Part shown: positions 1 through 48,822 of the stretch, one piece after another
Layout of the letters: each line of letters starts with the position of its first letter
Numbering within the stretch: the stretch's first letter is position 1
DNA from: Tunavirus T1
Strand: one strand, 5' to 3'
DNA length: 48,822 nucleotides
Sequence record: MN153797.1
Notes under the pieces: model-generated
What the model was told of the DNA's origin: nothing
Seen by the model: only the letters and a program-made list of their open reading frames with translations
The model's database searches: none
Translations under genes and position numbers: made by a program

Positions 1-448
1 GTTGCATGGTGTGCAACTGTTGATGTGATTGTTTCTTAGAATGCAATGATTGTGAGAGGGGGGATCTAGTGTTACCAGGTTCGCCTGGTAGTCATCTCCA
101 TTTTTAGCAAAAAGTGCTATCGATTACGATTACGCTTGATTGCGTGTTAATCATTGTATATGATTTGCCTAAATCGCAATCGTATACAAAATTACGCCAA
201 ATTACGCCTTATAATATACATATAGATATATGTATATATATAATATATAAGTGTTTTTTTTATTTATATATATAGATACTATTATTTGTAATATGGTTGT
301 ATAGCGTGTCTTTTATGTTAATCGTTGGATGCTCTGATTATGATGCTCATGTTTATATATACAGTAGTTTTATCGGCGCATATTTATTTAGGGAAATCGA
401 TTAACACGATTAACACGATTAACCACACTTAAAATCGCCCCGCAGACC
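1..448. promoter_or_regulatory. Non-coding AT-rich control region with short direct repeats; candidate pac/ori/early promoter region
   Basis: No RBS-led ORF; cgattacg x2 (121-135), aattacgcc x2 (192-209), cgattaacac x3 (399-430), 6-bp-arm palindrome gttgca..tgcaac at 1-17, GTGTAAC-type motifs at 67-73, 473-481, 493-500. Confidence 0.45.
105..119 (-). promoter_or_regulatory. TAGCA-N5-TGCTA box, minus orientation, followed by hairpin accagg-cgaa-cctggt (71-93); no -10 at the usual offset
   Basis: ttagcaaaaagtgcta read on + strand; hairpin read directly. Confidence 0.4.
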
Positions 449-538
449 TTGACACATGCGGGTCGTCGTGTAACACTACGATTAGAGACACGGTGTTACA
501 TGTTAATCATGGTGTATATTGAAACTAAGGAGAAAGCT

Positions 539-1114
539 ATGAGTTCTTACCAGTCAGACGCAGTACAGGCAGCAATCAAGGCAGCTTACGAGAAGGCCGG
601 AGTAACGGTTGAGCAGCGACCGGAGGCAAAAGTGACCGATGTTATCCGGGCCGCCTGCGATAAGCTTTATGGTGATGGCGAGAATACCGTGTTCACATTC
701 GACGCGAATAAGATGGCTGAGGCCGCAGCAAGAAAGTCGATGCCAGACGCTGACGAACATGATGTTGCCAAAGGCGCCGAGTCCTGGTTGCTCGGGAAGA
801 CGGATGAGATTAACGAGAAGTTTAAATCCTCATTCATCACCCCGATCGTTTCTCGACACTTCTCCAAGATCGGCAAGTCGGTCAAGGTGAGCGTGACCAT
901 GAACGATGAGAAGTTGCGAGTCGTTACTATCTCAGTGAGTGACGAAGAAGTTCCGGTGAAGAAGCGCCGCAGCCGGAAAAAAGTCAGCCTGGCTGATTGT
1001 CTGGATTCGTTTGTTCCTGATGTTGATGATCTTGAGAAAGGCGACGTTACTGTAAGCACCGTGCGCGACCTGGTTCGCCAGATGAAAGCGCATATCGAAA
1101 AATGTGGACTGTAA
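539..1114 (+). CDS. hypothetical protein (basic KKRRSRKK patch)
   Basis: In frame with ORF 449..1114; ATG 539 preceded by AAGGAG at 526-531. Confidence 0.5.
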   Translation: MSSYQSDAVQAAIKAAYEKAGVTVEQRPEAKVTDVIRAACDKLYGDGENTVFTFDANKMAEAAARKSMPDADEHDVAKGAESWLLGKTDEINEKFKSSFITPIVSRHFSKIGKSVKVSVTMNDEKLRVVTISVSDEEVPVKKRRSRKKVSLADCLDSFVPDVDDLEKGDVTVSTVRDLVRQMKAHIEKCGL

Positions 1115-1126
1115 GGAGAAGTAATT

Positions 1127-1453
1127 ATGTTTAATATCAAACCATTAACAGAAGCAGAGAAACAGGCTCAGGCCAAGCAAACCGAAAACATCCAAGTGAT
1201 CGCTGATGCGCTGATTGGTAAGAGGTCAATCAAAATAAACCTCGACACTGTTGGTCAGTCATTTTTTACTAAAGGTTTGGATAAGTACGTTATAAATGTG
1301 AAGGCGAGAGACCTGGTGGCGAGAATTCAAAAGCTAAACAATCAAAAGCTAAAGCTCATCAAGGTCGAAGGCAACATGTGCGAAATTGAGAACCTCAGCG
1401 CACCAGACCCGAATAAGTGGGAAATCACCGATGTCGAGTTTATCGTAGAATAG
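1127..1453 (+). CDS. hypothetical protein
   Basis: ORF track; AAGGAG RBS upstream of ATG. Confidence 0.5.
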   Translation: MFNIKPLTEAEKQAQAKQTENIQVIADALIGKRSIKINLDTVGQSFFTKGLDKYVINVKARDLVARIQKLNNQKLKLIKVEGNMCEIENLSAPDPNKWEITDVEFIVE

Positions 1454-1493
1454 CACTTTTTGTTAAAACCGGATCGGGGTATCTTGCTATAGT
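1451..1493 (+). promoter_or_regulatory. Box-dependent promoter: tagcactttttgtta box + TGc-TATAGT (1488-1493)
   Basis: Box centre to -10 start = 30 bp; box TAG is the stop codon of the upstream ORF; -10 lies in hairpin ggggta..tacccc. Confidence 0.55.
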
Positions 1494-1531
1494 TACCCCA
1501 TCAAAACGAGATACCAATCAGAGGAATCACC

Positions 1532-1762
1532 ATGTCAATCGTCAAGAACCAGCAAGCCATCGATTCAACCAATAACAACCGCTTTGCTATTTTCATCACT
1601 CGCGACAACAAGCGATTTGCAGTAAAGGCCGTACCAGGTGGATACAAAACCTACATGGAAGATAACGGAAAGTGGGTGCGGTGCGACAACCTCGCAAACT
1701 TCTTGGTCTGGAACGCAGACCTGCAGGGATTCGATGACATCAGCACTTTAATTGAGGAGTAA
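1532..1762 (+). CDS. hypothetical protein
   Basis: ORF track; RBS gaggaa. Confidence 0.5.
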   Translation: MSIVKNQQAIDSTNNNRFAIFITRDNKRFAVKAVPGGYKTYMEDNGKWVRCDNLANFLVWNADLQGFDDISTLIEE

Positions 1763-1767
1763 TAATC

Positions 1768-1995
1768 ATGCCACGTTACAGCAACCTAACTCAACTAACC
1801 CGCGTCAACGGGCACATGATCCCGGCAAAATCCACTCACTACGCAATGGGAGCAAAGCACGGATTGTATTTCAAATGGCGCGGTCAATGGAACTTCACGG
1901 TTATTCGTAATTTCTACATTAGAGTTACAGGTGATGACCCGCAATCGGTCGTAGAGAACTCAATCGGCGACAACAAGATCGAGGTGCTGAAATGA
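1768..1995 (+). CDS. hypothetical protein
   Basis: ORF track; RBS gaggag. Confidence 0.5.
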   Translation: MPRYSNLTQLTRVNGHMIPAKSTHYAMGAKHGLYFKWRGQWNFTVIRNFYIRVTGDDPQSVVENSIGDNKIEVLK

Positions 1996-2098
1996 ACTTC
2001 AACATAATTGCTTTCTGGTCTGCCGTATGGTTCTTTTGCGTAGGTCATGTTGTGGTTGGAATCGTAATCATGTTGCTACTGTGTGCGGGAGCGTTCGA

Positions 2099-2272
2099 AT
2101 GATGCGGATTCTGATTTGCATGATGGCGGCGGTCGCCATGGCTATCCTGGTAGTGTCCGGCTGCGGCGAGGCCAGGGATAGCTGTCATGAAACCGGGAGC
2201 CAGGTTACTACTTTCGTGATGGTTGGCAACGTATTGCTACCAATAACATCAAATGAAATCACTTGCGAATAG
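2099..2272 (+). CDS. small putative lipoprotein (signal peptide MMRILICMMAAVAMAILVVSGC)
   Basis: Internal ATG of ORF 2027..2272 preceded by gggag; hydrophobic N-terminus ending in lipobox-like VSGC. Confidence 0.4.
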   Translation: MMRILICMMAAVAMAILVVSGCGEARDSCHETGSQVTTFVMVGNVLLPITSNEITCE

Positions 2273-2312
2273 CACTTTTTGTTAAAACTCAACTCCGGGG
2301 TTGCGATATAGT
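2270..2312 (+). promoter_or_regulatory. Box-dependent promoter: tagcactttttgtta + TATAGT (2307-2312)
   Basis: Centre to -10 = 30 bp; -10 in hairpin ggggtt..aacccc; box TAG = upstream stop codon. Confidence 0.55.
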
Positions 2313-2343
2313 AACCCCATCGACAACGAACGAGGACGCAAAC

Positions 2344-2832
2344 ATGAAAATTAAATTACTTAGCAATGGCGGTTACAAGGGATTCACCCGCGACCTGGAA
2401 GCTGACCCTATCGTGGTTGACGCGGTTAAGTGCGACTCAAGTACTGGAGGCTACCGCGTTAAGGTTGATGACCTTGTAAAAGCTGGCGTGTACGATCTTG
2501 ATTATGGCCTGTCGGTTAGCCCGGTATTTGGCCCAGCTGACTTCAACGAGAAAGACGGAACGATGTTCTTTTTTGATTGGGAAGTGAAGGCAAACATCAA
2601 GCCGCGCAAGGTTCGTCTTCTCAGCAATGGCGGCTACCCGATGCGACCAGGTTATGAGAATCGCACGTTCCCGGTTATCGTTGACTTCATTGGGACAACT
2701 GACAACTTGGTATACGTTAGCCATGAGCAACTTAAGGCAGTTGGATTCGTTGGCGGTATGAATAAAGAAGCGCTTTGCTTCTTCCATCGATGTCCAGAGC
2801 CGATCGGTATTGAGTGCGAGTTAGTATACTAA
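2344..2832 (+). CDS. hypothetical protein with internal duplicated motif K(I/V)(K/R)LLSNGGY
   Basis: ATG 2344 in frame with ORF 2263..2832, RBS gagga; repeat seen in translation. Confidence 0.5.
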   Translation: MKIKLLSNGGYKGFTRDLEADPIVVDAVKCDSSTGGYRVKVDDLVKAGVYDLDYGLSVSPVFGPADFNEKDGTMFFFDWEVKANIKPRKVRLLSNGGYPMRPGYENRTFPVIVDFIGTTDNLVYVSHEQLKAVGFVGGMNKEALCFFHRCPEPIGIECELVY

Positions 2833-2873
2833 GCACGAATTGTTAAAAGGGGATTTGGCCTGACTGGTATAAT
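2831..2873 (+). promoter_or_regulatory. Box-dependent promoter: aagcacgaattgtta + TGg-TATAAT (2868-2873)
   Basis: Centre to -10 = 30 bp; extended -10; hairpin ggggatt..aatcccc. Confidence 0.55.
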
Positions 2874-2903
2874 CCCCACATCAACCACTAATAGGAAAGC
2901 ATC

Positions 2904-3389
2904 ATGTTAAAATTAAAAGATATTCAGTTCCCTGTAGTATTTAACACTATTAGCTGCGGTAAAATAACCTGCCACAGCAAAGATCGCGCAACAGATTCAT
3001 CATTCAATGAGTGCCACCCGTCTATTGTTGGTAATCTTATTGAGCTTCATAACAATCACAATCCTGATAACATCCCATCTCTTCCATATTATGTTGAGGG
3101 AGTCGGGCCTGGTTGGAAGGTTGGTCGCTCCATCTTCCATGCAGCAAAGCCAGAAATCAAGCCAGCGCTACAATGCACTCAGATCGAGAACATGCCATTG
3201 AGCGCGACACTAAAAGGTGTCCAACTTGATAGCGAATCCTGGATCGAGATTACCGCCACGCCTAAAACTATTGAGGTACATGATGATGTGGTGATTCTCC
3301 TGTTGCATTACGGCAGCTTTAAGCACAAGACGGTATCAGGTGAAATCAGCATTAAGCGCGGAACTCTTGTCCGCTACGAGGTGAAATAA
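2904..3389 (+). CDS. hypothetical protein
   Basis: ORF track; RBS aggaaag. Confidence 0.5.
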   Translation: MLKLKDIQFPVVFNTISCGKITCHSKDRATDSSFNECHPSIVGNLIELHNNHNPDNIPSLPYYVEGVGPGWKVGRSIFHAAKPEIKPALQCTQIENMPLSATLKGVQLDSESWIEITATPKTIEVHDDVVILLLHYGSFKHKTVSGEISIKRGTLVRYEVK

Positions 3390-3538
3390 TGACTGCATGG
3401 GTCTTGATTATCTTGATGAGCAAAGGTCCGGATCACGTATACATGGAAAGTCAACAATCATGCAACAAGGCACGGGAAGTTATCGCAGAGAACAAGCCGT
3501 TCGGATATGAAGTAAAAACTATGTGCGTTAAACGATAG
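3389..3538 (+). CDS. small hypothetical protein (49 aa)
   Basis: ATG overlaps upstream stop (taATGa); stop TAG is first triplet of the next box; below ORF-track size cutoff. Confidence 0.3.
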   Translation: MTAWVLIILMSKGPDHVYMESQQSCNKAREVIAENKPFGYEVKTMCVKR

Positions 3539-3578
3539 CACGAATTGCTAAACCTTCCGCAAGGCCATTTGATATAGT
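3536..3578 (+). promoter_or_regulatory. Box-dependent promoter: tagcacgaattgcta + TGa-TATAGT (3573-3578)
   Basis: Centre to -10 = 30 bp; hairpin aaggcca..tggcctt. Confidence 0.55.
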
Positions 3579-3618
3579 GGCCTTATTGAAGCACGACAAC
3601 CAACTGGAGGTAAAATTT

Positions 3619-3993
3619 ATGAAATTCGAATGTATCAGCGATAACACCAAAAAATTTACTGTTGGCAAAATTTACGATGTTCCGACTGAGCACGCAGAGC
3701 AAACCGTAGCTCTGACCGACGACACGGGCCGCAACCGAATTGCAACCGTAACTCACAACGGTGAAGGTCTTCGCTGGAATAGCGGCGGCACTAAGTTCGC
3801 AACGTTCGACAAGAAGCGCAAGCGCACCTTCCGCGTCAACGGCAATGTTGCAGCTAACAAGATCCATAACGTCAAGCCGTCGGAAGTTGACCGCAAGCCA
3901 GCGCTGAAGTTTAAAGAGAAGGTGGATTTATTCAATCTTGCCGCCTCGCTTGTTCTCCTGGTCGCTGCTATTTCGCTGCTTTCCATCATGTAA
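3619..3993 (+). CDS. hypothetical protein with C-terminal transmembrane anchor
   Basis: Internal ATG of ORF 3577..3993 preceded by GGAGG; hydrophobic C-terminus LAASLVLLVAAISLLSIM. Confidence 0.5.
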   Translation: MKFECISDNTKKFTVGKIYDVPTEHAEQTVALTDDTGRNRIATVTHNGEGLRWNSGGTKFATFDKKRKRTFRVNGNVAANKIHNVKPSEVDRKPALKFKEKVDLFNLAASLVLLVAAISLLSIM

Positions 3994-4141
3994 TGCTAAT
4001 GGGGAATCGACTCTGAACGGTTCCCCTATCTTTTGGAGAAAACACTATGCCAGACTTTTCTAACTGGAATAACGAGCCGCCATCATTTCAGGAGTTGCTA
4101 TTCTGCCTCCTGGTCCTGACATTATCTCTTAAGGGTGTTTT

Positions 4142-4360
4142 ATGGCTACTATCATGACAGTAGAAGATGCAGCACGCGATGCAGTGGAAGGAATGCGCCC
4201 AAATACCTCCAGAATAGCACACTACTACAAATCTGAGGTGTCGGCAGTGCAATTGGTCCACGAAATTTTAAGGCTCCCACAAGTCGATTCAGCGCGCGTT
4301 GTGACGTGCTTAAAAAATTATTTTTGCATCACTATTAAAACGAATAGCACGAATTTCTAA
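4142..4360 (+). CDS. hypothetical protein
   Basis: ORF track only; 3' end runs through the next promoter box. Confidence 0.35.
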   Translation: MATIMTVEDAARDAVEGMRPNTSRIAHYYKSEVSAVQLVHEILRLPQVDSARVVTCLKNYFCITIKTNSTNF

Positions 4361-4388
4361 AACCTATCAAGGGGAATACGCTATGATT
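4345..4388 (+). promoter_or_regulatory. Box-dependent promoter: tagcacgaatttcta + TATGAT (4383-4388)
   Basis: Centre to -10 = 31 bp. Confidence 0.45.
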
Positions 4389-4417
4389 CACCTACACCAA
4401 CAAACGAGGAAGCGATC

Positions 4418-4864
4418 ATGAAACACTTAATCTGCATTGAAGCGCCTAACGATCAATACACCCTGCATGGACTTGGTGTGTTCAAAGGTCACTACATTAC
4501 CGCAGGAACTTACGATGCTCGTCGCGGCGATGGCGACCTAATGATTACGTCAAAAGAAGTAAATCCGTACATCATGCAGAATCTTGGCAATAACGAATAT
4601 ATGGCCTATGGCTGCAACGCGGTGTACAAGCACGTTAAGATCCGCAAGCGTGTTGTGCGTGCATTCAAGAAGATTGCAATTAAATACTGGAAAATGAGCA
4701 AGAAAGATGCCGGACGTTGGGCGCGCAACGTTGCAGATTCATACTTCTATCGTAACGGCGAATCCTGCTACTTCCTGATCGATGAACTTATGGAAAACTA
4801 CGGTGGCGACTTCAGCCAGGGTAGCTTTGATGACTGGGCCAACTATGAGATCAGTTGCTGGTAA
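4418..4864 (+). CDS. hypothetical protein
   Basis: ORF track; RBS gaggaag. Confidence 0.5.
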   Translation: MKHLICIEAPNDQYTLHGLGVFKGHYITAGTYDARRGDGDLMITSKEVNPYIMQNLGNNEYMAYGCNAVYKHVKIRKRVVRAFKKIAIKYWKMSKKDAGRWARNVADSYFYRNGESCYFLIDELMENYGGDFSQGSFDDWANYEISCW

Positions 4865-4907
4865 TAGCACGAATTGCTAAAACTTGCTCAAGGGCATTTG
4901 TTAGAAT
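4865..4907 (+). promoter_or_regulatory. Box-dependent promoter: tagcacgaattgcta + TGt-TAGAAT (4902-4907)
   Basis: Centre to -10 = 30 bp; hairpin aagggcat..atgccctt. Confidence 0.55.
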
Positions 4908-4947
4908 GCCCTTCGTTGAGTTAAGCAACCAATCAGAGGAATAAATC

Positions 4948-5478
4948 ATGGATAAAATCACAATTTGGGGCCAGACAATCAACCTGTTTCTCGGCACGCG
5001 CCGAGTGGCAATCTTTGACTTTGACGGGACACTTAGCGATGGATCTGGTCGACTTCACCTGCTGCCAACAAAGGATTTGCACTTGACTGAAAGCTGGTCT
5101 GAGTTTAACCGAGCGGCAATATTTGATAACCCAATCCAGAGCACGATCGATGTGATGAACTCTATGTTTGCCGCTGGGTATCATGTGATCATTTTAACCG
5201 GGCGAAGTGATGAGGTGCGTTACGCATCTGAGTTATGGCTTAAGCATCACGGCGCTCGATATGATTACTTAGTCATGCGACCGCATACCGACAACCGCAA
5301 AGACACGGTAATGAAAGAAGAGGCAGTGCGCGCTATCGGCATTGATAACATTCTTGCGGCTTGGGATGACTCAGTGAATATAATAAAAAAATTCAGAGAT
5401 CTAGGGATAACCACATATCAGGTTTGTGAATATGCCTGTGATAGTCGAGAGGATTTAAATAGTCATGGTGTCGATTGA
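4948..5478 (+). CDS. HAD-superfamily phosphatase (possible 5'-nucleotidase / polynucleotide 3'-phosphatase)
   Basis: N-terminal motif IFDFDGTL (DxDGT signature of HAD phosphatases); RBS agaggaa. Confidence 0.6.
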   Translation: MDKITIWGQTINLFLGTRRVAIFDFDGTLSDGSGRLHLLPTKDLHLTESWSEFNRAAIFDNPIQSTIDVMNSMFAAGYHVIILTGRSDEVRYASELWLKHHGARYDYLVMRPHTDNRKDTVMKEEAVRAIGIDNILAAWDDSVNIIKKFRDLGITTYQVCEYACDSREDLNSHGVD

Positions 5479-5959
5479 TAACAAATCAATGGTAAGAGAG
5501 TTATTTACTTATTCTGACGGCGTTCTGTATTGGAAGGCCAAATCATCTAAATACAGTAGAACTAAAATAGGAGGCGCGGCAGGAAGCAAGGATAAAGACG
5601 GATACATAATAATCAGAGTAAGAAACGAAACTAGAGGCGCTCACAGGCTTGTATGGATATACCATAATGGCAAGATACCTGATGGAATGGAGGTAGACCA
5701 TATGGATGGAGACATAACAAACAATAGAATAGAAAACCTAAGATTGGTAACGAGAACCATAAATAACAGGAATCAAAAAAAGAGATCTGATAACACAACC
5801 GGAGTATCCGGTGTAACTTTCATGAAAGATAGAGGAAAGTATATGGCGCAAGTTAGAAACAAGAGACTCGGGCAGTTCGACACAATAGAAGAGGCCGCCA
5901 AAGCAGTAAAGGATGAGCGGGATAGATTAGGTTTATTCACAAAAAGACACGGGGTGTAA
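5465..5959 (+). CDS. HNH homing endonuclease
   Basis: Motifs HRLVWIYHNG..DHMDGD..NNRIENLRLV and GVSGV; start overlaps upstream stop; paralogous to 42014..42496 and 46071..46610. Confidence 0.7.
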   Translation: MVSIDNKSMVRELFTYSDGVLYWKAKSSKYSRTKIGGAAGSKDKDGYIIIRVRNETRGAHRLVWIYHNGKIPDGMEVDHMDGDITNNRIENLRLVTRTINNRNQKKRSDNTTGVSGVTFMKDRGKYMAQVRNKRLGQFDTIEEAAKAVKDERDRLGLFTKRHGV

Positions 5960-5961
5960 AC

Positions 5962-6534
5962 ATGAAAACAGCTATCATTTTAAACGGCGCACCTGGTGCG
6001 GGAAAGGACACTATCGGATGCATCCTGGCTGACACTTACGATCATGTAGCGCTACGCAGCTTCAAAGCGCCAATGTTTGAGATTGCCCGAGCAATCCTGG
6101 GTGAGACTAATTTCGAGTATTTCATGTTCTTGTATGAGGACCGTCGCTATAAAGAAGAGCCAGCGTCAATCCTGAACGGTAAAAGCCCGCGCCAGTTTAT
6201 GATCTGGATTAGCGAGGAGGTCATCAAGCCGCAGTTCGGAAATCGCTTCTTCGGTATGCGAGCGGAAAGTAAGGTGAAAGAGTCGCATTCACTTTCGGTA
6301 TTTACTGACGGTGGATTCAAAGACGAGATCTTGCAGATGATTGAAGGTGACATCCAGGTCAAGCTGTGTCGAATCCATCGCAACGGTTGCAACTTTGACA
6401 ACGACAGTCGCGACTATATCTATCTTGACGATATGATCGGGGTCAACGGTTATCAGGAGTGTGACTTCTTTTCTGTCGAAGGCCATCCAGAAATTACCGC
6501 TCAGCACATAGCCGCCACGTTCATCAATAAATAG
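5962..6534 (+). CDS. P-loop nucleotide kinase (dNMP kinase-like)
   Basis: Walker A GAPGAGKDT at N-terminus; size and layout fit small (d)NMP kinases. Confidence 0.55.
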   Translation: MKTAIILNGAPGAGKDTIGCILADTYDHVALRSFKAPMFEIARAILGETNFEYFMFLYEDRRYKEEPASILNGKSPRQFMIWISEEVIKPQFGNRFFGMRAESKVKESHSLSVFTDGGFKDEILQMIEGDIQVKLCRIHRNGCNFDNDSRDYIYLDDMIGVNGYQECDFFSVEGHPEITAQHIAATFINK

Positions 6535-6574
6535 CACGAATTGCTAAAACGTCGGTGTGGTGATTTGATATAGT
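6532..6574 (+). promoter_or_regulatory. Box-dependent promoter: tagcacgaattgcta + TGa-TATAGT (6569-6574)
   Basis: Centre to -10 = 30 bp; box TAG = stop of kinase gene. Confidence 0.55.
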
Positions 6575-6606
6575 TACCTCATCGACAACGAAGAGAGAAA
6601 ATCGAA

Positions 6607-6816
6607 ATGATGGTATCAACTGATAAGTTTTTCACTTGCACCAAAACTTCTGAGGTATTCGAGCTGGTTCATACTGACAACGGTGATTTCATGCATGACG
6701 GTTGCGACGCTTTCATTGAAGTGAAAGAAAGCGACTATGACGACGGAGTTTATTACAACCCTGCGGTTAACACGCAGTTTTTTACCCCGATCGAAGAGGA
6801 AGGAGAAGAGGCATGA
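6607..6816 (+). CDS. hypothetical protein
   Basis: ORF track. Confidence 0.45.
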   Translation: MMVSTDKFFTCTKTSEVFELVHTDNGDFMHDGCDAFIEVKESDYDDGVYYNPAVNTQFFTPIEEEGEEA

Positions 6817-7157
6817 TCACGATTAACCTGTCAGATAAACAAGCGCGTGAAATACTAGACACTATCGGAGAACAGCTTCACGTAAAAGGCGATACCGCTG
6901 AGATTCTTAACCAGATCGAAAGACAGCTAACCCCTGTGTCGACGAATCAAGCTGAGTTCGCAGCATGGAAAAGCGAACGCATCCTGCCAAATATCATCAA
7001 GGCATGGAAGCGCAAGCATAAAAAAGAAATCAACGTTGAGGATTTATTTACCGATGAATTAAGTCCTTCAAATGTTGCTCAATACCAGTTGCGATACATG
7101 GAGTCGGTTTGCAATCAGGTTTTAGGTGTAAGTTTTTCATTCAAAGGTGATAAATAA
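6813..7157 (+). CDS. hypothetical protein
   Basis: ORF track; start overlaps upstream stop. Confidence 0.45.
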   Translation: MITINLSDKQAREILDTIGEQLHVKGDTAEILNQIERQLTPVSTNQAEFAAWKSERILPNIIKAWKRKHKKEINVEDLFTDELSPSNVAQYQLRYMESVCNQVLGVSFSFKGDK

Positions 7158-7387
7158 TGTTCGGTTTAAGCGAAGCGGAGTGGAATGTTGTAAAGCGTGC
7201 CGCGAAAGAATTAAACAAATTCGTCAGCGGAATGAAGAAAGAAGATCGGAAAAACGACAAGATTATGATTGACGTAATTTCGACTCACCATAAAAAGGTC
7301 GAACTACTCATTGACCGCTACAAATTTGTCTGGACTGCCGGGTATATTGCAGGGCGCGTAGGTAACAAAGAGGGGGATTATGAATAA
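7157..7387 (+). CDS. hypothetical protein
   Basis: ORF track; start overlaps upstream stop. Confidence 0.45.
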   Translation: MFGLSEAEWNVVKRAAKELNKFVSGMKKEDRKNDKIMIDVISTHHKKVELLIDRYKFVWTAGYIAGRVGNKEGDYE

Positions 7388-7590
7388 TGGCCAATTTACC
7401 AAAGAAAGGCGATCAGGTTCGATGTGTCACTTCACGCAATGGTAATGCTTTATCGGCGGGGTGCTTGTACGACGTAGAAAAAGTCAGTAAGTCAAAGAGG
7501 CTTGTATTCGTGTACGGCGACGATGGAAATCTGCATGAGATTGATTACCCGCAGGATGTAACTAATGGTCAATTCGAAATTAATGATTGA
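7387..7590 (+). CDS. hypothetical protein
   Basis: ORF track; start overlaps upstream stop. Confidence 0.45.
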   Translation: MANLPKKGDQVRCVTSRNGNALSAGCLYDVEKVSKSKRLVFVYGDDGNLHEIDYPQDVTNGQFEIND

Positions 7591-7754
7591 CCTAAATCCC
7601 TGAGCGGTGATAGTATTAATCCCGTAGACAGACGAGGCGCAACTAAGCGCAACGCGTGAGACGATTCTCACACTTCCAGCTAACAAGCTCGGTTGCATAG
7701 TGGTTAAGCAACGCCGCAGACCCGTAAGCGGCAACAATTCAAGAGGATTGCATA

Positions 7755-7916
7755 ATGCAAAAAACTAAAGACGAATCAGTCAAAATTGAAATTAAAGTAA
7801 CTCGCAACGGTGAAACCACTCGTTATAAAAAACAATTAAATCCTGGCGATGCTGTTATTGGTCGCATTGCTGGCGTTATGATTAAGGCGCAGGAAGATGA
7901 AGCGATTCAAAGTTAA
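7755..7916 (+). CDS. small hypothetical protein (53 aa)
   Basis: ATG 7755 preceded by aagagga; not in ORF track (under 60 aa). Confidence 0.4.
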   Translation: MQKTKDESVKIEIKVTRNGETTRYKKQLNPGDAVIGRIAGVMIKAQEDEAIQS

Positions 7917-8082
7917 ATTAATTATTCGAAAGATGGGAATGTTTTGCCAGTCGTGCAAGCAATCTTTCGAAGCTGAATTATCAGCAACCAGTCAGGATGA
8001 AGCCATCACGAAAGCAAAAAAACTTTCCGGCGCTAACCTTGACACTCACAAAATAAATATTGAATTAATCAAGGAGATTTAA
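7897..8082 (+). CDS. hypothetical protein, start uncertain
   Basis: ORF track; no clear RBS. Confidence 0.3.
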   Translation: MKRFKVKLIIRKMGMFCQSCKQSFEAELSATSQDEAITKAKKLSGANLDTHKINIELIKEI

Positions 8083-8083
8083 C

Positions 8084-8311
8084 ATGACAATTTTTTTATT
8101 AATTATCGCTGGTGTCATTATTTTTGGTGCTGGTTTGTTTGCTGGCTTCGCACTTGTGGCGGCAGCAATTGCGATGGACGCGAAGGATAAAACTGGTGTA
8201 TGGCTGACCTACTCACCTAAGAAGGACCAATGGGAAATGACTGGCGACCTTGCTCACTGCTATTCTAAAGCTAAGACCCACCATAAAGGCATTAAACGAC
8301 GATTGTCGTGA
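8084..8311 (+). CDS. small membrane protein (N-terminal TM helix)
   Basis: Hydrophobic stretch FLLIIAGVIIFGAGLFAGFALVAAAIA; RBS aaggag. Confidence 0.45.
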   Translation: MTIFLLIIAGVIIFGAGLFAGFALVAAAIAMDAKDKTGVWLTYSPKKDQWEMTGDLAHCYSKAKTHHKGIKRRLS

Positions 8312-8321
8312 TGAACACTAA

Positions 8322-8342
8322 CCCGCTCCGGCGGGTTTTTTT
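8322..8342 (+). terminator. Rho-independent terminator
   Basis: Hairpin cccgc-tccg-gcggg followed by T7 run. Confidence 0.65.
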
Positions 8343-8354
8343 ATGCCTGCAATA

Positions 8355-8377
8355 TGGTAAAATAGCACTAAATGTTA
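8355..8377 (+). promoter_or_regulatory. Extended -10 promoter (TGg-TAAAAT, 8355-8363) with box tagcactaaatgtta (8363-8377) over the predicted start site
   Basis: Read directly; precedes terminase small subunit gene. Confidence 0.45.
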
Positions 8378-8395
8378 AACAAAGAGGATGTATTT

Positions 8396-8920
8396 ATGAG
8401 TGAACCTAAGAACGCTCCCGTAGTCCAGGGTGGTAATTTCAAAGAGCTATACAAGAAAAAGTTTGGCACTGTACTCGCGAAAAACCGGGCTATGACGCCA
8501 GAGCAACTATTCGATCTGTCAGTGAAGTATTTCGAATGGGCCGAGGACAATGCGATCAAGGCGTCAGAATCAGCCAGCTTTCAGGGTGGCGTTTATGAGT
8601 CGCTTGTCCATAAGCCGCGCGTCTTCACCTGGACCGGATACCGACTATTCATCGGTGCAAGCGAGGCTGCAATCATTAAGTGGAAGCGAGAGGAAGAATA
8701 CAGCGAGGTTATGGAGTTTGTGGAATCGGTAATCAACGAGCAAAAATTCCAGCTTGCCGCCAACGGTGTTATTAATGCCTCCTTTATCGGTAAGGATCTC
8801 GGAATCGATAAGCCAGCCTCAATCAATATCGAAAACTCGTCAGCTTCCGCATCGACAGTAGTCGCCACTACTGAGGATGCGATGAAAGAGGCGGTAAACA
8901 GCATTCTTGATATGCTTTAA
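8396..8920 (+). CDS. terminase small subunit (positional call)
   Basis: Immediately upstream of terminase large subunit; ATG 8396 preceded by agagga. Confidence 0.5.
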   Translation: MSEPKNAPVVQGGNFKELYKKKFGTVLAKNRAMTPEQLFDLSVKYFEWAEDNAIKASESASFQGGVYESLVHKPRVFTWTGYRLFIGASEAAIIKWKREEEYSEVMEFVESVINEQKFQLAANGVINASFIGKDLGIDKPASINIENSSASASTVVATTEDAMKEAVNSILDML

Positions 8921-8959
8921 CTTTAGGGGCGCGAGAGCGCCCACATGGGAGACTTAATC

Positions 8960-10528
8960 ATGATTCAATGGGAAGACCTTAACGCAACGCAGAAGTTAGC
9001 GATCAAGAAAATGAGCGAGGCCAATTTCGAAAAAATGATTCGGATCTGGTTCCAACTTATGCAGGCGCAGCAGTTCCAGCCTAACTGGCATCACCTTTAC
9101 CTATGTCACGAAGTGGAGGAAATTATTGCAGGGCGGCGAGGGAATACAATCTTTAACGTCACACCAGGTTCCGGTAAAACTGAAGTGTTCTCAATTCACC
9201 TTCCGGTGTACGCAATGCTTAAGTGTAAGAAGGTGCGAAACCTTAACGTGTCGTTTGCTGACAGCCTGGTTAAGCGTAACAGTAAGCGCGTATGTGAGAT
9301 TATCAGCAGCAACGAATTTCAAGAGCTATGGCCTTGCAAGTTCGGTACATCGAAAGATGAGGAGATGCAGGTTCTTAACGAAGATGGAAAGGTTTGGTTT
9401 GAGTTGATATCCGCAGCGGCTGGCGGTCGTATTACTGGTTCGCGTGGTGGCTACATGACGCCGGGATTCTCGGGGATGGTAATGCTAGACGATATCGACA
9501 AGCCTGATGATATGTTCTCAAAGGTTAAGCGTGAGCGTACGCACATGCTATTGAAAAACACCATCCGTTCCCGTCGTATGCATAACGAGACGCCTATTAT
9601 TGCAATTCAGCAGCGACTACATGCTCAGGATTCAACCTGGTTCATGATGAATGGCGGTATGGGTATTGAGTTTGACCAAATCTCAATACCGGCGCTGGTG
9701 ACGGAAGAATACGGAAAGACACTTCCTGATTGGTTGCAGCCTTACTTTGAGCGTGATGTTTTATCGTCTGAGTATGTAGAATTGGATGGCGTTAAGCATT
9801 ACTCTTTTTGGCCAAGCAAGGAAAGCGTTCACGACCTGTTGGCGTTACGAGAAGCAGATCAGTATACCTTTGATTCTCAGTATCAGCAGAAACCGATCGC
9901 GCTGGGTGGCTCCGTGTTTAACTCAGAGTGGTGGACTTATTACGGCAGCAGTCTTGACGCTGACGAGCCAGATCCGGGTAAATATGATTACCGATTCATC
10001 ACTGCCGATACCGCTCAGAAGACAGGCGAGCTAAACGACTACACGGTATTTTGTTTGTGGGGCAAGAAGAATGATAAGGTTTACTTTATCGACGGCATTC
10101 GCGGAAAGTGGGAAGCGCCGGATATGGAGAGGCAATTTACAGCTTTCGTCAATCAGGCATGGAGGCACAATAAATCAATGGGGGTACTTCGTAAAATTTA
10201 TGTGGAAGATAAGGCGAGCGGTACGGGCTTAATCCAGAACCTCAGGAAAAAGACCCCGATCTCAATCACTCCATTGCAGCGTAACAAAGACAAAGTTACC
10301 CGAGCTATGGATGCTCAGCCAGTTATTAAAGCCGGGCGCGTGGTTCTGCCAGAAGAGCACCCTATGCTTGCTGAAATTATCGCTGAACACAGTGCCTTCA
10401 CTTACGATGACACCCATCCGCATGATGATATCGTCGATAACTTCATGGATGCGGCGAACATCGAATTGCTGACCATTGATGATCCTATCGAGAGAATGAA
10501 GCGACTCGCCGGGATGGTTAAGCGGTAA
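8960..10528 (+). CDS. terminase large subunit
   Basis: 527-aa ORF with terminase-like ATPase and nuclease regions (family recognised from sequence); ATG 8960 has RBS gggaga, ORF-track start 8945 is the alternative. Confidence 0.75.
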   Translation: MIQWEDLNATQKLAIKKMSEANFEKMIRIWFQLMQAQQFQPNWHHLYLCHEVEEIIAGRRGNTIFNVTPGSGKTEVFSIHLPVYAMLKCKKVRNLNVSFADSLVKRNSKRVCEIISSNEFQELWPCKFGTSKDEEMQVLNEDGKVWFELISAAAGGRITGSRGGYMTPGFSGMVMLDDIDKPDDMFSKVKRERTHMLLKNTIRSRRMHNETPIIAIQQRLHAQDSTWFMMNGGMGIEFDQISIPALVTEEYGKTLPDWLQPYFERDVLSSEYVELDGVKHYSFWPSKESVHDLLALREADQYTFDSQYQQKPIALGGSVFNSEWWTYYGSSLDADEPDPGKYDYRFITADTAQKTGELNDYTVFCLWGKKNDKVYFIDGIRGKWEAPDMERQFTAFVNQAWRHNKSMGVLRKIYVEDKASGTGLIQNLRKKTPISITPLQRNKDKVTRAMDAQPVIKAGRVVLPEEHPMLAEIIAEHSAFTYDDTHPHDDIVDNFMDAANIELLTIDDPIERMKRLAGMVKR

Positions 10529-10544
10529 TAAATGAGATATAATT

Positions 10545-10570
10545 AGGGCTGTCAATTGACGGCCCTTTTT
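10545..10570 (+). terminator. Possible rho-independent terminator or attenuator
   Basis: Hairpin agggctgtc-aatt-gacggccct then TTTTT. Confidence 0.45.
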
Positions 10571-10582
10571 ATTGGAGGAAAC

Positions 10583-11866
10583 ATGAAAATTGTTAAGCAT
10601 GATGGATATAACGATATCTTTAACGGCGGCGCGGACGGATCGACTAAGCCATTCTTTATGTCTGATGCATCATATCACGTCGGTTCTTTCTACAACGACA
10701 ACGCAACCGCGAAGCGAATTGTGGATGTTATCCCGGAAGAGATGGTGACGGCTGGTTTTAAAATGTCAGGCGTTAAGGATGAAAAAGAGTTCAAGTCTTT
10801 ATGGGATAGCTACAAACTTGATTCAAGTCTGGTGGATCTTCTTTGTTGGGCACGACTTTACGGTGGCGCGGCGATGGTGGCAATCATCAAAGACAACCGG
10901 ATGTTAACCAGTCAGGCAAAGCCTGGAGCTAAACTTGAAGGCGTCCGAGTTTATGATCGATTTGCTATCACTGTTGAAAAGCGAGTCACCAATGCAAGAT
11001 CTCCTCGCTATGGTGAGCCTGAAATTTACAAGGTATCCCCTGGCGACAATATGCAGCCGTACCTGATTCATCACTCAAGAGTCTTTATTGCTGATGGTGA
11101 ACGAGTGGCGCAACAGGCAAGAAAGCAGAATCAAGGATGGGGAGCTTCGGTATTGAATAAGTCACTGATTGATGCAATCTGTGACTATGATTACTGTGAA
11201 TCTCTGGCTACTCAGATCTTGCGACGTAAGCAACAGGCTGTATGGAAGGTCAAAGGTCTTGCCGAAATGTGTGATGATGATGATGCTCAGTATGCCGCGC
11301 GCCTGCGACTTGCTCAGGTAGATGATAACTCCGGCGTAGGCCGTGCGATCGGTATCGATGCTGAGACTGAGGAATATGACGTTCTCAACTCTGATATCAG
11401 CGGAGTCCCTGAGTTCTTATCAAGCAAGATGGACCGCATCGTCTCCCTATCCGGGATTCATGAGATTATCATCAAGAATAAGAACGTAGGCGGCGTATCA
11501 GCGAGCCAAAACACAGCGCTTGAGACTTTCTATAAGCTAGTCGATCGCAAGCGCGAGGAAGATTACAGGCCGCTTCTTGAGTTCTTGTTGCCGTTCATTG
11601 TTGATGAGGAAGAGTGGTCGATCGAGTTTGAGCCTTTGTCTGTTCCGAGTAAGAAAGAGGAATCAGAGATCACGAAGAATAACGTTGAGTCAGTCACGAA
11701 GGCTATCACTGAGCAAATCATCGATCTGGAAGAAGCTCGCGACACGTTGCGATCCATTGCCCCTGAGTTCAAACTCAAGGATGGTAATAACATCAACATT
11801 CGCGAACCGGAAGAAACAACCGAACCGGAGCCGGGATTAGGGGAGAAGTTAGAAGATGAAAATTAA
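10583..11866 (+). CDS. portal protein
   Basis: About 430 aa directly after terminase large; RBS GGAGG before ATG 10583. Confidence 0.7.
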   Translation: MKIVKHDGYNDIFNGGADGSTKPFFMSDASYHVGSFYNDNATAKRIVDVIPEEMVTAGFKMSGVKDEKEFKSLWDSYKLDSSLVDLLCWARLYGGAAMVAIIKDNRMLTSQAKPGAKLEGVRVYDRFAITVEKRVTNARSPRYGEPEIYKVSPGDNMQPYLIHHSRVFIADGERVAQQARKQNQGWGASVLNKSLIDAICDYDYCESLATQILRRKQQAVWKVKGLAEMCDDDDAQYAARLRLAQVDDNSGVGRAIGIDAETEEYDVLNSDISGVPEFLSSKMDRIVSLSGIHEIIIKNKNVGGVSASQNTALETFYKLVDRKREEDYRPLLEFLLPFIVDEEEWSIEFEPLSVPSKKEESEITKNNVESVTKAITEQIIDLEEARDTLRSIAPEFKLKDGNNINIREPEETTEPEPGLGEKLEDEN

Positions 11867-12617
11867 TGGCGTTGCAACACAGTGGCGCTATCCTGAAATG
11901 AGCGAGCGCGCAATGTCGCGCTCCCTACAGGATGTTGCAGCCAAACTAACTGAAAAAATGCGTGACGAATTAAAGCCGATGAAATTTGACGCTACCGACG
12001 AAGAGATAGATCAGACAGAGAGGTCATTGCTTGATTACGTCGAATCACTCATCGCTCCGATTATTGGTTCTCTATCATCCGTTGCGCTCACGATCTATAA
12101 ATTCAACTCTAAGCAGTGGCTGCGCATCGCTCGCAATGCTGGAGGTAAGAAGAATCAAGCCGTGATGCTACTTGCCCTGATTGGTCCTACCGCTGCCGAA
12201 AGCTGGTACTCAGGACAATATAATCTGTGGCGATCGCAGGTTGCTACTTCTATCAGGAAATTTGCCGCCAACATGGTTACTGATTTCACTGATAAACTTC
12301 GTGCGGCATCCGGTCAGGGTAAAAGCAAGGATTTTGTTGTTGAACTTGCTAAGGAGCGATTTGGTATTTACCGGAACTGGGCCAAAAATAGAGCGTCGGG
12401 AATTGTCGGAACCTGGAACAGTAGACTGATGCGTCAGCGCATAAAAGACGCTGGTGTCTCTTACTATTTCTGGCGCGGGGTGATGGATTTACGCGAACGT
12501 GAAAAACATGTAAGATGGGAAGGTAAGCGCATAGCGGTAGATTCCGATCATGTATTCCCTGGTGAGGAATACAACTGCCGCTGTTGGGCTGTTCCAGACT
12601 TTTCTACAGGAGATTAA
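11856..12617 (+). CDS. minor head / head morphogenesis protein
   Basis: Position after portal; 253-aa ORF. Confidence 0.55.
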   Translation: MKINGVATQWRYPEMSERAMSRSLQDVAAKLTEKMRDELKPMKFDATDEEIDQTERSLLDYVESLIAPIIGSLSSVALTIYKFNSKQWLRIARNAGGKKNQAVMLLALIGPTAAESWYSGQYNLWRSQVATSIRKFAANMVTDFTDKLRAASGQGKSKDFVVELAKERFGIYRNWAKNRASGIVGTWNSRLMRQRIKDAGVSYYFWRGVMDLREREKHVRWEGKRIAVDSDHVFPGEEYNCRCWAVPDFSTGD

Positions 12618-12619
12618 AA

Positions 12620-13732
12620 ATGAAGGCAAAGCAAAGATTCGATTCAGTAAAAATCAAGGCGCACTTTGATGATAACGGTTTTTTAGTTGACCGCCCAATC
12701 GTGGCGCGAATCGGCGCTCAGGTTTACAAAACGCCGCACGGCGATCGAGTTGAGTTCCGTCCGGCGTCCGAAGTTTTCAAGCAAGACTCCTTGCAAAGTT
12801 TTGCGGGTAAGCCAATTACTGTCGGTCACGTAACGGTAACTCCGCAGAATGCTAAAGACGTTGTTGTCGGATCGTGTGCTGGCGCTGGTATTGCTTCAGG
12901 GGTTGGCGTTGAAGTTCCTTTGAGTATTTACAGCGACTACGCGATCAGCAAGGCTAAAGCAAAAGAAGCAGGTGAATTATCTGTTGGTTATACTTCGGTT
13001 GATATTGATAAGCCTGGTTGGGGTTCAAATGAGACTGGAGAATATATCTTCGAAGAGGATATGAAACAGGACGAAGCGCCGCCTGAAGGTTGGGTGAGAT
13101 TCGACGCGGTACAAACTAATATCAAGGTCAACCATATTGCCCTAGTTTTTAAAGGTCGTGCGGGAATTGCTAAATTAAATCTTGATGCCGAACAGGAGTT
13201 CCCGTATGATAATAACGTTCAATTAACTAACGAGGACAAGCAAATGAAAAAAATTAAGATCGACTCAGTTGATGTGGAAGTAACCGAAGACGTTGCGAAC
13301 CATATCGAAAAATTAACCGCGCAGATTGCCAACATTCAGGGGAAAGCTGATGGCTTCGAAGCTGAGCGCGATGCGCTGAAGGTTAAGGTTGACTCTCTGC
13401 CGGAACTTGTGAAGGCCGAGGTAGAGAAGCAAAAAGCCGATGCCGCCGCACGCGCAGAAGTTACCGCAGTAGCAGAAACCGCAGGCGTCAAACATGATGG
13501 TCTTGATATCAAAGACGTCAAGATTGCCGTAGTTAAAGCCATGCTTGATAAAGATGTTAGTGAAAAATCAGACGCATATATCGACGCTATGTTTGATGTT
13601 GCTAAAGATTCTGATATCATGGCTATTCAGCGTAAAGCAGTAAAAGGCGACTCTATCGAAGGCGGTAAGCCGGAAGAGAAAAACGACGCCGCGCCTGTTA
13701 CGCCAAATTCACGTTTAAGCAAAGTAATGTAA
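12620..13732 (+). CDS. putative scaffolding / prohead protease-like protein
   Basis: Internal ATG of ORF 12584..13732 with RBS caggag; coiled-coil, charged C-terminal half; sits between portal and capsid. Confidence 0.45.
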   Translation: MKAKQRFDSVKIKAHFDDNGFLVDRPIVARIGAQVYKTPHGDRVEFRPASEVFKQDSLQSFAGKPITVGHVTVTPQNAKDVVVGSCAGAGIASGVGVEVPLSIYSDYAISKAKAKEAGELSVGYTSVDIDKPGWGSNETGEYIFEEDMKQDEAPPEGWVRFDAVQTNIKVNHIALVFKGRAGIAKLNLDAEQEFPYDNNVQLTNEDKQMKKIKIDSVDVEVTEDVANHIEKLTAQIANIQGKADGFEAERDALKVKVDSLPELVKAEVEKQKADAAARAEVTAVAETAGVKHDGLDIKDVKIAVVKAMLDKDVSEKSDAYIDAMFDVAKDSDIMAIQRKAVKGDSIEGGKPEEKNDAAPVTPNSRLSKVM

Positions 13733-13743
13733 GGGGAAATATC

Positions 13744-14220
13744 ATGGCACAAATTAATGCATCTTATCAGCGAGATATGGCGATTGCGCTTCCGGGTATG
13801 GTTGCGGATACTTCAAAGTACAATATTGACGGCGCTTGTGTCGTTAATGAAGGTGATGTTCTTGTTGGCGCTGCCGTACAAGTTGTTCAAGCTCAGGCGG
13901 TTGATGGTCATAAGTTGGTTAAGGCTCTTACTACCGGAACCACTCCTTACGGCGTGGCAATCCGATCTCACTGGCAGACTGTTAACGCTCAAAATCAGAT
14001 GATTTACGAAGATGGCGGCGCTATCAACGTGATGACTTCAGGCCGAGTATGGATGCTTTCCAAATCCACCGAAGCGCCAACTTTCGGCTCTGCCGTTAAA
14101 CTTGATGTTGATGGTCAGGAAAAATCTGATGGCACGATCGAAACAACCTGGACCTACGCTGGCGGTTGGATTAAATACAAAGATATTCAGCTTGTTGAGG
14201 TTCAGTTGCATCAACTGTAA
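13744..14220 (+). CDS. putative head decoration protein (paralog A)
   Basis: Shares N-terminal motif (S/T)xYNIDGACV..G(A/S)AVQVV with the next ORF; sits just upstream of major capsid gene. Confidence 0.4.
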   Translation: MAQINASYQRDMAIALPGMVADTSKYNIDGACVVNEGDVLVGAAVQVVQAQAVDGHKLVKALTTGTTPYGVAIRSHWQTVNAQNQMIYEDGGAINVMTSGRVWMLSKSTEAPTFGSAVKLDVDGQEKSDGTIETTWTYAGGWIKYKDIQLVEVQLHQL

Positions 14221-14236
14221 TTAGCGTTTAATATGG

Positions 14237-14267
14237 GGACTATCCTTTTTTGGATAGTCCTTTTTTT
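14237..14267 (+). terminator. Rho-independent terminator
   Basis: Hairpin ggactatcc-tttttt-ggatagtcc then T7. Confidence 0.65.
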
Positions 14268-14281
14268 ATGGAGAAATCATT

Positions 14282-15049
14282 ATGGCTTACGAAAATTTAA
14301 TGTTGCGCCCGGCGTGTCCGGGAAATCTTTCTGATACTTCAACCTACAATATTGATGGCGCTTGCGTGGCTCAAGGTGACATTGAGTTCGGCTCAGCGGT
14401 TCAGGTTGTCGGCATCGTTGATGGTGTAAAAGTTGTTACGGCGCTTTCTGATGGTGGAACTCCTTACGGTATCGCTTTCCGTTCCCAATATGAACACCTG
14501 ATCGGTAAAATCCTCGACGGTGAAGTGTGCAACGTCGTTTCTCACGGTCGCGTGTGGGCGCTTACTTCTCTTGATGAGGCTCCCAGCTTGTTCTCAAAGT
14601 TGCAGTTTGGATCTGGTGGGGTTGTTACTGGTGGATCTGGTTACGCAGGATGGACCTTTGCTGGCGGCTTTGTTAAGCACGAAGATGGCTACATTATTGA
14701 GGTTCGGGTGAAACAAAATGCTTTCATCGTTCCACCGCCGCCGCCCCCTGTCGTTCTTGTTGAATCCGCTACAATCACCACTGACAAGGAAAGCCCTCAG
14801 CCAAACAACGTTACGATCCAGTGTGTAGCTAATGCTCTTCCGGCTAATGCAACTGATAAGACTGGCAAATGGTCAATCGACGCTACCAATATCGCCACTG
14901 TCAATCCGGACTCAGGTCTTGTAACTCCTGTTGGTGGAGAGGTAGTCGGTGATTTCAATATTACCTGGACGGCTAACGATGCCAGCAAGACGACGGCAAC
15001 CATTGCTTATCGCGTAGAAGCAGTGCCAACGCCAGAGGTTGATGTATAA
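14282..15049 (+). CDS. putative head decoration protein (paralog B) with polyproline linker and C-terminal Ig-like domain
   Basis: N-terminus paralogous to 13744..14220; PPPPPPVV linker; C-terminal region resembles bacterial Ig-like domains. Confidence 0.45.
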   Translation: MAYENLMLRPACPGNLSDTSTYNIDGACVAQGDIEFGSAVQVVGIVDGVKVVTALSDGGTPYGIAFRSQYEHLIGKILDGEVCNVVSHGRVWALTSLDEAPSLFSKLQFGSGGVVTGGSGYAGWTFAGGFVKHEDGYIIEVRVKQNAFIVPPPPPPVVLVESATITTDKESPQPNNVTIQCVANALPANATDKTGKWSIDATNIATVNPDSGLVTPVGGEVVGDFNITWTANDASKTTATIAYRVEAVPTPEVDV

Positions 15050-15060
15050 CATAAAAACAC

Positions 15061-15089
15061 TTTGACGCTTTAACAAAAAGTGCTATTAT
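15061..15089 (+). promoter_or_regulatory. Sigma70-like promoter (TTTGAC, 17 bp, TATTAT) with box taacaaaaagtgcta inside the spacer
   Basis: Read directly; box at 15071-15085. Confidence 0.45.
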
Positions 15090-15094
15090 TGAAG

Positions 15095-15119
15095 CCGTGA
15101 ACATAATCACGGTTTTTTA
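15095..15119 (+). terminator. Leader hairpin plus T-run between promoter and major capsid gene (possible attenuator)
   Basis: ccgtga-acataa-tcacgg then TTTTTT. Confidence 0.45.
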
Positions 15120-15139
15120 TTAACTATGGAGAAGTAATC

Positions 15140-16099
15140 ATGACTACTAAAAAATTTGATGAAGCAGATAAAAGCAATGTTGAAATGTATCTGATCCAGG
15201 CTGGCGTAAAACAGGATGCGGCCGCAACGATGGGTATCTGGACCGCTCAGGAACTACACCGCATCAAAAGCCAGTCCTATGAAGAAGACTACCCGGTCGG
15301 CTCAGCTTTACGCGTATTCCCGGTTACAACCGAGCTTTCTCCGACCGACAAGACGTTTGAGTATATGACCTTTGATAAGGTTGGTACGGCTCAGATTATC
15401 GCAGACTACACCGACGATCTTCCGCTGGTTGATGCCCTGGGTACTTCTGAATTTGGCAAGGTGTTCCGTCTTGGTAACGCGTACCTGATCTCAATCGACG
15501 AAATCAAAGCGGGTCAGGCAACTGGTCGCCCACTGTCAACCCGTAAGGCGAGTGCGTGCCAGTTGGCGCATGATCAGCTTGTTAACCGCCTGGTGTTCAA
15601 AGGTTCCGCGCCGCACAAGATTGTGTCCGTGTTCAACCATCCGAATATCACCAAAATTACCTCTGGTAAGTGGATTGATGTATCTACTATGAAGCCGGAA
15701 ACTGCGGAAGCTGAGCTAACTCAAGCGATCGAAACCATCGAGACGATTACTCGTGGTCAGCACCGCGCAACCAACATCCTGATCCCGCCTTCCATGCGTA
15801 AGGTTTTGGCGATTCGTATGCCTGAGACAACCATGTCTTACCTGGACTATTTTAAGTCTCAGAACTCCGGTATCGAAATCGACTCTATCGCAGAGCTTGA
15901 GGATATTGACGGCGCAGGCACCAAAGGCGTACTGGTGTACGAAAAGAATCCGATGAACATGTCCATCGAGATCCCGGAAGCATTTAACATGCTGCCAGCA
16001 CAACCGAAAGACTTGCACTTTAAAGTGCCTTGCACCTCTAAGTGTACTGGTCTTACAATTTATCGCCCGATGACTATTGTCTTAATCACTGGCGTGTAA
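15140..16099 (+). CDS. major capsid protein
   Basis: 319-aa ORF in canonical position with strong RBS ggagaag; followed by a strong terminator. Confidence 0.65.
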   Translation: MTTKKFDEADKSNVEMYLIQAGVKQDAAATMGIWTAQELHRIKSQSYEEDYPVGSALRVFPVTTELSPTDKTFEYMTFDKVGTAQIIADYTDDLPLVDALGTSEFGKVFRLGNAYLISIDEIKAGQATGRPLSTRKASACQLAHDQLVNRLVFKGSAPHKIVSVFNHPNITKITSGKWIDVSTMKPETAEAELTQAIETIETITRGQHRATNILIPPSMRKVLAIRMPETTMSYLDYFKSQNSGIEIDSIAELEDIDGAGTKGVLVYEKNPMNMSIEIPEAFNMLPAQPKDLHFKVPCTSKCTGLTIYRPMTIVLITGV

Positions 16100-16106
16100 T
16101 ATTATA

Positions 16107-16134
16107 GGGGCTAACTTAGTTAGTCCCTTTTTTT
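16107..16134 (+). terminator. Rho-independent terminator
   Basis: Hairpin ggggctaac-tta-gttagtccc then T7. Confidence 0.65.
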
Positions 16135-16149
16135 ATTGGAGAAATCAAA

Positions 16150-16437
16150 ATGGCTAAAGAAAAAACTGTTGTTATCGTAAACGTTGGTGTAGCTCTTCAG
16201 ATGTTCCGTCTTGAAGATGGTTCCTTTGCTAAAGTTCTTCCAGATGAAGAGGTCACGCTTCCGGCGTCCGTTCTTGATTTACCTGGTCTGCGTTGCTTAA
16301 TTGCTCGCGAAGAAATCGAAGTTAAAGACGACAGTGCAACCAACCGCAAAATCCGCGCTGAAATGGCAAAGATCACGAAGCCAGATCCGTGGGATAAAAT
16401 GAGCGTAAAAGAGCTTGAAGACGGCGGCGAATATTAA
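16150..16437 (+). CDS. hypothetical protein
   Basis: ORF track; RBS ggagaa. Confidence 0.45.
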   Translation: MAKEKTVVIVNVGVALQMFRLEDGSFAKVLPDEEVTLPASVLDLPGLRCLIAREEIEVKDDSATNRKIRAEMAKITKPDPWDKMSVKELEDGGEY

Positions 16438-16443
16438 TCATCA

Positions 16444-16469
16444 AGGCGCTCATGTAGCGCCTTTTTTTA
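16444..16469 (+). terminator. Rho-independent terminator
   Basis: Hairpin aggcgct-catgt-agcgcct then T7. Confidence 0.65.
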
Positions 16470-16481
16470 TGGTGGTAAATT

Positions 16482-16892
16482 ATGAATCAAGAAACTTTAA
16501 TTGCAGTTGTTGAGCAAATGCGAAAGCTGGTTCCGGCACTTCGTAAGGTTCCAGACGAAACGCTTTATGCGTGGGTAGAAATGGCTGAGCTTTTTGTATG
16601 CCAGAAGACCTTTAAAGACGCATACGTCAAAGCGCTCGCTCTTTATGCATTGCACCTTGCTTTCCTTGACGGGGCGCTAAAAGGTGAAGATGAGGATCTG
16701 GAATCGTACTCACGACGAGTTACGTCATTCTCCCTGAGCGGTGAATTTAGCCAGACTTTCGGAGAGGTTACAAAGAACCAGTCAGGAGACATGATGCTTT
16801 CGACGCCGTGGGGTAAGATGTTCGAACAGCTTAAAGCGCGACGCCGTGGTCGATTCGCATTAATGACAGGACTCCGTGGAGGATGCCACTAA
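16482..16892 (+). CDS. head-tail connector / head completion protein (positional)
   Basis: ORF track; position between capsid and tail genes. Confidence 0.4.
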   Translation: MNQETLIAVVEQMRKLVPALRKVPDETLYAWVEMAELFVCQKTFKDAYVKALALYALHLAFLDGALKGEDEDLESYSRRVTSFSLSGEFSQTFGEVTKNQSGDMMLSTPWGKMFEQLKARRRGRFALMTGLRGGCH

Positions 16893-17263
16893 TGAACTAC
16901 TCACAGATTGAAAGGATGGCTCGCAAAGGTGTGGCTTTCTTCACCGATCCGTCAAGACCTATGAACCTGATAAAGCAAGGTGAATACGGATATGATGAAA
17001 ACGGATTCGAGATCCCACCGATGGAACAGGTTATTCCAATATCCGGCGCGACGCGAAGACCGAACGCGCGTGAGATTGACGGGGAAACCATCCGCGCCTC
17101 AGATATTTTGGGGATCTTCAATAATGATCATGAAATAAACGAAGGTGACTATATAGAGATTGATGGCATTCGTCATGTTGTCGTTGATGCTCGCCCGGTT
17201 CAGGCGTCACTGGAACCAGTTGCCTATCGTCCAGTATTGCGGAGGGTATCAGTCGGTGGCTAA
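16883..17263 (+). CDS. head-tail joining protein (positional)
   Basis: ORF track; overlaps upstream stop. Confidence 0.4.
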   Translation: MPLMNYSQIERMARKGVAFFTDPSRPMNLIKQGEYGYDENGFEIPPMEQVIPISGATRRPNAREIDGETIRASDILGIFNNDHEINEGDYIEIDGIRHVVVDARPVQASLEPVAYRPVLRRVSVGG

Positions 17264-17699
17264 TTATCAGATTCGTAGATTTCAAGGCGAGATTGATGCG
17301 TGGATTAATGCCGCTGAAAGCACGTTAGAACATGCTATTGAGATATTCGTAAGGGATGTTCACGACGCTCTTGTTAGCCGCTCCCCTGTTGATACAGGTC
17401 GATTCAAGGGTAACTGGCAGATAACTTTTAACGAAATCCCTAACCACGCATTAAACCGATACGATAAAACTGGCGGTGTCGTCAGGGGTGAGGAACAGGA
17501 AAAAACTTATGGCATGTTCAGCCGTGGCGGCGCGATAACATCCGTTCACTTTTCAAACATGTTGATTTATGCAAACGCTCTTGAGTACGGTCATTCACAG
17601 CAAGCACCGAGCGGCGTTGTCGGTCTTGTGGCGTTAAGGCTTAGATCATATATGGCTGACGCAATCAAGCAGGCAAGGAGACAGCAAAATGCACTATGA
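17256..17699 (+). CDS. neck / tail completion protein, probable GTG start
   Basis: GGAGGG at 17241-17246 then GTG 17256 in frame with ORF 17160..17699; overlaps upstream stop at 17261-17263. Confidence 0.4.
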   Translation: MANYQIRRFQGEIDAWINAAESTLEHAIEIFVRDVHDALVSRSPVDTGRFKGNWQITFNEIPNHALNRYDKTGGVVRGEEQEKTYGMFSRGGAITSVHFSNMLIYANALEYGHSQQAPSGVVGLVALRLRSYMADAIKQARRQQNAL

Positions 17700-18087
17700 G
17701 TTATCAGCGGCGGCGCGAGCCGCTTTTCTATCAAATTACAGAGACTTTCCTCACTACATGGAAAACAGAAATTTCACACCGCCGAAGGATGGCGGGATGT
17801 GGCTGAGGTTCAACTACATTGAAGGGGATACGCTTTATCTATCCATTGACAGAAAGTGTAAATCTTACATCGCAATCGTTCAGATCGGCGTAGTGTTCCC
17901 TCCAGGCTCCGGCGTTGACGAAGCAAGATTGAAAGCAAAAGAGATTGCTGATTTTTTCAAAGATGGTAAAATGCTTAACGTTGGTTATATTTTCGAGGGT
18001 GCAATCGTGCATCAAATTGTTAAACATGAAAGCGGGTGGATGATTCCGGTTCGCTTTACAGTACGAGTAGACACAAAGGAGACTTAA
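17689..18087 (+). CDS. tail terminator-like protein (positional)
   Basis: ORF track; immediately upstream of major tail gene. Confidence 0.4.
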   Translation: MHYELSAAARAAFLSNYRDFPHYMENRNFTPPKDGGMWLRFNYIEGDTLYLSIDRKCKSYIAIVQIGVVFPPGSGVDEARLKAKEIADFFKDGKMLNVGYIFEGAIVHQIVKHESGWMIPVRFTVRVDTKET

Positions 18088-18089
18088 TT

Positions 18090-18758
18090 ATGCACTTACC
18101 AAATGGCGCACAAATTTTCGTGGAAACCTCTCGCGGGGTAGAGGTTGAGGCAACCGCTATCACTAACGCAGAAAATCCTGTTGCTACAGTTGCATCTAAG
18201 GGTGACTTGGCAAAAGGTGATTACGTTATTGTAACTCAGTCAACTTGGGCAAAGATGGTTAGTCGAGTGCTAATTGTTACTGACGCTCAGGAAACAAGTA
18301 TCACTCTTGCTGGAATTGACACCTCCGATACTCTTGTTTTCCCGGCTGGCGGCACGATGAGCTTTGCAAAAATTACTGGCTGGACTGAGATCCCTTGCGT
18401 ACAGGAGATTGGTCAGGACGGCGGCGAGCAGCAGTATTACACTTATCAGTGTTTGTCCGACGATAAAGAGCAGCAGATCCCAACGTTTAAATCTGCGGTC
18501 TCGCTAACTTACACCTTCGCGCACGAATTTGATAACCCGATCTACCCGATTCTGCGCAAGCTGGATTCGTCTGGTCAGGTAACAGCGGTTCGAATGTACG
18601 TTCCGAAAGCGAGCGAAATGCGCATGTGGGCTGGCATCTTGTCGTTTAACGATATCCCATCCACGCAGGTTAACGAAATGGAAACGGTGGAACTCGCCGT
18701 ATCCCTGAAAGGTGACTTTACTTTCATCTCATCCACTCTGGCATCGCCTGGTGCTTAA
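18090..18758 (+). CDS. major tail protein
   Basis: ATG 18090 with RBS aaggag; directly upstream of G/GT chaperone and tape measure genes. Confidence 0.6.
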   Translation: MHLPNGAQIFVETSRGVEVEATAITNAENPVATVASKGDLAKGDYVIVTQSTWAKMVSRVLIVTDAQETSITLAGIDTSDTLVFPAGGTMSFAKITGWTEIPCVQEIGQDGGEQQYYTYQCLSDDKEQQIPTFKSAVSLTYTFAHEFDNPIYPILRKLDSSGQVTAVRMYVPKASEMRMWAGILSFNDIPSTQVNEMETVELAVSLKGDFTFISSTLASPGA

Positions 18759-18770
18759 ATACCATCCACA

Positions 18771-18790
18771 GGGGGCTTGCACCCCCTTAT
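18771..18790 (+). terminator. Possible terminator
   Basis: Hairpin ggggg-cttgca-ccccc then T-rich tract. Confidence 0.4.
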
Positions 18791-18834
18791 TCATTTCTGT
18801 AAAATCATCTTATCAACTTTATTCGATTAACTTT

Positions 18835-18849
18835 TAACAAAAAGTGCTA
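18835..18849. promoter_or_regulatory. TAGCA-N5-TGCTA box (taacaaaaagtgcta) about 22 bp upstream of the chaperone gene start
   Basis: Read directly; too close to ATG for the standard promoter geometry. Confidence 0.4.
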
Positions 18850-18871
18850 TCAACCAATCAGGAGAAACATC

Positions 18872-19189
18872 ATGGCTAAATTCAATTTCGTGTTGGGCCA
18901 GCTTCCAGACTTCAAACTTCCGGTGACGTTCACCATGCCAAACGGCGAGGATGCGACTATTATTTTTACAGCACGCCACCTTTCCAGTAAAGAAGTGCAA
19001 GATATGTATGCGAAGCAGGGCGAAATGAATGATAGCGATTTCATCACTAAGATAGCATCAGGATGGAATCTGGAAGAAGAATTTAACGAAGAGAATACGC
19101 GTAAGCTGGTACAGTATTATCCTTCCGCAGCGTACAATCTGACGGCAACTTACATCAAGGCGCTCGCCGGACACCGCGCAAAAAACTAA
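18872..19189 (+). CDS. tail assembly chaperone (G-like)
   Basis: Position between major tail and tape measure genes; ends at slippery site. Confidence 0.6.
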   Translation: MAKFNFVLGQLPDFKLPVTFTMPNGEDATIIFTARHLSSKEVQDMYAKQGEMNDSDFITKIASGWNLEEEFNEENTRKLVQYYPSAAYNLTATYIKALAGHRAKN

Positions 19190-19506
19190 AAAGGGCGGTT
19201 TATCTGTTATATCAGAAACCGCCAACAAAAGAGCAATTAAGATCGGTTGGCCTCAGTCTTTCTGACTATGAAGACGAGGAACCGGAAACGATAATCGGCG
19301 ATGCTGAAATGGTGAAGGCGTGGAATGTTTTTACGTCAATGCTCACTCAGTGGAGAAGTTCAGGCGCTGGAGCTTATGGTCTTGACTATAATGTTTTGCC
19401 TATGTTGTTCAAAATCTATAAAATAGAAGATGAAGAACTGGCATTGCAGGACGTTAGGATCATGGAAGCGAAAGCGCTTGAAATGATTGCTAAGCAAAAC
19501 AACTAA
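18872..19506 (+). CDS. tail assembly chaperone frameshift product (GT-like), -1 shift at A_AAA_AAC 19180-19186
   Basis: Hand translation shows the -1 frame open from 19171 to 19506 with no stop; canonical X_XXY_YYZ heptamer 1 bp before the G stop codon. Confidence 0.55.
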
Positions 19507-19528
19507 GCCGCCGTTTGGCGGTTTTTTC
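19507..19528 (+). terminator. Rho-independent terminator
   Basis: Hairpin ccgcc-gttt-ggcgg then T6. Confidence 0.55.
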
Positions 19529-19547
19529 GTATATAGGGGGGGGTTAT

Positions 19548-22421
19548 ATGGTTGATAAGGTAGCAGGTCTATCTCTTGACGTTGACGTGTCAACAGTTCA
19601 GCGCGCTGTCAAGTCACTGAAAGAGTTTTCAAAGGCCAACGATCAGGCCGCTGATTCTATGGGTTCTTTAATCAATGAGTCAGAGGTTGCAAAACAGAAG
19701 GCCAAAGAACACGCCGAACAACTCAGGCGCCAGAGAAAAGAGTATGAGGCCGTGGAGAAGGCAATCGATCCTACAGTATCAAAAATGGAAAGGTTGAAGA
19801 TTGCATCTCAGCAGCTTGATAAACTCTGGCAGCAGGGAGTCGTTCCAGATGAGACTTTTTTCCGTTTGGGTGAAATGCTGGATCTGCAAAACGCAAAACT
19901 TGCTCGCAGCCGGGCCATGCTGACAGAAGAAGGGCAGGCAGCATTGCAAGAGGCGAAAGCAAAAGAGCAGGCGGCAGTGCGTAGCAAGGCGTTCATGGAT
20001 GCCCTGAATGGTCAAGTTAACGCGATCGGTAAGACTCATGCTGAATTGATGGAACTGAAAGCGGCTGAGCTTGGTTTATCGAAAGAAGCAGAACCACTAA
20101 TCGCAAAACTTAAAGATCAAGGCCGGGCTATGAATGCAGCAGGTATTAGCGCCGGGGAATACAGACAGGCAATGCGAATGCTTCCTGCGCAGATCACAGA
20201 TGTCGTAACATCTCTTGCATCCGGTATGCCAGTATGGATGGTTGCTATCCAACAGGGCGGTCAGATTAAGGATTCGTTCGGCGGGATCGGTAACACGTTT
20301 AAAGTGTTGCTGAGTTATATTAATCCGGTCACGGCAGGTGTTGGCGTTCTTGTTGGTTCGTTAGGTATTCTAGCGAAAGCTGGTTATGACTCTTACAAAT
20401 CAATAACTGATATTCAGAATGCGCTTATTGAGACTGGAGGTTATGCAGGTGTTACGGCTGAAGAGCTTGATTCAGTGTCTAAAAAGATCGCGCAGACAAG
20501 CAACTCAACCATTGGGAGTATTCGCGAGATTGTAACGGAGTTGGCGAGTTCTGGTAAGTACACCCGCGAGCAGATCCAGAACATCACTAAGGCTACCGCA
20601 GAGTGGTCAGCGTCAACAGGAAAATCAGCAAGTCAAATTATTTCTGAGTTCGAAAAAATAGCAAGCGATCCGGTAAAAGGACTGAAGAAGTTAAACGAGC
20701 AATATAATTTCCTTGAAAAAGGGCAGCTTACCTATATCGATACATTAAGCCGGACGAAAGGAGAAACTGAGGCTGTATCAGAGGCTACAAAACTATTCGC
20801 AGACGTAATGGAAAAGCGAATGAAGTCGATCGCGGATAACGCTACTCCTCTGGAAAAGATGTGGAGCGATATTAAACAATGGGCTTCGGACGCGTGGGGA
20901 TGGGTTGGTGATCATACACTCGGGGCACTAAACCTGATTATCGACGTTGTTCAGGGTACAGTGATTCAGGTTAAAATGATTCTTGCGAAGGGTGATGAAT
21001 ACATCTCAAACTTTATCGCCTCAGCCATAAAGGCAACTCAGTCACTGCCTGGAATGAGTGACTTCGGCGCTGATGTACTGAAGGAGCAGGAGAATATTGT
21101 AAAAAGTTCTCGCGACAACTACGATCAGTTAGCTTCAGATCTTGACGCTATTAACGCTCGTGTAGAAAAAAGCGAGATGGGATACATTGAAGCAATGAGG
21201 CAGCGCCGCACCCTTGAAAAGCAGTACAGTGAGGAAACTAAGGAGGCAATAAGGAAAGAAGCAGAAGAGATCGAGAAGCGAAACCGAGAACGAAATAAGC
21301 AGTCGAAAATTGTACGATCACCGACAGAGCAATTCGACAAGGAGTTAATTTCACTCAGGGCTCAACTTAAGGTATTGCAGGAGCATAAGGAGATCGGTCA
21401 AAAACTATCAGCACAGAGAAAGGCGCTGTTTACAACTGAGGCTACGATCGCTGTTCTTCGCGAAGCTAGTTCTAAGCGCCAGTTGTCTGCGGAAGAAAAA
21501 GCGTTGCTGGCAAGTCAGGAGAGAGTTATTGAGCTTGCGAAACAGAAGGCCGAGATTGGCGATCAGATTGTTAAGCAACAGCAGTTGAATGATCTTACCG
21601 ATAAATCTCTGAAGTTTGTCAATGAGATGACGGCGGCGACGGAACAGTTTAACGCGTCACGCGGTCTTAGTACTCGCGACATGGAACGACAAGCTGAACT
21701 AGCTAAAATCACCACTGATTACATCAACTCCGGCGGCAGCGAAGGAGACGAGAAACTTCAGAACATGATTAAGGCGCAAAATGATTACTACGCTGCGGAA
21801 GATGCCAAGCGAGCTGACTGGTTGGCAGGTGCTGAAAGTGCTTTTGCTGATTACGGTGATGCAGCAATGGATATGTACGGCAATGTTAACGAGATCGCGT
21901 CAAGTGCCCTTAACGGAATGTCAGATATGATGGTTCAATTTCTGACCACAGGAAAAGCGAACTTTGAGGACTTTGCGAAAAATATCATCGGCATGATTAT
22001 AAAGATGATTGCTCAGATGGTAATCTTCAATACGATCTCAGGCATGATGGGCGGTAAGACGTGGAGCTTTGCTGGAGGGGCGTCGTCTGGTGCTTCTGCG
22101 GCATCACAGGCAACCACTACACCTGCTGCTTCTGTTTTTAGATCTGTATCTTCCGGCGGGGCCGCTGTATCACTTGCTGCCGCAGCGGGTAGCGTGGCAA
22201 CCTCTGGATTCAACGCATCAAACTCGGCGCCAAAGGTGGTAAACCATTCAGGAGGTGGAACGGTCGTTGACGTTAGCGGAATGGAGGTGAAAGTTGACAA
22301 CGGTTCAGATCCGAGGGGGATTTCTCAGGGCGTGGAAATGATGTTCAAAAAAATGATTCGTGAGTCTTGTTCGCAGGGCGGCGAGGTTTATAATTACATT
22401 CAGGAAAAAACAGGAGGCTAA
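19548..22421 (+). CDS. tail tape measure protein
   Basis: About 958 aa, coiled-coil rich, Gly/Ala/Ser-rich C-terminal region; G8 tract at 19536-19543 directly upstream of ATG. Confidence 0.8.
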
Positions 22422-22423
22422 TA

Positions 22424-22777
22424 ATGGCGACACTTGACACTTTTGGTTGGTGTACGCAGGTTCAAGGGGGCGGTGGCTCCCTTACCACTACCAACAGCGA
22501 CCGCTCTATTCAGTTCGGTAACGGGTACATGCAACTTGCATCATCTGGATTTAACACCACGCGGCGTGAATATTCAGTCGTCTATGCCGGGGAAGATTTC
22601 ATGGCTGTTTACGACTTCTGCAACTCTCACCGCATTAAGCCGTTCGCATGGACGCCGCCGGACGGTAAGATCGGGATATGGGTAGTAAAGCCTAACAGTT
22701 TGGGAGCGAAGCCAGTATCGCGCGACGTGATGGAGATTAACGTCACGTTTATGGAGCAATTTACATCTATGGAGTAA
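22424..22777 (+). CDS. minor tail protein (lambda M-like)
   Basis: 117 aa directly after tape measure; conserved gene order. Confidence 0.65.
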   Translation: MATLDTFGWCTQVQGGGGSLTTTNSDRSIQFGNGYMQLASSGFNTTRREYSVVYAGEDFMAVYDFCNSHRIKPFAWTPPDGKIGIWVVKPNSLGAKPVSRDVMEINVTFMEQFTSME

Positions 22778-22792
22778 CGCCATATAACAAAA

Positions 22793-22815
22793 GCCCGCCT
22801 TGCGCGGGTTTTTTT
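22793..22815 (+). terminator. Rho-independent terminator (copy 1 of duplicated cassette)
   Basis: gcccgc-cttgc-gcggg then T7. Confidence 0.65.
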
Positions 22816-22828
22816 GTAGCTGTAGAAT
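22800..22828 (+). promoter_or_regulatory. Sigma70-like promoter overlapping the terminator (TTGCGC, 17 bp, TAGAAT)
   Basis: -35 sits in terminator loop; -10 at 22823-22828. Confidence 0.45.
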
Positions 22829-22856
22829 GGTTGCAGGTAAACAAGAGGAAAAATCA

Positions 22857-23639
22857 ATGAGCGAAAACAAAAAACTTTATGATGAAGAAAGCGGAAAGAG
22901 CCTGTTTCACAACTGCCTTCAATCACTATATCCGGGAGAGATAATCACTCTCATCGAAGTTGATGGTAGTAAGTTCGGCGCTCAGGTGTACCGATTCCAC
23001 GGTGAGAATATCCAGTACACTCCAGAAGAAATCATGCAGGCCCAGCAAACTGGAACGCTACCGCCGAAGGAAATTACATTCCGTGGCGAGAAATACGGGG
23101 CGCGACCGTTCGGTATATCCGGGATCTCGTTTGACAGTTCCGGGAAGGCAACAAAACCACAATTAACGGTGGCAAACATTGATAGTCGCGTATCTGCGAT
23201 GATTCGTGCATATAACGGACTAATGCAAGCTAAGGTGACTATCTGGATAACTCAGCGTGAGCTTATTAACTCCGATGGCTCAATCGCTGATGGAGCTTAC
23301 CGTAAACTGGTATACTATATCGAGCGTCCGAACTATGTTGATAAAAGCGTTGCGCGGTTCGATCTCACATCACCTTACGATATGGACGGCATAATGATCC
23401 CGTCTCGACTCACGCAAAGCGTATGCTATTTTGCACAACGAGGGTGGTATAAAACAGGGAAAGGCTGCGGATACAACGGGCAAAATGGTTACTTCGATAA
23501 AGACAATAATCCTGTAGACGATCCGTCGCTGGATTTTTGCCCGGGAACGGTAACGGCCTGCCGCCTGAGATTCGGCGCAAACAATGAATTGGATTTTGGC
23601 GGTTGCGCTGTCGCTTCATTACAGAGGAAAAATCAATGA
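22857..23639 (+). CDS. minor tail protein (lambda L-like) with C-terminal Cys cluster
   Basis: ATG 22857 with RBS agaggaa; four spaced cysteines in C-terminal region. Confidence 0.7.
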   Translation: MSENKKLYDEESGKSLFHNCLQSLYPGEIITLIEVDGSKFGAQVYRFHGENIQYTPEEIMQAQQTGTLPPKEITFRGEKYGARPFGISGISFDSSGKATKPQLTVANIDSRVSAMIRAYNGLMQAKVTIWITQRELINSDGSIADGAYRKLVYYIERPNYVDKSVARFDLTSPYDMDGIMIPSRLTQSVCYFAQRGWYKTGKGCGYNGQNGYFDKDNNPVDDPSLDFCPGTVTACRLRFGANNELDFGGCAVASLQRKNQ

Positions 23640-24370
23640 TTAGTGCAAAAATTAAACTTGAAATTATGACTCACGCTCAGGAAGAATACCCCCGCGAATG
23701 CTGCGGGGTAGTCACCCAAAAGGGCCGCGTGCAAAAATACCATCGCATTGATAATGTGCATCGTGATCCCGAGAATCATTTCATGATGGATGCTGTACAA
23801 TACGCTTGCATTGAGGACGATGCGGAATCAACAACAATAGCAATTGTTCACAGCCACACAGGAGACGGGGCTACAACTCTACCAAGCGCTCACGATACGT
23901 GCATGTGCAACGAGATGGAAGTTACCTGGATTATTGTTAGCGTGCCGGAAGGGGATATGCGATTTGTGAAGCCGGAGAAATTGCCTCTGATTGGTCGTCC
24001 GTGGTCATTAGGATCATTCGACTGTTACGGTCTTGTTATGGCGTGGCACAAAGAGCACGGCGTAGAATTGCGCGATCGCCGATTGAATTTTGAATGGTGG
24101 AAACCTGAGTACGGAATTAATCTCTATCAGGATTATTACAAGCAGGATGGCTTCGTTGAGATTCCAGATCAGAATAATCCGTCATTCGGTGATATGGTAA
24201 TCATGCAGATAGGGCAAAACGTTCCGGTATGGAACCATGCAGGGATTTACCTGGGAGATAATCAGATCTTGCATCATGCCTTCGGCAAGCTATCTCGTCG
24301 TGATATTTATTCCGGATGGTATCAGGATCATACTGTTTTAATCGTTCGCCATAAGGATCTTAAATTATGA
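23636..24370 (+). CDS. tail assembly protein (lambda K-like; MPN/JAMM plus NlpC/P60-like)
   Basis: Motifs IVHSHTGDGA and FDCYGLVMAWH; start overlaps L stop (ATGA). Confidence 0.7.
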   Translation: MISAKIKLEIMTHAQEEYPRECCGVVTQKGRVQKYHRIDNVHRDPENHFMMDAVQYACIEDDAESTTIAIVHSHTGDGATTLPSAHDTCMCNEMEVTWIIVSVPEGDMRFVKPEKLPLIGRPWSLGSFDCYGLVMAWHKEHGVELRDRRLNFEWWKPEYGINLYQDYYKQDGFVEIPDQNNPSFGDMVIMQIGQNVPVWNHAGIYLGDNQILHHAFGKLSRRDIYSGWYQDHTVLIVRHKDLKL

Positions 24371-24966
24371 ATGATGTAAAAGTAATTAAATTGTCAGGTT
24401 CACTTGGGAGACGCTTCGGCGTCTTTCACCGTTACGCTGTTGACTCTTACCCGGAAGCCATACGGGCGCTATCCAGTCAGGTTGACGGATTTAAAGAATA
24501 CATGCAAAGCGAGGTAGGATCTCGTAGCAAGTTTGCAATATTTGTGGATGGCGTTAACGTGGGACACCATGAAGAGGAAAAATTCAAGTGCGCGAAAGAG
24601 ATAAGAATCGTACCGATCCCTACTGGCTCTAAGACAGGAGGTCTATTTCAGGTTGTATTGGGCGCGGCAATAATGGTTGCAGCATTCTATACTGGCGGCG
24701 CGTCTCTGGCTTTAATGGGCACAATGTCCTCGTCTCTGTTTATGATGGGCGGCGCTATGGTGCTGGGCGGCGTGATGCAGATGATTTCACCGCAGCCGGG
24801 TGGCGCAAACTTTGAAGTTCAATCAAGCAAGAATAAACCTTCGTACGCGTTCGGCGGTGCTGTCAATACGACGGCGGCGGGATACCCTCTCCCGGTCCCG
24901 TATGGATATCGCGCCGGAGGTGGGGCAACTTTCTCAGCAGGTTCTTATGCCGAGGATATGAGTTAA
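24367..24966 (+). CDS. tail assembly protein (lambda I-like)
   Basis: Gly/Ala-rich hydrophobic C-terminal half; gene order. Confidence 0.6.
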   Translation: MNDVKVIKLSGSLGRRFGVFHRYAVDSYPEAIRALSSQVDGFKEYMQSEVGSRSKFAIFVDGVNVGHHEEEKFKCAKEIRIVPIPTGSKTGGLFQVVLGAAIMVAAFYTGGASLALMGTMSSSLFMMGGAMVLGGVMQMISPQPGGANFEVQSSKNKPSYAFGGAVNTTAAGYPLPVPYGYRAGGGATFSAGSYAEDMS

Positions 24967-24972
24967 AATTAA

Positions 24973-24995
24973 CCCGCCTTGCGCGGGTTTTTTTT
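24973..24995 (+). terminator. Rho-independent terminator (copy 2 of duplicated cassette)
   Basis: cccgc-cttgc-gcggg then T8. Confidence 0.65.
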
Positions 24996-25007
24996 CGCCT
25001 GTATAAT
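24979..25007 (+). promoter_or_regulatory. Sigma70-like promoter overlapping the terminator (TTGCGC, 17 bp, TATAAT)
   Basis: -10 TATAAT at 25002-25007. Confidence 0.5.
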
Positions 25008-25043
25008 GAGTCCACCGATAAATAGCACAAAAAGGTAAACATC

Positions 25044-28000
25044 ATGATTCAAAAAGTGATAAGCGGATCTAAAGGTGGGTCACAGAAGCCTCATAACCCA
25101 GTTGAGATGGAGGACAATCTAATCTCAATCAACAAAATCAAGATCCTGTTAGCTGTATCTGATGGTGAAATTGACGAAACATTCAGCCTGAAGCAGTTGA
25201 TGTTTAACTCAGTCCCGGTGCAAAACGAGGATGGCTCATTTAACTTCGAGGGAGTAAAGGCAGAGTTCAGACCTGGGACGCAGACTCAGGAATATATCAA
25301 GGGAATGGAAGATAGCTCTAGTGAGGTAACTGTAAATCGTGAGGTTACTACCGATAACCCATACACAATCTCAGTAACCAACAAAACGCTGTCGGCAATC
25401 CGTATCAAAATGTTCATGCCTCGCGGCGTACGAATTGAAAGTAACGGTGATAAAAATGGCGTAAGAGTTGAGTATGAGGTGCAACAAGCTGTTGATGGCG
25501 GCTCGTTTGAGACGGTGCTCACCGATGTAATCGAAGGCAAAACAATGTCAGGTTACGATCGGAGCAGACGTGTAAACCTACCTAACTTCAACAATCAGGT
25601 GATATTCAGAGTGGTTCGGAAAACTCCAGACTCTAACGACTCGAACGTTGTTGACGCGATTCAGGTAAAGAGCTATGCCGAGGTGATTGATGCCAAATTC
25701 CGTTATCCGCTGACTGGTCTTCTTTTTGTCGAGTTTGATTCGAAGATGTTCCCAAACCAGTTACCTACGATCTCAATTCGTAAGCGCTGGAAGATTGTAA
25801 ACGTTCCGTCAAACTATGATCCAGAATCACGAACTTATAACGGAAATTGGGATGGAACTTTTAAGAAGGCATGGACGAATAATCCGGCCTGGGTGCTTTA
25901 TGACCTGATGATTAATCAGCGTTATGGCTTGGATCAGAAAGAGCTTGGTATCGCTGTAGATAAATGGGCGCTCTACGAGGCTGCGCAATATTGCGATCAG
26001 ATGGTTCCTGATGGGAAGGGCGGGACGGAACCTCGATACCTTTGCGACGTGATAATCCAGTCTCAGACTGACGCTTACAAGGTTATCCGAGATATTTGCT
26101 CAATCTTTCGTGGTATGAGCTTTTGGAATGGTGAGAGCATTTCGGTAATCATCGACAGGCCGCGTGAACCTGCGTACATCTTCACTAACGACAACGTTGT
26201 TAATGGTGACTTCTCCTACACGTTCGCAAGCGAAAAGAGCATGTACACGACGTGTAATGTGATGTTTGATGATGAACAAAACATGTATCAGCAGGACGTT
26301 GAGCCAGTATTCGATCGTGAGGCTACTCTACGGTTTGGGAACAACGTTACGAGCATTACAGCGATCGGTTGCACACGTCGAAGCGAGGCCAACCGACGCG
26401 GGAGATGGATTCTGAAAACTAACCTCCGCAGCACTACGGTAAACTTCGCTACCGGGCTTGAGGGCATGATCCCGACAATCGGAGATGTTGTGGCAATAGC
26501 TGATAACTTCTGGTCAAGTAACTTGACAATGAACCTGTCAGGGCGTTTGCTCGAAGTGTCTGGAAGTCAGATTTTCTTGCCGTTCCGGGTGGATGCACGC
26601 GCTGGTGACTTTATTATCGTAAATAAGCCAGATGGCAAGCCTGTGAAGCGCACAATCTCAAGTGTTAGTGCGGATGGTAAGACTATAGAGGTTAACATTG
26701 GCTTTGGCTTTCCTGTGAAGCCTAACACGGTATTCGCTATCGACCGCACCGACATTGCGTTACAGCAGTACGTCGTGACAAAAATCGATAAGGGCGATGA
26801 TGATGAGGAATTTACCTACAAAATAACGGCGGTGGAGTACGATCCTAACAAGTATGATGAGATTGATTACGGAGTTAACATCGACGACCGACCGACGAGC
26901 ATCGTTGAACCAGATCAGATCCCTAGACCGAAAAATGTGCAAGTATCCTCAGAGTCGAGAATCGTCCAGGGGATGAGCGTAGAAACGATGATTGTTAGCT
27001 GGGATAAAGTTCCGTACGCTGTTTTCTATGACGTCCAGTGGCGAAAGGATAACGGCAACTGGCAAAATGTACCGCAGACAGCAAACAAAGAGGTATACGT
27101 TGAAGGTATTTACGCTGGCAACTATCAGGTTCGCGTTCGCTCAGTCGCTGGTTCGGGCACGACTTCAGGCTGGTCAAATATCGTCGCGGCAACGTTGACG
27201 GGTAAACAGGGTGAACCGGGCCGACCGATTAACCTCACAGCTACGGATGATGTTGTTTTTGGTATCCGTACAAAATGGGGGTTCTCTGATGGTTCTGGAG
27301 ATACAGCCTATACAGAGTTGCAACAGTCACCGGATGGAACAGTGGATAACGCAAGTTTGCTTTCTTTGATTCCGTATCCGCAGCATGAGTATTATCACTC
27401 ACCAATGCCTGGAGGGAATATTGTTTGGTATCGGGTAAGGATGGTTGACAGGATCGGTAACGTGTCTCAGTGGACTGATTTTGTCAGAGGTATGGCATCA
27501 ACAAACGTTGACGATATCATTGGGGAGATTTCTGTTGATATCGAAAACTCACCTGGTTACGAGTGGCTTGTTGATAACGCAACAGACAACGCGGCGCAGA
27601 ACTCAGCTAACGCAGAGGCAGCAATAGAAAACGCGCTCGCCAATGACAAAGACGCGATCTACATGAAGAAGGAGAACGGAAAACGAAAAGCTGAGTACAC
27701 GAAATCACTGAAACTTATTGCTGATGAGACGCAGGCACGAGTGACGGCGATCGAGCAATTGAAGGCAAGTTTTGGCGATCAGATTAGCGCTAGCAACAGC
27801 GAGCTGCGTGAGGTTATCGCAACCGAGACTGAAGCACTATCGCGTGAGATTGACCAGCTTAAGGCTCAGATTGGTGACGATATTCAGGCAAGTCTGACTG
27901 ATATTCGGGAGGTTATCGCAACCGAGACTGAAGCACTATCGCGTGAGATTGACCAGCTTAAGGCTCAGATTGGTGACGATATTCAGGCAAGTCTGACTGA

Positions 28001-28562
28001 TATTCGGGAGGCTATCGCGAACGAGACTGAGGCTAGAACGCAAGCTGACTTAACACTTAGCGCGCGGCTTGGAAATAACGAGGCGGCACTTGCTCAAAAA
28101 CTAGACTCGTGGAGTAACGCGGATTCTACTGGTGCAATGTACGGTGTCAAGTTGGGTCTGAAATACAACGGCCAGGAATACAGTGCAGGCATGGCTATGT
28201 CTCTAGTTGGTTCCGGAGCTGCGGTTAAGGCGCAGATTTTGTTTGAGGCGTCACGATTTGCCATCATGACTGGAATGAATGGTCAGACTCAGTACCCCTT
28301 CGTTGTTGAGAATGGTCAGGTTATTTTAAGTAGCGCGATTATCAAGAACGGATTCATCACCAACGCAATGATTGGAAACTTCATCCAGTCGAATAACTAT
28401 GTATTTAACCAGTCCGGATGGAGGCTTGACAAGGGTGGAACATTCGAAAATTGCGGAAGTGACGGTGAGGGTGCAATGAAGCAAACTAATACCACAATAT
28501 CTGTTAGGGATGCGAGTGGTCGCCTGAGGGTTCAGATTGGCAGGTTGACTGGCTCATGGTAA
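25044..28562 (+). CDS. central tail fiber / host specificity protein (lambda J-like)
   Basis: 1172-aa ORF after M-L-K-I block; contains in-frame 99-bp tandem repeat. Confidence 0.8.
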   Translation: MIQKVISGSKGGSQKPHNPVEMEDNLISINKIKILLAVSDGEIDETFSLKQLMFNSVPVQNEDGSFNFEGVKAEFRPGTQTQEYIKGMEDSSSEVTVNREVTTDNPYTISVTNKTLSAIRIKMFMPRGVRIESNGDKNGVRVEYEVQQAVDGGSFETVLTDVIEGKTMSGYDRSRRVNLPNFNNQVIFRVVRKTPDSNDSNVVDAIQVKSYAEVIDAKFRYPLTGLLFVEFDSKMFPNQLPTISIRKRWKIVNVPSNYDPESRTYNGNWDGTFKKAWTNNPAWVLYDLMINQRYGLDQKELGIAVDKWALYEAAQYCDQMVPDGKGGTEPRYLCDVIIQSQTDAYKVIRDICSIFRGMSFWNGESISVIIDRPREPAYIFTNDNVVNGDFSYTFASEKSMYTTCNVMFDDEQNMYQQDVEPVFDREATLRFGNNVTSITAIGCTRRSEANRRGRWILKTNLRSTTVNFATGLEGMIPTIGDVVAIADNFWSSNLTMNLSGRLLEVSGSQIFLPFRVDARAGDFIIVNKPDGKPVKRTISSVSADGKTIEVNIGFGFPVKPNTVFAIDRTDIALQQYVVTKIDKGDDDEEFTYKITAVEYDPNKYDEIDYGVNIDDRPTSIVEPDQIPRPKNVQVSSESRIVQGMSVETMIVSWDKVPYAVFYDVQWRKDNGNWQNVPQTANKEVYVEGIYAGNYQVRVRSVAGSGTTSGWSNIVAATLTGKQGEPGRPINLTATDDVVFGIRTKWGFSDGSGDTAYTELQQSPDGTVDNASLLSLIPYPQHEYYHSPMPGGNIVWYRVRMVDRIGNVSQWTDFVRGMASTNVDDIIGEISVDIENSPGYEWLVDNATDNAAQNSANAEAAIENALANDKDAIYMKKENGKRKAEYTKSLKLIADETQARVTAIEQLKASFGDQISASNSELREVIATETEALSREIDQLKAQIGDDIQASLTDIREVIATETEALSREIDQLKAQIGDDIQASLTDIREAIANETEARTQADLTLSARLGNNEAALAQKLDSWSNADSTGAMYGVKLGLKYNGQEYSAGMAMSLVGSGAAVKAQILFEASRFAIMTGMNGQTQYPFVVENGQVILSSAIIKNGFITNAMIGNFIQSNNYVFNQSGWRLDKGGTFENCGSDGEGAMKQTNTTISVRDASGRLRVQIGRLTGSW
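27811..28008 (+). repeat. Perfect 99-bp tandem duplication (2 copies plus a diverged partial third) inside the J-like gene
   Basis: Unit aggttatcgcaaccgagactgaagcactatcgcgtgagattgaccagcttaaggctcagattggtgacgatattcaggcaagtctgactgatattcggg repeats at 27811 and 27910; encodes the same 33-aa segment twice. Confidence 0.85.
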
Positions 28563-28568
28563 TATCAA

Positions 28569-28596
28569 GGGCATCGAGAGATGCCCTTTTCTTTTG
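28569..28596 (+). terminator. Rho-independent terminator
   Basis: gggcatc-gaga-gatgccc then TTTTCTTTT. Confidence 0.55.
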
Positions 28597-28607
28597 GAGG
28601 ATTTATT

Positions 28608-28913
28608 ATGGCGTACGGTATATCAACTTGGGACGCAAATGGCGTTTATAATAACTATGGAATTAAGCCTATTACGGTTGTTGGTTGGAACTTTTTGTCA
28701 GCAGGCCAGAATTCAGCATCGTTCAGCTATCAAGTGCCTCCTGGTATGCATGTGAACTACGTTATAAGCCTTGACGATGGCGCCATTAGTGGGCCTAGCA
28801 GGAAAATTATTGCTAGCGGTAATACGATAACAGTAACGCCAACAAACTCACCTGGGCCAAACGTGTACCCATCATCAAACTGTTACTTAATAGCATATCT
28901 GGAGAATGATTAA
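28608..28913 (+). CDS. tail-associated hypothetical protein (paralogous N-terminus with next ORF)
   Basis: ATG 28608 with RBS ggagga; N-terminus M(A/S)YG..(D/V)ANG shared with 28913..29602. Confidence 0.45.
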   Translation: MAYGISTWDANGVYNNYGIKPITVVGWNFLSAGQNSASFSYQVPPGMHVNYVISLDDGAISGPSRKIIASGNTITVTPTNSPGPNVYPSSNCYLIAYLEND

Positions 28914-29602
28914 TGTCATACGGTGCTTTTATAGATGTAAACGGAAACCCATTCATAACCCCGTTATCCACGCCATTCGCTTTATATGCGAGAGGGGAAA
29001 TTCAATCAGTAAATGTTAGTGGTTCACAGGTTGCGGAGAGATACGTTCGGATACCTACAGGTGTTCCGGTTATAGCTTTTTGCAAAACAACAAACACGCA
29101 GCAGGGGACCGCGCTTTCAGCCTTTACTTTCAGAAGCGGACCCAATGTTGGAACTGTTTATATAAGGGGGACAAATCCAGCAAAACAATCATACACGCTA
29201 ACATACTACATATTTGCCATATTTGAGCAGTCACTACCGAGATGGGGTATGGCAATATGGGATGCGACAGGAAAGCTAGTGCTGACAAATGAGACAAAAG
29301 TCCTTAGTGATTTGGTTACAATCGGCACTCCTGGATACGCTGGCGGTGGATTAAACATAGACACAACACTCAGCGGAAGCTACGCGGTTGTTCCAACTAT
29401 ACTTGGCAACTATCAAATTGTTATTGGAAGGTTGCCAACTGGGCAACCAATAATAGGAAACTCAACAGCAGGCAGTTCATGCAGGTACAACGGGAGCACA
29501 ACGAGAATAAATGCAGCAGCAACCACTGCGGCAGGTCAGATAATGAACACAGCGAATAATGGAAATATTATAACAGCAATCAAAACGGCAGCATACGACT
29601 AA
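28913..29602 (+). CDS. tail-associated hypothetical protein (possible fiber or receptor-binding accessory)
   Basis: ORF track; Gly/Thr/Asn-rich; paralogous N-terminus. Confidence 0.45.
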   Translation: MSYGAFIDVNGNPFITPLSTPFALYARGEIQSVNVSGSQVAERYVRIPTGVPVIAFCKTTNTQQGTALSAFTFRSGPNVGTVYIRGTNPAKQSYTLTYYIFAIFEQSLPRWGMAIWDATGKLVLTNETKVLSDLVTIGTPGYAGGGLNIDTTLSGSYAVVPTILGNYQIVIGRLPTGQPIIGNSTAGSSCRYNGSTTRINAAATTAAGQIMNTANNGNIITAIKTAAYD

Positions 29603-29625
29603 GCCCCTTGCGGGGCTTTTATTTT
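29603..29625. terminator. Bidirectional terminator between convergent genes
   Basis: gcccc-ttgc-ggggc with T-runs on both strands. Confidence 0.6.
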
Positions 29626-29851
29626 ATATCGAGCAATCGTGAGATTTGAAGTTTTTCTCTGATACATAGTTGAAGGAGAATGGGTATCCAGCACGCAATA
29701 CCATCTCCTTTCCGCGCATCTTAGATCCAAAAACGTAAACCGAGTACTCCGCGCCGCCTGATTCATAAATTGCCGTGCAAGTGCGCTCAGGCATCGATGA
29801 GCAACCAGTCAGGATGAATGCCGCAGCGATAACGGTGATTAACTTTTTCAT
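29624..29851 (-). CDS. cor: Cor-like small lipoprotein (candidate superinfection exclusion / receptor blocking)
   Basis: 75 aa; signal peptide MKKLITVIAAAFILTGC with lipobox LTGC; convergent with tail genes. Confidence 0.5.
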   Translation of the reverse strand: MKKLITVIAAAFILTGCSSMPERTCTAIYESGGAEYSVYVFGSKMRGKEMVLRAGYPFSFNYVSEKNFKSHDCSI

Positions 29852-30378
29852 TTGTATGTCCTCGTCGTTAGTGTGATTGCATTGTATGTCGCATTTACTT
29901 TTATTGCAATAGAGCGATTACAATTTTTTTCGTGTAACAGGCGTATATTTTTGTAACCGGAATGGGTGTTACAAAATCGCCTCCATCCGACCGCAGGGAG
30001 ATATGATAAAAACTCTATATAATATATATAGATAGATAATATTTAATTTTAGCTTTATATATATAATTATTGTTGTGTAACAGTTGTATATCGTGTAACA
30101 GGTGATTTGATTGATTCGTCAAATTTCTATCATGTATGTTCAAAATTTAATCAATCTGGATTCTATTTGTAGGTATCTCTGTATTTCTAATAAAAAGCGG
30201 TTACAAGTGTTACGCAATAGACAGCGCATAAAAATCTACTTAAGCCATTGATTCTGTTGATGCTGGTTGTAACTTGAGCAATATAGACACGCAATTACAC
30301 ACTGATTACATGTATTCGATTGACTAAACGCTGTTAATGGCTATAATGGATTCATCGTAAACGAAGGAGATAAACGCA
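29852..30378. promoter_or_regulatory. AT-rich divergent control region with repeated GTGTAACA-type motifs
   Basis: cgtgtaacag at about 29931, 30078, 30098; ggtgttaca at about 29955; gtgttacg at about 30210; poly-AT tracts 30010-30060. Confidence 0.45.
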
Positions 30379-31443
30379 ATGTTCCATGTATTCACATCAA
30401 GCCAGCTTTCTAACGACGAGTATCATAGAAACGAAGGTTGGGCGTCAGAGTATGTAAGCGGATCGAGTCTTGCAGAAATTTATCAGACCTGCCCTGCTAA
30501 CTGGAGATTCAAGAAGAACGAGACAACGAAAACTCTGGAGTTCGGTACTCAGTCGCACACCAACTTTGAGAGTCGAGATCTGTTTACTGCAACGTATGCT
30601 AGATGCCCTGCTCCGTCAGAGTTTAAGGATCTGATTACTTCGCAGGCGGCGCTGGCAGCAAAATTAAAATCATTCGGCCTGAAAGGTACATCCGGTAAGC
30701 AGTACCCGGACCTCATCAAAATGATGGTTGATTGTGGTGAAGAACTCAACGTTCAATACCTGATTGAACTGATCGCAGAAGCTGAGGCCCGTGCTGAAGG
30801 AAAACAACTTGTTGACGCGGACAAATACGACGCTTGCATGAAGATGAGAGTCATCCTTGAGCAGAATCCCGATCATGAAGCGTGCATCAACAGTGAAACG
30901 GCGCAGCGTGAGATTTCAATCTTCGGTGAGATATCCGGCGTAAAAGTTAAGGTTCGACTTGACCATCTGGACTACAAAGAGAATGTTCCAGGTCGTGTCC
31001 TGACTGGTTATGATGAGAATGGCGATCCGGTATTTGAAGACGTAATTTTCCCGGAAGCACTGATTATCACAGATTTCAAAACTACGATGAGCGCCAACCC
31101 GTTAGAGTTCCCGAGACTGGCATACAATCACGGCTATTACCTGAAGATGGCATTGCAGCATGACCTGCTACGACGCGCAATCCAGGCTGGAGCTTTTGAA
31201 GGTAACTTCCCGGAAGACATTCCGATCGTGGTTCGATTGCTTGCGCAGGAGAAAAAAGAGCCTTATATCGCACTGGCTTACCGTATGACTATGGAGCAAA
31301 TCAGGATAGGTCGTAACCAGTACATTAGCGTAGTCCACACTTACAAGGCTTGCTCTGAAATGGATGTTTGGCCTGGGTACGCTGGCGACGCAAGCGAGAT
31401 CGAACTTGAAACGCCATCATGGGTGCGTTACCAAAATAAGTAA
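30379..31443 (+). CDS. recombination exonuclease (PD-(D/E)XK, RecB/RecE-like)
   Basis: Motif IITDFKTT resembles RecB-family (I/V)xDYKT; sits upstream of Erf and SSB. Confidence 0.5.
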   Translation: MFHVFTSSQLSNDEYHRNEGWASEYVSGSSLAEIYQTCPANWRFKKNETTKTLEFGTQSHTNFESRDLFTATYARCPAPSEFKDLITSQAALAAKLKSFGLKGTSGKQYPDLIKMMVDCGEELNVQYLIELIAEAEARAEGKQLVDADKYDACMKMRVILEQNPDHEACINSETAQREISIFGEISGVKVKVRLDHLDYKENVPGRVLTGYDENGDPVFEDVIFPEALIITDFKTTMSANPLEFPRLAYNHGYYLKMALQHDLLRRAIQAGAFEGNFPEDIPIVVRLLAQEKKEPYIALAYRMTMEQIRIGRNQYISVVHTYKACSEMDVWPGYAGDASEIELETPSWVRYQNK

Positions 31444-31517
31444 ACGGCATAAATAGCTAAACAAATAATTAATGAGGTGTTATAATGCACCTCATACACC
31501 AATCAGGAGAAGTTAAG

Positions 31518-32165
31518 ATGCAATTATCACCAGAAACAAACGAAATCCTTCCCGCACTGTTCAATGCTCGCAATAAATTTGCTAAAGCAAAGAAGGACGC
31601 AAAAAACAATCACCTGAAAAATTCATACGCAACTCTTGATGCAATGATGGCTGCGGTTAGTCCGGCGCTAACCGACAACGATATTATGATCCTGCAATCA
31701 ATGCTGGACACCAGCACTGAAACAACCTTCCATCTTGAAACGATGCTGATTCACAAATCCGGGCAGTGGGCCAAATTCTTCATGATGATGCCGATTGCAA
31801 AGCGCGATCCGCAAGGCGTAGGTTCTGCAATGACGTATGCTCGACGTTACTCATTAGCCGCAGCGCTGGGGATTAGCCAGAGTGATGACGATGCTCAGCT
31901 TGCAGTGAAATCCGTCAAGGACTGGAAAAAAGAACTTGATGCGTGTGAAGACATCGAGTCACTGAAAGATGTATGGGCCAACGCTTACCGCCAGACTGAC
32001 ACGGCGAGCAAGTCAATCATTCAGGATCACTACAACGCATTGAAGGCTAAATTTGAGATCGGTAAAGCTCGCGGCATTCGCCCGGCGCAACCGGAACAGA
32101 AAAAACAGGTTGAAGCAACAAGCGCGAAGCCTGTACAATCCCAATCAATCACCAACTTCGAATAA
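31518..32165 (+). CDS. erf: single-strand annealing protein (Erf-like)
   Basis: ATG 31518 with RBS caggagaag; motif GSAMTYARRYSL; sits between exonuclease and SSB. Confidence 0.5.
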   Translation: MQLSPETNEILPALFNARNKFAKAKKDAKNNHLKNSYATLDAMMAAVSPALTDNDIMILQSMLDTSTETTFHLETMLIHKSGQWAKFFMMMPIAKRDPQGVGSAMTYARRYSLAAALGISQSDDDAQLAVKSVKDWKKELDACEDIESLKDVWANAYRQTDTASKSIIQDHYNALKAKFEIGKARGIRPAQPEQKKQVEATSAKPVQSQSITNFE

Positions 32166-32211
32166 TCATCAGGGAGGCTTAGGTCGCCCATAAAATTTAG
32201 GAGAGAAAAAC

Positions 32212-32634
32212 ATGCATATTATCACTGGCGAGATCCGCAAAGAACCAAAGATTCTTGAACGTAACGGCGGCAATACTTATATTATCGAACTGGCAGAAAG
32301 CTATAAGCCTCGTGATGGCGATCGCGAATACACCAACTACACGTTCTTTTTTAGCGACGGTGGGAAGCCAGGCCTTGCTGACTGGTATCGTGAAGCGTTC
32401 CAAGTTGGTCGAGTTATCTCAGTATCGTGCGAGACGTTGAAGATCTCATCACGCGAACACAACGGAATGATTTACAATTCATTGCAGGCGGCTGACTTCC
32501 CTAAACTAGTATTTAGTCAACGAGGTCAAAGCAACCAGCAACAACGAGCGCCTCAGCAACAACAGCGTTCTCAGCAGCAATCACAACCAAAACCAAATCA
32601 ACAATCAACATTTGACGACGATATTCCATTCTAA
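32212..32634 (+). CDS. ssb: single-stranded DNA-binding protein
   Basis: OB-fold-sized N-terminus, Gln-rich linker, C-terminus DDDIPF (canonical SSB tail). Confidence 0.75.
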   Translation: MHIITGEIRKEPKILERNGGNTYIIELAESYKPRDGDREYTNYTFFFSDGGKPGLADWYREAFQVGRVISVSCETLKISSREHNGMIYNSLQAADFPKLVFSQRGQSNQQQRAPQQQQRSQQQSQPKPNQQSTFDDDIPF

Positions 32635-32640
32635 AGAGAA

Positions 32641-32662
32641 GCCCCGCATTGCGGGGCTTTTT
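32641..32662. terminator. Bidirectional terminator between convergent ssb and tail fiber
   Basis: gccccgc-att-gcggggc then TTTTT. Confidence 0.6.
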
Positions 32663-32695
32663 ATTACTTCATCTCAATTGCCTTCGGAAATGAGT

Positions 32696-34312
32696 CTACG
32701 TATTTTTTAAGCTTTCAACAAACTCTCCAGATACCATTCTTTCATGATTTCTTTTGCACTCTTCAACCTTCTTGTTGTAAATCGAGTCATTAGGCATCTC
32801 AACTCGAACGCTAACAAAAACATCACTCGGAATGTCAATAGGATCTCCGTCGCTATACCCATCCTTATGATTTCTTGCGAATGAAGGCGCGTTATCATGA
32901 GTTCTATGATAAGTCTTGATAACCAAAGACCCATCAGGGTTAACATCATAATCTACCCACAATATAGGCTGTCCGTTAATGTCTTTTGGTATCTCTATGC
33001 CACCATTAACACCACCCCACGCTAGATCAGAATTTAGTGATAAACACCCCCTTATCAAATACTCGCCAGTAGAAATCCTCTCAACTGTACAACCTTCGCT
33101 CTCGTCGTTTGTTCTATGGCTCCCGTTGCCAAAAATATCAACGATGGGCGAGGCTCTTTTTATAAATCCGTTAGAGTCAACGGTTGTATTGCCTGTATTC
33201 CATATAACCTGGGTAGATTGCCATTGCCCCGCTCCTGTCTGTTTTCTGAGCCTCACATCCTTATAGTGTGGAGAGGTCATTGATGCGTCTTCAATAACAA
33301 AACCGAAAGCACTACCATCTCCTTGACCGTTTCTATGACGAACAGATATAGCTGTGACCCATCCAACAGAATTAACATTGTAACTTGCAAGGCTGCTAGG
33401 CTGAGATGATAAGGCGTTAACATAATCTACCCAGCTTGATTTCTCGTTAGATGCCGGACTTGATACAACGTTACCGGAAGAACTTGCCTGAAACGGTATC
33501 CACGGAGAAAACTTTGCATTATTGCCGTTTTTCATCCTTATGTAAAAAGTGCCGCGACCCGCTCTTGCGTATTCGTTTTGAGAATTTCCAGATTCTGGGT
33601 CAGTACCCAAATAAGTAAAAGGCGTAAATCTCTGAATGCAAGCGCTTGCACCGTTAGCTCCATTAGGAAGAACCTCAAGCATACCTGCCGTAGCCTCAGG
33701 ATAGCCCCTACTAGCGGTAGCTAAAGCACTTGATGATTGCATATATATTCCAGGGCCATCACCTTCACCAGTTATTGAATCAAGATGTTTTTCCCCTAAG
33801 TTAGTTCTATCAAGTTTGTAAACCTTTAGGCTTGTCCTTGCCTGCTCCTCGGTAGTTCCACCAGTGCCACCAAAATTAACCCCTAGAGCCTTGTTTTCAC
33901 TTCCATCATGAGTCATGGCGCCCCAGTCGCCGCTATCCTTGACGATCAGCTTAAATCCGGTCCTATCGTCATTTGAATAGATTTCCGTTAAATCTCCGCG
34001 AGGTTGATTTAATCTATTTACTGCTAGATTTTTCTTTGATTGCTCCTTGTCAGCAAGGCCAGAAAGATTTCCGTCCTTAGTTAAAAGATTGTCAGCATTA
34101 ACGCTATTTGCTGCGTCCTGAGCTTCCTGAGCACTTACCGCTGCCGCGTCTTTAGCGCTAACCGCCGCATCGCGTGCTGCCTGGGCATCGTTTTTTGCTG
34201 AGGTTGCAGTTTGCGCCGCAGTCTGAGCATCATTAACATAGCCAGATAGATCGCCTTTAGCGTCATTAATTTCTTGAACGATATTGTTCAGTGTCCATAT
34301 CAAGATCGGCAA
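32696..34312 (-). CDS. tail fiber protein, C-terminal fragment (no ATG, no RBS; TTG is the first in-frame start)
   Basis: 538-aa ORF; N-terminus repeats the C-terminus of 34412..34867; Ala/Gln-rich coiled region then Gly/Ser/Asn-rich distal domain. Confidence 0.6.
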   Translation of the reverse strand: MPILIWTLNNIVQEINDAKGDLSGYVNDAQTAAQTATSAKNDAQAARDAAVSAKDAAAVSAQEAQDAANSVNADNLLTKDGNLSGLADKEQSKKNLAVNRLNQPRGDLTEIYSNDDRTGFKLIVKDSGDWGAMTHDGSENKALGVNFGGTGGTTEEQARTSLKVYKLDRTNLGEKHLDSITGEGDGPGIYMQSSSALATASRGYPEATAGMLEVLPNGANGASACIQRFTPFTYLGTDPESGNSQNEYARAGRGTFYIRMKNGNNAKFSPWIPFQASSSGNVVSSPASNEKSSWVDYVNALSSQPSSLASYNVNSVGWVTAISVRHRNGQGDGSAFGFVIEDASMTSPHYKDVRLRKQTGAGQWQSTQVIWNTGNTTVDSNGFIKRASPIVDIFGNGSHRTNDESEGCTVERISTGEYLIRGCLSLNSDLAWGGVNGGIEIPKDINGQPILWVDYDVNPDGSLVIKTYHRTHDNAPSFARNHKDGYSDGDPIDIPSDVFVSVRVEMPNDSIYNKKVEECKRNHERMVSGEFVESLKNT

Positions 34313-34330
34313 TAATATCCATGCCGATGC
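34197..34330. repeat. Direct repeat copy A (134 bp) of tail fiber coding sequence
   Basis: Matches 34418-34555 except three small indels (agt/tgag, gtg/gttg, cca/ccaa). Confidence 0.8.
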
Positions 34331-34355
34331 AGATTAGTGATAGCCTTGTCGGTTG

Positions 34356-34402
34356 CTGAATAAATAAAAAAAATAGGGGCCCCCCCCCCCTTTTTTATTC
34401 AG
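34356..34402. other. Palindromic element ctgaataaa-taaaaaaaa-tagggg-C11-ttt-tttattcag between the two repeat copies
   Basis: Inverted arms 34356-34364 and 34394-34402; homopolymers A8, G4, C11, T6 read directly. Confidence 0.8.
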
Positions 34403-34411
34403 ATAGACACG

Positions 34412-34867
34412 TCACGTGCTGAGGTTGCTGAGTTGCGCCGCAGTCTGAGCATCATTAACATAGCCAGATAGATCGCCTTTAGCGTCATTAATTTCTTGAA
34501 CGATATTGTTCAGGTTGTCCATATCAAGATCGGCAATAATATCCAATGCCGATGCGATCTCAGTCTCTTTGCTCTGGTAGTACCGAAGCGTCTCAGCGAC
34601 GTTTTGCGCAAGACCGTTAACGGTCAATGAATCGTTAAGCAAGATCACATACTTACCGTCAGCGGCAGTCTGACCATCCGTAGAGATAGCCTTTAGCTCT
34701 GTGTCGCTCACAATGTCGCTGATTACCGCCAGTTTAATTGGTTGCTCCAGGAATACGATAGTTGCACCGACTCGAATCAGAGCAAGCTGATCTTTCCATT
34801 TTGTATCGGTTCCGTGAACCGTACCGTCTGCATCCATTGATGCAGTACCGCGTCTATATAAAGCCAT
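34412..34867 (-). CDS. tail fiber protein, N-terminal fragment (151 aa) ending just after repeat copy B
   Basis: ATG 34867 with RBS aaggag; C-terminal ..LNNIVQEINDAKGDLSGYVNDAQTAAQ duplicated at start of 32696..34312. Confidence 0.55.
   Translation of the reverse strand: MALYRRGTASMDADGTVHGTDTKWKDQLALIRVGATIVFLEQPIKLAVISDIVSDTELKAISTDGQTAADGKYVILLNDSLTVNGLAQNVAETLRYYQSKETEIASALDIIADLDMDNLNNIVQEINDAKGDLSGYVNDAQTAAQLSNLST
34418..34555. repeat. Direct repeat copy B (138 bp) of tail fiber coding sequence
   Basis: See copy A. Confidence 0.8.
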
Positions 34868-34888
34868 AGTATAAACTCCTTAAGTAAA

Positions 34889-34935
34889 TAGCACGAATTG
34901 CTAAGCAATGATTTTATCATTGTGATACCTGCCTT
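34889..34935 (-). promoter_or_regulatory. Sigma70-like promoter for tail fiber (minus: TTGCAA, 17 bp, TAAAAT) with box tagcacgaattgcta over the predicted start site
   Basis: Read on minus strand: cattgcaaggcaggtatcacaatgataaaat then box at 34889-34903. Confidence 0.45.
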
Positions 34936-34944
34936 GCAATGGGC

Positions 34945-34968
34945 AATAAAAAACCGCCCGAAGGCGGT
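34945..34968 (-). terminator. Rho-independent terminator after primase gene
   Basis: Minus strand: accgcc-ttcg-ggcggt then TTTTTTATT. Confidence 0.65.
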
Positions 34969-35903
34969 TAGAGTAGGTCACTTGCTGAGAATAATTTGGC
35001 TTGCATTCCTGAGCGGTATCCTCCGGGATTCGGTATGATTATTTTTAATTGTCTGTCGTCTGCCATGTACAAGGTATCCTTGTCTGAAGGTTCACACGCC
35101 ATCCTTACCTCTCGATCACCTTTATACCTGTATGCAACCATTTCGAGGTTTTCAGGGGTGAAGCAGGCCCATACCTCTTGCTTTGTGTGAAATGCAATAT
35201 GCTGAGCATCAATCCAGTTAAGGCATAAGTAGATCGCCTTTTCAGTTTTACCAGTCACGGCAACCGAGCAACTCGTGTATTTCTTCGCATAAAATGACTC
35301 TCTTCCTTCTTCATCAATAATCAAAATATTGCAAAACTCATCATCAAGCCCATCCTCGTGCACAAGTTGACACGGTATAGTGTGAAATACGCTCTCTCTT
35401 CCATCCTCGCTACGCTTTATACCGACATCGAATGATTCGGTGGGTAGTGACTCAAACACGCTCAACGGCGTATTTACACGTTTCTCTGTGCGCTCCATAA
35501 CCTTCATCACCGCCTCATGTTCAGCCATCATGACATTGACACCTGACACCGGAGTCCGGCGCGCTTTCTTGTTTGCCTTGACGATGTATTCCTGCGGAAC
35601 CTTTCCGAGAAATCTTCCCAGGATGTTTACGCATTCGCTGTACGGCATACCAGTCAACTTCATCAGCCAGCCAATACCAGAGTCGTTACCGCATGAGTTG
35701 CAGATCGCACCGCCGTCGCCCGGGGTGTTCAGGTTATCAGTCCAGCGAAATCGGTCTTTACCGCCGCAGTTGGGGCAGGGTTGGTGCTTCTTATTAAAAA
35801 CATTATTCGGCAATCCGCAGATTGATTGGAAAGCCTCGCGCCATAACCCCTTCATGTACGGTAAAACGTCCTCTTTCTGAAACATCATAAATTCTTCGTT
35901 CAC
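34968..35903 (-). CDS. DNA primase-like protein (zinc-ribbon)
   Basis: CPNCGGKDRF..CNSC zinc-binding motif near N-terminus. Confidence 0.5.
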   Translation of the reverse strand: MNEEFMMFQKEDVLPYMKGLWREAFQSICGLPNNVFNKKHQPCPNCGGKDRFRWTDNLNTPGDGGAICNSCGNDSGIGWLMKLTGMPYSECVNILGRFLGKVPQEYIVKANKKARRTPVSGVNVMMAEHEAVMKVMERTEKRVNTPLSVFESLPTESFDVGIKRSEDGRESVFHTIPCQLVHEDGLDDEFCNILIIDEEGRESFYAKKYTSCSVAVTGKTEKAIYLCLNWIDAQHIAFHTKQEVWACFTPENLEMVAYRYKGDREVRMACEPSDKDTLYMADDRQLKIIIPNPGGYRSGMQAKLFSASDLL

Positions 35904-35964
35904 TTCCAGATCTCCAAAATAAAAAACGCGTAGAAGGATGTTAACCCGCTACGCGTCGTTTGTT

Positions 35965-36417
35965 TTAACTAAAAATGCTATTGGTCGTTCCGATATCTTC
36001 CCTCTTCACGACGCGCATAAATTTCTTGTTCTTGCATCGCTTCTCAAGGCACTTGCCGTTACCGTCAAACTTCAGGTCGAATCGCAACCATGCGGCCCTA
36101 AACCCTTTGCACCCCTGTCGGCGGTAAGCACGATGCGCAGCTTCAGCGCCTTGCCATGAAATCATATTGCGTTCTTTCCAGCCTTGCACCGTCTGATTGC
36201 TAACCTTCAGAGCCTTTGCGCAGGCCGCCGGGCCGCCGTAATATTCGATAAGGGCATCAAGTCGCGCTCGCAGTCCGGCGCGCGTTTCTTCTTTATGAAT
36301 ATAGAACCCGCAACGCTGGCGAGGCTTTTTATCTTTACCGCGCCGTGTTCCGTTGTTACCATTGATGTGACGTTTATCGATTTCACCAGTTGACTCTGCG
36401 ATACGTTGAATACTCAT
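35965..36417 (-). CDS. helix-turn-helix DNA-binding protein (candidate transcription regulator)
   Basis: HTH-like segment GGPAACAKALKVSNQTVQGWKERN; divergent from helicase promoter. Confidence 0.45.
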   Translation of the reverse strand: MSIQRIAESTGEIDKRHINGNNGTRRGKDKKPRQRCGFYIHKEETRAGLRARLDALIEYYGGPAACAKALKVSNQTVQGWKERNMISWQGAEAAHRAYRRQGCKGFRAAWLRFDLKFDGNGKCLEKRCKNKKFMRVVKREDIGTTNSIFS

Positions 36418-36430
36418 CTTGATTCCCCTA

Positions 36431-36473
36431 TAGCACTTTTTGCTAAAAACGTTTACTTTATGCCGTGTATTAT
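36431..36473 (+). promoter_or_regulatory. Box-dependent promoter: tagcactttttgcta + TATTAT (36468-36473)
   Basis: Centre to -10 = 30 bp; -10 in hairpin aacgtttac..gtaaacgtt. Confidence 0.55.
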
Positions 36474-36510
36474 AGCGTAAACGTTACAACGATTCAAAGG
36501 ATTAATAGCC

Positions 36511-38529
36511 GTGACAATGAACATTAAAAAACAGATTGCATTACTTGGCGATGACTATATAAAGAGAACTCAGGAGCGATTTACTGTTGGTGAGGTTGTT
36601 CCTTATCCGTACCAGGTTGTTGCTTATGCCGAGATCGCGAAACGCCTATCAAATTACGAGCATCCATTCTTCGTTAAAGCGTCTGTATCCGCAGGTAAGA
36701 CAATCATCTTCGCTATGGTGGCAAAGCAGTGTCAGAAAATGGGCTTAAAAATGCTTGTCCTGGCTCGTCAGGGTGAGATTGTCGATCAGGATAGCGAAGA
36801 GATCGACAACTTCGGGGTAACGAACTCCATCTTCTCAGCGTCACTTGGAATCAAGTCCTGCTACTTCCCGATCGTGGTTGGCTCAGAGGGTACTGTTGCA
36901 AATGGCCTCGACAATGAGTTAGCTGATTTCGTCCCGCATGTAATTGGGATCGACGAATGTCACCAGGTGGATTGGGAAGACCTTGCGCAAGCCATCGAGG
37001 GTAAGGAAACAATGGAACAAATGAGGGGCGAGAAAGGGAAAATTATCATGGACGGAGATATTCCCCTGATTGGTAATGATGGAAAGCCTTTGCTTGGAAC
37101 TAAGCGCAGTCAGTACACGATCGTAATCATGGAAATGATGCGGCGCTGTAAAAAGGTTCACGGTCACGATCTCAGAATATTTGGTATGACTGGATCTGAA
37201 TTTCGTGGCGTAGTTCCTATTCTGGTAGAGAATCCGAAAGCATTGGGATTCTGGCGTGAGCGAGTAACTGATATCGACACAAACTATCTGATTGAGTTCG
37301 GCTCTGTCGTTCCGACTATATTCGGATCAACAGACGGAGTTCATTACGATCTTGATAAGTTCAAGGCGTCTAGCGAGGACGGAGTGCAGGACTTTACAGA
37401 GAAAGACATGAAGGCTATGGAAGATGAGATCCTTCATGATAAATCTCTGACTCAGCGAATCATGCAAATGGTCGCCAAAAAGGCAGAAGAACGCAATGCG
37501 GTCCTGATTACATGTGCTGGTGTGCGCCACTGCAAAGATGCAGCGGCAGCACTTCCTCCGGGAAGCACCTATGCAATTATTACTGGCGACACAGACAACA
37601 AAGCGCGCAAGAAGATTCTTGACGATGTAAGGGCCGGAAAAATTAAATACACCTTTCAGGTAATGGCGCTCACTACTGGCGTTAACGTTCCAAATTGGGA
37701 TTTCAGTGTCATACTCCGCAAGATAGGATCGCTCACTCTGTTGATTCAACTTTTGGGTAGGGGTATGCGACTGCTTAAATACTGGCAGGTTGCTGAAGGA
37801 ATGGTTAAGCAGGACCATCTGGTATGGGATTTTGCAGGTACGATGGATGAGCTGGGTCAGCTTTATTTCGATCCGATACTTGAGCAGGCGCAATTCCAGA
37901 AGCGTTTTGAAAACGGCAAAGATCCGAAAACATGTCCGAAATGCGGTTGCGTAAATAGCTTCTATGCTCGACGATGCGTTAATGTCATTGATGGTGAGCG
38001 TTGCGATCATTTCTGGACTTCTCAGATTTGTGAGGACCAGGTTGACGAGCGAACCGGGAAAATCCTTGTTAAAGGATGCGGTGCAGAGAATGACGTTGTT
38101 GCGCGAGTCTGTCGTTGTTGTGATGCTTCTCTTGTCGATCCTAACCTGAAGTTATCCGGTAAGGCGTACACCAAGAATGACTGGTATGAAGTAAAGAATT
38201 TTGAGGTTACGCTAACCAAAAACCAGAAAGGCATAATATACAAATACACTCTGATTAACGACGATGGTGATGAGTTCAAGGCGTATGAAAAATTCTTCCC
38301 CGAGTCTGACTCTAAGATTTGCGGTACGCTATGGAAAACTAAAGGTGTACTTCCTCATGTGTCAGATCCTAAAATGCGCCGCTACTTTATCGGAATGAAG
38401 AACGCCATCAAGATTTTGCAATACTCACATCATATTGCTCACCCGGTGCGCGTAACTCATCGTCGCAACCAGAAGAAAGAAGATATCATCTCACGCAAAG
38501 ACTTCGGTATGGAGGATATCCCGGAATGA
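36511..38529 (+). CDS. SF2 DEAD/DEAH-type helicase with C-terminal Cys-rich zinc-finger region
   Basis: Walker A SVSAGKT, Walker B DECH; CPKCGC and CRCC clusters; GTG 36511 or ATG 36517 start. Confidence 0.7.
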   Translation: MTMNIKKQIALLGDDYIKRTQERFTVGEVVPYPYQVVAYAEIAKRLSNYEHPFFVKASVSAGKTIIFAMVAKQCQKMGLKMLVLARQGEIVDQDSEEIDNFGVTNSIFSASLGIKSCYFPIVVGSEGTVANGLDNELADFVPHVIGIDECHQVDWEDLAQAIEGKETMEQMRGEKGKIIMDGDIPLIGNDGKPLLGTKRSQYTIVIMEMMRRCKKVHGHDLRIFGMTGSEFRGVVPILVENPKALGFWRERVTDIDTNYLIEFGSVVPTIFGSTDGVHYDLDKFKASSEDGVQDFTEKDMKAMEDEILHDKSLTQRIMQMVAKKAEERNAVLITCAGVRHCKDAAAALPPGSTYAIITGDTDNKARKKILDDVRAGKIKYTFQVMALTTGVNVPNWDFSVILRKIGSLTLLIQLLGRGMRLLKYWQVAEGMVKQDHLVWDFAGTMDELGQLYFDPILEQAQFQKRFENGKDPKTCPKCGCVNSFYARRCVNVIDGERCDHFWTSQICEDQVDERTGKILVKGCGAENDVVARVCRCCDASLVDPNLKLSGKAYTKNDWYEVKNFEVTLTKNQKGIIYKYTLINDDGDEFKAYEKFFPESDSKICGTLWKTKGVLPHVSDPKMRRYFIGMKNAIKILQYSHHIAHPVRVTHRRNQKKEDIISRKDFGMEDIPE

Positions 38530-38942
38530 TTACAGACAAAGGTGATTATTTAGAATTTTACGAGAGAGACACAAGCGACACTCGAAAGGAGGATGCTCAT
38601 CAGGTGGATTGTGTATCTTGGCTGAAATACAATTTCCCTCACCTTCTATTTTGGCACACTGTCAATGAAGGTGAAAAAACAATCACATCGGCGCTCAGGG
38701 ATGAGCAGGCAGGATTACTTAAAGGCGTGTCAGACTTCGTTATCCTGATTGGTGTTAACTCACGATACCCGTTTGCAGCAATCGAACTTAAGCGGGTTAA
38801 TAAGTCAGGCAAAGGAAAGGCGTCACCAGTCAGCGACAAGCAAAGGGAATTTCTCCAAAAGGTCAGGGAGCGTGGCGGCTTCTCTGCCGTCGCATACGGA
38901 TTCGGGCAATTCAAGATCGCAATTTACGAAATGATGAAATAG
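38526..38942 (+). CDS. VRR-NUC-like nuclease domain protein
   Basis: PD-(D/E)XK-like core VSDFVIL..AAIELKR; overlaps helicase stop. Confidence 0.45.
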   Translation: MITDKGDYLEFYERDTSDTRKEDAHQVDCVSWLKYNFPHLLFWHTVNEGEKTITSALRDEQAGLLKGVSDFVILIGVNSRYPFAAIELKRVNKSGKGKASPVSDKQREFLQKVRERGGFSAVAYGFGQFKIAIYEMMK

Positions 38943-38982
38943 CACTTTTTGTTAAAACTGCCGGGATGGAATCTGGCATTAT
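38940..38982 (+). promoter_or_regulatory. Box-dependent promoter: tagcactttttgtta + TGg-CATTAT (38977-38982)
   Basis: Centre to -10 = 30 bp; box TAG = upstream stop. Confidence 0.5.
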
Positions 38983-39009
38983 TATCTCACCAAAACGAGA
39001 GGAATAAAA

Positions 39010-39723
39010 ATGAAAGACTTTAATGATATCGAAACTATCGACTTTGCAGAAACTGGTTGCTCATTCACTCGCGAAGCAATAGCATCAGGCGGTTATTATC
39101 AGGCATTGAAAACGCCAACCTGTAAAGAGATTTCAGGGCGTCGATACAAGGGGACAAATACCCCTGACGCTGTTCGTGATTTATGGTCAACTCCGCGAGA
39201 GGTTATTGCATACCTTGAGGGTCGTTATGGGAAATATGATCTCGACGCTGCGGCAAGCGAAGAAAATAAAGTTTGCGAGAAGTTTTACTCTCAGGAAACA
39301 AACTGCTTAAAACGTTGGTGGGGAAAGAATAAGCACGTTTGGTTAAATCCTCCTTATAGCCGACCTGATATATTTGTCAAGAAGGCCATTGAGCAAATGG
39401 AGCACAACAATCAGATCGATATGCTTTTACCTGCAGATAACTCTACTGCGTGGTTTACTGAAGCGCGGCAGAACGCAGCTGAAATAATCTGGATTGAAGC
39501 GGACTTGACTGAGGATATTGACGGCAATGAATACGCACGATCCGGTCGCCTGGCTTTCATATCCGGTGAAACTGGAAAGGCCGTATACGGTAATAACAAA
39601 GGTTCGGTAATTTTTATTATGCGCGAACTTAAAGAAGGTGAGGTGCAACAGACTCACTACATCCCAATCACAAGCATTTGCCCTTCGGTGAAAAACAAAC
39701 GAGCAAAGGTGAGGAAAGTATGA
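39010..39723 (+). CDS. dam: DNA N6-adenine methyltransferase (Dam-like)
   Basis: Catalytic motif NPPY in WLNPPYSRP; RBS gagagga. Confidence 0.65.
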   Translation: MKDFNDIETIDFAETGCSFTREAIASGGYYQALKTPTCKEISGRRYKGTNTPDAVRDLWSTPREVIAYLEGRYGKYDLDAAASEENKVCEKFYSQETNCLKRWWGKNKHVWLNPPYSRPDIFVKKAIEQMEHNNQIDMLLPADNSTAWFTEARQNAAEIIWIEADLTEDIDGNEYARSGRLAFISGETGKAVYGNNKGSVIFIMRELKEGEVQQTHYIPITSICPSVKNKRAKVRKV

Positions 39724-39971
39724 TGAGCGAAAAAATGGTTCCTGTTAAATTAACTGAGCAAGGTTTATGGCTACTTTATCGAGCTACGTGCTGCGAAATT
39801 ATGGAGCGAAACGGATTGACTCAGGATGTTATTGGTTGCGATCTGTGGGAGTTCACTAGTTCTCTTGATATGTCTTTCGATGAGATAAAAAATGAATACA
39901 TAGAGAACTGGCCTTCAATCATACAGAAAGACGTGGAAGAACTTAAAGCTGATACAATCGTACAGCACTAA
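39720..39971 (+). CDS. hypothetical protein
   Basis: ATG overlaps dam stop; RBS ggtgagga. Confidence 0.45.
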   Translation: MMSEKMVPVKLTEQGLWLLYRATCCEIMERNGLTQDVIGCDLWEFTSSLDMSFDEIKNEYIENWPSIIQKDVEELKADTIVQH

Positions 39972-40005
39972 TTGCTAAAACTACCCGGCGAAAGTCGGGT
40001 ATAGT
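39963..40005 (+). promoter_or_regulatory. Box-dependent promoter: cagcactaattgcta + TATAGT (40000-40005)
   Basis: Centre to -10 = 30 bp; hairpin acccgg-cgaaagt-cgggt just upstream of -10. Confidence 0.5.
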
Positions 40006-40037
40006 TATTTCATAGAAACGAAATGAGGAATCAGAAG

Positions 40038-40247
40038 ATGGCACGCATTAACGCAAACTTTTTCAATATCGCTCAGCAGTCCGCAAAAATGGCTGTTCAT
40101 ATTACGAACAAGCAAGGCGGCAACTTCGATTGGGATATTGCTATGAACTTCCTTAAAATGTCTTATTACCGTTGCTCAGTTGAAGAAGTCGAAGGCTTCA
40201 TCTCTGACGTGGAGAAATTAACTAATGCTGATAAAAAAGCAAGGTAA
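40038..40247 (+). CDS. hypothetical protein
   Basis: ATG 40038 with RBS tgagga. Confidence 0.45.
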   Translation: MARINANFFNIAQQSAKMAVHITNKQGGNFDWDIAMNFLKMSYYRCSVEEVEGFISDVEKLTNADKKAR

Positions 40248-40497
40248 GCGCGAAGTGTGGGAGCACGCAAAGGAATGCGGCATCTCAGACGATATAGCAT
40301 TAATTGCTAAATACTTTGATATAAAGGATGTTAGCATTATATCAAACGGCAAGATTTCATTTATGGAAGGTATGCCGAGAAAAATGCAAAGAGTTCCAGC
40401 CACTCCATCACTTGAGTTTTACCGCGAAGAGGGAAAGAGAATTGAGCGAGAAAGAAAATCCACAAAAAACGGCAAGTCTTCCAGGCTTAAATATTAA
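40225..40497 (+). CDS. hypothetical protein
   Basis: ORF track only. Confidence 0.35.
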   Translation: MLIKKQGKREVWEHAKECGISDDIALIAKYFDIKDVSIISNGKISFMEGMPRKMQRVPATPSLEFYREEGKRIERERKSTKNGKSSRLKY

Positions 40498-40729
40498 TGC
40501 GGACGAATACCAGGCAATATGGATCGGGAAAAAGCAGGTTAAGCAAATCCCTTTCTCTGACTGGTTGCCACCTGACTTTGTTAATGTGCTTTGCACTATC
40601 GGTATTGAGCAGGAGTTGCATATAGGTTACTACTCACCTGGCCGAAACAGTATGATGCTTGAGGTTGACGGAAAGCTCGTTGAGTTTAAATCTTCAGATC
40701 TAGGATTCTGGTTAAAGGCTGTGGCATGA
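40328..40729 (+). CDS. hypothetical protein, start unresolved (overlaps previous ORF in another frame)
   Basis: ORF track only. Confidence 0.3.
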   Translation: MLALYQTARFHLWKVCREKCKEFQPLHHLSFTAKRERELSEKENPQKTASLPGLNINADEYQAIWIGKKQVKQIPFSDWLPPDFVNVLCTIGIEQELHIGYYSPGRNSMMLEVDGKLVEFKSSDLGFWLKAVA

Positions 40730-40807
40730 AACTTTATTTTGCTGTAGTATTAACACCGCTAATTTCATTTTCAGTAATGTATTTCATTATCATGTAAGGA
40801 TTAAAAT

Positions 40808-41941
40808 ATGTCACAAGCTAAAATCACTACCGAGCAACTTATCGAAGAGCGCATGAGCGGCCTGACACTTCGCGAGATCGCGGAAAAGTACGGTATGCAC
40901 ATTCGCACTGTCGAGGCGCGTCACGCAAAACTTGCAAAAGAAGGCCACTTCCACGGCAACGAGCATGTTGCTAAGATGGTTCCGGAAGGCTTCATGGTAA
41001 AAGGCACGTCAACCATGATTGACGCGGAAGGTAACGAGAAGATTCGTTGGGTTAAGACATCAGTTGATAATGAGCGCCTTGAGGTTCTAATGGAAAAAGC
41101 GCGTGAAGCATTCTGTTCAGAGTTGCCTAAGGCTATTCCATCTGAATCACCTGACGTTAGTTTTGATGAAGACACGCTTGCGATGTATCCAGTTTTTGAT
41201 TTGCACATTGGTGCTCTTGCTCACAAACATGAGTGCGGCGAAAACTACGACACAGCGACAGCAGAGAAGGTTATGAATGGGTTCTTTGACTACGCTGTAG
41301 ATAAGGCGCCAAACTCAAAGAATGCCGTATTGGTATTGGGTGGCGATTTCCTACATTACGACTCTTTGGAGTCTAAGACTCCAGCGTCAGGCCATTACTT
41401 AGATTCTGACAGTCGTTACGCTAAGCTTGTTTATGTCGCAATCCGATCAGTACGACGCGCAGTCTCTCGAATGCTGGAGAAGCACCAAGTTATTGATATT
41501 AAAGCAATAAGTGGGAATCACGACGAATCAGGGATGGTTTGGTTGCGCGCTGCGCTTGCTGCATTTTATGAAGATGAGCCGCGCGTAAATGTTGATGTTA
41601 GCCCTGCCGCAATGATGATGACCAGCTTTGGTAAGACCCTTATTGGATACACTCACGGGCATCAAATGCGAAAAGCAGATACTCGACTAAGTGTTATGGC
41701 AACTGATTTTCGTAAGTTGTTTGGTCAAAGTGATTACGTTTACACGCATAGCGGTCACTGGCACAGTCAAAAGATTACAGAAACAAACTTGGGTATTGAT
41801 GAGGTTCATGGTCAGCTTGGAAGTCCTGACGCATACTCTGCCAATGGCGGTTGGAGGTCTCAGCGTCAAGCTGCTGTGATTGTCTATCACAAGGAATTTG
41901 GTGAGGTTGGACGATTCATTTGTCGACCTGAAATGTTCTAA
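40808..41941 (+). CDS. calcineurin-like metallophosphoesterase with N-terminal HTH-like segment
   Basis: Motifs LVLGGDFLHYD and ISGNHDESG; N-terminal LTLREIAEKYGMHIRTV. Confidence 0.55.
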   Translation: MSQAKITTEQLIEERMSGLTLREIAEKYGMHIRTVEARHAKLAKEGHFHGNEHVAKMVPEGFMVKGTSTMIDAEGNEKIRWVKTSVDNERLEVLMEKAREAFCSELPKAIPSESPDVSFDEDTLAMYPVFDLHIGALAHKHECGENYDTATAEKVMNGFFDYAVDKAPNSKNAVLVLGGDFLHYDSLESKTPASGHYLDSDSRYAKLVYVAIRSVRRAVSRMLEKHQVIDIKAISGNHDESGMVWLRAALAAFYEDEPRVNVDVSPAAMMMTSFGKTLIGYTHGHQMRKADTRLSVMATDFRKLFGQSDYVYTHSGHWHSQKITETNLGIDEVHGQLGSPDAYSANGGWRSQRQAAVIVYHKEFGEVGRFICRPEMF

Positions 41942-41942
41942 A

Positions 41943-41985
41943 TAGCACCTTTTGTTAAAACAGTACCCGCGAAAGCGGGTATTAT
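41943..41985 (+). promoter_or_regulatory. Box-dependent promoter: tagcaccttttgtta + TATTAT (41980-41985)
   Basis: Centre to -10 = 30 bp; hairpin acccgc-gaaa-gcgggt. Confidence 0.5.
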
Positions 41986-42013
41986 TGTTTTATAGAAACA
42001 AGAGGAGATTGCA

Positions 42014-42496
42014 ATGAACTGGCACGAGCATTACGAATATAGGGATGGTGTTCTATATCACAAGGTAAAGCCATGCAGAAGGCATGATGTAAATATTGGG
42101 GATGTTGCTGGAAGGGTTGCCAAAAACGGCTATCACTATGTTGTTCACAAGAACAGGCCGTATAAGAGATCTCGAGTTATATGGGAGATGTTTAATGGTG
42201 AGATACCAGATGGTTTTGTTATAGATCATCTGAATCACAATGCCACCGATGATAGGATCGATAACCTTGAGTGTAAGCCAAGAAGAGAGAATATGGTTAA
42301 TGTTAAGTTAAGGATTGATAGCACGACCGGAGTAACTGGCGTATCAAGAAAGAGGGATAACAAGTGGAGGGCGTACATAACAATTATGGGTAAGCAGAAG
42401 TGCAAGAGCTTTGACACGTTTGAGGAAGCTTGCGCGCAGAGGATTGAATGGTCAGTAACTCATGATTTTCACCCAAATCACGGTGGAACATACTAA
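42014..42496 (+). CDS. HNH homing endonuclease
   Basis: GVLYHK..DHLNHNATDDRIDNL..GVTGVS motifs; paralog of 5465..5959. Confidence 0.7.
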   Translation: MNWHEHYEYRDGVLYHKVKPCRRHDVNIGDVAGRVAKNGYHYVVHKNRPYKRSRVIWEMFNGEIPDGFVIDHLNHNATDDRIDNLECKPRRENMVNVKLRIDSTTGVTGVSRKRDNKWRAYITIMGKQKCKSFDTFEEACAQRIEWSVTHDFHPNHGGTY

Positions 42497-42539
42497 TAGC
42501 ACCTTTTACCTAACCCGCGCCACAGAAGTGCGGCATAGT
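42497..42539 (+). promoter_or_regulatory. Box-dependent promoter (degenerate box tagcaccttttacct) + CATAGT (42534-42539)
   Basis: Centre to -10 = 30 bp. Confidence 0.4.
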
Positions 42540-42568
42540 AACCACATCGAAAACAGAGATGCTATATC

Positions 42569-42745
42569 ATGAAGATAGTCAAGTGCATCCGAAATGACTC
42601 CAAAACACTTCCATTCCGTGTAAATCAGATCTATAGTGTTGGTTATGATTTCGGTGGGGGATTATTTGAGATTTACGACGGGCGAGGTTCAGCAATCCAG
42701 ACTCCTCTGAACGGTCACTACCTGGAATTTATTGAGATAGATTAA
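42569..42745 (+). CDS. small hypothetical protein (58 aa)
   Basis: ATG after promoter; not in ORF track (under 60 aa); weak RBS. Confidence 0.3.
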   Translation: MKIVKCIRNDSKTLPFRVNQIYSVGYDFGGGLFEIYDGRGSAIQTPLNGHYLEFIEID

Positions 42746-42863
42746 CAATAGCATTCATCACCTTACAGGCTGGCATGATTTACATGCTGGCCTTTTTGCG
42801 TTGTGTCAAATAAATTTGAAGGTTAAAATCTACTCACTTGTTCAAAAAATATATGGTGAGATT

Positions 42864-43079
42864 ATGAAAGAGTTTTTAACGGCTGCTACGTCAAGCACTG
42901 GCGGTGCTTCGTTGGTAGGGGCGGCGACAGGGCAACTTTATATTGCTGGCGCTACATTCATTTGCTTTCTGCTTTTTGGTGCCTGGGGAGCGTACTGGAA
43001 GTATCGTGATAGCAAGGCAATTCAGGAAGCGTTAAACGATGGCGATCTAAATAAGGCGCTTAAGATCAGGGGGAGATAA
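42864..43079 (+). CDS. holin (small TM protein upstream of endolysin)
   Basis: Internal ATG of ORF 42801..43079; hydrophobic core [21 protein letters not shown], charged C-terminus. Confidence 0.5.
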
Positions 43080-43567
43080 TGAGTTTAAAAAATAACGTTA
43101 TAGGCGCATCAATCGGGGCCGCTTTGACGTTGACACCTACCCTACTGGAACGGATCGAAGGTATAGAATACGAGGTTTATTACGATATCGCCGGAGTCCC
43201 TACCGTATGCAGCGGAATAACCGGGCCTGACGTCATACCTGGTAAGAAATACACTAAGCGAGAATGCGATGCATTGCTGATAAAACATATCGGCGTCGCT
43301 CAGCGATACGTTGACAAGAAGGTTAAGGTTGACATTCCGGTAACTATGCGCGCATCACTGTATAGCTTCACTTTCAACGTTGGGACTGGCGCTTTCGGAT
43401 CGTCTACAATGCTTAAGCTAATCAATCAGAGCAAGCACAAAGAAGCGTGTAATCAGTTATGGCGATGGGTATACTACTACAACCCAAAAACCAAAAAGCG
43501 CGAAGTGTCGAGAGGGATCAAGAATCGGCGCGCTGAAGAATACGCATATTGCGTTAAGGAACTATAA
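43079..43567 (+). CDS. endolysin (lysozyme-like, probable N-terminal signal-anchor-release segment)
   Basis: N-terminal weakly hydrophobic [17 protein letters not shown] then [21 protein letters not shown] lysozyme-like region. Confidence 0.7.
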
Positions 43568-43968
43568 TGAAACTTAAGAAAACGTGCATTGCAATTACGG
43601 TTGCTGTTGGTGTGATTTCTCTATCCGGTTGTTCGACGGCATCTGCTCTGAGTGGTTTACTTTCTGACTCCCAGGATGTTACGGCGCAGGTTGGCGCTGA
43701 GAACACAAAACAACTAGCAGGAGTAACAGCAAAGGCGGATGATAAGCGAGAAGTGAAGGTGAGTGATTCAAATATTGGCAAGATTGACTCATCCGTCAAG
43801 AAGTCCGTGGAGGTGTCAACCATTCAGGCCAACACGGTTAACGCTGAAAGCATCACAGTAACCAAATCTGGAAGCTGGTACGATCCTGTGGTTTGCTGGA
43901 TTCTCGTTTTTATTGTCCTGTTGCTGTTTTATTTTTTAATTCGTAAGCACGAAAAAAAGGAGGCGTAA
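43567..43968 (+). CDS. unimolecular spanin (lipoprotein signal plus C-terminal TM helix)
   Basis: N-terminal lipobox LSGC, C-terminal TM WILVFIVLLLFYFLI; directly after endolysin. Confidence 0.6.
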   Translation: MKLKKTCIAITVAVGVISLSGCSTASALSGLLSDSQDVTAQVGAENTKQLAGVTAKADDKREVKVSDSNIGKIDSSVKKSVEVSTIQANTVNAESITVTKSGSWYDPVVCWILVFIVLLLFYFLIRKHEKKEA

Positions 43969-43980
43969 GCCTCCTTTCTT
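43951..43980. terminator. Bidirectional terminator
   Basis: aggaggc-gtaa-gcctcct with A/T runs on both sides. Confidence 0.55.
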
Positions 43981-44182
43981 ATTTGTACCTTTTGACGTGA
44001 AGTAGCAACTCCCCATCCTGATCGCAAAGATTGTGCTCACCGTCGTTATTGGCCCTCATCGAAGTGAGCAGTAGGCTAAGTAATCCTTGCTCAAATTCTT
44101 CTTTCGTAAGCTGGAGCCTTGCGCACAATTCGACGTTCCGATCTATCAATGTTTCTACGTTCGCCAAACAAGTCTTCATCAC
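43979..44182 (-). CDS. hypothetical protein
   Basis: ORF track. Confidence 0.4.
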   Translation of the reverse strand: MMKTCLANVETLIDRNVELCARLQLTKEEFEQGLLSLLLTSMRANNDGEHNLCDQDGELLLHVKRYK

Positions 44183-44498
44183 TCATTTCTCCAATGTGCA
44201 TCATTTCCCACGTATATCGATTGTTGTAGCCATCAATACACATCAGCTTCATCATTACCGGGCGCTTGATCTTTCCCTTGCACCAGTAAAATCCACCCTT
44301 GCAATCAAGATAACCCTCAGTCACGCAGCGTGCGCAAAACTCCTTAGACAGCGCGCTTGTAAATTCACGGCGAGTCATTCCGGCGGCCTTAGCAAATCGC
44401 TCACTTTCCTTGTGGGCGTATATAAATTTCGCTATGTGCTGTCGAGTGTATTTGTCGTAACCTTCGCAGAACCTGAACAGATCTAAAAGAAGAAGCAT
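44091..44498 (-). CDS. hypothetical Cys-rich protein
   Basis: ORF track; 92-nt out-of-frame overlap with downstream ORF. Confidence 0.4.
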   Translation of the reverse strand: MLLLLDLFRFCEGYDKYTRQHIAKFIYAHKESERFAKAAGMTRREFTSALSKEFCARCVTEGYLDCKGGFYWCKGKIKRPVMMKLMCIDGYNNRYTWEMMHIGEMSDEDLFGERRNIDRSERRIVRKAPAYERRI

Positions 44499-44502
44499 AT
44501 TA

Positions 44503-46071
44503 TTAACCCATCAGTCGAGGATTGATGAAAACAATATCATCAATCCGGCAAGTGTAGTTCATCTCTTCGAGCGTGATCAGCAGGCTGTCGATTCGCTCAG
44601 CTACTTTTTGTTGACCGTTGAACGGCGTAACGTTACGGCACTTTGCAACAATGCTATGAATAGGTGCGCGACCTTTGTTCTTCTTTGCGATCTCAGTGAT
44701 AACATCAATCAGCTTACGAGATTCAGCCTCATCACCAGCATACCCGGCGGCGCTGGCAGACGACAGATAGGTTCTGGAAAGCTCATTGAAAATCATGATC
44801 GCTTCCTGCATTGTTTCAAGGTCAATCTCACGGTTGGAACGGTTCGGTGATTCACCCTCCCAGTTCTTGATTGTGTGAAGAACTGAAGCAATGCGCAAAG
44901 CGTGCTTATCGAACTTGCCGAGATGACCGCGTAGCATTGAGTGAGAGTATTTGCCCCCGGCTGCGAAATCCGGCTCCATAGCCTGGCGAGCAAGGTTTAA
45001 TTCACGCATAGCATTACGGCTTACAGAGAGAACAACGTTGTCCTCCTTCATAATGTTGTGCACAAGTCGATAATATTTACTCACCAATCCTCGATCGACT
45101 TCCTTATACAGTGCATCACCATTTTCATCGCAAAGAATACGAGTGCCTAAAAGAGGTTCCTCGCGAACCAATAGGAAACGCTCAGATACACCGATACCGC
45201 GCTGGCCTGCGTCCATGATACCCTTGATTGTTTCATCCTGCGCAATGACGCAGATCGAACCGACCGGGCAAAGAGATAAGTTATTGTCCTGATTTGAACG
45301 CGCAACCTCCATATGGTTTTTATCCCACGCCTTGAGGATAAGCTCGCTGTTTGATTTCTTATCAGAACCGCCATAAGTCAGGCCAAGCAATGTATTTATT
45401 GCCGTTGCCTCATCAGAGATTACGGAAAAGTGGCCTTGAACAGCAGCTACTTTCGCAAGACCTTCCGGTGTAGGATCTGATACCGCGAAAACAATATCAG
45501 CCATCTTCTTGATCTTCTCTTCCAGTTTTTCCTTGTCCTCGTACAGCGCCGCCGTCGTGTTACCCTTCGGATCGTTTTTGATTTCCTTCTCGATCTGACG
45601 TAGCTGACTGGTTAAACGGATACGTTCCTTTTTGCGCTCTTCATTCAGTCTCTGAATCTCTGCGCGCATAGGTGTAATCGCCGCTGAGTTAATCGCGGAT
45701 TTACCTGTTGATGGTGGCTGGCTAATCACCATATAAAGAGCGGTCGGTTGTTCTTCTCCGTGATATTGCACCCAAAACTTCCCTAGCATCGCGGCTGAGA
45801 TGCACCCAATGAAATGAGCGTACGCAGACGAAACAGGAAACTGTACAGACTCAGCTTTTGCTTTTGCATATTCGAATACCAGGTTATCGCCACCTAACGA
45901 AATCAGCGGGAACTTATCGTTTCCACTGTTGATATCGATCGGGTCTTGCCAAAACGAAACTGAATCCCCGTAGCTGTTTTCACGAATTGCGATCGCCACC
46001 GGATTAACTCCAGTGCTATTTGCGATCTCAATAATCTGTTGGTAATTCAGTTTTGGCTTAATATTAAACAT
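44503..46071 (-). CDS. P-loop ATPase, putative replication protein
   Basis: Walker A-like PPSTGKS; probable start MFNIKP with RBS aaggag, overlapping HNH stop (TGATG); ORF-track 5' extension covers the promoter. Confidence 0.5.
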   Translation of the reverse strand: MFNIKPKLNYQQIIEIANSTGVNPVAIAIRENSYGDSVSFWQDPIDINSGNDKFPLISLGGDNLVFEYAKAKAESVQFPVSSAYAHFIGCISAAMLGKFWVQYHGEEQPTALYMVISQPPSTGKSAINSAAITPMRAEIQRLNEERKKERIRLTSQLRQIEKEIKNDPKGNTTAALYEDKEKLEEKIKKMADIVFAVSDPTPEGLAKVAAVQGHFSVISDEATAINTLLGLTYGGSDKKSNSELILKAWDKNHMEVARSNQDNNLSLCPVGSICVIAQDETIKGIMDAGQRGIGVSERFLLVREEPLLGTRILCDENGDALYKEVDRGLVSKYYRLVHNIMKEDNVVLSVSRNAMRELNLARQAMEPDFAAGGKYSHSMLRGHLGKFDKHALRIASVLHTIKNWEGESPNRSNREIDLETMQEAIMIFNELSRTYLSSASAAGYAGDEAESRKLIDVITEIAKKNKGRAPIHSIVAKCRNVTPFNGQQKVAERIDSLLITLEEMNYTCRIDDIVFINPRLMG

Positions 46072-46610
46072 CACAATAAACTCCTTAGTTGACGGCGTGA
46101 ATGATACACCGTCAATGGTACACGCGTTTTGCAAAAAGTGCTATTCGATCCGTGATTCTCATGAAAACCGTATAGCCTTTCCGCTTCCTTACTTGCTTTA
46201 GCCGCTGCATCCAGCGTCATGAAGGTCCCTAAGTGTTTTGTCTTTTTATTTATGGTTATGTTTGCCGTGTATCTATTTGTTTTTTTATTCCAATACACTC
46301 CCATAACTCCTGTGTTTGATGACACTACTCCCTTGTTTCTTAGGTTGTCTTGCCTAGTTACTAGCCTGAGATTCTCAATTCTGTTATCGTCTCTTTCATG
46401 GTTTATGTGGTCTACATCCATTCCTTCTGGTATGTTTCCGTAGTGTATTTTCCATACTATTCGATGGGCGTATTCAAATACACCTCCTGGAAAACATATT
46501 GACCGATAACCTTTTTTATTAACAGTTCCGGCAAGTAGATTTCGTCTTCTTCCGATTCTCCACTCTTTCCAGTACAGTCTCCCGCTAACGTATTTCAGTT
46601 CATCTTTCAT
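46071..46610 (-). CDS. HNH homing endonuclease
   Basis: AHRIVWKIHYGNIPEGMDVDHINHERDDNRIENLRLV, GVMGVY; 3' end reads through promoter box 46129-46143. Confidence 0.7.
   Translation of the reverse strand: MKDELKYVSGRLYWKEWRIGRRRNLLAGTVNKKGYRSICFPGGVFEYAHRIVWKIHYGNIPEGMDVDHINHERDDNRIENLRLVTRQDNLRNKGVVSSNTGVMGVYWNKKTNRYTANITINKKTKHLGTFMTLDAAAKASKEAERLYGFHENHGSNSTFCKTRVPLTVYHSRRQLRSLL
46101..46143 (-). promoter_or_regulatory. Box-dependent promoter (minus): tagcactttttgcaa + TATCAT (46106-46101)
   Basis: Centre to -10 = 30 bp; lies inside the 3' end of the HNH ORF. Confidence 0.5.
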
Positions 46611-47023
46611 AAGTATTTACTCTCAAAGGTTGTGCCGTCTGCGATACTAAAACCAACCTCTTCGCGGAATAAGGTCCAGCGGCAACCGTCCTCATCAAAG
46701 ATGTAACCAGCCACGCCTCCAAGAGCGCGACCGCTTTCTACCTGGTAACGCTTTCCAACCTTGAATGATTTTTTCATTGGGTTGCGATGGTCAAGTCCGG
46801 TGCACTTGAGCGTCTTTGTTTTCAACTCGGTGAACTTCGCGAAGAAGATTTCATCAGATCCGTGAATATGTAATTCATCATGCTTTTCAAGTTTTAAATA
46901 CTTCCCGCATTTTAACTTTACTTCACGAGTATCATCATAGCGCTCACGACCTTTGTACAGATTGTTTACTTCGAATCCTGTGATTTTGTCTGCGGAAGTG
47001 CATTTAAGTTTGATTGATTTCAT
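46607..47023 (-). CDS. hypothetical protein
   Basis: ORF track; RBS caggag. Confidence 0.45.
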   Translation of the reverse strand: MKSIKLKCTSADKITGFEVNNLYKGRERYDDTREVKLKCGKYLKLEKHDELHIHGSDEIFFAKFTELKTKTLKCTGLDHRNPMKKSFKVGKRYQVESGRALGGVAGYIFDEDGCRWTLFREEVGFSIADGTTFESKYL

Positions 47024-47059
47024 TGTGTTCGCTCCTGATTGGTTATCTTGAATAAGGCC

Positions 47060-47102
47060 ACTTTATCAAATGACCTTACGGCAATATTAACAAATCGTGC
47101 TA
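47060..47102 (-). promoter_or_regulatory. Box-dependent promoter (minus): tagcacgatttgtta + TGa-TAAAGT (47065-47060)
   Basis: Centre to -10 = 30 bp. Confidence 0.5.
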
Positions 47103-47103
47103 T

Positions 47104-47313
47104 TTACCAGGGAATATAATCGTCAACGTCCTCATTAATATCATCACCGGGTAACTCAAAGTTAGGATCGTATTCGCTTTCAGCATCCATATCCATATCA
47201 CCAAGAGCCTCGTCAAGTGTGATTTCTTTATATGCTACCTTGATGCACCATTCGGAACTAAGTCCGGCATCAAGCGCTGCAAAATAACGAGTCCAGAAAT
47301 TATCTTGTTCCAT
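47104..47313 (-). CDS. small acidic protein with C-terminus ..DDYIPW
   Basis: 69 aa; C-terminal third is mostly Asp/Glu and ends in an aromatic residue. Confidence 0.45.
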   Translation of the reverse strand: MEQDNFWTRYFAALDAGLSSEWCIKVAYKEITLDEALGDMDMDAESEYDPNFELPGDDINEDVDDYIPW

Positions 47314-47316
47314 TAA

Positions 47317-47541
47317 TTAGCCCCACGAATTAATGTAAATCGAGTTAGCCTCAAGCGTTGCACGAACATCCGCATCTGTTGCATTTATCAGTCGAGAGCC
47401 TGGCACGCTTCCGATAACACTATTTCCGTTACGCGTCTTAGTTACCGTCATTGAAATAAAGCCTGAAGACTTATCCATCTTGATAAATACACGGCCTTTT
47501 GCGTTCAGGTGCTTGATGATATTCTCAACTTTAATGCTCAT
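47317..47541 (-). CDS. hypothetical protein
   Basis: Internal ATG of ORF 47317..47625 with RBS aaagga. Confidence 0.4.
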   Translation of the reverse strand: MSIKVENIIKHLNAKGRVFIKMDKSSGFISMTVTKTRNGNSVIGSVPGSRLINATDADVRATLEANSIYINSWG

Positions 47542-47574
47542 TTTTGATTCCTTTGTTTTGTTTGGTATGGGAGT

Positions 47575-47618
47575 AATATACCTTACTCCCCGATGTGTGT
47601 CTTTAGCAATTTGTGCTA
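47575..47618 (-). promoter_or_regulatory. Box-dependent promoter (minus): tagcacaaattgcta + TATATT (47580-47575)
   Basis: Centre to -10 = 31 bp; hairpin gggagta..tactccc. Confidence 0.5.
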
Positions 47619-47758
47619 TCAGCACTCAGAAATTACTTTACACTCTTTGATCGTGCCGCCGAGAACTACCTTTTGCATCATTGCTTTTTGGCGACTATCG
47701 TAAACGCGAACATTTTTTACGCTGTTAAACTTTCCTGTATAGAAAGTGTGAACATAAA

Positions 47759-48079
47759 TCATTTTTTACCGTCCCATGTTTGATATGCCGTAACCAGGTT
47801 AATGCTATGGTCGAACTCGTCAACGCTAAGCGATCCGATTCTAACAAGCTCTTTGTTGTGCTTAATGTCAACCATCCGGCTATATGGATGACCTGGCGCG
47901 TATTTAAATAGACGCTTGCTGTCGGCAATGTCTGCGTTAATTCCGTAGAATCGGCCTACTGCCGCCTTAACGCGCTCCATGATGTTTTTTTCGTGGATTG
48001 CCGCCGCGTTATTTAGTGACGCAACCGTACTTCCGTTAATCTTCGGTGACTTCGTTGTGATTTTGTAAGTGTGGTTCAT
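47759..48079 (-). CDS. hypothetical protein
   Basis: Internal ATG (MNHTYK) of ORF 47759..48145 with RBS gggggaa. Confidence 0.4.
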   Translation of the reverse strand: MNHTYKITTKSPKINGSTVASLNNAAAIHEKNIMERVKAAVGRFYGINADIADSKRLFKYAPGHPYSRMVDIKHNKELVRIGSLSVDEFDHSINLVTAYQTWDGKK

Positions 48080-48095
48080 TATTCCCCCTAACCAG

Positions 48096-48296
48096 TCAGG
48101 ATAGCTTTCTAGCTTCATCAATGATAACAGGTTCGAGACGCTCAAGTCGAACGCGGAACGTGTTCATAAATCCCTCGTTATTCTTCAATAACTCGAAGGC
48201 GTCCGTAGCTTCAATGGCGCTACTACCCATGTAAGCGATTACGCGCTTCTGTGTTTTTCGTGAGATCGCCACTACACGGTAAATATTATCACTCAT
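48096..48296 (-). CDS. hypothetical protein
   Basis: Internal ATG (MSDNIY) with RBS AAGGAGG. Confidence 0.4.
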   Translation of the reverse strand: MSDNIYRVVAISRKTQKRVIAYMGSSAIEATDAFELLKNNEGFMNTFRVRLERLEPVIIDEARKLS

Positions 48297-48660
48297 ACAA
48301 TGCCTCCTTAACACGATCCGCTACGAATGAGTTAACGGTGATTGAATAGTCAGCCACGAAGCAAGGAGCAACACTGCCTGGCTCAGTGCGCATGAATGGT
48401 TTATTGAACTGAGTGATTACCTCGCCAGTATCGTTATCAATTAAGCGAGACGCGCCTAAGCGGTCCACCACGCGCGTTACGCGGTCCGCGCACTCCATTA
48501 CATCACTTACGTCATAATAGGCGGTTAGAGCGGCTATCATTGCCTTCTCTTGCTTGTTGTGAATCTTACGCGCAATGTTCTCTATCGCAACGTGCACTTT
48601 CTCGTCAGTCTGGATTACCGAGCTGGCTGAGAAGTCCAGATCTGTGAACTGCTTAAACAT
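48289..48660 (-). CDS. hypothetical protein
   Basis: ORF track; RBS gaggaaag. Confidence 0.45.
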   Translation of the reverse strand: MFKQFTDLDFSASSVIQTDEKVHVAIENIARKIHNKQEKAMIAALTAYYDVSDVMECADRVTRVVDRLGASRLIDNDTGEVITQFNKPFMRTEPGSVAPCFVADYSITVNSFVADRVKEALYE

Positions 48661-48693
48661 AATACTTTCCTCGTTTACTGTTGATGTGATGAA

Positions 48694-48736
48694 TCATACC
48701 CAGTAGACATGGATAAGTCGTTAGCAAAAAATGCTA
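48694..48736 (-). promoter_or_regulatory. Box-dependent promoter (minus): tagcattttttgcta + TATGAT (48699-48694)
   Basis: Centre to -10 = 30 bp. Confidence 0.5.
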
Positions 48737-48822
48737 TTCCAATAATTGCTCATTATTCCATCAATACTGGAATATCTGGAATAATCACGATCATGATTGA
48801 TCTCTAATGATGAGATGTGATT

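Follow-up and report, generated by a model that had tools for sequence, protein, structure and literature searches.

Bacteriophage T1 is one of the classical phages and is notorious as a contaminant of laboratories. Between two of its genes, cor on one side and recE on the other, lies a gap of 527 bp (positions 29852 to 30378), and this locus raises the question of what so long a stretch between genes does. An earlier note on this DNA had described it as an AT-rich, noncoding control region and had offered two readings, a replication origin or an early promoter region for host polymerase with iterated binding sites. Two genome papers report that no origin was found for T1-like phages (PMC11447400, PMC7718038). 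The window analyzed here is the whole 48,822-nucleotide stretch of sequence record MN153797.1, to which all positions refer.

Setting and coding potential of the gap

The gene cor (29624-29851, minus strand) is annotated as "lysogenic conversion protein" in AY216660, and recE, which encodes exodeoxyribonuclease VIII, begins on the plus strand with an ATG at 30379. On the 3′ side of recE are the genes for an Erf-type recombinase and then SSB, followed by a terminator (plus-strand recE-erf-ssb). The coordinates and gene context given in the earlier note were correct. The sequence of 29600-30500 agrees with the two T1 records at 99.8%. The GC content of the gap is 32.6%, versus 45.5% genome-wide, and a TA-only tract extends from approximately 30010 to 30070. 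At the left edge, a consensus scan predicted a leftward sigma-70-type promoter for cor, TTGCAA-17-TACAAT (29881-29909, minus strand; 9/12), and the stretch holding this putative promoter, 29860-29912, is almost invariant in 14 Tunavirus sequences.

The annotation in AY216660 places a predicted promoter just 5′ of recE, a ribosome-binding site, and a hypothetical 46-amino-acid ORF (CPTT1_049; 30111-30251, plus strand) within the gap. One explanation for the gap would be a hidden gene, either for this 46-amino-acid protein or for a small regulatory RNA, with the repeats described below acting as its expression signals. The ORF carries its annotated ribosome-binding site in AY216660, and in 14 relatives its frame is uninterrupted and free of indels. 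However, among its variable columns 8, 13, and 12 fall on codon positions 1, 2, and 3, respectively, with most changes replacing the residue, and at the corresponding site SRT8 has an ORF for an unrelated, nonhomologous product of 36 amino acids. A small protein gene at 30111-30251, with no coding-type substitution pattern and no SRT8 homologue, was rejected. An RNA fares no better: an Rfam scan of 29400-30600 at E values up to 10 returned chance-level matches only, none better than an E value of 0.5, and on neither strand did 30095-30265 fold better than shuffled sequence (z = +1.1 and +0.3). A hidden gene of either kind is very improbable. The 46-amino-acid ORF in the T1 GenBank record is probably not a gene, and the claim that the gap is noncoding is probably correct.

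The early promoter of recE

The right edge of the gap carries P_recE, TTGACT-16-TATAAT (30320-30347, plus strand), the early promoter of recE-erf-ssb. It agrees with the consensus at 11 of 12 positions, is also marked as a predicted promoter in AY216660, and is invariant in the Tunavirus sequences. At 39 of the 46 related loci described below, TTGACN-16..18-TAnAnT is found at −58 to −68 from the recE ATG, and the TLS counterpart of P_recE is among only three convincing sigma-70 promoters in that genome (PMC11447400). Laganenka et al. placed as much as 150 bp of recE-upstream DNA before gfp and showed that this fusion has activity both in uninfected E. coli and in a cell-free system (PMC6737242). 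The same study reported that the phage regulator Pir (orf23) lowers the activity of the recE promoter and of the pir promoter, and that cAMP-CRP inhibits the recE promoter both in vivo and in a cell-free system (PMC6737242). Scans of the gap with the CRP consensus (up to 2 mismatches) and the LexA consensus gave no match.

The right edge of the gap is almost certainly a near-consensus sigma-70 promoter that host RNA polymerase uses without phage help. The gap is the control region of the early recE-erf-ssb operon and probably of cor. The recE promoter is already known, and the literature accounts for that part of the gap.

Clustered hexamer repeats in the gap

The earlier note had counted at least five copies of a repeated motif in the gap. 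As an exact 8-mer, GTGTAACA has 3 copies there (29932, 30075, and 30093), each as GTGTAACAG, and GTGTTACA contributes one further copy at 29966. The 7-mer TGTAACA/TGTTACA has 4 copies and the 6-mer core TGTAAC has 7 (29933+, 29952+, 29968−, 30076+, 30094+, 30200−, and 30268+), with 3 extra copies of TGTAAT (29917−, 30294−, and 30305−). Because only 3 exact 8-mers are present, the count of five holds for the core alone and fails for the 8-mer.

These numbers are far beyond chance. With 2000 dinucleotide-preserving shuffles of the gap itself as the null, TGTAAC had a mean of 0.42 against 7 observed and GTGTAACA a mean of 0.03 against 3 observed, and in neither case did any of the 2000 shuffles reach the observed count. 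Base composition, the yardstick that the earlier note had set for the motif count, does not explain the repeats. The repeats are also confined: all six genomic copies of TGTWACA and all eight of TATATATA lie within the gap or the left-end noncoding region, and all 10 noncoding copies of TGTAAC in the genome are likewise limited to three places, namely the gap, the left promoter, and the pir promoter spacer. Inside the clusters, the hexamers are spaced by 9, 9, 9, 11, 16, and 19 bp, so that several copies are both clustered and helically phased. Left of the TA tract their orientation is +,+,− (29933, 29952, and 29968), and right of it +,+ (30076 and 30094) and then −,− (30200 and 30209).

The motif gave no match when read as OmpR-like, GalR-like, or LexA-like, and these readings were dropped. 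The gap was also correctly said to be free of TAGCA-type promoter boxes, since ATAGCACNNNTTGNTAAAA has no match inside 29852-30378. In T1 as a whole, ATAGCACNNNTTGNTAAAA has 24 matches with up to 3 mismatches, versus 2.2 expected; the 21-nucleotide ATAGCAC...TTGnTAAAA box is an unexplained family-wide repeat according to the TLS paper (PMC11447400). The suggestion of an early promoter with iterated sites holds as regards the host-polymerase promoter and the presence of real, clustered, and conserved repeats; that the repeats bind a protein is inferred.

Anatomy of the module upstream of P_recE

Conservation was assessed in the 14 Tunavirus sequences, which are approximately 91 to 96% identical overall. 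Judged by this comparison, the roughly 400 bp upstream of P_recE is a conserved, structured module, not filler. Its outermost part is a distal hexamer cluster (29917-29973) made of ATTACA at 29917 (−), TGTAAC at 29933 (+), TGTAAC at 29952 (+), and GTTACA at 29968 (−), the GTAAC cores of which are invariant in the 14 relatives while the bases around them vary. After a freely varying stretch (29976-29996) comes the TA-rich core (29998-30098), which contains the TA-only tract and is a candidate DNA-unwinding element. By nearest-neighbor stability, only one 100-mer of the genome, 203-303 (z = 5.9), is less stable than this core (z = 5.3); the next after both has a z of 3.2. The stretch 29997-30135 is almost invariant among the 14 sequences, with flanks that vary.

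To the right of the TA tract stand the tandem units TTGTGTAACAG / TTGTATATCG / TGTAACAGG (30062-30102, plus strand) at a spacing of 9 bp. A 30-nucleotide direct repeat (D1; 80% identity) has its first copy at 29919-29948 and its second within these units, equivalents of which, built of other words, are found in SRT8, IME347, and TLS. A spacer of approximately 100 nucleotides (30103-30199), invariant in Tunavirus over its first third and holding an exact Fis-consensus match at 30138-30152, separates the units from an inverted hexamer pair, GTTACA-AGT-GTTACG (30200-30214, minus strand), again with 9-bp spacing. The counterpart of this pair in TLS is GTGAACA-AT-GGAACA. The two sides of the spacer are also connected by an inverted repeat (I3; 30073-30088 / 30202-30217) that is 88% complementary.

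Beyond the pair, a second freely varying stretch (30215-30262) contains AATCAATGGCTTA (30241-30253, minus strand), an exact match to the IHF consensus WATCAANNNNTTR that carries little weight because this stretch varies among relatives. The promoter-proximal hexamers, TGTAAC at 30268 (+) and ATTACA at 30294 (−) and 30305 (−), span 30268-30310 and directly abut the −35 hexamer of P_recE.

A paralogous element at the left end

When the genome is circularized, the left-end noncoding region forms a second gap, with the leftward orf1 on one side and rightward early genes on the other. It holds the TA-rich core of a paralogous element (203-303) that aligns with 30016-30096 in the same orientation. 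The two T1 elements align in this orientation only, with a score of 66 versus 25.1 ± 3.6 for shuffles (z = 11.5), and have in common the TA tract and the first tandem units, 30062-30102 being paralogous to 280-309 of the left element. The corresponding alignment is stronger in TLS (z = 16.3, same orientation) and in SRT8 (z = 25.6, collinear over approximately 300 nucleotides). In SRT8, the second element uses the repeat word TTGTCTAA, unlike its recE element.

The left-end element is likewise accompanied by an early promoter, TTGACA-17-AACACT (449-500, plus strand), with inverted TGTAACAC / GTGTTACA arms placed over the −10 hexamer and at about +15 to +22. That the motif recurs at the left end had been noticed earlier and is confirmed, with GTGTAACA at 468, the fourth copy in the genome, and TGTTACA at 494. 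In five related phages both arms read TGTCAYAAT, a concerted change.

A second copy near the left end of the deposited genome, and the proximity of the first to recE-erf-ssb, would suit some other DNA transaction site, such as one for RecE/Erf entry or concatemer processing, lying beside the genes whose products would act there. Nothing specific to sites of that sort was found, however, and the conserved left-end block that is possibly packaging related (−5 to 130) lies apart from the TA core. We regard a site of this kind as distinctly improbable.

Constant layout and changing repeat words

The recE-upstream module was compared across 46 IMG/VR loci, whose RecE is 43 to 99% identical to that of T1. 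The 500 bp upstream of recE has 31 to 36% GC at all 46 loci, and at 45 of them the recE start follows the least stable 60-mer of the 6-kb locus at a distance of 298 to 357 bp. Tunavirus, IME347, and ESCO41 have GTTACA as their dominant repeat, and SRT8 has GATTAC; at most remaining loci, the TLS/Stevie group included, it is GAACAA, AGAACA, or GAAACA. The order of the module is constant across the T1-like loci despite the differing repeat word. TLS has no cor gene at its recE locus and keeps the module, which therefore belongs to the recE side. The earlier reading was incomplete in this respect: it had placed the block between a Cor-like gene and the recombination genes, and it missed both this attachment to recE and the fact that the block is one of two paralogous elements.

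AT-rich DNA is common upstream of strong promoters. The block might, on this general ground, be a host-factor architecture, that is, an activating or silencing region bound by Fis, IHF, or H-NS, or else curved or UP-like, with the repeats as a by-product. The exact Fis (30138-30152) and IHF (30241-30253) consensus matches would fit such a region, as would the inhibition of the promoter by cAMP-CRP (PMC6737242). The invariant bases are, however, the repeat cores, the IHF match falls in a variable stretch, and there is no CRP consensus within 2 mismatches. Moreover, T1, ESCO41, TLS, and SRT8 are all coliphages, and a host factor cannot explain the repeat words because these differ between phages of the same host. 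An explanation by host factors is unlikely. Lineage-specific words are what would be expected of a phage protein that coevolves with its sites, and not of a host factor.

Pir and the control of early promoters

If the repeats are sites for a phage protein, they may be operators and nothing else. The hexamers would then be bound by a phage regulator, likeliest the Cro/C2-like Pir, that shuts P_recE, P_cor, and the left-end promoters off as infection proceeds, with no origin function; the distal and proximal clusters would cooperate by looping, with the flexible TA tract as a hinge. Pir has a P22 Cro-like helix-turn-helix (E = 4.5e−5, below the Pfam cutoff), and repression by Pir has been reported for the recE promoter fragment and also for the pir promoter (PMC6737242). 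The repressed recE fragment includes TGTAAC at 30268 and two copies of ATTACA. In the pir promoter, TTGAAT-17-TATAAT, the spacer contains TTGTAAC, the only noncoding TGTAAC outside the two elements; the chance expectation of TGTAAC in the 93-bp pir gap is approximately 0.05. At the left promoter, the inverted TGTAACAC arms on the −10 hexamer and at approximately +20 are positioned as for a repressor and change together, and both elements have a fixed orientation toward an early operon. In the GTAAY lineages the recognition helix of Pir has S/T-x-Q, compared with N-L-K in TLS.

Several features go beyond what an operator array needs. Some sites are 270 to 450 bp upstream of the start, and the TA tract, the least stable DNA of the genome, is conserved in sequence. 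The 9-bp tandem units beside the AT tract are typical of iterons, and the sites are hexamers, not the 14- to 18-bp palindromes that are usual for Cro/C2-type dimers. The link to Pir is also uneven, as the pir promoter spacer lacks the recE-upstream word in most lineages. Among 21 phages, spacer and recE-upstream element have the word in common in three lineages (Tunavirus and two others), and the spacer is without it in the TLS-like phages, ESCO41, and three further lineages. The case for Pir as the binding protein is thus mixed and inconsistent across lineages in these comparisons. Operators account best for three things: the fixed link to early promoters, the placing of sites at the left promoter where a repressor would act, and the results of the experiments with Pir. 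As a complete account of the gap, transcription control is a serious possibility that falls short of being probable.

A candidate iteron-type origin

The alternative that we put forward, while holding it to be somewhat less than probable, is that the gap combines an iteron-type origin with an early promoter, the unwinding element being surrounded by sites at which a phage protein binds. The hexamers would be binding sites for a phage-encoded protein, which, loaded by the arrays on both sides of the TA tract, would open the tract; the module would in this way serve as one of two replication origins of the iteron-plus-unwinding-element kind. Negative supercoiling from the early promoters, which read away from the tract, could help the opening, and the promoter-proximal hexamers could have a second role as operators through which early expression is shut off. 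The candidate binding proteins are Pir and the MCM-like helicase CPTT1_071, the latter through its winged-helix end. More specifically, and with greater reserve, we propose that the modules at approximately 29917-30215 and 120-310 are the right and left origins of T1-like phages, each joined to an early host-polymerase promoter, opened by a phage protein that recognizes the lineage-specific hexamers, and loading the MCM-like helicase, with Pir possibly both initiator and repressor. On this two-origin reading, Pir could resemble a plasmid Rep protein, acting as initiator at the arrays and as repressor at the promoters.

An origin best explains the TA tract and its conservation, the adjacent tandem units, and the two-sided sites in both orientations. 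It also best explains why no other origin candidate is available for the family (PMC11447400). The origin suggested in the earlier note stands as a candidate only, one that is strengthened by repeats flanking the least stable DNA of the genome and by a layout that is conserved while the word changes. GC skew, proposed there as a check, was computed; in T1 it tracks gene orientation and transcription only and is uninformative on the origin.

The helicase CPTT1_071 is MCM-like with a C-terminal winged helix, and its gene is 14 kb from the recE-upstream element. ESCO41, used as a natural recombinant, has T1-type GTAAC repeats, unlike the GAACA-type repeats of TLS, yet its MCM-like helicase is 71% identical to that of TLS versus 56% to that of T1. 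In this comparison the ESCO41 counterparts of CPTT1_071, of its C-terminal domain, and of the neighboring winged-helix protein CPTT1_070, a further candidate initiator, all group with TLS, which gives no covariation of either protein with the repeat word. The percent identities of all candidate DNA-binding proteins among T1, SRT8, and TLS did not discriminate between them, and PDB sequence searches with the helicase and with the winged-helix protein returned nothing.

Other observations speak against an origin. Each copy of the element is tied in fixed orientation to an early promoter, which fits a role in transcription only equally well, and the second element of SRT8 has a different word (TTGTCTAA). 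The gap contains no GATC site, and its only DnaA boxes are two matches with one mismatch each, none being better. Initiators often also act as repressors, and for this reason the origin and operator readings are not mutually exclusive.

Novelty and implications

The TLS paper found no iterons anywhere in the TLS genome (PMC11447400). A literature search for a mapped T1 origin or for the AT-rich element found none; the 2004 T1 genome paper, which was outside this search, may mention the gap. The module of repeats and TA tract, its paralogue, and their family-wide conservation are apparently undescribed in the literature searched.

The search for the T1 origin is narrowed to two short, conserved, paralogous elements, with the bases and proteins to test named. 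Should they be origins, the T1-like phages would be added to the small number of phages known to have a pair of iteron origins, and an MCM-like helicase would be linked to a defined loading site in a virulent coliphage. Should they be operator arrays only, they would hold the cis code of the Pir-controlled early-to-late switch.

Comparison with known systems

The origins of Staphylococcus pathogenicity islands (SaPIs), which are served by self-loading Rep helicases, carry iterons of five or six nucleotides to the left and right of an AT-rich center. The iterons, some of them opposed, are bound by the C-terminal winged helix of the helicase, which is also the initiator; one class of these Rep proteins is MCM-like (PMC9371898). 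T1 resembles this arrangement in having hexamers on both sides of a TA tract and an MCM-like helicase with a C-terminal winged helix. It differs in that the SaPI origin directly follows the rep gene, whereas the T1 element, present in two copies, is separated from the helicase gene by 14 kb, and in that the winged helix of the T1-family helicase does not covary with the repeat word.

The ori and crr of the satellite phage P4 are two separated clusters of TGTTCACC, spaced by 10 to 11 bp and in both orientations (RefSeq annotation and sequence). The TLS-lineage repeat GTGAACA matches 7 of the 8 bases of the P4 iteron, and the zinc ribbon of the T1 primase is homologous to the N terminus of P4 alpha (E = 1e−12). 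However, the T1 word is TGTAAC and not the type I iteron TGTTCACC, the T1 elements each end in a promoter, and the T1 DUF3987 helicase has no similarity to the helicase part of P4 alpha (best E = 0.32). Membership in the P4 ori/crr class was rejected, as both the type I iteron and an alpha-type primase-helicase-origin-binding protein are absent. The likeness to P4 is one of analogy, and the resemblance of the repeat words may be due to chance.

The T7 primary origin and T4 oriF and oriG have a promoter beside an AT-rich unwinding stretch near early replication and recombination genes. T1 likewise has a promoter beside an AT-rich stretch near early genes. In T7 and T4, transcription runs from the promoter into the AT-rich DNA and its product primes synthesis, whereas P_recE of T1 reads away from the tract, which is flanked by repeats.

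In iteron plasmids and at the lambda ori, a Rep or O protein goes with iterons plus an AT-rich region, with autorepression at an inverted repeat. With these systems T1 has in common phased direct repeats beside an AT-rich stretch and an extra repeat word within the promoter of the self-repressing DNA-binding protein, here Pir. Unlike in those systems, the T1 repeats are 6 bp long rather than 17 to 22 bp, and there is no DnaA box better than one mismatch. Pir also differs from Rep or O in being a Cro-like helix-turn-helix protein, the link of which to the pir promoter is absent in most lineages.

The operators OR and OL of lambda and P22 offer a parallel on the side of transcription, as the Cro-like Pir represses P_recE and its own promoter and, at the left promoter, the −10 hexamer is overlapped by the motif. 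The T1 sites differ in being spread over 400 bp, mostly as single hexamers or direct repeats and not as long palindromes, around a TA tract.

Left-end promoter and repeats

At the left early promoter (449-500), the inverted arms around the start have the sequence TGTAACAC in T1, where five related phages (L056, L058, L060, L063 and L064) have TGTCAYAAT. Both arms of this promoter are altered together, and the same five phages retain the TGTAAC word upstream of recE. The left-end element, the paralogue of the module between cor and recE, also has tandem repeats of its own, which include CGATTACGATTACG (121-134), two copies of AAATTACGCC (189-208) and three of CGATTAACA (399-428), the latter two sets with 10-bp spacing. 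Apart from T1, just two phages, both closely related to it, have the CGATTAACA set. A conserved hairpin-forming stretch, TACCAGGTTCGCCTGGTA (73-90), lies outside the TA core of the element, within the first 130 bases of the genome as deposited, a segment under strong conservation; it may have a role in packaging or termination.

The pir promoter and the second element of SRT8

The promoter of pir, the gene of the Cro-like phage regulator, lies on the minus strand in the pir-helicase gap (36455-36495) and has the form TTGAAT-17-TATAAT. Its spacer contains TTGTAAC, and its -10 hexamer is bracketed by a 9-bp inverted repeat, AACGTTTAC / GTAAACGTT. This spacer is homologous between lineages and differs in its central word. 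The relative SRT8 (L052) carries a second element (35987-36698) with TTGTCTAA/TTAGACAA, all four genomic copies of which lie there, unlike its recE element, where the word is TGTAAT; GCTTACATCTTATACA is common to both elements.

Comparison of the window with the two other T1 records, AY216660 and MK213796, showed a length of 48822 versus 48836 bases in both. The offset of the window from the record changes from +1 at recE to -14 at the start of pir, which indicates that about 15 bases are absent from the window between about 30.4 and 36.4 kb.

The ATAGCAC box

A pattern scan of the whole window for ATAGCAC-N3-TTG-N-TAAAA, allowing up to 3 mismatches, gave 24 matches versus 2.2 expected, among them 102-120 (minus strand), 1450-1468, 36430-36448, 38939-38957 and 41942-41960. 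Most of the 24 copies have the orientation of the downstream gene. One box adjoins the pir promoter, oriented toward the helicase gene, and one is present at the Pir-activated dam promoter. At the same mismatch threshold, the scan found none in the recE gap (29852-30378). Upstream of cor, a full, cor-facing box is present in the relatives L019, L024, L038, L048 and L049, and its T1 counterpart, at about 29895-29920, is degenerate. The box is the unexplained repeat already reported for the T1-like phage TLS (PMC11447400).

Follow-up and report, generated by a model that had tools for sequence, protein, structure and literature searches.

Does the lateral tail-fibre gene of Tunavirus T1 break into two pieces around a duplicated segment, as the deposited sequence has it? 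The window analysed here, a stretch of 48,822 nt from sequence record MN153797.1, carries on its minus strand two fibre reading frames where a single gene would be expected. A sequence-only reading of this DNA had described a fibre gene split by an imperfect direct duplication of ~135 bp. It had left three explanations side by side: an assembly artefact from overlapping contig ends, a real tandem duplication, and a recombination-prone switch region. Our analysis indicates that the duplication is very probably an artefact of consensus building and not a feature of the phage. The phage itself probably makes one shortened fibre of 649 aa and not two fragments.

The split fibre locus and its direct repeat

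The locus (Table 1) lies between the primase gene and the SSB/Erf/exonuclease genes, and Pfam family PF25670 matches the fibre C-terminus. Megablast was run with window positions 32600-35000 as the query; relatives match only its first ~950 nt, a stretch that begins in the 3' end of the primase gene and extends ~800 nt into the fibre gene. This conserved N-terminus, variable distal part and location between primase and SSB/recombination genes are those of the lateral tail fibre family described for Drexlerviridae (PMC8594841).

The two minus-strand frames, of 151 and 538 aa, are as the sequence-only reading had described them. Its remark that the distal frame has neither an ATG nor an RBS also holds, with no Shine-Dalgarno motif found in the 25 nt upstream of the TTG (CTAATCTGCATCGGCATGGATATTA). 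By comparison with T1, residues 1-126 of the 151-aa ORF are the true fibre N-terminus, and the rest is translated from an artefactual block. Exact look-up in the protein collection returned no record of the 151-aa product, and likewise none of its 141-aa alternative-start version.

The near-identical direct repeats that had been reported at 34197-34330 and 34418-34555 do exist. A repeat search returned exact blocks of 81 nt (34211-34291 = 34433-34513), 30 nt (34292-34321 = 34516-34545) and 12 nt (34196-34207 = 34417-34428), spaced at 221-224 nt. Their near-identity far exceeds chance. Gapped alignment merges the blocks into copies of ~134 and 138 nt separated by an 87-nt spacer. The copies differ by small indels, as claimed, but by four events (+1, +2, -1, +2) and not by the three of 1-2 nt first counted. 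Collapsing the repeat in silico restored a single ORF of 649 aa, in line with the earlier estimate of about 650 aa.

Table 1. Features of the fibre locus in the window (positions are those of the whole stretch).
Feature	Coordinates	Strand	Basis or remark
Side (lateral) tail-fibre locus, homologue of T1 Orf26 / CPTT1_053	32696..34867	-	Megablast, collinear alignment, synteny, Pfam
151-aa N-terminal ORF	34412..34867	-	ATG start; ends at a TGA inside the artefactual block
538-aa C-terminal ORF	32696..34312	-	TTG start, without RBS; deposited as QEG04372.1, 'tail fibers protein [Tunavirus T1]'
Mosaic block, 222 nt in place of 237 reference nt	34266..34487	-	Alignment to T1
U, genuine upstream flank, equal to T1; true half of copy B	34488..34555	-	Ends at the inferred deletion junction
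D', displaced copy of the downstream flank, 71 nt; false half of copy B	34417..34487	-	Directly after ...GAAATTAA
Centre, 82 nt of degraded T1 sequence at collinear offsets (CGTGACGtGTCTATCTgAATAAAAAA; GCAGCAAccGACAAGGCTATCACTA)	34335..34416	-	Local alignment
U', displaced copy of the upstream flank, 69 nt, with 1-nt and 2-nt deletions; false half of copy A	34266..34334	-	Directly before TGACGCTAAAGG
D, genuine downstream flank, equal to T1; true half of copy A	34197..34265	-	Starts at the inferred deletion junction

A mosaic block at T1 reference coordinates

The megablast search returned three Escherichia phage T1 records (AY216660, NC_005833 and MK213796; 48,836 bp) at 99.4% identity, split into four pieces. 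Exact look-ups of its proteins identified the window as a GenBank deposit, 'Tunavirus T1' of 48,822 bp, whose proteins run from QEG04346 to QEG04378; this deposit is absent from the searched phage collection. Aligned to AY216660, the window is collinear from first to last base; the differences are 64 substitutions, a G7/G8 run at 19536 and, within the fibre gene, one rearranged block. Outside this block the fibre locus equals AY216660 32695..34881 save for two SNPs, one of which changes A to D. The sole structural difference is thus the 222-nt mosaic that replaces 237 nt (fibre codons 127-205) and leaves the locus 15 nt shorter than in the reference. In T1 the fibre (AAP49973.1; UniProt Q6XQB2, FIBER_BPT1) is a single ORF of 728 aa with the same position and flanking genes. 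Residues 127-205, 79 in all, are additional there; the window has two ORFs and the mosaic block instead. Since the reference fibre is 728 aa long, the collapsed 649-aa gene is a deletion allele and not the wild type. In a comparison with the fibre genes of related phages, which the sequence-only reading had proposed as a check, every close relative in the phage collection retains the 237-nt segment. Neither the 728-aa length of the reference fibre nor the nature of the spacer, which is degraded T1 sequence at its proper coordinate, can be seen without such a comparison.

The remaining point differences are lineage markers and not noise. Four of them (T1 positions 29184, 29416, 37795 and 40497) are common to the SRR7878517 lineage and one is common to SRR2167769. 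The record is thus of good quality elsewhere, with the garbling confined to one place. The lineage-specific proteins of the record were found in the NCBI record only, with no Logan assembly of the same sample. A 99-nt tandem repeat in a J-like gene of the window shows no comparable garbling, an observation that counts against a consensus artefact but is uninformative if the repeat is intact in this stock.

Within the block, matches to T1 fall into three overlapping parts. Block positions 0 to 71 match the downstream flank, 153 to 222 match the upstream flank, and 50 to 160 match the reference segment, shifted by +1 to +11. The overall order is U-D'-degraded centre-U'-D, such that each repeat copy is half genuine and half misplaced. 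Copy B is made of genuine U and D', and copy A of U' and genuine D; the two are reciprocal flanks of one U-D junction. All indels and mismatches between the copies fall within D' or U', in places where opening a short gap brings the sequence closer to the reference, and the genuine halves are identical to T1. D' runs for 55 nt as an exact copy and then becomes a hybrid of D and reference sequence (GCGCAACTCAGCAACCTCAGCA), resuming at position ~50 of the replaced segment and not at position 56 of D. On the opposite side, the reference yields to U' at the matching offset.

The centre is T1 sequence with about 10% errors plus homopolymer junk. The best local match of the spacer across the T1 genome is its collinear site, with a score of 46 against a shuffle maximum of 33. 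Inside the centre lies a palindromic AAAAAA-G11-C4-TA-T8 run with degraded T1 sequence on either side; because it is a G/C palindrome, a scan calls it a terminator-like hairpin on both strands. Followed outward from either anchored side, the centre ends as an A-run and then a G-run. On general grounds, these runs resemble the low-quality read tails of two-colour Illumina chemistry. Recognisable adapter sequence was absent from the centre: TruSeq and Nextera alignments matched the poly-A/poly-G tail only. An adapter origin was accordingly rejected, and the description was kept solely as low-quality read tails. The implied deletion junction had no exact match in viral_contigs or genome_contigs, and the poly-G junk had none in viral_contigs; the DNA of the junction, the junk and the duplication was absent from the other public sequences searched. 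These searches thus supplied no second DNA copy of the junction, and nothing in favour of a real duplication either.

Origin of the block

Mapping-based consensus genomes can show reference-bias artefacts at deletions. We consider it likely that the block is such an artefact, built in reference coordinates over a real in-frame deletion of 237 nt. The sequenced DNA, of a laboratory lineage of coliphage T1, would carry a clean loss of 79 aa in the Ala/Asn/Ser/Gln-rich fibre rod, joining ...NNIVQEI to NDAKGDLSGY... in a 649-aa fibre, with GTTCAAGAAATTAA directly followed by TGACGCTAAAGG at the DNA junction. The consensus would have been assembled in T1-reference coordinates, with junction-spanning reads aligned without opening a 237-nt gap. 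The 'missing' segment would then be overwritten at its start with the downstream flank (D') by left-anchored reads, and at its end with the upstream flank (U') by right-anchored ones. Reference-like bases and low-quality poly-A/poly-G read tails would fill the middle, where coverage was lacking. The outcome, U-D'-junk-U'-D, would mimic a direct duplication of 135 nt with an 87-nt spacer, frameshifts and a stop. We infer both the pipeline used and the status of the deletion as the dominant allele in the stock.

This process was simulated with error-free 150-nt reads from T1 minus the 237 nt, forced end-to-end onto the reference with small gaps only. The consensus was called by majority, with reference fill where coverage was absent. 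Flank overhangs of ~65-75 nt arose from each side; the overhang length in the block fits reads of ~150 nt. Two details of the window reappeared in the simulation: the hybrid string GCGCAACTCAGCAA and, at GGAC..CTGAACAA, the 2-nt deletion of U'. Identity of the window block was 186/222 to the simulated consensus, compared with 148/222 to the reference segment. The switch from D' to reference sequence with coordinates kept points to a pile-up in reference coordinates; nothing else does that. Reference sequence persists at reference coordinates through the block and the length of the interval is preserved (222 against 237 nt). Together, the anatomy of the block and the simulation indicate that reads from a deletion allele were piled onto the T1 reference. 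Reciprocal flanks in the deleted interval, aligner-induced indels and a reference-filled middle are shared with known reference-bias artefacts, from which the window differs in having a centre noisier than plain reference fill.

The noise of the centre counts against the artefact model in its simplest form, in that pure reference fill predicts a perfect T1 centre. Extra noise must therefore be assumed, whether from junk tails, iterative remapping or a minor wild-type sub-population. The last of these leads to a compatible variant of the same explanation, in which the lysate held a mixed stock of 728-aa and 649-aa alleles and the consensus blended them. Wild-type and several deletion alleles do coexist among T1 data sets, and the centre of the block still contains reference-like sequence. 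However, wild-type reads would give an error-free reference centre, which is not observed, and reference fill accounts for the same remnants without a second population. We regard a mixed stock as possible but unlikely.

Overlapping, error-prone ends of a de novo contig, left in when a circularly permuted genome was rotated to the T1 start, are an improbable source. The ~135-nt repeat is near common assembler k-mer overlaps, the centre resembles contig-end junk, and record and reference start at the same base, which implies some re-linearisation or reference use. Yet a contig-end overlap would be exact and abutting, unrelated to reference coordinates, whereas the copies here carry four indels and are separated by the 87-nt spacer. 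T1-reference sequence in the spacer, the distal part of D' at reference coordinates, and a block length within 15 nt of the replaced segment would all have to be coincidence. K-mers common to D and the reference segment reach ~6 nt at most, and a de Bruijn path cannot pass from one to the other at the point where the window does. The sequence-only reading was therefore right about the kind of explanation, an artefact, but not about contig-end overlap as its mechanism.

A real rearrangement, in which the phage DNA holds duplication and spacer and the truncated fibre is tolerated on rough laboratory hosts, is highly improbable. It has a precedent in laboratory lambda, whose side fibres were lost by frameshift. 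The lateral fibres of Drexlerviridae are also thought to bind O-antigen reversibly and to be dispensable for host recognition (PMC8594841). In laboratory-adapted T1, cryo-EM revealed no density for lateral fibres, and the same study remarks on the side fibres of laboratory-adapted T1, lambda and T5 (PMC11945409). Against this, no single mutational event gives the order U-D'-degraded reference-U'-D with preserved coordinates. Nor would one swap complex sequence for G11C4 and T-runs of nearly equal length, or restrict errors to the non-native halves. A true tandem duplication would be a head-to-tail unit with one novel junction and no foreign spacer. Here, only ~135 nt of the 222-nt period is repeated, and the non-native spacer consists of degraded wild-type sequence and homopolymer junk. 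The tandem duplication offered by the sequence-only reading is not supported. Three clean deletion alleles found elsewhere (see below) are all in frame, which argues that the frame is kept. The sequence-only reading's conclusion, that no single protein can contain the distal fibre, holds for the record as written but not for the phage.

A programmed switch or recoding event (a phase-variable, DGR-like or invertible cassette, or translational bypass joining the ORFs) can practically be dismissed: tail fibres are frequent targets of diversity mechanisms and the spacer forms a terminator-like hairpin, but that hairpin is a mirrored homopolymer artefact and the only inverted repeat present, neither a reverse transcriptase nor an invertase nor flanking inverted repeats appear in the T1 gene list, the 728-aa ORF is uninterrupted in the reference and on 583 contigs, and the variant alleles are simple microhomology deletions. 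A language-model or otherwise generated sequence, prompted by the homopolymer degeneration, was also considered and rejected, since, whichever strand is read, the flank copies come before their sources, and the reference coordinates are kept.

Rod deletions in other T1 data sets and in laboratory phages

The fibre cluster at 90% identity comprises the wild type plus shorter forms from Logan assemblies of SRA runs. In addition to the 583 contigs with the uninterrupted wild-type fibre, three deletion alleles were found. A 640-aa form cut by the contig end (P0109, on an independent Logan contig of 47,707 nt; junction ...NNIVQEINDAKGDLSGY...) lacks 79 aa, residues 127-205. Its junction of IVQEI to NDAKGD is, at the protein level, exactly that implied twice in the window. 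This lineage has other private substitutions, in the fibre and in primase variant P0055, which is also on a 47,707-nt contig. A 649-aa form (P0105; SRR7878516/17/19) lacks 79 aa, residues 151-229, and joins ...DSANSA to KNDAQ.... A 656-aa form (P0110; SRR2167769) lacks 72 aa, residues 160-231, and joins ...ISIKN to DAQ....

At the DNA level, the P0105 and P0110 deletions are clean losses of 237 and 216 nt at the microhomologies TCAGC and AAAAAAC. These junctions are real, as k-mer assembly cannot create such short microhomologies. All three deletions are in frame, overlap one another and lie in the Ala/Asn/Ser/Gln-rich rod. They overlap the same stretch as the mosaic block, and one shares its junction. 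The SRA-derived alleles have uninterrupted ORFs with simple junctions at microhomologies of 2-7 nt, whereas the window shows two copies of the junction separated by junk. As the source of the 237-nt period, a repeat of 79 aa within the protein was considered and rejected: self-alignment of the fibre was significant, at 86 against 44±7, but its register was 93 aa and low complexity drove the score.

With this record counted, there are at least three junctions in four lineages, each at short microhomologies. We tentatively suggest that the rod (aa ~127-231) may be a deletion hot spot in laboratory stocks, where losses of 72-79 aa would arise independently and always in frame. Selection could possibly favour them if, on laboratory E. 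coli lacking O-antigen, a shorter fibre brings an advantage or a full-length rod a cost. The literature search returned nothing specific on the record, the SRA runs or T1 fibre deletions. The recombination-prone switch region of the sequence-only reading holds only weakly, in that three different clean deletions of this stretch occur in other T1 data sets; nothing points to a programmed switch. If the rod is alpha-helical, the loss of 79 aa would shorten the fibre by roughly 10 nm, and the attachment and binding ends should be unaffected.

The practical consequence is a database correction. The GenBank T1 genome and QEG04372.1, now in UniRef, describe a truncated TTG-start fibre that as deposited almost certainly does not exist. 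Host-range prediction, fibre engineering or pan-genome work based on the record takes over a split gene and a terminator-like hairpin that are both false. In biological terms the result is modest, namely that clean in-frame shortenings of the lateral-fibre rod distinguish T1 stocks from one another. What T1 lateral fibres do has yet to be described (PMC13164509), and given also that no density was seen for them, these deletions offer a simple handle on whether rod length matters.

If the suggestion of a hot spot is true, the rod deletions would be the T1 counterpart of the side-fibre changes of laboratory lambda and T5, with the receptor-binding tip preserved. Lambda PaPa carries a frameshift in stf and has lost its side fibres, and fibre-less T5 strains exist. 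Shared with T1 is a lateral fibre gene altered in a stock grown on rough laboratory E. coli. In lambda and T5 the change is a loss or alteration of the fibre, whereas the T1 alleles keep both the reading frame and the C-terminal binding domain, a shortening of the fibre and not its loss.

Substitution spectrum against the T1 reference

The 64 substitutions that separate the whole window from the T1 reference AY216660 are strongly uneven by class. C>A/G>T changes account for 33, followed by C>T/G>A (18), T>C (10) and T>A (3); neither T>G nor C>G occurs among the 64. Within the 76 intact T1-annotated CDSs that were checked, 53 nucleotide differences yield 42 amino-acid changes, a proportion that is roughly neutral. 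An excess of G:C>T:A was also seen in other T1 lineages, comprising 10 of 17 changes in L004 and 4 of 7 in L007, two T1 contigs from SRA-derived assemblies, and it recurs among the private primase changes of P0055, a primase variant from a Logan/SRA contig. The shared excess in the window and in these other lineages suggests a mutation spectrum in T1 stocks resembling that of oxidative damage (8-oxoG).

The sole dinucleotide change genome-wide produces R117C in the terminase large subunit (TerL). Exact look-up did not retrieve this TerL variant from the protein collection, which does contain nine of the record's other variant proteins. Outside the fibre block, the garbled mosaic within the lateral tail-fibre gene, the window has a single indel relative to the reference, a G8 run in place of G7.

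Coordinates of features in the window
Feature	Position	Remark
Substitutions (examples)	662, 1615, 37781, 40483	window vs AY216660
TerL double substitution	9292-9293	CC>AT, adjacent
G8 run	19536-19543	annotated RBS, immediately 5' of tape-measure gene start
J-like central fibre gene	25044-28562	
Tandem repeat	27807-28030	inside J-like gene; 99-nt period, 125-nt copies, 96.8% identical
Truncated fibre ORF	32696-34312	538 aa, TTG start

Truncated fibre ORF and T1-family proteins in databases

The truncated fibre ORF has been carried into NCBI nr and UniRef (QEG04372.1 and A0A5B9MTQ3), where it is named 'tail fibers protein'. Exact protein look-ups matched QEG04373, the accession between QEG04372.1 and the primase, to none of the 151-aa, 141-aa or 47-aa candidates. 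Protein clusters of the window genes also contain the same or near-identical T1-family proteins labelled as Ralstonia pseudosolanacearum, Pseudomonas aeruginosa, Klebsiella michiganensis or Acinetobacter assemblies. Such entries have the look of T1-like phage DNA that contaminated the sequencing of bacteria.

Fibre-gene lengths in other T1 data sets

The J protein is 1139 aa long in both L004 and L007, against 1172 aa, a difference corresponding to one unit less of the tandem repeat. This could reflect either true copy-number variation or a collapse of short reads. In the lateral fibre, three different clean in-frame deletions of 79, 79 and 72 aa were found in independent data sets (contigs L004-L007; SRR7878516/17/19 and SRR2167769). 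All three rod deletions have residues 160-205 in common, and contigs with the wild-type fibre number 583 compared with 9 for the deletion forms.

Follow-up and report, generated by a model that had tools for sequence, protein, structure and literature searches.

Sequence comparison with T1 and its relatives

The stretch of DNA analyzed here (the window, 48,822 nt) represents Escherichia phage T1, as indicated by its megablast matches to AY216660 (= NC_005833) and MK213796 (48,836 bp). At the locus under study, the minus strand carries two fragments of a tail fiber gene that are separated by a garbled stretch, and within this stretch lies a short palindrome with a run of 11 C residues (Table 1). 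The window is co-linear with AY216660, 99.87% identical to it, and has the same first and last bases. Its alignment with T1 consists of two blocks, 1-34278 and 34488-48822, which differ from T1 by 60 substitutions and one extra G; the sole structural difference is the aberrant stretch itself, window 34267-34500 versus T1 34267-34514. The T1 counterpart of this stretch is contained within one minus-strand ORF of 2187 nt, orf26, which is annotated as 'tail fiber' and encodes a protein of 728 aa.

Table 1. Features in and around the aberrant stretch of the fiber gene
Feature	Window coordinates	Strand	Description
C-terminal fiber frame	32696-34312	-	538 aa from TTG; C-terminal part of T1 orf26 (728 aa)
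Segment A	34195-34267	-	Native fiber-shaft coding DNA, identical to AY216660 (T1 34194-34266); first direct-repeat copy and last normal sequence on the left
Segment B'	34266-34334	-	Degraded second copy of T1 34502-34572, without GT and A and with one extra A (local alignment)
M island 1	34335-34350	-	TAGTGATAGCCTTGTC = T1 34338-34353, 16/16, shift of only 3 nt
Degenerate stretch	34351-34390		Between M islands 1 and 2
Palindrome	34356-34402	.	Degenerate rendering of T1 34359-34417; ~12 T1 nt missing between the halves
Palindrome arms	34356-34364 (left), 34394-34402 (right)		CTGAATAAA and TTTATTCAG, a perfect 9-nt inverted repeat
Homopolymer runs in the palindrome	34366-34373 (A8), 34376-34379 (G4), 34380-34390 (C11), 34391-34396 (T6)		A8 is followed by TA
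M island 2	34391-34416	-	TTTTTTATTcAGATAGACaCGTCACG = T1 34406-34431, 24/26, shift of 15 nt
Segment A'	34417-34500	-	Second copy of T1 34195-34277, 81 nt exact; left end is an A/M mosaic at the 5-10-nt scale
N-terminal fiber fragment ORF	34412-34867	-	151 aa; ends at a TGA that arises inside the garbled stretch
Segment B and rest of the fiber 5' region	34488-34867	-	Native T1 sequence resumes (T1 34502-34881)

Both T1 entries, AY216660/NC_005833 and MK213796, align to the window identically (99.4% identity, 97% of the query, 4 pieces) and annotate an intact 2187-nt fiber CDS at the position where the window is broken. The original prediction had tied the reality of the palindrome to its presence in independent isolates of the same phage; both entries are without it, and the C11 tract is wholly absent from them, not merely of another length. 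AY216660 contains no C or G run of more than 7 nt. DELF2 and JMPW1 are Tunavirus isolates independent of T1, and their fiber genes have a T1-like version of the segment that is disrupted in the window (M, defined below), of the same length as in T1 and free of such runs. The position homologous to the palindrome is in the middle of the ORF in T1 orf26 as well as in the fiber genes of DELF2 and JMPW1.

The two ends of the window, 1 and 48822, coincide with the ends of the GenBank T1 record, and positions 1-2800 are annotated in MK213796 as a repeat region. T1 packages its DNA by a headful mechanism. Ends that are identical to those of the record despite headful packaging suggest that the window was built on, or re-oriented to, a reference; taken together, the co-linearity, the high identity and the identical ends are consistent with a reference-anchored build.

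The palindrome

Window positions 34356-34402 read CTGAATAAATAAAAAAAATAGGGGCCCCCCCCCCCTTTTTTATTCAG. This element was originally described as 9-nt arms enclosing A8, G4, C11 and a T-run, located between two repeat copies and just past the stop codon of the N-terminal fiber fragment, with C11 as the longest G/C run of the window. That description proved accurate throughout. The composition matches the letters exactly; the runner-up to C11 is the G8 run at 19536-19543; the repeat copies extend roughly over 34195-34330 and 34417-34555; and on the minus strand the palindrome begins 9 nt after the TGA at 34412-34414. The arms can be extended to 12 nt, with complementarity then at 92%, and the flanking direct repeats (~130 nt) have exact cores of 81 nt and 30 nt.

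Under a first-order Markov model, 0.00025 C-runs of at least 11 nt are expected per window. The 31-nt core of the palindrome remains single-copy in the window when up to 3 mismatches are allowed, and 0 of 100 shuffles yielded a match. The window has 26 perfect inverted repeats of 9 nt with loops of up to 40 nt and the reference T1 genome 24, and because such repeats are common in T1, we rejected the view of the palindrome as statistically special. T1 itself already has a 6/9 inverted match at the site of the arms, and three base changes are sufficient to make the arms perfect over 9 nt. Two of these changes fit the general drift to A; the third, at 34400, is from G to C and departs from it. 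The element also has a mirror symmetry, in that both halves read CTGAATAAA followed by an A-run and a G-run, each in its own direction.

IMG/VR, the JGI metagenomes and the GTDB genomes were scanned for exact copies of the palindrome and of the junction between segments A and B, with no match, and no RNA family in Rfam matched the palindrome at E<=1. A plasmid search in distant mode likewise returned no match to the palindrome, and a foreign or engineered origin was rejected on this basis. We also rejected a transposable or palindromic insertion of the MITE/IS type, since the element is single-copy and its ~130-nt flanks are copies of distant fiber sequence, not a target duplication.

Structure of the aberrant stretch

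For the description of the aberrant stretch, T1 34194-34266 is designated A, the next 237 nt M, and T1 34502 onward B. In the window, A is followed by B' (B copied in degraded form), in-register remnants of M, A' (a copy of A), and B. The replacement is nearly length-for-length: the 69 nt of B' lie over 73 nt of the left part of M, and the 84 nt of A' over 83 nt of its right part. At a shift of 237 nt, displaced and incoming sequences share 7-10 matches per 30 nt, which is the background level, except for ~20 nt at the junction. Because the two are unrelated, homologous recombination or gene conversion cannot explain how the register was kept, and an exchange between 79-codon repeats, whether by gene conversion or by unequal crossing-over, was rejected accordingly.

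The boundaries of the copied segments are mosaics with a grain of 5-10 nt. At one of them, GCAGATTAGTG combines B (GCGATCTC) and M (GCACATTAGTG); at the other, A is combined with M in GCTGAGGTTGCTGAGTTGCG. In the left half of the palindrome region (window 34331-34379), 37 of 49 positions match T1, and 7 of the 12 changes are to A. The C11 run overlies exactly the T1 11-mer GCTGCGTCTGG, directly before the conserved TTTTTTATT. Since the interior of the element aligns to the T1 fiber gene in this manner, the palindrome represents corrupted fiber-shaft coding DNA and not a foreign insert. The B' copy contains frameshifting indels, while the other copy of B is perfect. The fiber region as a whole is 15 nt shorter than that of T1, so that the reading frame is kept, an outcome that would have a 1-in-3 chance under an artifact and to that extent counts against one.

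A probable deletion in the fiber shaft

The N- and C-terminal fiber fragments share one frame and are separated by two in-frame stops. When window 34292-34513 (one repeat copy and all that lies between the copies) is removed, a clean in-frame deletion of 237 nt (79 codons) is obtained. The collapsed allele lacks fiber residues 126-204, which belong to an Ala/Gln/Ser-rich shaft, and encodes an otherwise intact fiber of 649 aa. The A/B junction is located in a short homeologous patch, GTCATTGATTGCCTGAA versus GACTTAATTTCTTGAA. Since the identical A/B junction is present twice in the window, the underlying data evidently contained molecules in which A was joined to B. The lateral tail fiber of the sequenced T1 stock thus seems to lack 79 residues of its alpha-helical shaft through an in-frame deletion, as far as a corrupted consensus allows this to be read, and this deletion is probably the only biology behind the aberrant stretch.

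When 50,697 phage records were searched by tblastn with the junction peptide, no match crossed the junction, and the collapsed junction has no match among E. coli complete genomes. Over all collections, the phage records, plasmids and E. coli genomes included, neither the palindrome nor the A/B junction turned up. By exact-protein look-up, neither the 151-aa fiber fragment nor the tape measure protein is on record. A search of the literature found no report of fiber deletions in T1.

Read-mapping simulation

We simulated error-free reads from the deletion genome, mapped them end-to-end on T1 and called a majority consensus over 5-6 rounds. The simulated consensus consists of A, B over the left part of M, a zero-coverage residue of M, A over the right part of M, and B, which is the layout of the window, and the palindrome of the window is located where the simulation has zero coverage. 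The lengths of B' and A' grow with read length, from 27 and 36 nt with 75-nt reads to 46 and 44 nt with 100-nt reads, 64 and 78 nt with 150-nt reads, and 104 and 110 nt with 250-nt reads. The observed copies (~67 nt for B' and ~73-84 nt for A') are consistent with 150-nt reads. The similarity of the simulated consensus to the window is also best at 150 nt among the four read lengths (75, 100, 150 and 250 nt), at 296 of a possible 366 versus 205 for plain T1. As the simulation gives the same architecture, read mapping on a reference explains both the layout and the boundaries.

The finer details were only partly recovered. A parameter sweep for the exact small indels of B' matched the boundaries and reproduced none of the individual indels, and the A8, G4 and C11 homopolymers did not appear in the error-free simulation. 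The homopolymer noise therefore needs another source, such as junk reads or the local reassembly of a polisher.

Proposed origin of the palindrome

Several properties of the aberrant stretch are those of a consensus artifact. It keeps reference coordinates, having been overwritten and not inserted, and holds remnants of the reference; collapsing its duplicated flanks gives a simple and biologically sensible allele; and the simulation yields its layout, without the homopolymer core. The palindrome is almost certainly no genetic element but a computational scar, left where the T1 side tail fiber gene was mis-reconstructed over a deletion of 237 bases. We further consider it likely that the unsupported, degenerate center of the stretch was produced when reads from a deletion variant were placed on the T1 reference, a process that we infer from a layout that the simulation reproduces.

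In the proposed sequence of events, the T1 stock would have carried, wholly or mostly, an in-frame 237-nt fiber deletion (residues 126-204) that joins A directly to B. Reads of ~150 nt would then have been placed on the 48,836-nt T1 reference and a consensus called, probably in several rounds. Junction reads anchored in A would have written B sequence over the left part of M, and those anchored in B would have written A sequence over its right part, so that the two apparent repeat copies would be the product of both overwritings. The middle ~80 nt would have been left without genuine reads, and there reference bases and low-complexity noise may have given rise to A8, G4, C11 and T6. We speculate that the succession of a G-run and a C-run reflects the orientation expected of poly-G-tailed forward reads on the left and reverse reads on the right. 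It counts against an artifact of this kind that a plain zero-coverage consensus would yield reference bases or Ns, not A8, G4 and C11. Also against it stand the three base changes that complete the arms, one of which is outside the drift to A, and the exact small indels of B', which the simulation did not recover.

The original prediction had allowed for junk from a contig end. Its first half is favored by the evidence in modified form, with the element as the unsupported center of a region that was mis-reconstructed, in a gene that T1 has in intact form; it is not a contig end.

Alternative explanations

Other non-biological origins can be envisaged and appear unlikely to us, among them the abutting of contig ends, a failed local reassembly by a polisher, and a generated or imputed rendition of T1. 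The ends in question would be low-quality or poly-G-tailed ends of de novo contigs that were abutted during reference-guided scaffolding or gap closing, and a generated rendition would have gone astray in the shaft region, which is repetitive and Ala/Gln-rich. Explanations of this kind gain from the chain A8-G4-C11-T6 and its mirror symmetry, which error-free mapping does not yield, from the lack of records for the two proteins looked up, and from the odd spectrum of the 60 substitutions (see below), biased from GC to AT, neutral in dN/dS and free of nonsense changes. However, the length-for-length overwriting, the copies that fit 150-nt reads and the co-terminal ends are specific predictions of reference mapping; contig-end joining would not leave in-register islands of M, and an autoregressive generator has no reason to regain the reference register after an excursion of 69 nt. 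Any of these origins leads to the same practical verdict as the mapping of deletion-variant reads on a reference.

Biological readings of the locus take the palindrome at face value. It could be part of a real rearrangement, in which a hairpin and T-run between ~130-nt direct repeats end transcription and translation after 151 codons and give a fiber-less laboratory variant. A simple terminator scan does flag the palindrome as terminator-like on both strands, its RNA folds have energies of -17.7 and -19.3 kcal/mol (z-scores of -2.9 and -1.7), and it follows the stop of the N-terminal fragment closely. A broken fiber gene might be tolerable, by analogy with losses of lambda stf and T5 ltf, and the lack of nonsense mutations in the rest of the genome suggests that it comes from a viable phage. 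The original suggestion of a terminating element is nevertheless borne out in one respect only, and weakly: there is a stem-loop with a T-run, whose stem has just 5 bp (4 G-C) and whose loop is a 7-nt homopolymer (C7/G7). The position is mid-gene in T1, DELF2 and JMPW1, the apparent gene end being a creation of the garbled stretch, and the palindrome is conserved in none of the T1 records or relatives. Moreover, no known mutational route gives a length-for-length replacement by unrelated sequence together with in-register islands and mosaics at the 5-nt scale, and B' has frameshifting indels while the other copy is perfect. We regard a real rearrangement of this kind as improbable. It is more improbable still that the arrangement is physically real in the fuller sense of a fiber broken after codon 151 with a hypermutable C11 scar, in which the 130-nt repeats could recombine to a shortened in-frame fiber; if this were true, the arrangement would be a recombination-based on/off switch for the side fibers. 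Least plausible of all, to the point of being hardly credible, is a role of C11/G11 as a contingency (phase-variable) tract in which slipped-strand length changes toggle fiber expression. An 11-nt homopolymer is long enough to slip, and this one is unique in the genome, but in each of the three minus-strand frames a stop within 34403-34414 precedes the G11 tract on its 5' side, two of these frames have a further stop beyond it, and no plus-strand ORF spans the tract. Changes in tract length therefore cannot alter any protein, and the phase-variable tract that had been suggested fails at this point: a frameshift switch was rejected on account of the stops in all frames, and no tract length fuses the two fiber fragments. 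The scan found no promoter-like site spanning the tract, which is thus outside any promoter spacer, and other T1 records lack it.

Comparison with known systems

Mapping of deletion-variant reads on a reference, our preferred reading, has its closest counterpart in the reference-bias or consensus artifacts that arise over a deletion. Shared with these are duplicated junction flanks around a residual, unsupported piece of the reference, in-register coordinates, mosaic boundaries, record-identical ends and a layout that is reproduced in silico. Unlike in such artifacts, the center here is low-complexity noise, neither N nor plain reference, and needs an added assumption. A candidate is the two-color Illumina chemistry, in which an absent signal is called as G and reads acquire poly-G tails. 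A G-run that precedes a C-run could, as a conjecture, represent forward and reverse 3' tails that converge on the gap; the A-runs are left unexplained by such tails. Two-color artifacts are discussed in PMC13218037, where the artifact studied is T>G substitutions, not homopolymers.

The palindrome resembles intrinsic terminators in its A-tract, G/C stem and T-tract. A genuine T1 terminator nearby, at window 34952-34969, is flagged by the same scan and has 7 pairs (5 G-C) and a 4-nt loop, compared with the 5-bp stem and homopolymer loop of the palindrome, and the palindrome, unlike intrinsic terminators, lies unconserved within a gene that shows no interruption in any of the relatives. The resemblance to homopolymeric contingency loci consists in a long G/C homopolymer in or beside a surface-recognition gene; unlike in those loci, the tract is outside any open frame or promoter spacer, and a change in its length has no readable consequence.

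Laboratory stocks of other coliphages lose or alter their side tail fibers, as in the stf frameshift of lambda PaPa and the ltf mutants of T5; to judge from such losses, lateral fibers are dispensable on K-12. The predicted 79-aa deletion in the T1 shaft would, by analogy, be a change of the same kind in a dispensable fiber. It differs from the lambda and T5 cases in having been deduced from a corrupted consensus and not directly observed.

The main value of these results is one of caution. Annotated at face value, the stretch would be given a split or pseudogenized fiber, a new terminator and a contingency tract, besides two repeats of 130 nt, and the phage probably has none of these. The record needs correcting before its fiber gene serves host-range or engineering work.

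Substitutions and other features

The 60 substitutions relative to AY216660 are strongly skewed (examples are found at 34, 662, 1615, 4356, 9292-9293, 20092, 33600 and 48019). At 48 sites a G/C of T1 is replaced by A/T in the window, comprising 32 G:C to T:A transversions and 16 G:C to A:T changes; only 9 substitutions go from A/T to G/C. By their effects (43 missense, 12 synonymous, 6 intergenic, with a neutral dN/dS) these changes look unselected, and nonsense substitutions number 0 versus 3.9 expected (P=0.02). A viable stock that accumulated mutations or suffered oxidative damage would fit such a spectrum, as would a non-natural source that avoids stops. The C-terminal part of the fiber gene has substitutions at 33600 (A428D, a missense change in the distal domain) and 32999 (G628G). 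The only tandem change in the genome is CC to AT at 9292-9293 in the large terminase gene (V116V, R117C).

The sole indel outside the fiber region is at 19536-19543, where the G7 of T1 is G8 in the window, just upstream of the tape measure start (RBS region); this is either a miscall of the homopolymer length or a real slip. The gpJ-like central tail fiber gene contains an internal direct repeat of 125 nt (27807-27931 and 27906-28030) with an offset of ~100 nt and 96.8% identity between the copies, and this repeat at 27807-28030 is also present in the reference T1.

Follow-up and report, generated by a model that had tools for sequence, protein, structure and literature searches.

The analysed stretch of DNA, referred to in the following as the window, comprises 48,822 nucleotides of sequence record MN153797.1 (Tunavirus T1). 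The original prediction had placed a three-gene lysis cassette at positions 42864-43968, and the list of open reading frames together with the sequence itself shows that this is exact to the base: three consecutive plus-strand reading frames fill the interval. They code for a holin (gp13), an endolysin (gp12) and a protein of 133 residues (gp11), which the curated annotation of the T1 record AY216660 lists as 'pinholin class 2' (orf13), 'SAR endolysin' (orf12) and 'u-spanin' (orf11). Both gene junctions have the form TAATG, with stop and start codons sharing one nucleotide. A one-base overlap of this kind is typical of translational coupling. The coordinates of all features are compiled in the table.

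Table. Features of the lysis cassette and its flanks (positions refer to the window; KD, Kyte-Doolittle; TMD, transmembrane domain)
Feature	Position (nt)	Strand	Residues	Basis or remark
T1 orf14, standalone SH3-clan domain	42569-42745	+	58 aa	Pfam PF23896 DUF7244, E=8.8e-29
Terminator-like hairpin with T-run	42767-42793	+		hairpin scan; rho-independent terminator annotated in AY216660
Holin, T1 gp13 (orf13)	42864-43079	+	71 aa	from ATG
SAR endolysin, T1 gp12 (orf12)	43079-43567	+	162 aa	
gp12 SAR domain (predicted)	43091-43147	+	~5-23	KD ~1.1, vs 2.97 for a true TMD
gp12 catalytic triad (E27-x8-D36-x5-T42)	43157-43204	+	27-42	read from sequence
gp12 R118S	43430	+	118	relative to T1 reference
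u-spanin, T1 gp11 (orf11)	43567-43968	+	133 aa	
gp11 lipoprotein signal peptide	43567-43632	+	1-22	LSGC; Cys22 = nt 43630-43632
gp11 periplasmic domain		+	23-~106	no Cys
gp11 P36Q	43673 (codon 43672-43674)	+	36	relative to T1 reference
gp11 C-terminal TMD	43885-43941	+	~107-125	KD 2.97
Terminator hairpin at 3' end of cassette	43956-43977	.		plus-strand scan; minus-strand terminator annotated in AY216660

Hairpins lie on both sides of the cassette. The upstream one separates the SH3 gene from the holin gene, and the downstream one overlaps the stop codon of gp11 and is located between convergent genes, the next gene being on the minus strand. Since the scan finds this second hairpin on the plus strand and AY216660 annotates a minus-strand terminator at the same place, it probably acts in both directions. 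The promoter scan yielded no sigma-70-like promoter on the plus strand upstream of the holin gene. By eye, a weak match (TTGTGT-N17-TAAAAT at 42801-42829) can be recognised, which agrees in 8 of 12 positions, lies under the threshold of the scan and is not claimed as a promoter. Two nucleotides downstream of it, at position 42831, the window has a T and reference T1 a G; this site belongs to the 70 nt that separate the upstream terminator from the start codon of the holin. An in-frame TTG at 42801, which would give a holin of 92 residues, was rejected as a start codon because it lies 8 nt past the terminator stem and inside the T-rich tail; it is not annotated in T1.

Standalone SH3 domains of the orf14 type occur in 188 of 522 Drexlerviridae, always adjoining the lysis module, and an accessory role in lysis has been proposed for the gene (2026, PMC13164509). 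T1 orf14 is thus a candidate for an auxiliary part of the lysis module of Drexlerviridae. The more far-reaching reading, according to which this standalone SH3 gene would be a genuine fourth component of lysis, is considered unlikely. Farther upstream, an HNH_3 homing endonuclease gene with a weak AP2-like match at the C-terminus of its product (42014-42496, plus strand) sits between a gene for an SbcD-like exonuclease and the SH3 gene. According to the KanT1 paper, this HNH gene is missing in KanT1, a close relative, and occurs sporadically within the family.

Judged by DNA identity, the window is coliphage Escherichia phage T1 itself. The interval 42600-44100 is 99.8% identical to the three T1 records AY216660, NC_005833 and MK213796, and positions 1-25000 of the window are 99.9% identical to the same records. 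A whole-genome comparison with AY216660 revealed colinearity throughout and 63 substitutions. Three base differences fall into the cassette region; the intergenic one at 42831 was mentioned above, and those at 43430 and 43673 lead to the exchanges R118S in the endolysin and P36Q in gp11. The sole structural difference from reference T1 is a repeat-containing stretch at ~34266-34500 within a large minus-strand reading frame (T1 orf26). It aligns in a shifted register, which explains most of the net length difference of 14 nt. Furthermore, a 1-nt indel was found at position 19536, in an annotated ribosome-binding site (reference 19536-19541) that immediately precedes the tape-measure gene.

The single-component spanin had originally been regarded as support for assigning this DNA to the T1-like phages. 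The assignment as such stands, on the strength of the 99.8-99.9% DNA identity; the spanin layout alone is insufficient for it. It is a weak argument for T1-likeness because u-spanins of the gp11 family also occur in Autographiviridae: relatives of gp11 were detected by tblastn in 1,156 phage records, Autographiviridae included.

The first gene product of the cassette, gp13, is 100% identical to AAP49986.1 of T1 and matches PHROG 2877 ('holin') from end to end with E=1.9e-38. It belongs to no Pfam family; the Pfam matches consisted of sub-threshold noise only. The hydropathy profile shows a single peak that reaches 1.0 or more (residues 14-46), in which residues 25-43 form a strongly hydrophobic segment with a Kyte-Doolittle value of 1.81; a charged C-terminus follows this TMD. 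The N-terminal region (~residues 4-23) is rich in Gly, Ala, Ser and Thr and weakly hydrophobic, with a mean of ~0.9 for residues 4-22 according to a hand calculation. The start codon is preceded by GGTGAG. A dual-start (antiholin) motif was considered and rejected, as a single Met is present at the annotated start. The annotation of gp13 in AY216660 contradicts itself, in that it reads 'class 2' and yet '1 TMD'. The T1 holin has been proposed to be a class II pinholin with two putative TMDs (PMC11447400). Mode of action and topology of gp13 are predictions. The gene is paired with that of a SAR endolysin, as expected of a pinholin of the S21 68 type. Pinholins of this type have two TMDs, the first being SAR-like, and their depolarising holes are small (~2 nm) and impassable for endolysin; gp13 would have to behave likewise.

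For the second gene, a lysozyme-like endolysin with a weakly hydrophobic N-terminal segment had been predicted, and both parts of this description agree with the data. The protein matches the Pfam family Phage_lysozyme (PF00959) with E=9.3e-33 as well as a PHROG endolysin family, and its N-terminal segment is of the SAR type, i.e. weakly hydrophobic (KD ~1.1) and rich in Gly, Ala, Ser and Thr. It was aligned with E=1.4e-34 to the structures 3HDE and 3HDF of the endolysin R21, and the E, D and T residues of the catalytic triad fall onto their counterparts. Of these structures, 3HDE is the inactive and 3HDF the active form of this SAR endolysin of phage 21. The alignment to full-length R21 (3HDE) begins at residue 11 of gp12. 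A single residue distinguishes gp12 from the T1 reference; as position 118 is occupied by Gly in R21, the alignment marks R118S as an exchange at a variable, unremarkable position. T1 gp12 has been listed as a predicted SAR endolysin (PMC11447400), and its Sec-dependent export and release from the membrane upon loss of the proton-motive force are likewise predicted.

Like T1, phage 21 combines a SAR endolysin with a small holin, namely R21 with the S21 68 pinholin. The alignment of the two endolysins takes in the E, D and T residues and some of the SAR region. Between S21 and gp13, no Pfam family match connects the holins, and the two-TMD topology of gp13 is a predicted one. Unlike T1, phage 21 possesses a two-component spanin.

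The third gene product is a protein of 133 residues for which a lipoprotein signal (LSGC) and a C-terminal transmembrane helix had been noticed; both elements were recovered by prediction. With respect to processing, the lipobox of gp11 fits the consensus: the PROSITE-style lipoprotein pattern (PS51257) is matched by VAVGVISLSGC, with Cys22 as the lipidation site and three Lys or Arg among the first seven residues. The lipobox Cys is followed by Ser at position +2 and Thr at +3, so that no Asp acting as a Lol-avoidance signal is present at +2. Lipoproteins that lack this Asp are sorted to the outer membrane by the Lol system. The same destination is therefore to be expected for gp11. At the other end of the protein, the TMD is followed by a short basic tail, which is predicted to be cytoplasmic.

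With 132 of 133 residues (99.2%), gp11 is identical to AAP49988.1 / YP_003934.1, the protein of the reviewed UniProt entry SPANU_BPT1, with which it shares genome position, cassette, LSGC lipobox and TMD, and it matches PHROG 1804 ('Rz-like spanin') with E=2.9e-43. No Pfam family was assigned; the sub-threshold hits (Baculo_11_kDa, Insulin_TMD, DUF3262) were noise and were disregarded. In order to assess conservation, gp11 of the window was aligned with 36 homologues from a collection of 5.8 billion proteins (n=37). The lipobox core S20-G21-C22 is invariant in all 37 sequences, position 19 is Leu in 36 and Ile in one, and at +2, Ser is found in 36 sequences and Ala in the remaining one. The C-terminal transmembrane segment is present in 37/37 sequences, and none of the 37 contains a further Cys on the way from the lipobox to the TMD. 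A lack of periplasmic cysteines in the gp11 family has also been described previously (PMC6139136).

The same layout is seen in distant homologues with 31-43% identity, which belong to Hanrivervirus, Warwickvirus, Kyungwonvirus, Braunvirinae, one Klebsiella phage and two Pectobacterium phages of the Autographiviridae. Other u-spanins of the family (TLS Gp69 and those of Klebsiella, Cronobacter and Pectobacterium phages) are 31-47% identical to T1 gp11 and share with it the invariant G21-C22, a conserved AQxGxEN motif and the C-terminal TMD. The order of genes is not the same everywhere. In T1 the sequence is holin-endolysin-spanin, whereas in Autographiviridae it is spanin-holin-endolysin; examples of the latter are the Pectobacterium phages Nobby and PPWS1 (NC_048061 1123-2360, NC_047758 1159-2339). 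Because the spanin gene comes first in these Autographiviridae, in reverse of the T1 order, the gp11 family moves between cassette architectures. It is the largest family of u-spanins, accounting for 28 of 58 members, which sit in cassettes of the pinholin / SAR-endolysin type (PMC6139136).

The original prediction had interpreted the 133-residue protein as a unimolecular spanin and not as part of the usual pair of inner- and outer-membrane proteins. If the latter were true, an o-spanin gene would be embedded in, overlap with or follow the gene of gp11, which would then merely be the inner-membrane partner. Embedded o-spanin genes are indeed the commonest architecture and are frequently missed by gene callers (PMC6139136). 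The region 42750-44050 was scanned in all six frames, and each open reading frame of at least 25 residues beginning with any ATG, GTG or TTG was tested for a lipobox. A separate o-spanin gene, be it embedded, overlapping or adjacent, was not found in these six frames; gp11 is the sole reading frame of the region with a strict lipobox. Loose matches to the four-residue lipobox were restricted to one internal start of the gp11 frame and three minus-strand reading frames without a signal peptide. As the only strict lipobox of the region thus belongs to gp11, and as lipobox and TMD are conserved in 37/37 sequences, their combination is not a chance match. The TMD of gp11 is C-terminal, whereas that of i-spanins is N-terminal. 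Moreover, gp11 is the prototype of the unimolecular spanins and complements the lysis defect of lambda RzRz1 on its own (Kongari et al. 2018, PMC6139136). The lipobox is required for this function; replacement by AWAC is functional, AWAS having served as a control (PMC6139136). The note to orf11 in AY216660 refers to the same function ('PMID 30135120 shows molecular function of unimolecular spanin'). A two-component spanin is consequently extremely improbable at this locus, and this reading has already been effectively refuted.

Alternatively, the protein could be an ordinary phage lipoprotein that is encoded beside the lysis genes and serves superinfection exclusion or receptor blocking in the manner of Cor or Llp. 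T1-like phages do encode exclusion lipoproteins, and homologues of gp11 are simply named 'lipoprotein' in several database sources. However, T1 has a separate cor gene (reference 29623-29850), and neither Cor nor Llp is characterised by a C-terminal TMD such as the one kept in 37/37 sequences. The gene of gp11 is coupled to that of the endolysin by the TAATG overlap, and in the genomes examined the homologous genes are always found within lysis cassettes. Such an assignment would also be at odds with the published complementation of lambda RzRz1 (PMC6139136). Its probability is close to nil, and gp11 is regarded as a u-spanin in what follows.

A comparison with lambda Rz/Rz1 illustrates how this u-spanin differs from the classical system. 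In both cases the spanin is encoded last in the lysis cassette, and the periplasm is bridged, with lipid anchoring on the side of the outer membrane and a TMD on that of the inner membrane. In gp11 a single polypeptide takes the place of the two; it lacks sequence similarity to Rz/Rz1, and gp11 contains no N-terminal TMD, no coiled-coil helices and no periplasmic cysteines. It is considered to have evolved independently of Rz/Rz1 (PMC6139136). The periplasmic domain of gp11 has been predicted to be rich in beta-strands (PMC6139136). An AlphaFold2 model of the monomer, which was calculated with the alignment of 37 sequences, had a mean pLDDT of 54.5 and a pTM of 0.23. Confident helices comprise residues 2-19 (signal peptide) and 105-132 (TMD, pLDDT up to 90), and most of residues 20-90 have a pLDDT <50 and were modelled there without secondary structure. 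At this level of confidence, the model neither supports nor contradicts a collapse mechanism based on beta-sheets.

Codon 36 of gp11 is CAG (Gln) in the window and CCG (Pro) in reference T1. All 36 other members of the alignment described above have Pro36, as do 9/9 sequences of a wider set that includes Autographiviridae. The proline is thereby invariant in all 45 comparison sequences, if it is kept in mind that the two sets overlap in the reference T1 allele. Because the family alignment has Pro at this position, Gln is the derived state. The exact Q36 protein was found on one contig (48,822 nt), and the P36 protein on 813. The substitutions between the window and AY216660 are biased as well: 51 of the 60 informative changes among the total of 63 lead from G/C in the reference to A/T in the window, and C>A/G>T accounts for 33 of the substitutions (binomial p=3e-8). 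The exchange responsible for P36Q is itself C>A. A spectrum that is skewed from G/C to A/T and towards C>A/G>T typically arises through artefacts of oxidative damage or through mutagenesis. The bias suggests that one of the two records contains sequencing artefacts due to oxidative damage or stems from a mutagenised stock.

These observations have to be weighed in deciding what the Q36 allele represents. It could be an artefact of sequencing or library preparation, or a laboratory-stock mutant of gp11 that is defective or altered in function and in this respect unlike the reference protein. The invariance of P36, the single contig with Q36 and the skewed spectrum all point in this direction. 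On the other hand, the record is otherwise intact and all three reading frames are open, and a non-functional spanin would not readily persist in a viable stock if divalent cations are present, as they are under laboratory conditions. The latter argument is qualified by the fact that shaken cultures tolerate a defective spanin. On balance, such an artefactual or mutant origin is a tangible possibility, albeit one that is doubted here. For the reference allele the spanin function of gp11 is published, and for the Q36 allele of the window it is putative. If P36Q were real, it would be expected to alter the activity of the spanin, because the proline is invariant in the comparison sequences of the family; that the exchange is both real and alters regulation or fusion activity is improbable.

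Taken together, the region is with a probability of about 97% the lysis cassette of coliphage T1, using the pathway of pinholin, SAR endolysin and u-spanin. This identification is based on the DNA identity to T1, the identities of the proteins, the family and structure matches, the anatomy of gp11, the result of the o-spanin search and the literature. The pinholin mode of gp13, the SAR-type release of gp12 and the way in which gp11 fuses the membranes are steps that we infer from these data, and the following course of events can be envisaged, which corresponds to the accepted model of this pathway. The holin gp13 would build up in the inner membrane and trigger at a programmed time, and its small holes would collapse the proton-motive force. 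By then, gp12 would have been exported via Sec, and its N-terminal SAR domain, being weakly hydrophobic, would have tethered it to the inner membrane in an inactive state. Upon depolarisation it would be freed into the periplasm, refold and cut the peptidoglycan by means of its E-D-T muramidase triad. The prolipoprotein of gp11 would receive its lipid at Cys22, signal peptidase II would cleave it, and, given the Ser at +2, Lol would sort it to the outer membrane. As its C-terminal TMD would stay in the inner membrane, a single polypeptide would reach across the periplasm and through the meshwork of the murein. After degradation of the murein, gp11 molecules would be able to oligomerise and collapse, whereby the two membranes would be drawn together and fused or disrupted and the virions released. 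Fluorescence and genetic studies of u-spanin suggest that it accumulates and fuses membranes in a way that resembles two-component spanins.

A lysis cassette with a u-spanin is already known for T1; it is a textbook example, and the term 'unimolecular spanin' was founded on gene 11 of this phage, so that nothing new is added in this regard. The experiment put forward together with the original prediction, complementation of spanin-defective lambda lysis, is likewise already published, since complementation of lambda Rz/Rz1 by gp11 has been reported. The value of the present check is thus mainly negative: the architecture had been recognised correctly from the raw sequence, and the window is phage T1. 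With regard to how u-spanins disrupt the outer membrane, the locus offers at most one handle, which is the single-residue variant P36Q. If its effect were true, this variant would be a natural allele for probing the mechanism of the u-spanin.

Follow-up and report, generated by a model that had tools for sequence, protein, structure and literature searches.

A predicted homing-type HNH endonuclease gene of phage T1 reads through the spacer of its insertion site

The window, the whole 48,822-nucleotide stretch of Tunavirus T1 DNA analysed (record MN153797.1), carries three open reading frames for HNH endonucleases, HNH1, HNH2 and HNH3 (Table 1), all present where the initial annotation had placed them. 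That annotation gave no strand for HNH3, which lies on the minus strand between a small conserved hypothetical gene and a conserved DUF3987 gene (Pfam E 2.5e-42). The HNH3 ATG is found within TTATGA, overlapping the stop codon of the upstream gene, and its TGA (46071-46073) has one base in common with the ATG of the DUF3987 gene (46069-46071) in the sequence TGATG, as the announced overlap with the ATPase start required. HNH1 shares 14 nt with the gene before it, and 2 nt separate its end from the ATG that follows. The T1 record describes CPTT1_072 (HNH3) as "HNH endonuclease ... similar to phage T7 protein 3.8", CPTT1_071 as "putative ATPase" and CPTT1_073 as "hypothetical protein". Positions 45500-47100 are 99.9% identical to T1 records AY216660, NC_005833 and MK213796 in megablast; coordinates of the window equal those of the T1 record at 4700-6700 and are 14 lower from 41200 on. 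The three HNH genes are already known, since both the GenBank and the RefSeq records of T1 annotate them and the 2004 genome paper reportedly counted them, and their behaviour is ordinary for the family.

Table 1. Coordinates of the HNH genes, their neighbours and the associated repeat and control elements in the window
Feature	Position	Strand	Remarks
HNH1, 164 aa	5465..5959	+	Between polynucleotide kinase/phosphatase and dNMP kinase genes
HNH2 upstream box ATAGCACCTTTTGTTAAAA	41942..41960	+	Followed by hairpin, TATTAT and RBS
HNH2, 160 aa	42014..42496	+	Between exonuclease gene and small SH3-like gene of lysis module
Resident degenerate box ATAGCACCTTTTACCTAAC	42496..42514	+	First base is last base of HNH2 stop codon
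DUF3987 gene, downstream of HNH3, conserved	44503..46071	-	Annotated putative ATPase or DNA helicase
HNH3 ORF, 179 aa	46071..46610	-	T1 CPTT1_072
HNH3 C-terminal tail SNSTFCKTRVPLTVYHSRRQLRSLL	46074..46148	-	Codons 2-25 are the former spacer between gp73 and ATPase genes; first codon (TCG) is last of insert
ATPase ribosome-binding site AAGGAG	46081..46086	-	Inside HNH3 tail
9-bp inverted repeat TTGACGGTG / CGCCGTCAA	46089..46115	-	46107-46115 with 46089-46097; encloses -10-like hexamer
-10-like hexamer TATCAT	46101..46106	-	19 nt past box, spacing as at 14 other boxes
Drexlerviridae 19/21-nt direct repeat (box) ATAGCACTTTTTGCAAAAC	46126..46144	-	2 mismatches to ATAGCACnnnTTGnTAAAA
HNH3 family-homologous body	46149..46610	-	Residues 1-154, ending ...GFHENHG; essentially the insert
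Upstream gene of HNH3, conserved, hypothetical	46607..47023	-	CPTT1_073

Pfam confirms the assignment of the three products to the HNH_3 family (PF13392), with 77.5, 78.9 and 68.7 bits against a curated cut-off of 24.8 (E values from 3e-19 to 2e-22; 5.7e-22 for HNH3), and all three belong to phrog_99 (E <= 1e-53). Scores for the AP2 profile (PF00847) are 28.2, 21.3 and 18.6 bits, all below its curated cut-off of 33.3. A fourth HNH copy is not found in the window by tblastn. The residue pattern initially described as common to the three holds overall, except that HNH2 has SRVIW for HR(L/I)VW and IDNLE for IENL(R/E). Sixty aligned homologues, the three T1 copies among them, all have D67, H68, N80, N89 and N92. 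The AlphaFold model of HNH3 built on this alignment (mean pLDDT 87, residues 1-155 confident) has a beta-beta-alpha HNH core made of strands 64-68 and 81-85 and helix 86-91, followed by an AP2-type domain with strands 105-108, 113-120 and 123-130 and helix 133-146. Foldseek against the PDB gives I-HmuI (1U3E) as best hit (E 4e-4, probability 1.00), which is also the single match of a sequence search against the PDB (E 1e-3), and the carboxyl-terminal sheet and helix superpose on plant AP2 domains of TEM1 and AtERF1 (probability 0.99-1.00, rmsd 1.3-2.1 Å). HNH3 is thus most likely the gene of a free-standing homing-type HNH endonuclease, predicted to combine an I-HmuI-like catalytic domain with an AP2-type DNA-binding domain.

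Comparison of the three loci between phages reveals for each HNH gene clean junctions and absence from the majority of Tunavirus relatives, and the three are not conserved at identical positions in distant relatives. Among the listed matches, the T1-type HNH3 occurs only in T1 and JMPW2. Of the 40 listed records, 33 have an empty third site; they represent at least 25 different Tunavirus phages, in which the locus spans 1142 bp versus 1601 bp in T1 and the two neighbouring genes are separated by a 76-bp spacer; the one exception in length among the listed records is Sfin-2, with an empty span of 1139 bp. Eco_BIFF and Lg3 have a different HNH gene, whose product is 43% identical to HNH3, inserted at exactly the same site. 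HNH1 is restricted to T1, JMPW2 and Eco_BIFF among 119 matching records, its place being taken in Shigella phage SH6 by a 108-bp spacer. HNH2 is confined to T1 and JMPW2, apart from an 80%-identical copy that AugustePiccard, a phage of another subfamily (Braunvirinae), carries at this locus; SH6 and others lack it. The 2026 KanT1 paper mentions "occasional repositioning of HNH nucleases" between T1 and its relatives, and counts an HNH gene at the lysis locus in 25 of 522 Drexlerviridae, sporadically distributed.

Alignment of T1 with SH6 defines the third insertion at base level as a clean indel in flanks that are 94-98% identical. The insert of ~463 bp (46146-46608, net +459) stands in place of AACC; on one side it joins the upstream gene at the ATGA where stop and start codons overlap, and on the other it directly abuts the 5' side of the conserved repeat. 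The GC content of the HNH3 body is 39.8%, within the 39.8-42% of the HNH bodies, as compared to 45.5% for the genome. Hardly any co-conversion tract accompanies the T1 junction, the only trace being one changed 3-nt codon (AGT versus GCC) 12 nt upstream. We privilege the hypothesis, which these comparisons make likely, that HNH3 was laterally inserted in the T1/JMPW2 lineage between the small conserved gene and the DUF3987 ATPase gene.

The carboxyl terminus of HNH3 bears the mark of this event. In the empty allele of SH6 the upstream gene ends with ...AAATACTTATAA, followed by CC and then by AATAGCACTTTTTGTAAAACGCGTGTACCATTGGCGGTGTATCATTCACACCGTCAACTAAGGAGTTTATTGTGATG; the T1 spacer is the SH6 spacer with 3 substitutions, preceded by ...GGTTTTCATGAGAATCACGGATCG. 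The alignment identifies the HNH3 tail as this former spacer, which bears out the initial proposal that the insertion took over intergenic sequence, and the repeat at 46129-46143 that the 3' end of the ORF was said to cross does lie inside the tail. The two T1 paralogues terminate 1-3 residues past the conserved NHG motif, and alignments of HNH3 to them and to 78 IMG/VR relatives end at about residue 154. HNH3 extends 25 residues past the motif; among the 60 aligned homologues the remaining 59 reach 0-11 residues beyond it, mostly 1-4. Read at the nucleotide level, the cassette has no stop codon of its own, and its predicted translation continues in frame through the old spacer up to the TGA of TGATG, adding 25 residues. 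At this locus the T1 box reads TTGCAAAAC and offers neither TAA nor TGA, so that translation would read on and the extension appears as an accident of the reading frame. Sequencing error or misannotation as its source was rejected, since the three T1 records, JMPW2 and the window give one and the same frame; the T1 reference and JMPW2 are identical across the read-through region, and the only substitution between the window and the T1 reference in the 601 nt compared, at 46191 (S versus R), falls inside the HNH3 body. A tail shared with Salmonella phages Skate and PJN025 was also discarded: these tblastn matches are run-ons at unrelated loci, where the annotated ORFs end earlier.

A function for the tail is improbable. 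No stop codon interrupts the SH6 spacer in the frame used by T1 HNH3, so the extension required no adaptation, and about 30% of random 25-codon stretches would stay open ((61/64)^25). That the tail or the TGATG overlap has been selected, as an extra basic DNA-binding arm or to make ATPase translation depend on that of the HNH gene, appears highly improbable to us. The tail is indeed basic (4 R, 1 K and 1 H), the overlap of stop and start codons is exact and the read-through is identical in T1 and JMPW2, but the frame was open before the insertion, the Eco_BIFF protein and the homologue of the metagenomic ERZ phage described below stop after 5-6 residues, and the tail is predicted to be disordered, residues 158-171 having pLDDT below 50. 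Furthermore, of the T1 substitutions one hits the variable position of the box and two fall in the stem without breaking its pairing, and none affects a position important to coding.

The conserved repeat inside the tail, initially called a promoter box, is more frequent in the window than chance predicts. Allowing up to 3 mismatches, the window contains 15 matches to its 15-mer TAGCACTTTTTGCAA (46129-46143, minus strand) for 2.4 expected, and 24 to the 19-mer ATAGCACnnnTTGnTAAAA for 1.8 expected. At 15 of these 24 boxes a TATNNT-type hexamer follows at a distance of exactly 19 nt, or 22 nt counted from TTGnTA. The copy at the HNH3 locus is oriented with the ATPase gene and begins at 46144, ~75 nt before its start codon at 46071. 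The promoter role itself is predicted: a sigma-70 and terminator scan of 45800-47300 gives no canonical promoter at the box, no canonical -35 element and no minus-strand terminator, so that the element would be a non-canonical promoter or not a promoter. What stands of the initial designation is a conserved repeat with a -10-like hexamer at fixed distance. A literature search with the exact 12-mer of the box returned unrelated papers only. The 3 spacer substitutions of T1 spare the conserved box positions, the hexamer and the ribosome-binding site, which are as in the empty alleles, and the two in the stem preserve pairing. The ATPase gene is thus expected to retain its expression signals, its presumed control region being intact despite the insertion. 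Genes of T1 generally often end right at a box.

Homologues more distant than JMPW2 inform on the history of the locus. A large protein search uncovered two 160-residue relatives of HNH3, 77% and 74% identical, between the same two flanking genes in T1-like metagenome contigs (hereafter the ERZ and SRR relatives), whose ATPase and upstream genes are 81-84% and 60-67% identical to those of T1, respectively. The presence of such related HNH genes at the same place amid diverged flanks suggests that this HNH lineage has long been tied to the locus. The initial description of the insertion as recent is thus appropriate for the transfer into the T1/JMPW2 lineage and not for the residence of the HNH lineage, which is old. 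No protein above 77% identity is found outside T1/JMPW2 in IMG/VR and in a set of 5.8 billion proteins as donor of the T1-type gene.

The junctions of these copies differ in how the reading frame is closed. The ERZ ORF enters a canonical box and stops at the box TAA (...AAT AGC ACT TAT TGC TAA), and the Eco_BIFF HNH gene stops at a TGA at the variable position of the box. The last 24 nt of the Eco_BIFF gene are identical to T1 in spite of ~50% identity just upstream, and in this phage an 80-90-nt divergent tract lies in the upstream gene, the end of which is changed to ...CFEGLYS, the form of HNH-carrying lineages; the identical end and the converted upstream gene point to recombinational exchange of the cassette. 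In the SRR relative, 13 nt (AG TAT TCC TAA CC) are kept between the HNH gene and the box. This short stretch repeats how the upstream gene of the SRR relative ends (TAT TCA TGA) and corresponds to the TAACC+box junction of the empty allele. This remnant argues that the empty arrangement is ancestral and that the remnant-free junction of T1, Eco_BIFF and ERZ is derived.

The opposite polarity, an HNH gene ancestral to Tunavirus at the ATPase locus, lost in most members and retained by T1, has to be weighed against these junctions. Identity between the T1, ERZ and SRR HNH proteins (74-77%) does track that of the flanking genes (60-84%) and would also fit a long vertical residence. However, all listed empty alleles have the same span, with the small deviation of Sfin-2, and none has an HNH remnant; the TAACC+box junction exists downstream of the SRR gene as well and hence predates the remnant-free junction; and the flanks of T1 and of empty alleles are nearly identical, yet the two HNH types at the site share just 43% identity. 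We hold ancestral presence followed by loss to be unlikely and retain lateral insertion of HNH3.

The HNH1 and HNH2 proteins are 45% and 37% identical to HNH3, and mutual identities of the three lie between 37 and 45%. The initial annotation termed them paralogous, which holds in the sense of a single family and fails in the sense of duplicates made within T1, since each has nearer relatives among the HNH genes of other phages than in its two companions. The sequence relationships therefore identify the three genes as separate acquisitions, not as duplications inside T1. HNH1 and HNH2 are likely to be independent members of the same family with the same homing-type behaviour at two other loci, an assessment we extend to this explanation as a whole.

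The box found upstream of HNH2 (41942) exists only in HNH2-carrying genomes, which assigns it to the HNH2 cassette; it shares its first 12 nt with the box downstream (42496). A possible role of the Drexlerviridae box and hairpin modules as joints for exchange of HNH cassettes between phages could be envisaged from the ATPase-locus HNH lineage, which, lacking its own stop codon, uses the TGnTAA of the box, and from the bracketing of HNH2 by boxes. Adjacency of HNH genes and boxes is no general rule: the HNH homologues in DTL and in another T1-like contig have no box nearby. These cases, together with the habit of T1 genes to end at boxes, leave the joint hypothesis very doubtful. If true, boxes would act like the promoter/stem-loop cassettes proposed for modular shuffling in T4-type phages, or could alternatively form part of the endonuclease target sites.

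Knowledge of free-standing homing endonucleases suggests how HNH3 may spread. Translation of the gene would be weak and coupled to that of its upstream neighbour. In a mixed infection the HNH3 product would nick or cut the HNH-less allele of a related phage near the spacer, and repair of the cut allele by recombination would copy HNH3 into it. T1 reportedly has its own recombination genes, according to the abstract of its genome paper. Copies of the same lineage at the same locus of diverged genomes are known for HNH3 (ERZ and SRR relatives) and for HNH2 (AugustePiccard).

The original T1 genome paper (2004) is said to have suggested host-DNA degradation for "three endonucleases". A related possibility, that the T1 HNH enzymes are domesticated phage functions serving host-DNA degradation or the exclusion of competing phages rather than selfish homing genes, would account for the intact catalytic residues of all three and for the maintenance of three genes in T1, as well as for the box, -10 element and ribosome-binding site of HNH2, from which it is predicted to be expressed as first gene of its unit. 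Nevertheless, most of the viable Tunavirus phages closely related to T1 lack any given one of the HNH genes, which makes each of them dispensable for the lytic cycle; their distribution is sporadic, as counted at the lysis locus in the KanT1 paper, and HNH lineages are site-specific. Domestication is therefore improbable, and homing-type behaviour is the interpretation that we favour.

These observations matter little beyond annotation, the biology of free-standing homing endonucleases being ordinary and the phage known. What is new amounts to minor details, namely a borrowed stop codon, junctions at base level and the long-standing tie between an HNH lineage and its locus. HNH3 provides a documented example of a mobile endonuclease gene without its own terminator codon, and users of its carboxyl terminus should be cautious, as the gene ends wherever the host spacer allows. 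The base-level sequences of empty sites can be used as substrates in cleavage assays. The 24 intergenic boxes of T1, with their fixed geometry, -10-like hexamer and site-specific hairpin, are the more interesting collateral lead.

The T1 box corresponds to a 21-nt repeat, aaATAGCACnnnTTGnTAAAA, described for phage TLS and stated to occur also in T1 (PMC11447400). Its function was left open there between a stoperator, an enhancer site and an UP-like element, and the section of that paper on the repeat does not mention the fixed 19-nt distance to a hexamer or the site-specific hairpin seen in T1.

Among homing systems, the T1 HNH genes resemble the free-standing seg and mob genes of T4-like phages in their location between conserved genes, their presence or absence in relatives and their tight overlaps with neighbours, and in the divergent tract beside the Eco_BIFF copy, which is consistent with co-conversion. 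The seg genes code for GIY-YIG enzymes and the mob genes for HNH enzymes; T1 differs from the former in having HNH proteins. I-HmuI of Bacillus phage SPO1 is an intron-encoded enzyme that nicks one strand and has a helix-turn-helix carboxyl-terminal DNA-binding domain. T1 HNH proteins share with it an amino-terminal beta region and the DH...N...N beta-beta-alpha-metal core, but sequence identity is 23% and the T1 proteins are free-standing and have an AP2-type domain. The closest counterparts are the phage HNH-AP2 endonucleases (HNH_3 plus AP2; phrog_99), with hundreds of homologues at 40-56% identity, many of them annotated as homing endonucleases. Their two-domain architecture and size are identical to those of the T1 proteins, and the sole difference is the 25-residue spacer-derived tail of the T1/JMPW2 copy.

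The predicted promoter boxes of T1, a 19/21-nt direct repeat of Drexlerviridae found in 24 copies in the window at up to 3 mismatches, carry a -10-like hexamer at a fixed 19 nt past the box ATAGCACnnnTTGnTAAAA in 15 of the 24 sites. Most boxes are also followed by a 7-10-bp inverted repeat in the 48 nt past each box (examples in the table below), whose arms vary between sites. The repeat encloses the hexamer except at boxes 39962 and 41942, where an inverted repeat with a GAAA loop lies ahead of it. Fold energies of the post-box segments have a mean z of -2.3, with z < -2 at 12/24 sites. At the site of HNH3 (ORF 46071-46610, minus strand) all 45 of 45 pair cells are paired across 5 phages, one pair occurring as GC, UA or UG. 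The repeat section of the reannotation of phage TLS (PMC11447400) makes no mention of this element. Its candidate roles are a DNA cruciform, an RNA processing site or a stabiliser.

Example sites of the box and of the inverted-repeat region that follows it
Feature	Position	Strand	Remark
Box	1450-1468	+	one of 24 sites
Box	3535-3553	+	one of 24 sites
Box	4864-4882	+	one of 24 sites
Box	6531-6549	+	one of 24 sites
Box	39962-39980	+	one of 24 sites
Box	47085-47103	-	one of 24 sites
Box	47601-47619	-	one of 24 sites
Post-box inverted-repeat region	3554-3601	+	48 nt past box
Post-box inverted-repeat region	4883-4930	+	48 nt past box
Post-box inverted-repeat region	6550-6597	+	48 nt past box
Post-box inverted-repeat region	47553-47600	-	48 nt past box

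Phage Eco_BIFF (NC_047996; segment L003) has another HNH gene at the HNH3 site. Adjoining this gene, the 3' end of the conserved upstream gene holds a tract of low identity (~70%, 80-90 nt; L003 2600-2700), the equivalent of window 46604-46694, within flanks that are 94-98% identical. The tract alters the end of the upstream protein to ...CFEGLYS, as found in distant HNH-carrying phages, and looks like a co-conversion tract. RefSeq begins the Eco_BIFF "DNA helicase" (L003 504-2135) at an upstream TTG, 63 nt earlier than the ATG with an AAGGAG ribosome-binding site used in T1 and SH6. The annotated TTG, which overlaps the HNH gene, falls within the box/hairpin region; the ATG is the likelier start. 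In Shigella phage SH6 the exonuclease ORF enters a box and terminates at a TAA formed by the variable box bases, ATCGCACTAATTG (SH6 segment L008, 1930-2000), so that ending inside a box is not unique to HNH genes.

HNH2 (42014-42496, plus strand) marks a mosaic boundary between window 41200-41941, the 3' part of the exonuclease gene, and 42532 onward. Upstream of it T1 is ~88% identical to Rtp-like phages and SH6-type Tunavirus phages are unmatched at megablast level, while downstream, over the SH3-like gene and the holin, Tunavirus phages match T1 at 94-97%. The window (48822 bp) differs from the T1 records (48836 bp) by a net 14 bp, located somewhere within 6700-41200. In HNH3 it has T at 46191 versus G in T1 and its relative JMPW2, giving Ser versus Arg.

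The three variable bases of the T1 window boxes sort them into subtypes, also known from TLS (PMC11447400), which may be temporal classes. GAA-type boxes are grouped at 2830-6549 (plus strand), plus 34888; TTT-type boxes lie at 102, 1450, 2269, 15068, 18832, 36430, 38939 and 46126. Among the 24 window boxes, those with a -10-like hexamer lack a canonical -35: TTGnTA stands 22 nt upstream of the hexamer, ~5 bp too far. Centred near -42, the TAGCA-N5-TGCTA core of the box is almost palindromic. In this layout the sites are more like activator-dependent promoters than plain sigma-70 promoters.

Follow-up and report, generated by a model that had tools for sequence, protein, structure and literature searches.

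Near the right end of the phage T1 genome, a minus-strand operon holds orf6, a gene for a small acidic protein whose C-terminus looks like the protein-interaction tip of an SSB. The SSB C-terminal tip is the hub that guides more than 12 bacterial replication, repair and recombination enzymes to single-stranded DNA, and the locus raises the question of what such a tip does on a protein of 69 amino acids. We addressed it in the complete T1 sequence MN153797.1 (48,822 nucleotides, called here the window; its coordinates are those of AY216660 / NC_005833 minus 14, with 99.9% identity over 1.6 kb). The answer that we favour, with a probability of roughly one in three, is that orf6 encodes a 'tail-only' SSB mimic that acts as a competitive decoy or plug in the pockets of SSB partners. 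The features discussed are listed in Table 1.

Table 1. Position in the window of orf6, of the parts of its product and of the other T1 features considered.
Feature	Coordinates	Strand	Basis
orf6 coding sequence, 69 amino acids plus stop	47104..47313	-	ORF list and translation; ATG start
N-terminal three-helix domain, residues 1-39 (helices 6-15, 20-27, 33-39)	47197..47313	-	AlphaFold2
Near-invariant acidic motif A-L-G-D-M-D-M-D-x-E-S, residues 36-46	47176..47208	-	Translation; conserved in all clades, tail-less long forms included
Acidic linker, residues 47-61, EYDPNFELPGDDINE	47131..47175	-	pLDDT 55-60; length and sequence variable across the family
SSB-like C-terminal tip D-V-D-D-Y-I-P-W-COOH, residues 62-69	47107..47130	-	Translation
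Ribosome-binding site GGGG, inside the end of orf5	47321..47324	-	Sequence; annotated RBS in AY216660
orf5, 74 amino acids, unknown function, conserved upstream neighbour	47317..47541	-	Syntenic in more than 40 loci
orf7, 138 amino acids, unknown function, conserved downstream neighbour	46607..47023	-	Synteny
orf9, DUF3987 helicase-like ATPase	44503..46071	-	Pfam PF13148, E 2.5e-42; phrog_2373 'DNA helicase'; synteny
T1 SSB, ends FDDDIPF (DDDIPF codons 32614-32631)	32212..32634	+	phrog_44 SSB, E 2e-23; annotated SSB

The product of orf6 is identical to AAP49993.1 / YP_003939.1 (T1 orf6, CPTT1_074), is annotated 'hypothetical protein' in every source that holds it, and matches phrog_9085 over its full length (E 1e-45). 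No functional family was found for it in Pfam, PHROGs, NCBIfam, PADLOC or a PDB sequence-profile search. The orf5 stop codon lies 3 nt ahead of the orf6 ATG, and this arrangement suggests that translation of the two genes may be coupled. A scan for promoter and terminator consensus sequences found sites no more numerous than in shuffled sequence, and is uninformative on the timing of orf6 expression. Translation gives exactly the C-terminus from which the original prediction started, ...DEALGDMDMDAESEYDPNFELPGDDINEDVDDYIPW; the last nine residues are EDVDDYIPW, and the W69 codon directly abuts the stop codon (47104-47106). The protein has a net charge of -17 and a pI of 4.05. This charge is unevenly spread, with -3 for the N-terminal domain (N-domain) and -14 for residues 35-69, a segment that contains 14 acidic residues and no basic one.

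The likeness to SSB is best appreciated within T1 itself, the SSB of which does end FDDDIPF, as had been claimed. Aligned with the C-terminal peptide of Escherichia coli SSB, MDFDDDIPF (PMC3632105), EDVDDYIPW is identical at five of nine positions and conservative at two more (V for F and W for F). T1 orf6 has the free C-terminus, the Pro-aromatic end (P68-W69) and a hydrophobic residue at -3 (I67); ahead of this tripeptide the T1 clade has D62, D64 and D65, but Tyr at -4. Orf6 and the SSB C-terminus share a flexible acidic segment and a D-x-D-D-x-I-P-aromatic pattern, with Pro at -2 and the hydrophobic residue at -3 kept in both, and differ by the terminal Trp in place of Phe and by Tyr in place of Asp at -4. 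Among the 541 stop-to-stop segments of at least 40 amino acids in the window, only SSB and orf6 end in acidic-x-I-P-[F/W]. Unrelated viral loci gave, among some 2,700 ORFs with 60 amino acids or more, five (about 0.2%) with an [ILVMF]P[FW] ending, and at least three of these five look like SSB-type tails. Furthermore, exactly two proteins per genome carry a tip, SSB and the orf6 orthologue, in T1, in the whole genome of Klebsiella phage RCIP0105 and in the right 28.6 kb of Escherichia phage haarsle; in these three phages SSB always ends DFDDDIPF, while the orf6 orthologue ends DDYIPW, CVPFW or RCFPF. Judged from the sequences, the resemblance of the two tails is not a matter of chance. The T1 SSB belongs to a divergent OB-fold SSB family: a search with Pfam SSB (PF00436) gave no match at E <= 0.01, despite the phrog_44 match and the DDDIPF tip.

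The terminal Trp deserves attention, as Phe177 of SSB has been described as essentially invariant (PMC3632105), which speaks against orf6 being an SSB-tip mimic. A scan of IMG/VR found ORFs ending in DDDIPW in at least 120 viral contigs, and several of them pass Pfam PF00436 above the curated cut-off (E 1e-11 to 1e-24). Since Pfam-verified SSBs ending in DDDIPW exist, a terminal Trp can be regarded as a natural variant of the SSB tip. Proteins with the DDDIPW ending also include some of 75-216 amino acids that lack a Pfam SSB match, one of them with a weak match to DUF736. The SSB tip seems to have been grafted onto several scaffolds in phages.

The scaffold of orf6 is a small acidic helical domain, unlike the OB-fold DNA-binding domain of SSB. 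An AlphaFold2 model built on a 24-sequence alignment places three short helices in residues 1-40 (pLDDT 74-86) and almost no regular structure after residue 45, the tail having a pLDDT of 55-60; the linker and tail are therefore probably disordered, as far as such a model can tell. The protein lacks an OB fold (no Pfam PF00436 match and an all-helical model), and is not an SSB. A structure search returned no significant fold match for the N-domain. Residues A13, G17, L18, V26, A27, L33, A36, L37 and G38 are invariant in this domain across the family, and it is a conserved, separable module of orf6-family proteins. The LGDMDMDxES motif that follows probably makes, we would argue, a binding contact of its own; its alternating Asp residues (D-x-D-x-D) could coordinate a metal ion or engage a basic groove.

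Members of the orf6 family are spread through the Drexlerviridae and uncharacterised, and number about 450-500 phage records (455-501 according to the orf6-family query). Y-I-P-W is retained by every close homologue in Tunavirus (67-99% identical). Among 1.84 billion representative proteins, a profile search yielded 35 divergent relatives that share the N-terminal 45 residues (consensus ..AxDAGLNxEWAxKVAyxexTLDdALGDMDMDxES) and have unrelated linkers, and nearly all of them end in I/L/V/F-P-F or -P-W. When all retrieved sequences were pooled, 149 of 153 distinct short members had the hydrophobic-P-[F/W] ending, a few with one extra residue; the endings were IPW (63), FPF (56), IPF (17), PFW (7), LPF (3) and VPF, EPF and ISF (one each), and evident truncation or frameshift explains three of the four exceptions. 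The tip Pro is invariant in one family alignment, and the residue at -3 is I, F, L, V or M across the family. Two annotated products are anomalous. In Shigella phage vB_SsoS_008 (L130 812-1108; P0063) the orf5 and orf6 frames are fused and the product stops after ...GNMDMD, without linker and tip, and may reflect a natural variant that has no tail or else an error in sequencing; that of vB_EcoS-DELF2 (P0064) is truncated at its N-terminus. About 20 'Campylobacter phage' records (about 47 kb, e.g. MG065679.1) carry a T1-type helicase and an orf6-family gene, which is typical of enterobacterial Drexlerviridae, and their host assignment looks doubtful.

The clades differ mostly in what lies between the acidic motif and the tip. 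The T1 clade has an acidic Cys-free linker leading to ...DDYIPW and a mean net charge of -16. The largest other clade, of Tempevirinae type and called CFPF here, has C-x-C-x5-C-x2-C followed directly by F-P-F, so that R-C precedes FPF and the last 10 residues have a net charge of about 0. In other clades a comparable four-Cys knuckle precedes IPF, MPF, VPFW or IPFW. Compared with the SSB C-terminus, these clades thus have a knuckle in place of the acidic run, or a residue added past Pro-Phe, as in the Klebsiella-phage and some IMG/VR members that end VPFW, IPFW or VPFL. AlphaFold2 gives a Cys-knuckle orthologue the same helices and low-confidence tail as orf6, in a model that does not include zinc. 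Speculatively, the negative charge of a Zn(Cys)4 centre might replace the Asp run in these clades.

Codon analysis of 14 T1-clade and 21 CFPF-clade genes gave a dN/dS of 0.09-0.10 for the N-domain, and of 0.18 (T1 clade) and 0.07 (CFPF clade) for the linker. In the last four codons, all 48 pairwise differences within the T1 clade were synonymous and none nonsynonymous, and the CFPF clade had a pN of 0.011 against a pS of 0.875. Given the low dN/dS, and tip codons devoid of nonsynonymous differences in the T1 clade, orf6 is a real gene under purifying selection, and the tip is its most constrained part. The original prediction that the C-terminus resembles the SSB protein-interaction tail is thus upheld by a tip conserved family-wide, by purifying selection that is strongest there and by the existence of true SSBs that end in Trp.

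The N-domain also occurs without the tip, in the middle of Ackermannviridae proteins of about 160-180 amino acids (Vi01-like; phrog_4823) and in proteins of 217-309 amino acids that have a C-terminal zinc ribbon. That of orf6 matches phrog_9323, which holds the Cys-knuckle forms, and the middle of phrog_4823, which holds the Ackermannviridae long forms; like phrog_9085, both are sequence clusters of unknown function, and we found no record that links the three through the shared N-domain or that mentions a shared SSB-like tip. One Vi01-like long homologue (182 amino acids, no SSB-like tip; L171 5752-6300) is encoded about 800 bp from, and divergently to, the gene of a 1059-amino-acid family-B DNA polymerase.

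The genomic context of orf6 is one of DNA metabolism. The order orf5, orf6, orf7, DUF3987 helicase-like ATPase, HTH protein is kept in more than 40 Drexlerviridae loci from IMG/VR and GenBank; DNA methyltransferase and HNH genes are variably inserted in this block, and the small ORFs upstream of it vary. T1 and JMPW2-like genomes contain, between orf7 and the helicase, the HNH endonuclease orf8 (46071-46610, minus strand), which is missing from relatives that are otherwise 95-99% identical (loci L126, L131, L132 and L136), the pattern expected of a mobile homing endonuclease. Elsewhere T1 encodes an exonuclease VIII-like nuclease, Erf, SSB, a primase, a second helicase, a resolvase and Dam. 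Conserved synteny led us to consider orf6 as an essential core replisome gene; we dropped this in view of Webervirus Skenny, whose whole genome contains no orf6-family member and no tip-bearing protein besides SSB, its orf5 homologue running straight into a methyltransferase. The helicase matches 900 phage records, against 455-501 for the orf6 family, and the shortfall comes mainly from Klebsiella phages. Because some of these phages, such as Skenny, live without it, orf6 is a widespread accessory gene that occupies a semi-variable slot of the operon. In RCIP0105 a 114-amino-acid Cys-rich ORF (…CCEAPGCG…CSKSC…; L003 3143-3487) lies directly upstream of the orf6 homologue, and both are absent at the matching Skenny position, as if gained or lost together.

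How could such a protein act as a decoy? In SSB partners (ExoI, RecQ, RecO, chi, DnaG) a hydrophobic pocket receives the Pro-Phe of the tip, while a basic rim takes the Asp residues and the terminal carboxylate (PMC3632105). We propose that the flexible acidic linker of orf6 presents a free ...D-D-Y-I-P-W, as a form of the SSB tip D-D-D-I-P-F, which would insert into the basic-rimmed hydrophobic pocket of such a partner. Devoid of an OB fold and strongly acidic, orf6 should be incapable of sitting on single-stranded DNA, and for this reason occupancy of the pocket would uncouple the partner from SSB-coated DNA. Extra affinity, and the choice of one particular partner, would come from the N-domain and the acidic motif. 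As target we would guess at a host enzyme working on the single-stranded intermediates of phage recombination or replication, for instance a single-strand-specific DNA exonuclease or a helicase. Within this tail-only scheme the tip would be displayed on an acidic linker in the T1 clade and on a putative zinc knuckle in most other Drexlerviridae.

Several observations point to a decoy of this kind. The tip appears to have been selected in spite of unrelated linkers, as both the 149 of 153 members and the codon data indicate; the probably disordered tail resembles an SSB linker on a protein that has no OB fold; and location in a conserved DNA-metabolism operon, together with dispensability in Skenny, fits an accessory modulator. 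Other observations argue against it. In the CFPF clade the tip is flanked by a basic residue (R-C-F-P-F) and by no acidic run, and the low dN/dS of the linker of this clade hints at an interface larger and more specific than a simple tip. The residue past Pro-Phe in Klebsiella-phage members would shift the terminal carboxylate away from where canonical binding of an SSB tip uses it. Finally, competition of a general kind would extend to the phage's own SSB, which bears a host-type tip. The suggestion that the tail could compete for SSB-binding pockets is thus supported as regards tip likeness and selection; the competition itself is what we infer, and a recruiting role would fit the same data.

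Some of the points raised against a decoy feed a different explanation, in which the hydrophobic-Pro-aromatic end binds a phage or host partner unrelated to the SSB-tip pockets, and the T1 clade came to look like SSB by convergence or coincidence. We consider this somewhat unlikely. In its favour, family-wide only hydrophobic-P-[F/W] is conserved, the acidic context is clade-specific, and variants such as RCFPF, CVPFW and CVPFL occur. The constraint on the N-domain, on LGDMDMDxES and on the CFPF-clade linker suggests a large specific interface, and the tip-less Ackermannviridae proteins show the N-domain to occur on its own. Against it, a C-terminal Pro-Phe is the hallmark of SSB tips, to which the T1 clade adds D-x-D-D at matching positions; most unrelated phage ORFs with such an ending look like SSB-type tails; and SSB is the sole other tip carrier in each genome checked.

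Alternatively, orf6 could be a recruiter or adaptor rather than a competitor, and the evidence from the tip would be the same as for a decoy. In this model, which we find unlikely, the N-domain and the acidic motif bind a phage replication or recombination protein, such as the DUF3987 helicase, orf5 or orf7, while the tip captures a host SSB partner such as Pol III chi, DnaG or PriA. Host machinery would thereby be tied to the replisome of a phage lacking a polymerase of its own. In support of a recruiter, the gene order around the helicase is preserved, the annotations of T1 (22-48.8 kb) and of the complete Skenny genome include no DNA polymerase, and the tip-less N-domain homologue of Ackermannviridae is encoded next to the phage's own family-B polymerase. 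Nevertheless orf6 cannot be an essential link of the replisome, because Skenny lacks it, as do apparently some half of the phage records that have the helicase, and the phage SSB already supplies a host-type tip.

By analogy with the competing acidic tails of other phage replisomes, the tip might instead be aimed at the phage's own SSB partners (Erf, the exonuclease VIII-like nuclease or the primase), and time or tune T1 recombination-dependent replication. T1 encodes the exonuclease, Erf and SSB as one module, and phage annealing proteins have been reported to depend on the C-terminal residues of SSB (ETfinder paper, PMC13490951). Yet orf6 lies about 15 kb from this module, in a different operon, and we regard such tuning as improbable.

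The weakest candidate, and a very improbable one, is a DNA mimic comparable to Ocr, ArdA, gp5.9 or Gam and directed against restriction enzymes or RecBCD, which the original prediction had put forward for restriction: the charge of orf6, the acidity of all family members (-4 to -20) and the DNA methyltransferase genes that adjoin the gene in many relatives would suit it, but the acidic segment is of low confidence and almost without regular structure in AlphaFold2, no similarity in sequence or fold to known mimics was seen (nor any in Pfam, PDB or PADLOC), the terminal tripeptide is conserved while charge near the tip is not, one T1-like phage is described as highly sensitive to type II and III systems, and most Drexlerviridae are reported to be very sensitive to all types of restriction-modification although the orf6 family is widespread among them (PMC8594841).

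Returning to the tail-only mimic, what the sequences would offer is a docking peptide already known from SSB, here mounted on a new, non-DNA-binding scaffold, with a function that we infer entirely. Full-text literature yielded no description of the orf6 protein or of an SSB-tip mimic other than SSB. It may be, and we give this about the same chance as the decoy, that orf6 is the first phage-encoded mimic of the SSB docking peptide on a non-DNA-binding scaffold, one that seizes, silences or redirects the host SSB network or blinds immunity that reads SSB; phage SSBs and exonuclease I have recently been tied to the triggering of several anti-phage systems. If this is true, a small tip-only phage protein would be a natural, evolved competitor or adaptor for the SSB hub, which would represent a new route of host takeover and could readily be used to probe or inhibit the network of SSB interactions; a gene conserved in the classic phage T1 and in about 450-500 sequenced relatives would also gain a function.

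A precedent for two tails in one phage is T7, in which gp2.5 and gp4 both have an acidic, Phe-terminated C-terminal tail and vie for shared sites on T7 DNA polymerase. T1 SSB and orf6 are likewise two proteins of one phage with a common acidic, aromatic-ended tail, as would suit competition for a partner or its hand-over. Unlike that of orf6, the T7 tails are borne by proteins whose roles in the replisome are known, and their target is a polymerase that the phage itself encodes, whereas none is annotated in T1 (22-48.8 kb) and the body of orf6 has no known activity. With T7 Ocr, ArdA, T7 gp5.9 and lambda Gam, orf6 shares small size, strong acidity and an operon presumed early; these inhibitors are folded, rigid arrays of charge, in contrast with the low-confidence acidic part of orf6, in which the conserved element is the terminal tripeptide. 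The family tips YIPW, CFPF and CIPF do not correspond to a beta-clamp-binding motif, the consensus of which is of the Q-L-x-L-F type, as they contain neither Gln nor an L-x-L-F pattern. A connection with the Hna defence was also discarded, the SSB tip not being involved in the Hna paper. Gp54 of Bas11, a small Drexlerviridae protein that triggers CapRel, is not an orthologue of the helical orf6 because its crystal structure is a six-stranded beta-barrel of 66 amino acids (PMC11578894). Bas52_0087, the trigger of DRT10, is unrelated in sequence and is not a member of the orf6 family either, being a true SSB-like protein with two OB folds; interference with SSB partners of the host, exonuclease I for example, has been proposed for it (bioRxiv 10.64898/2026.04.29.721553), and what it has in common with orf6 is that both are phage proteins with a conserved SSB-type tip, of the FDDDIPF type in Bas52_0087.
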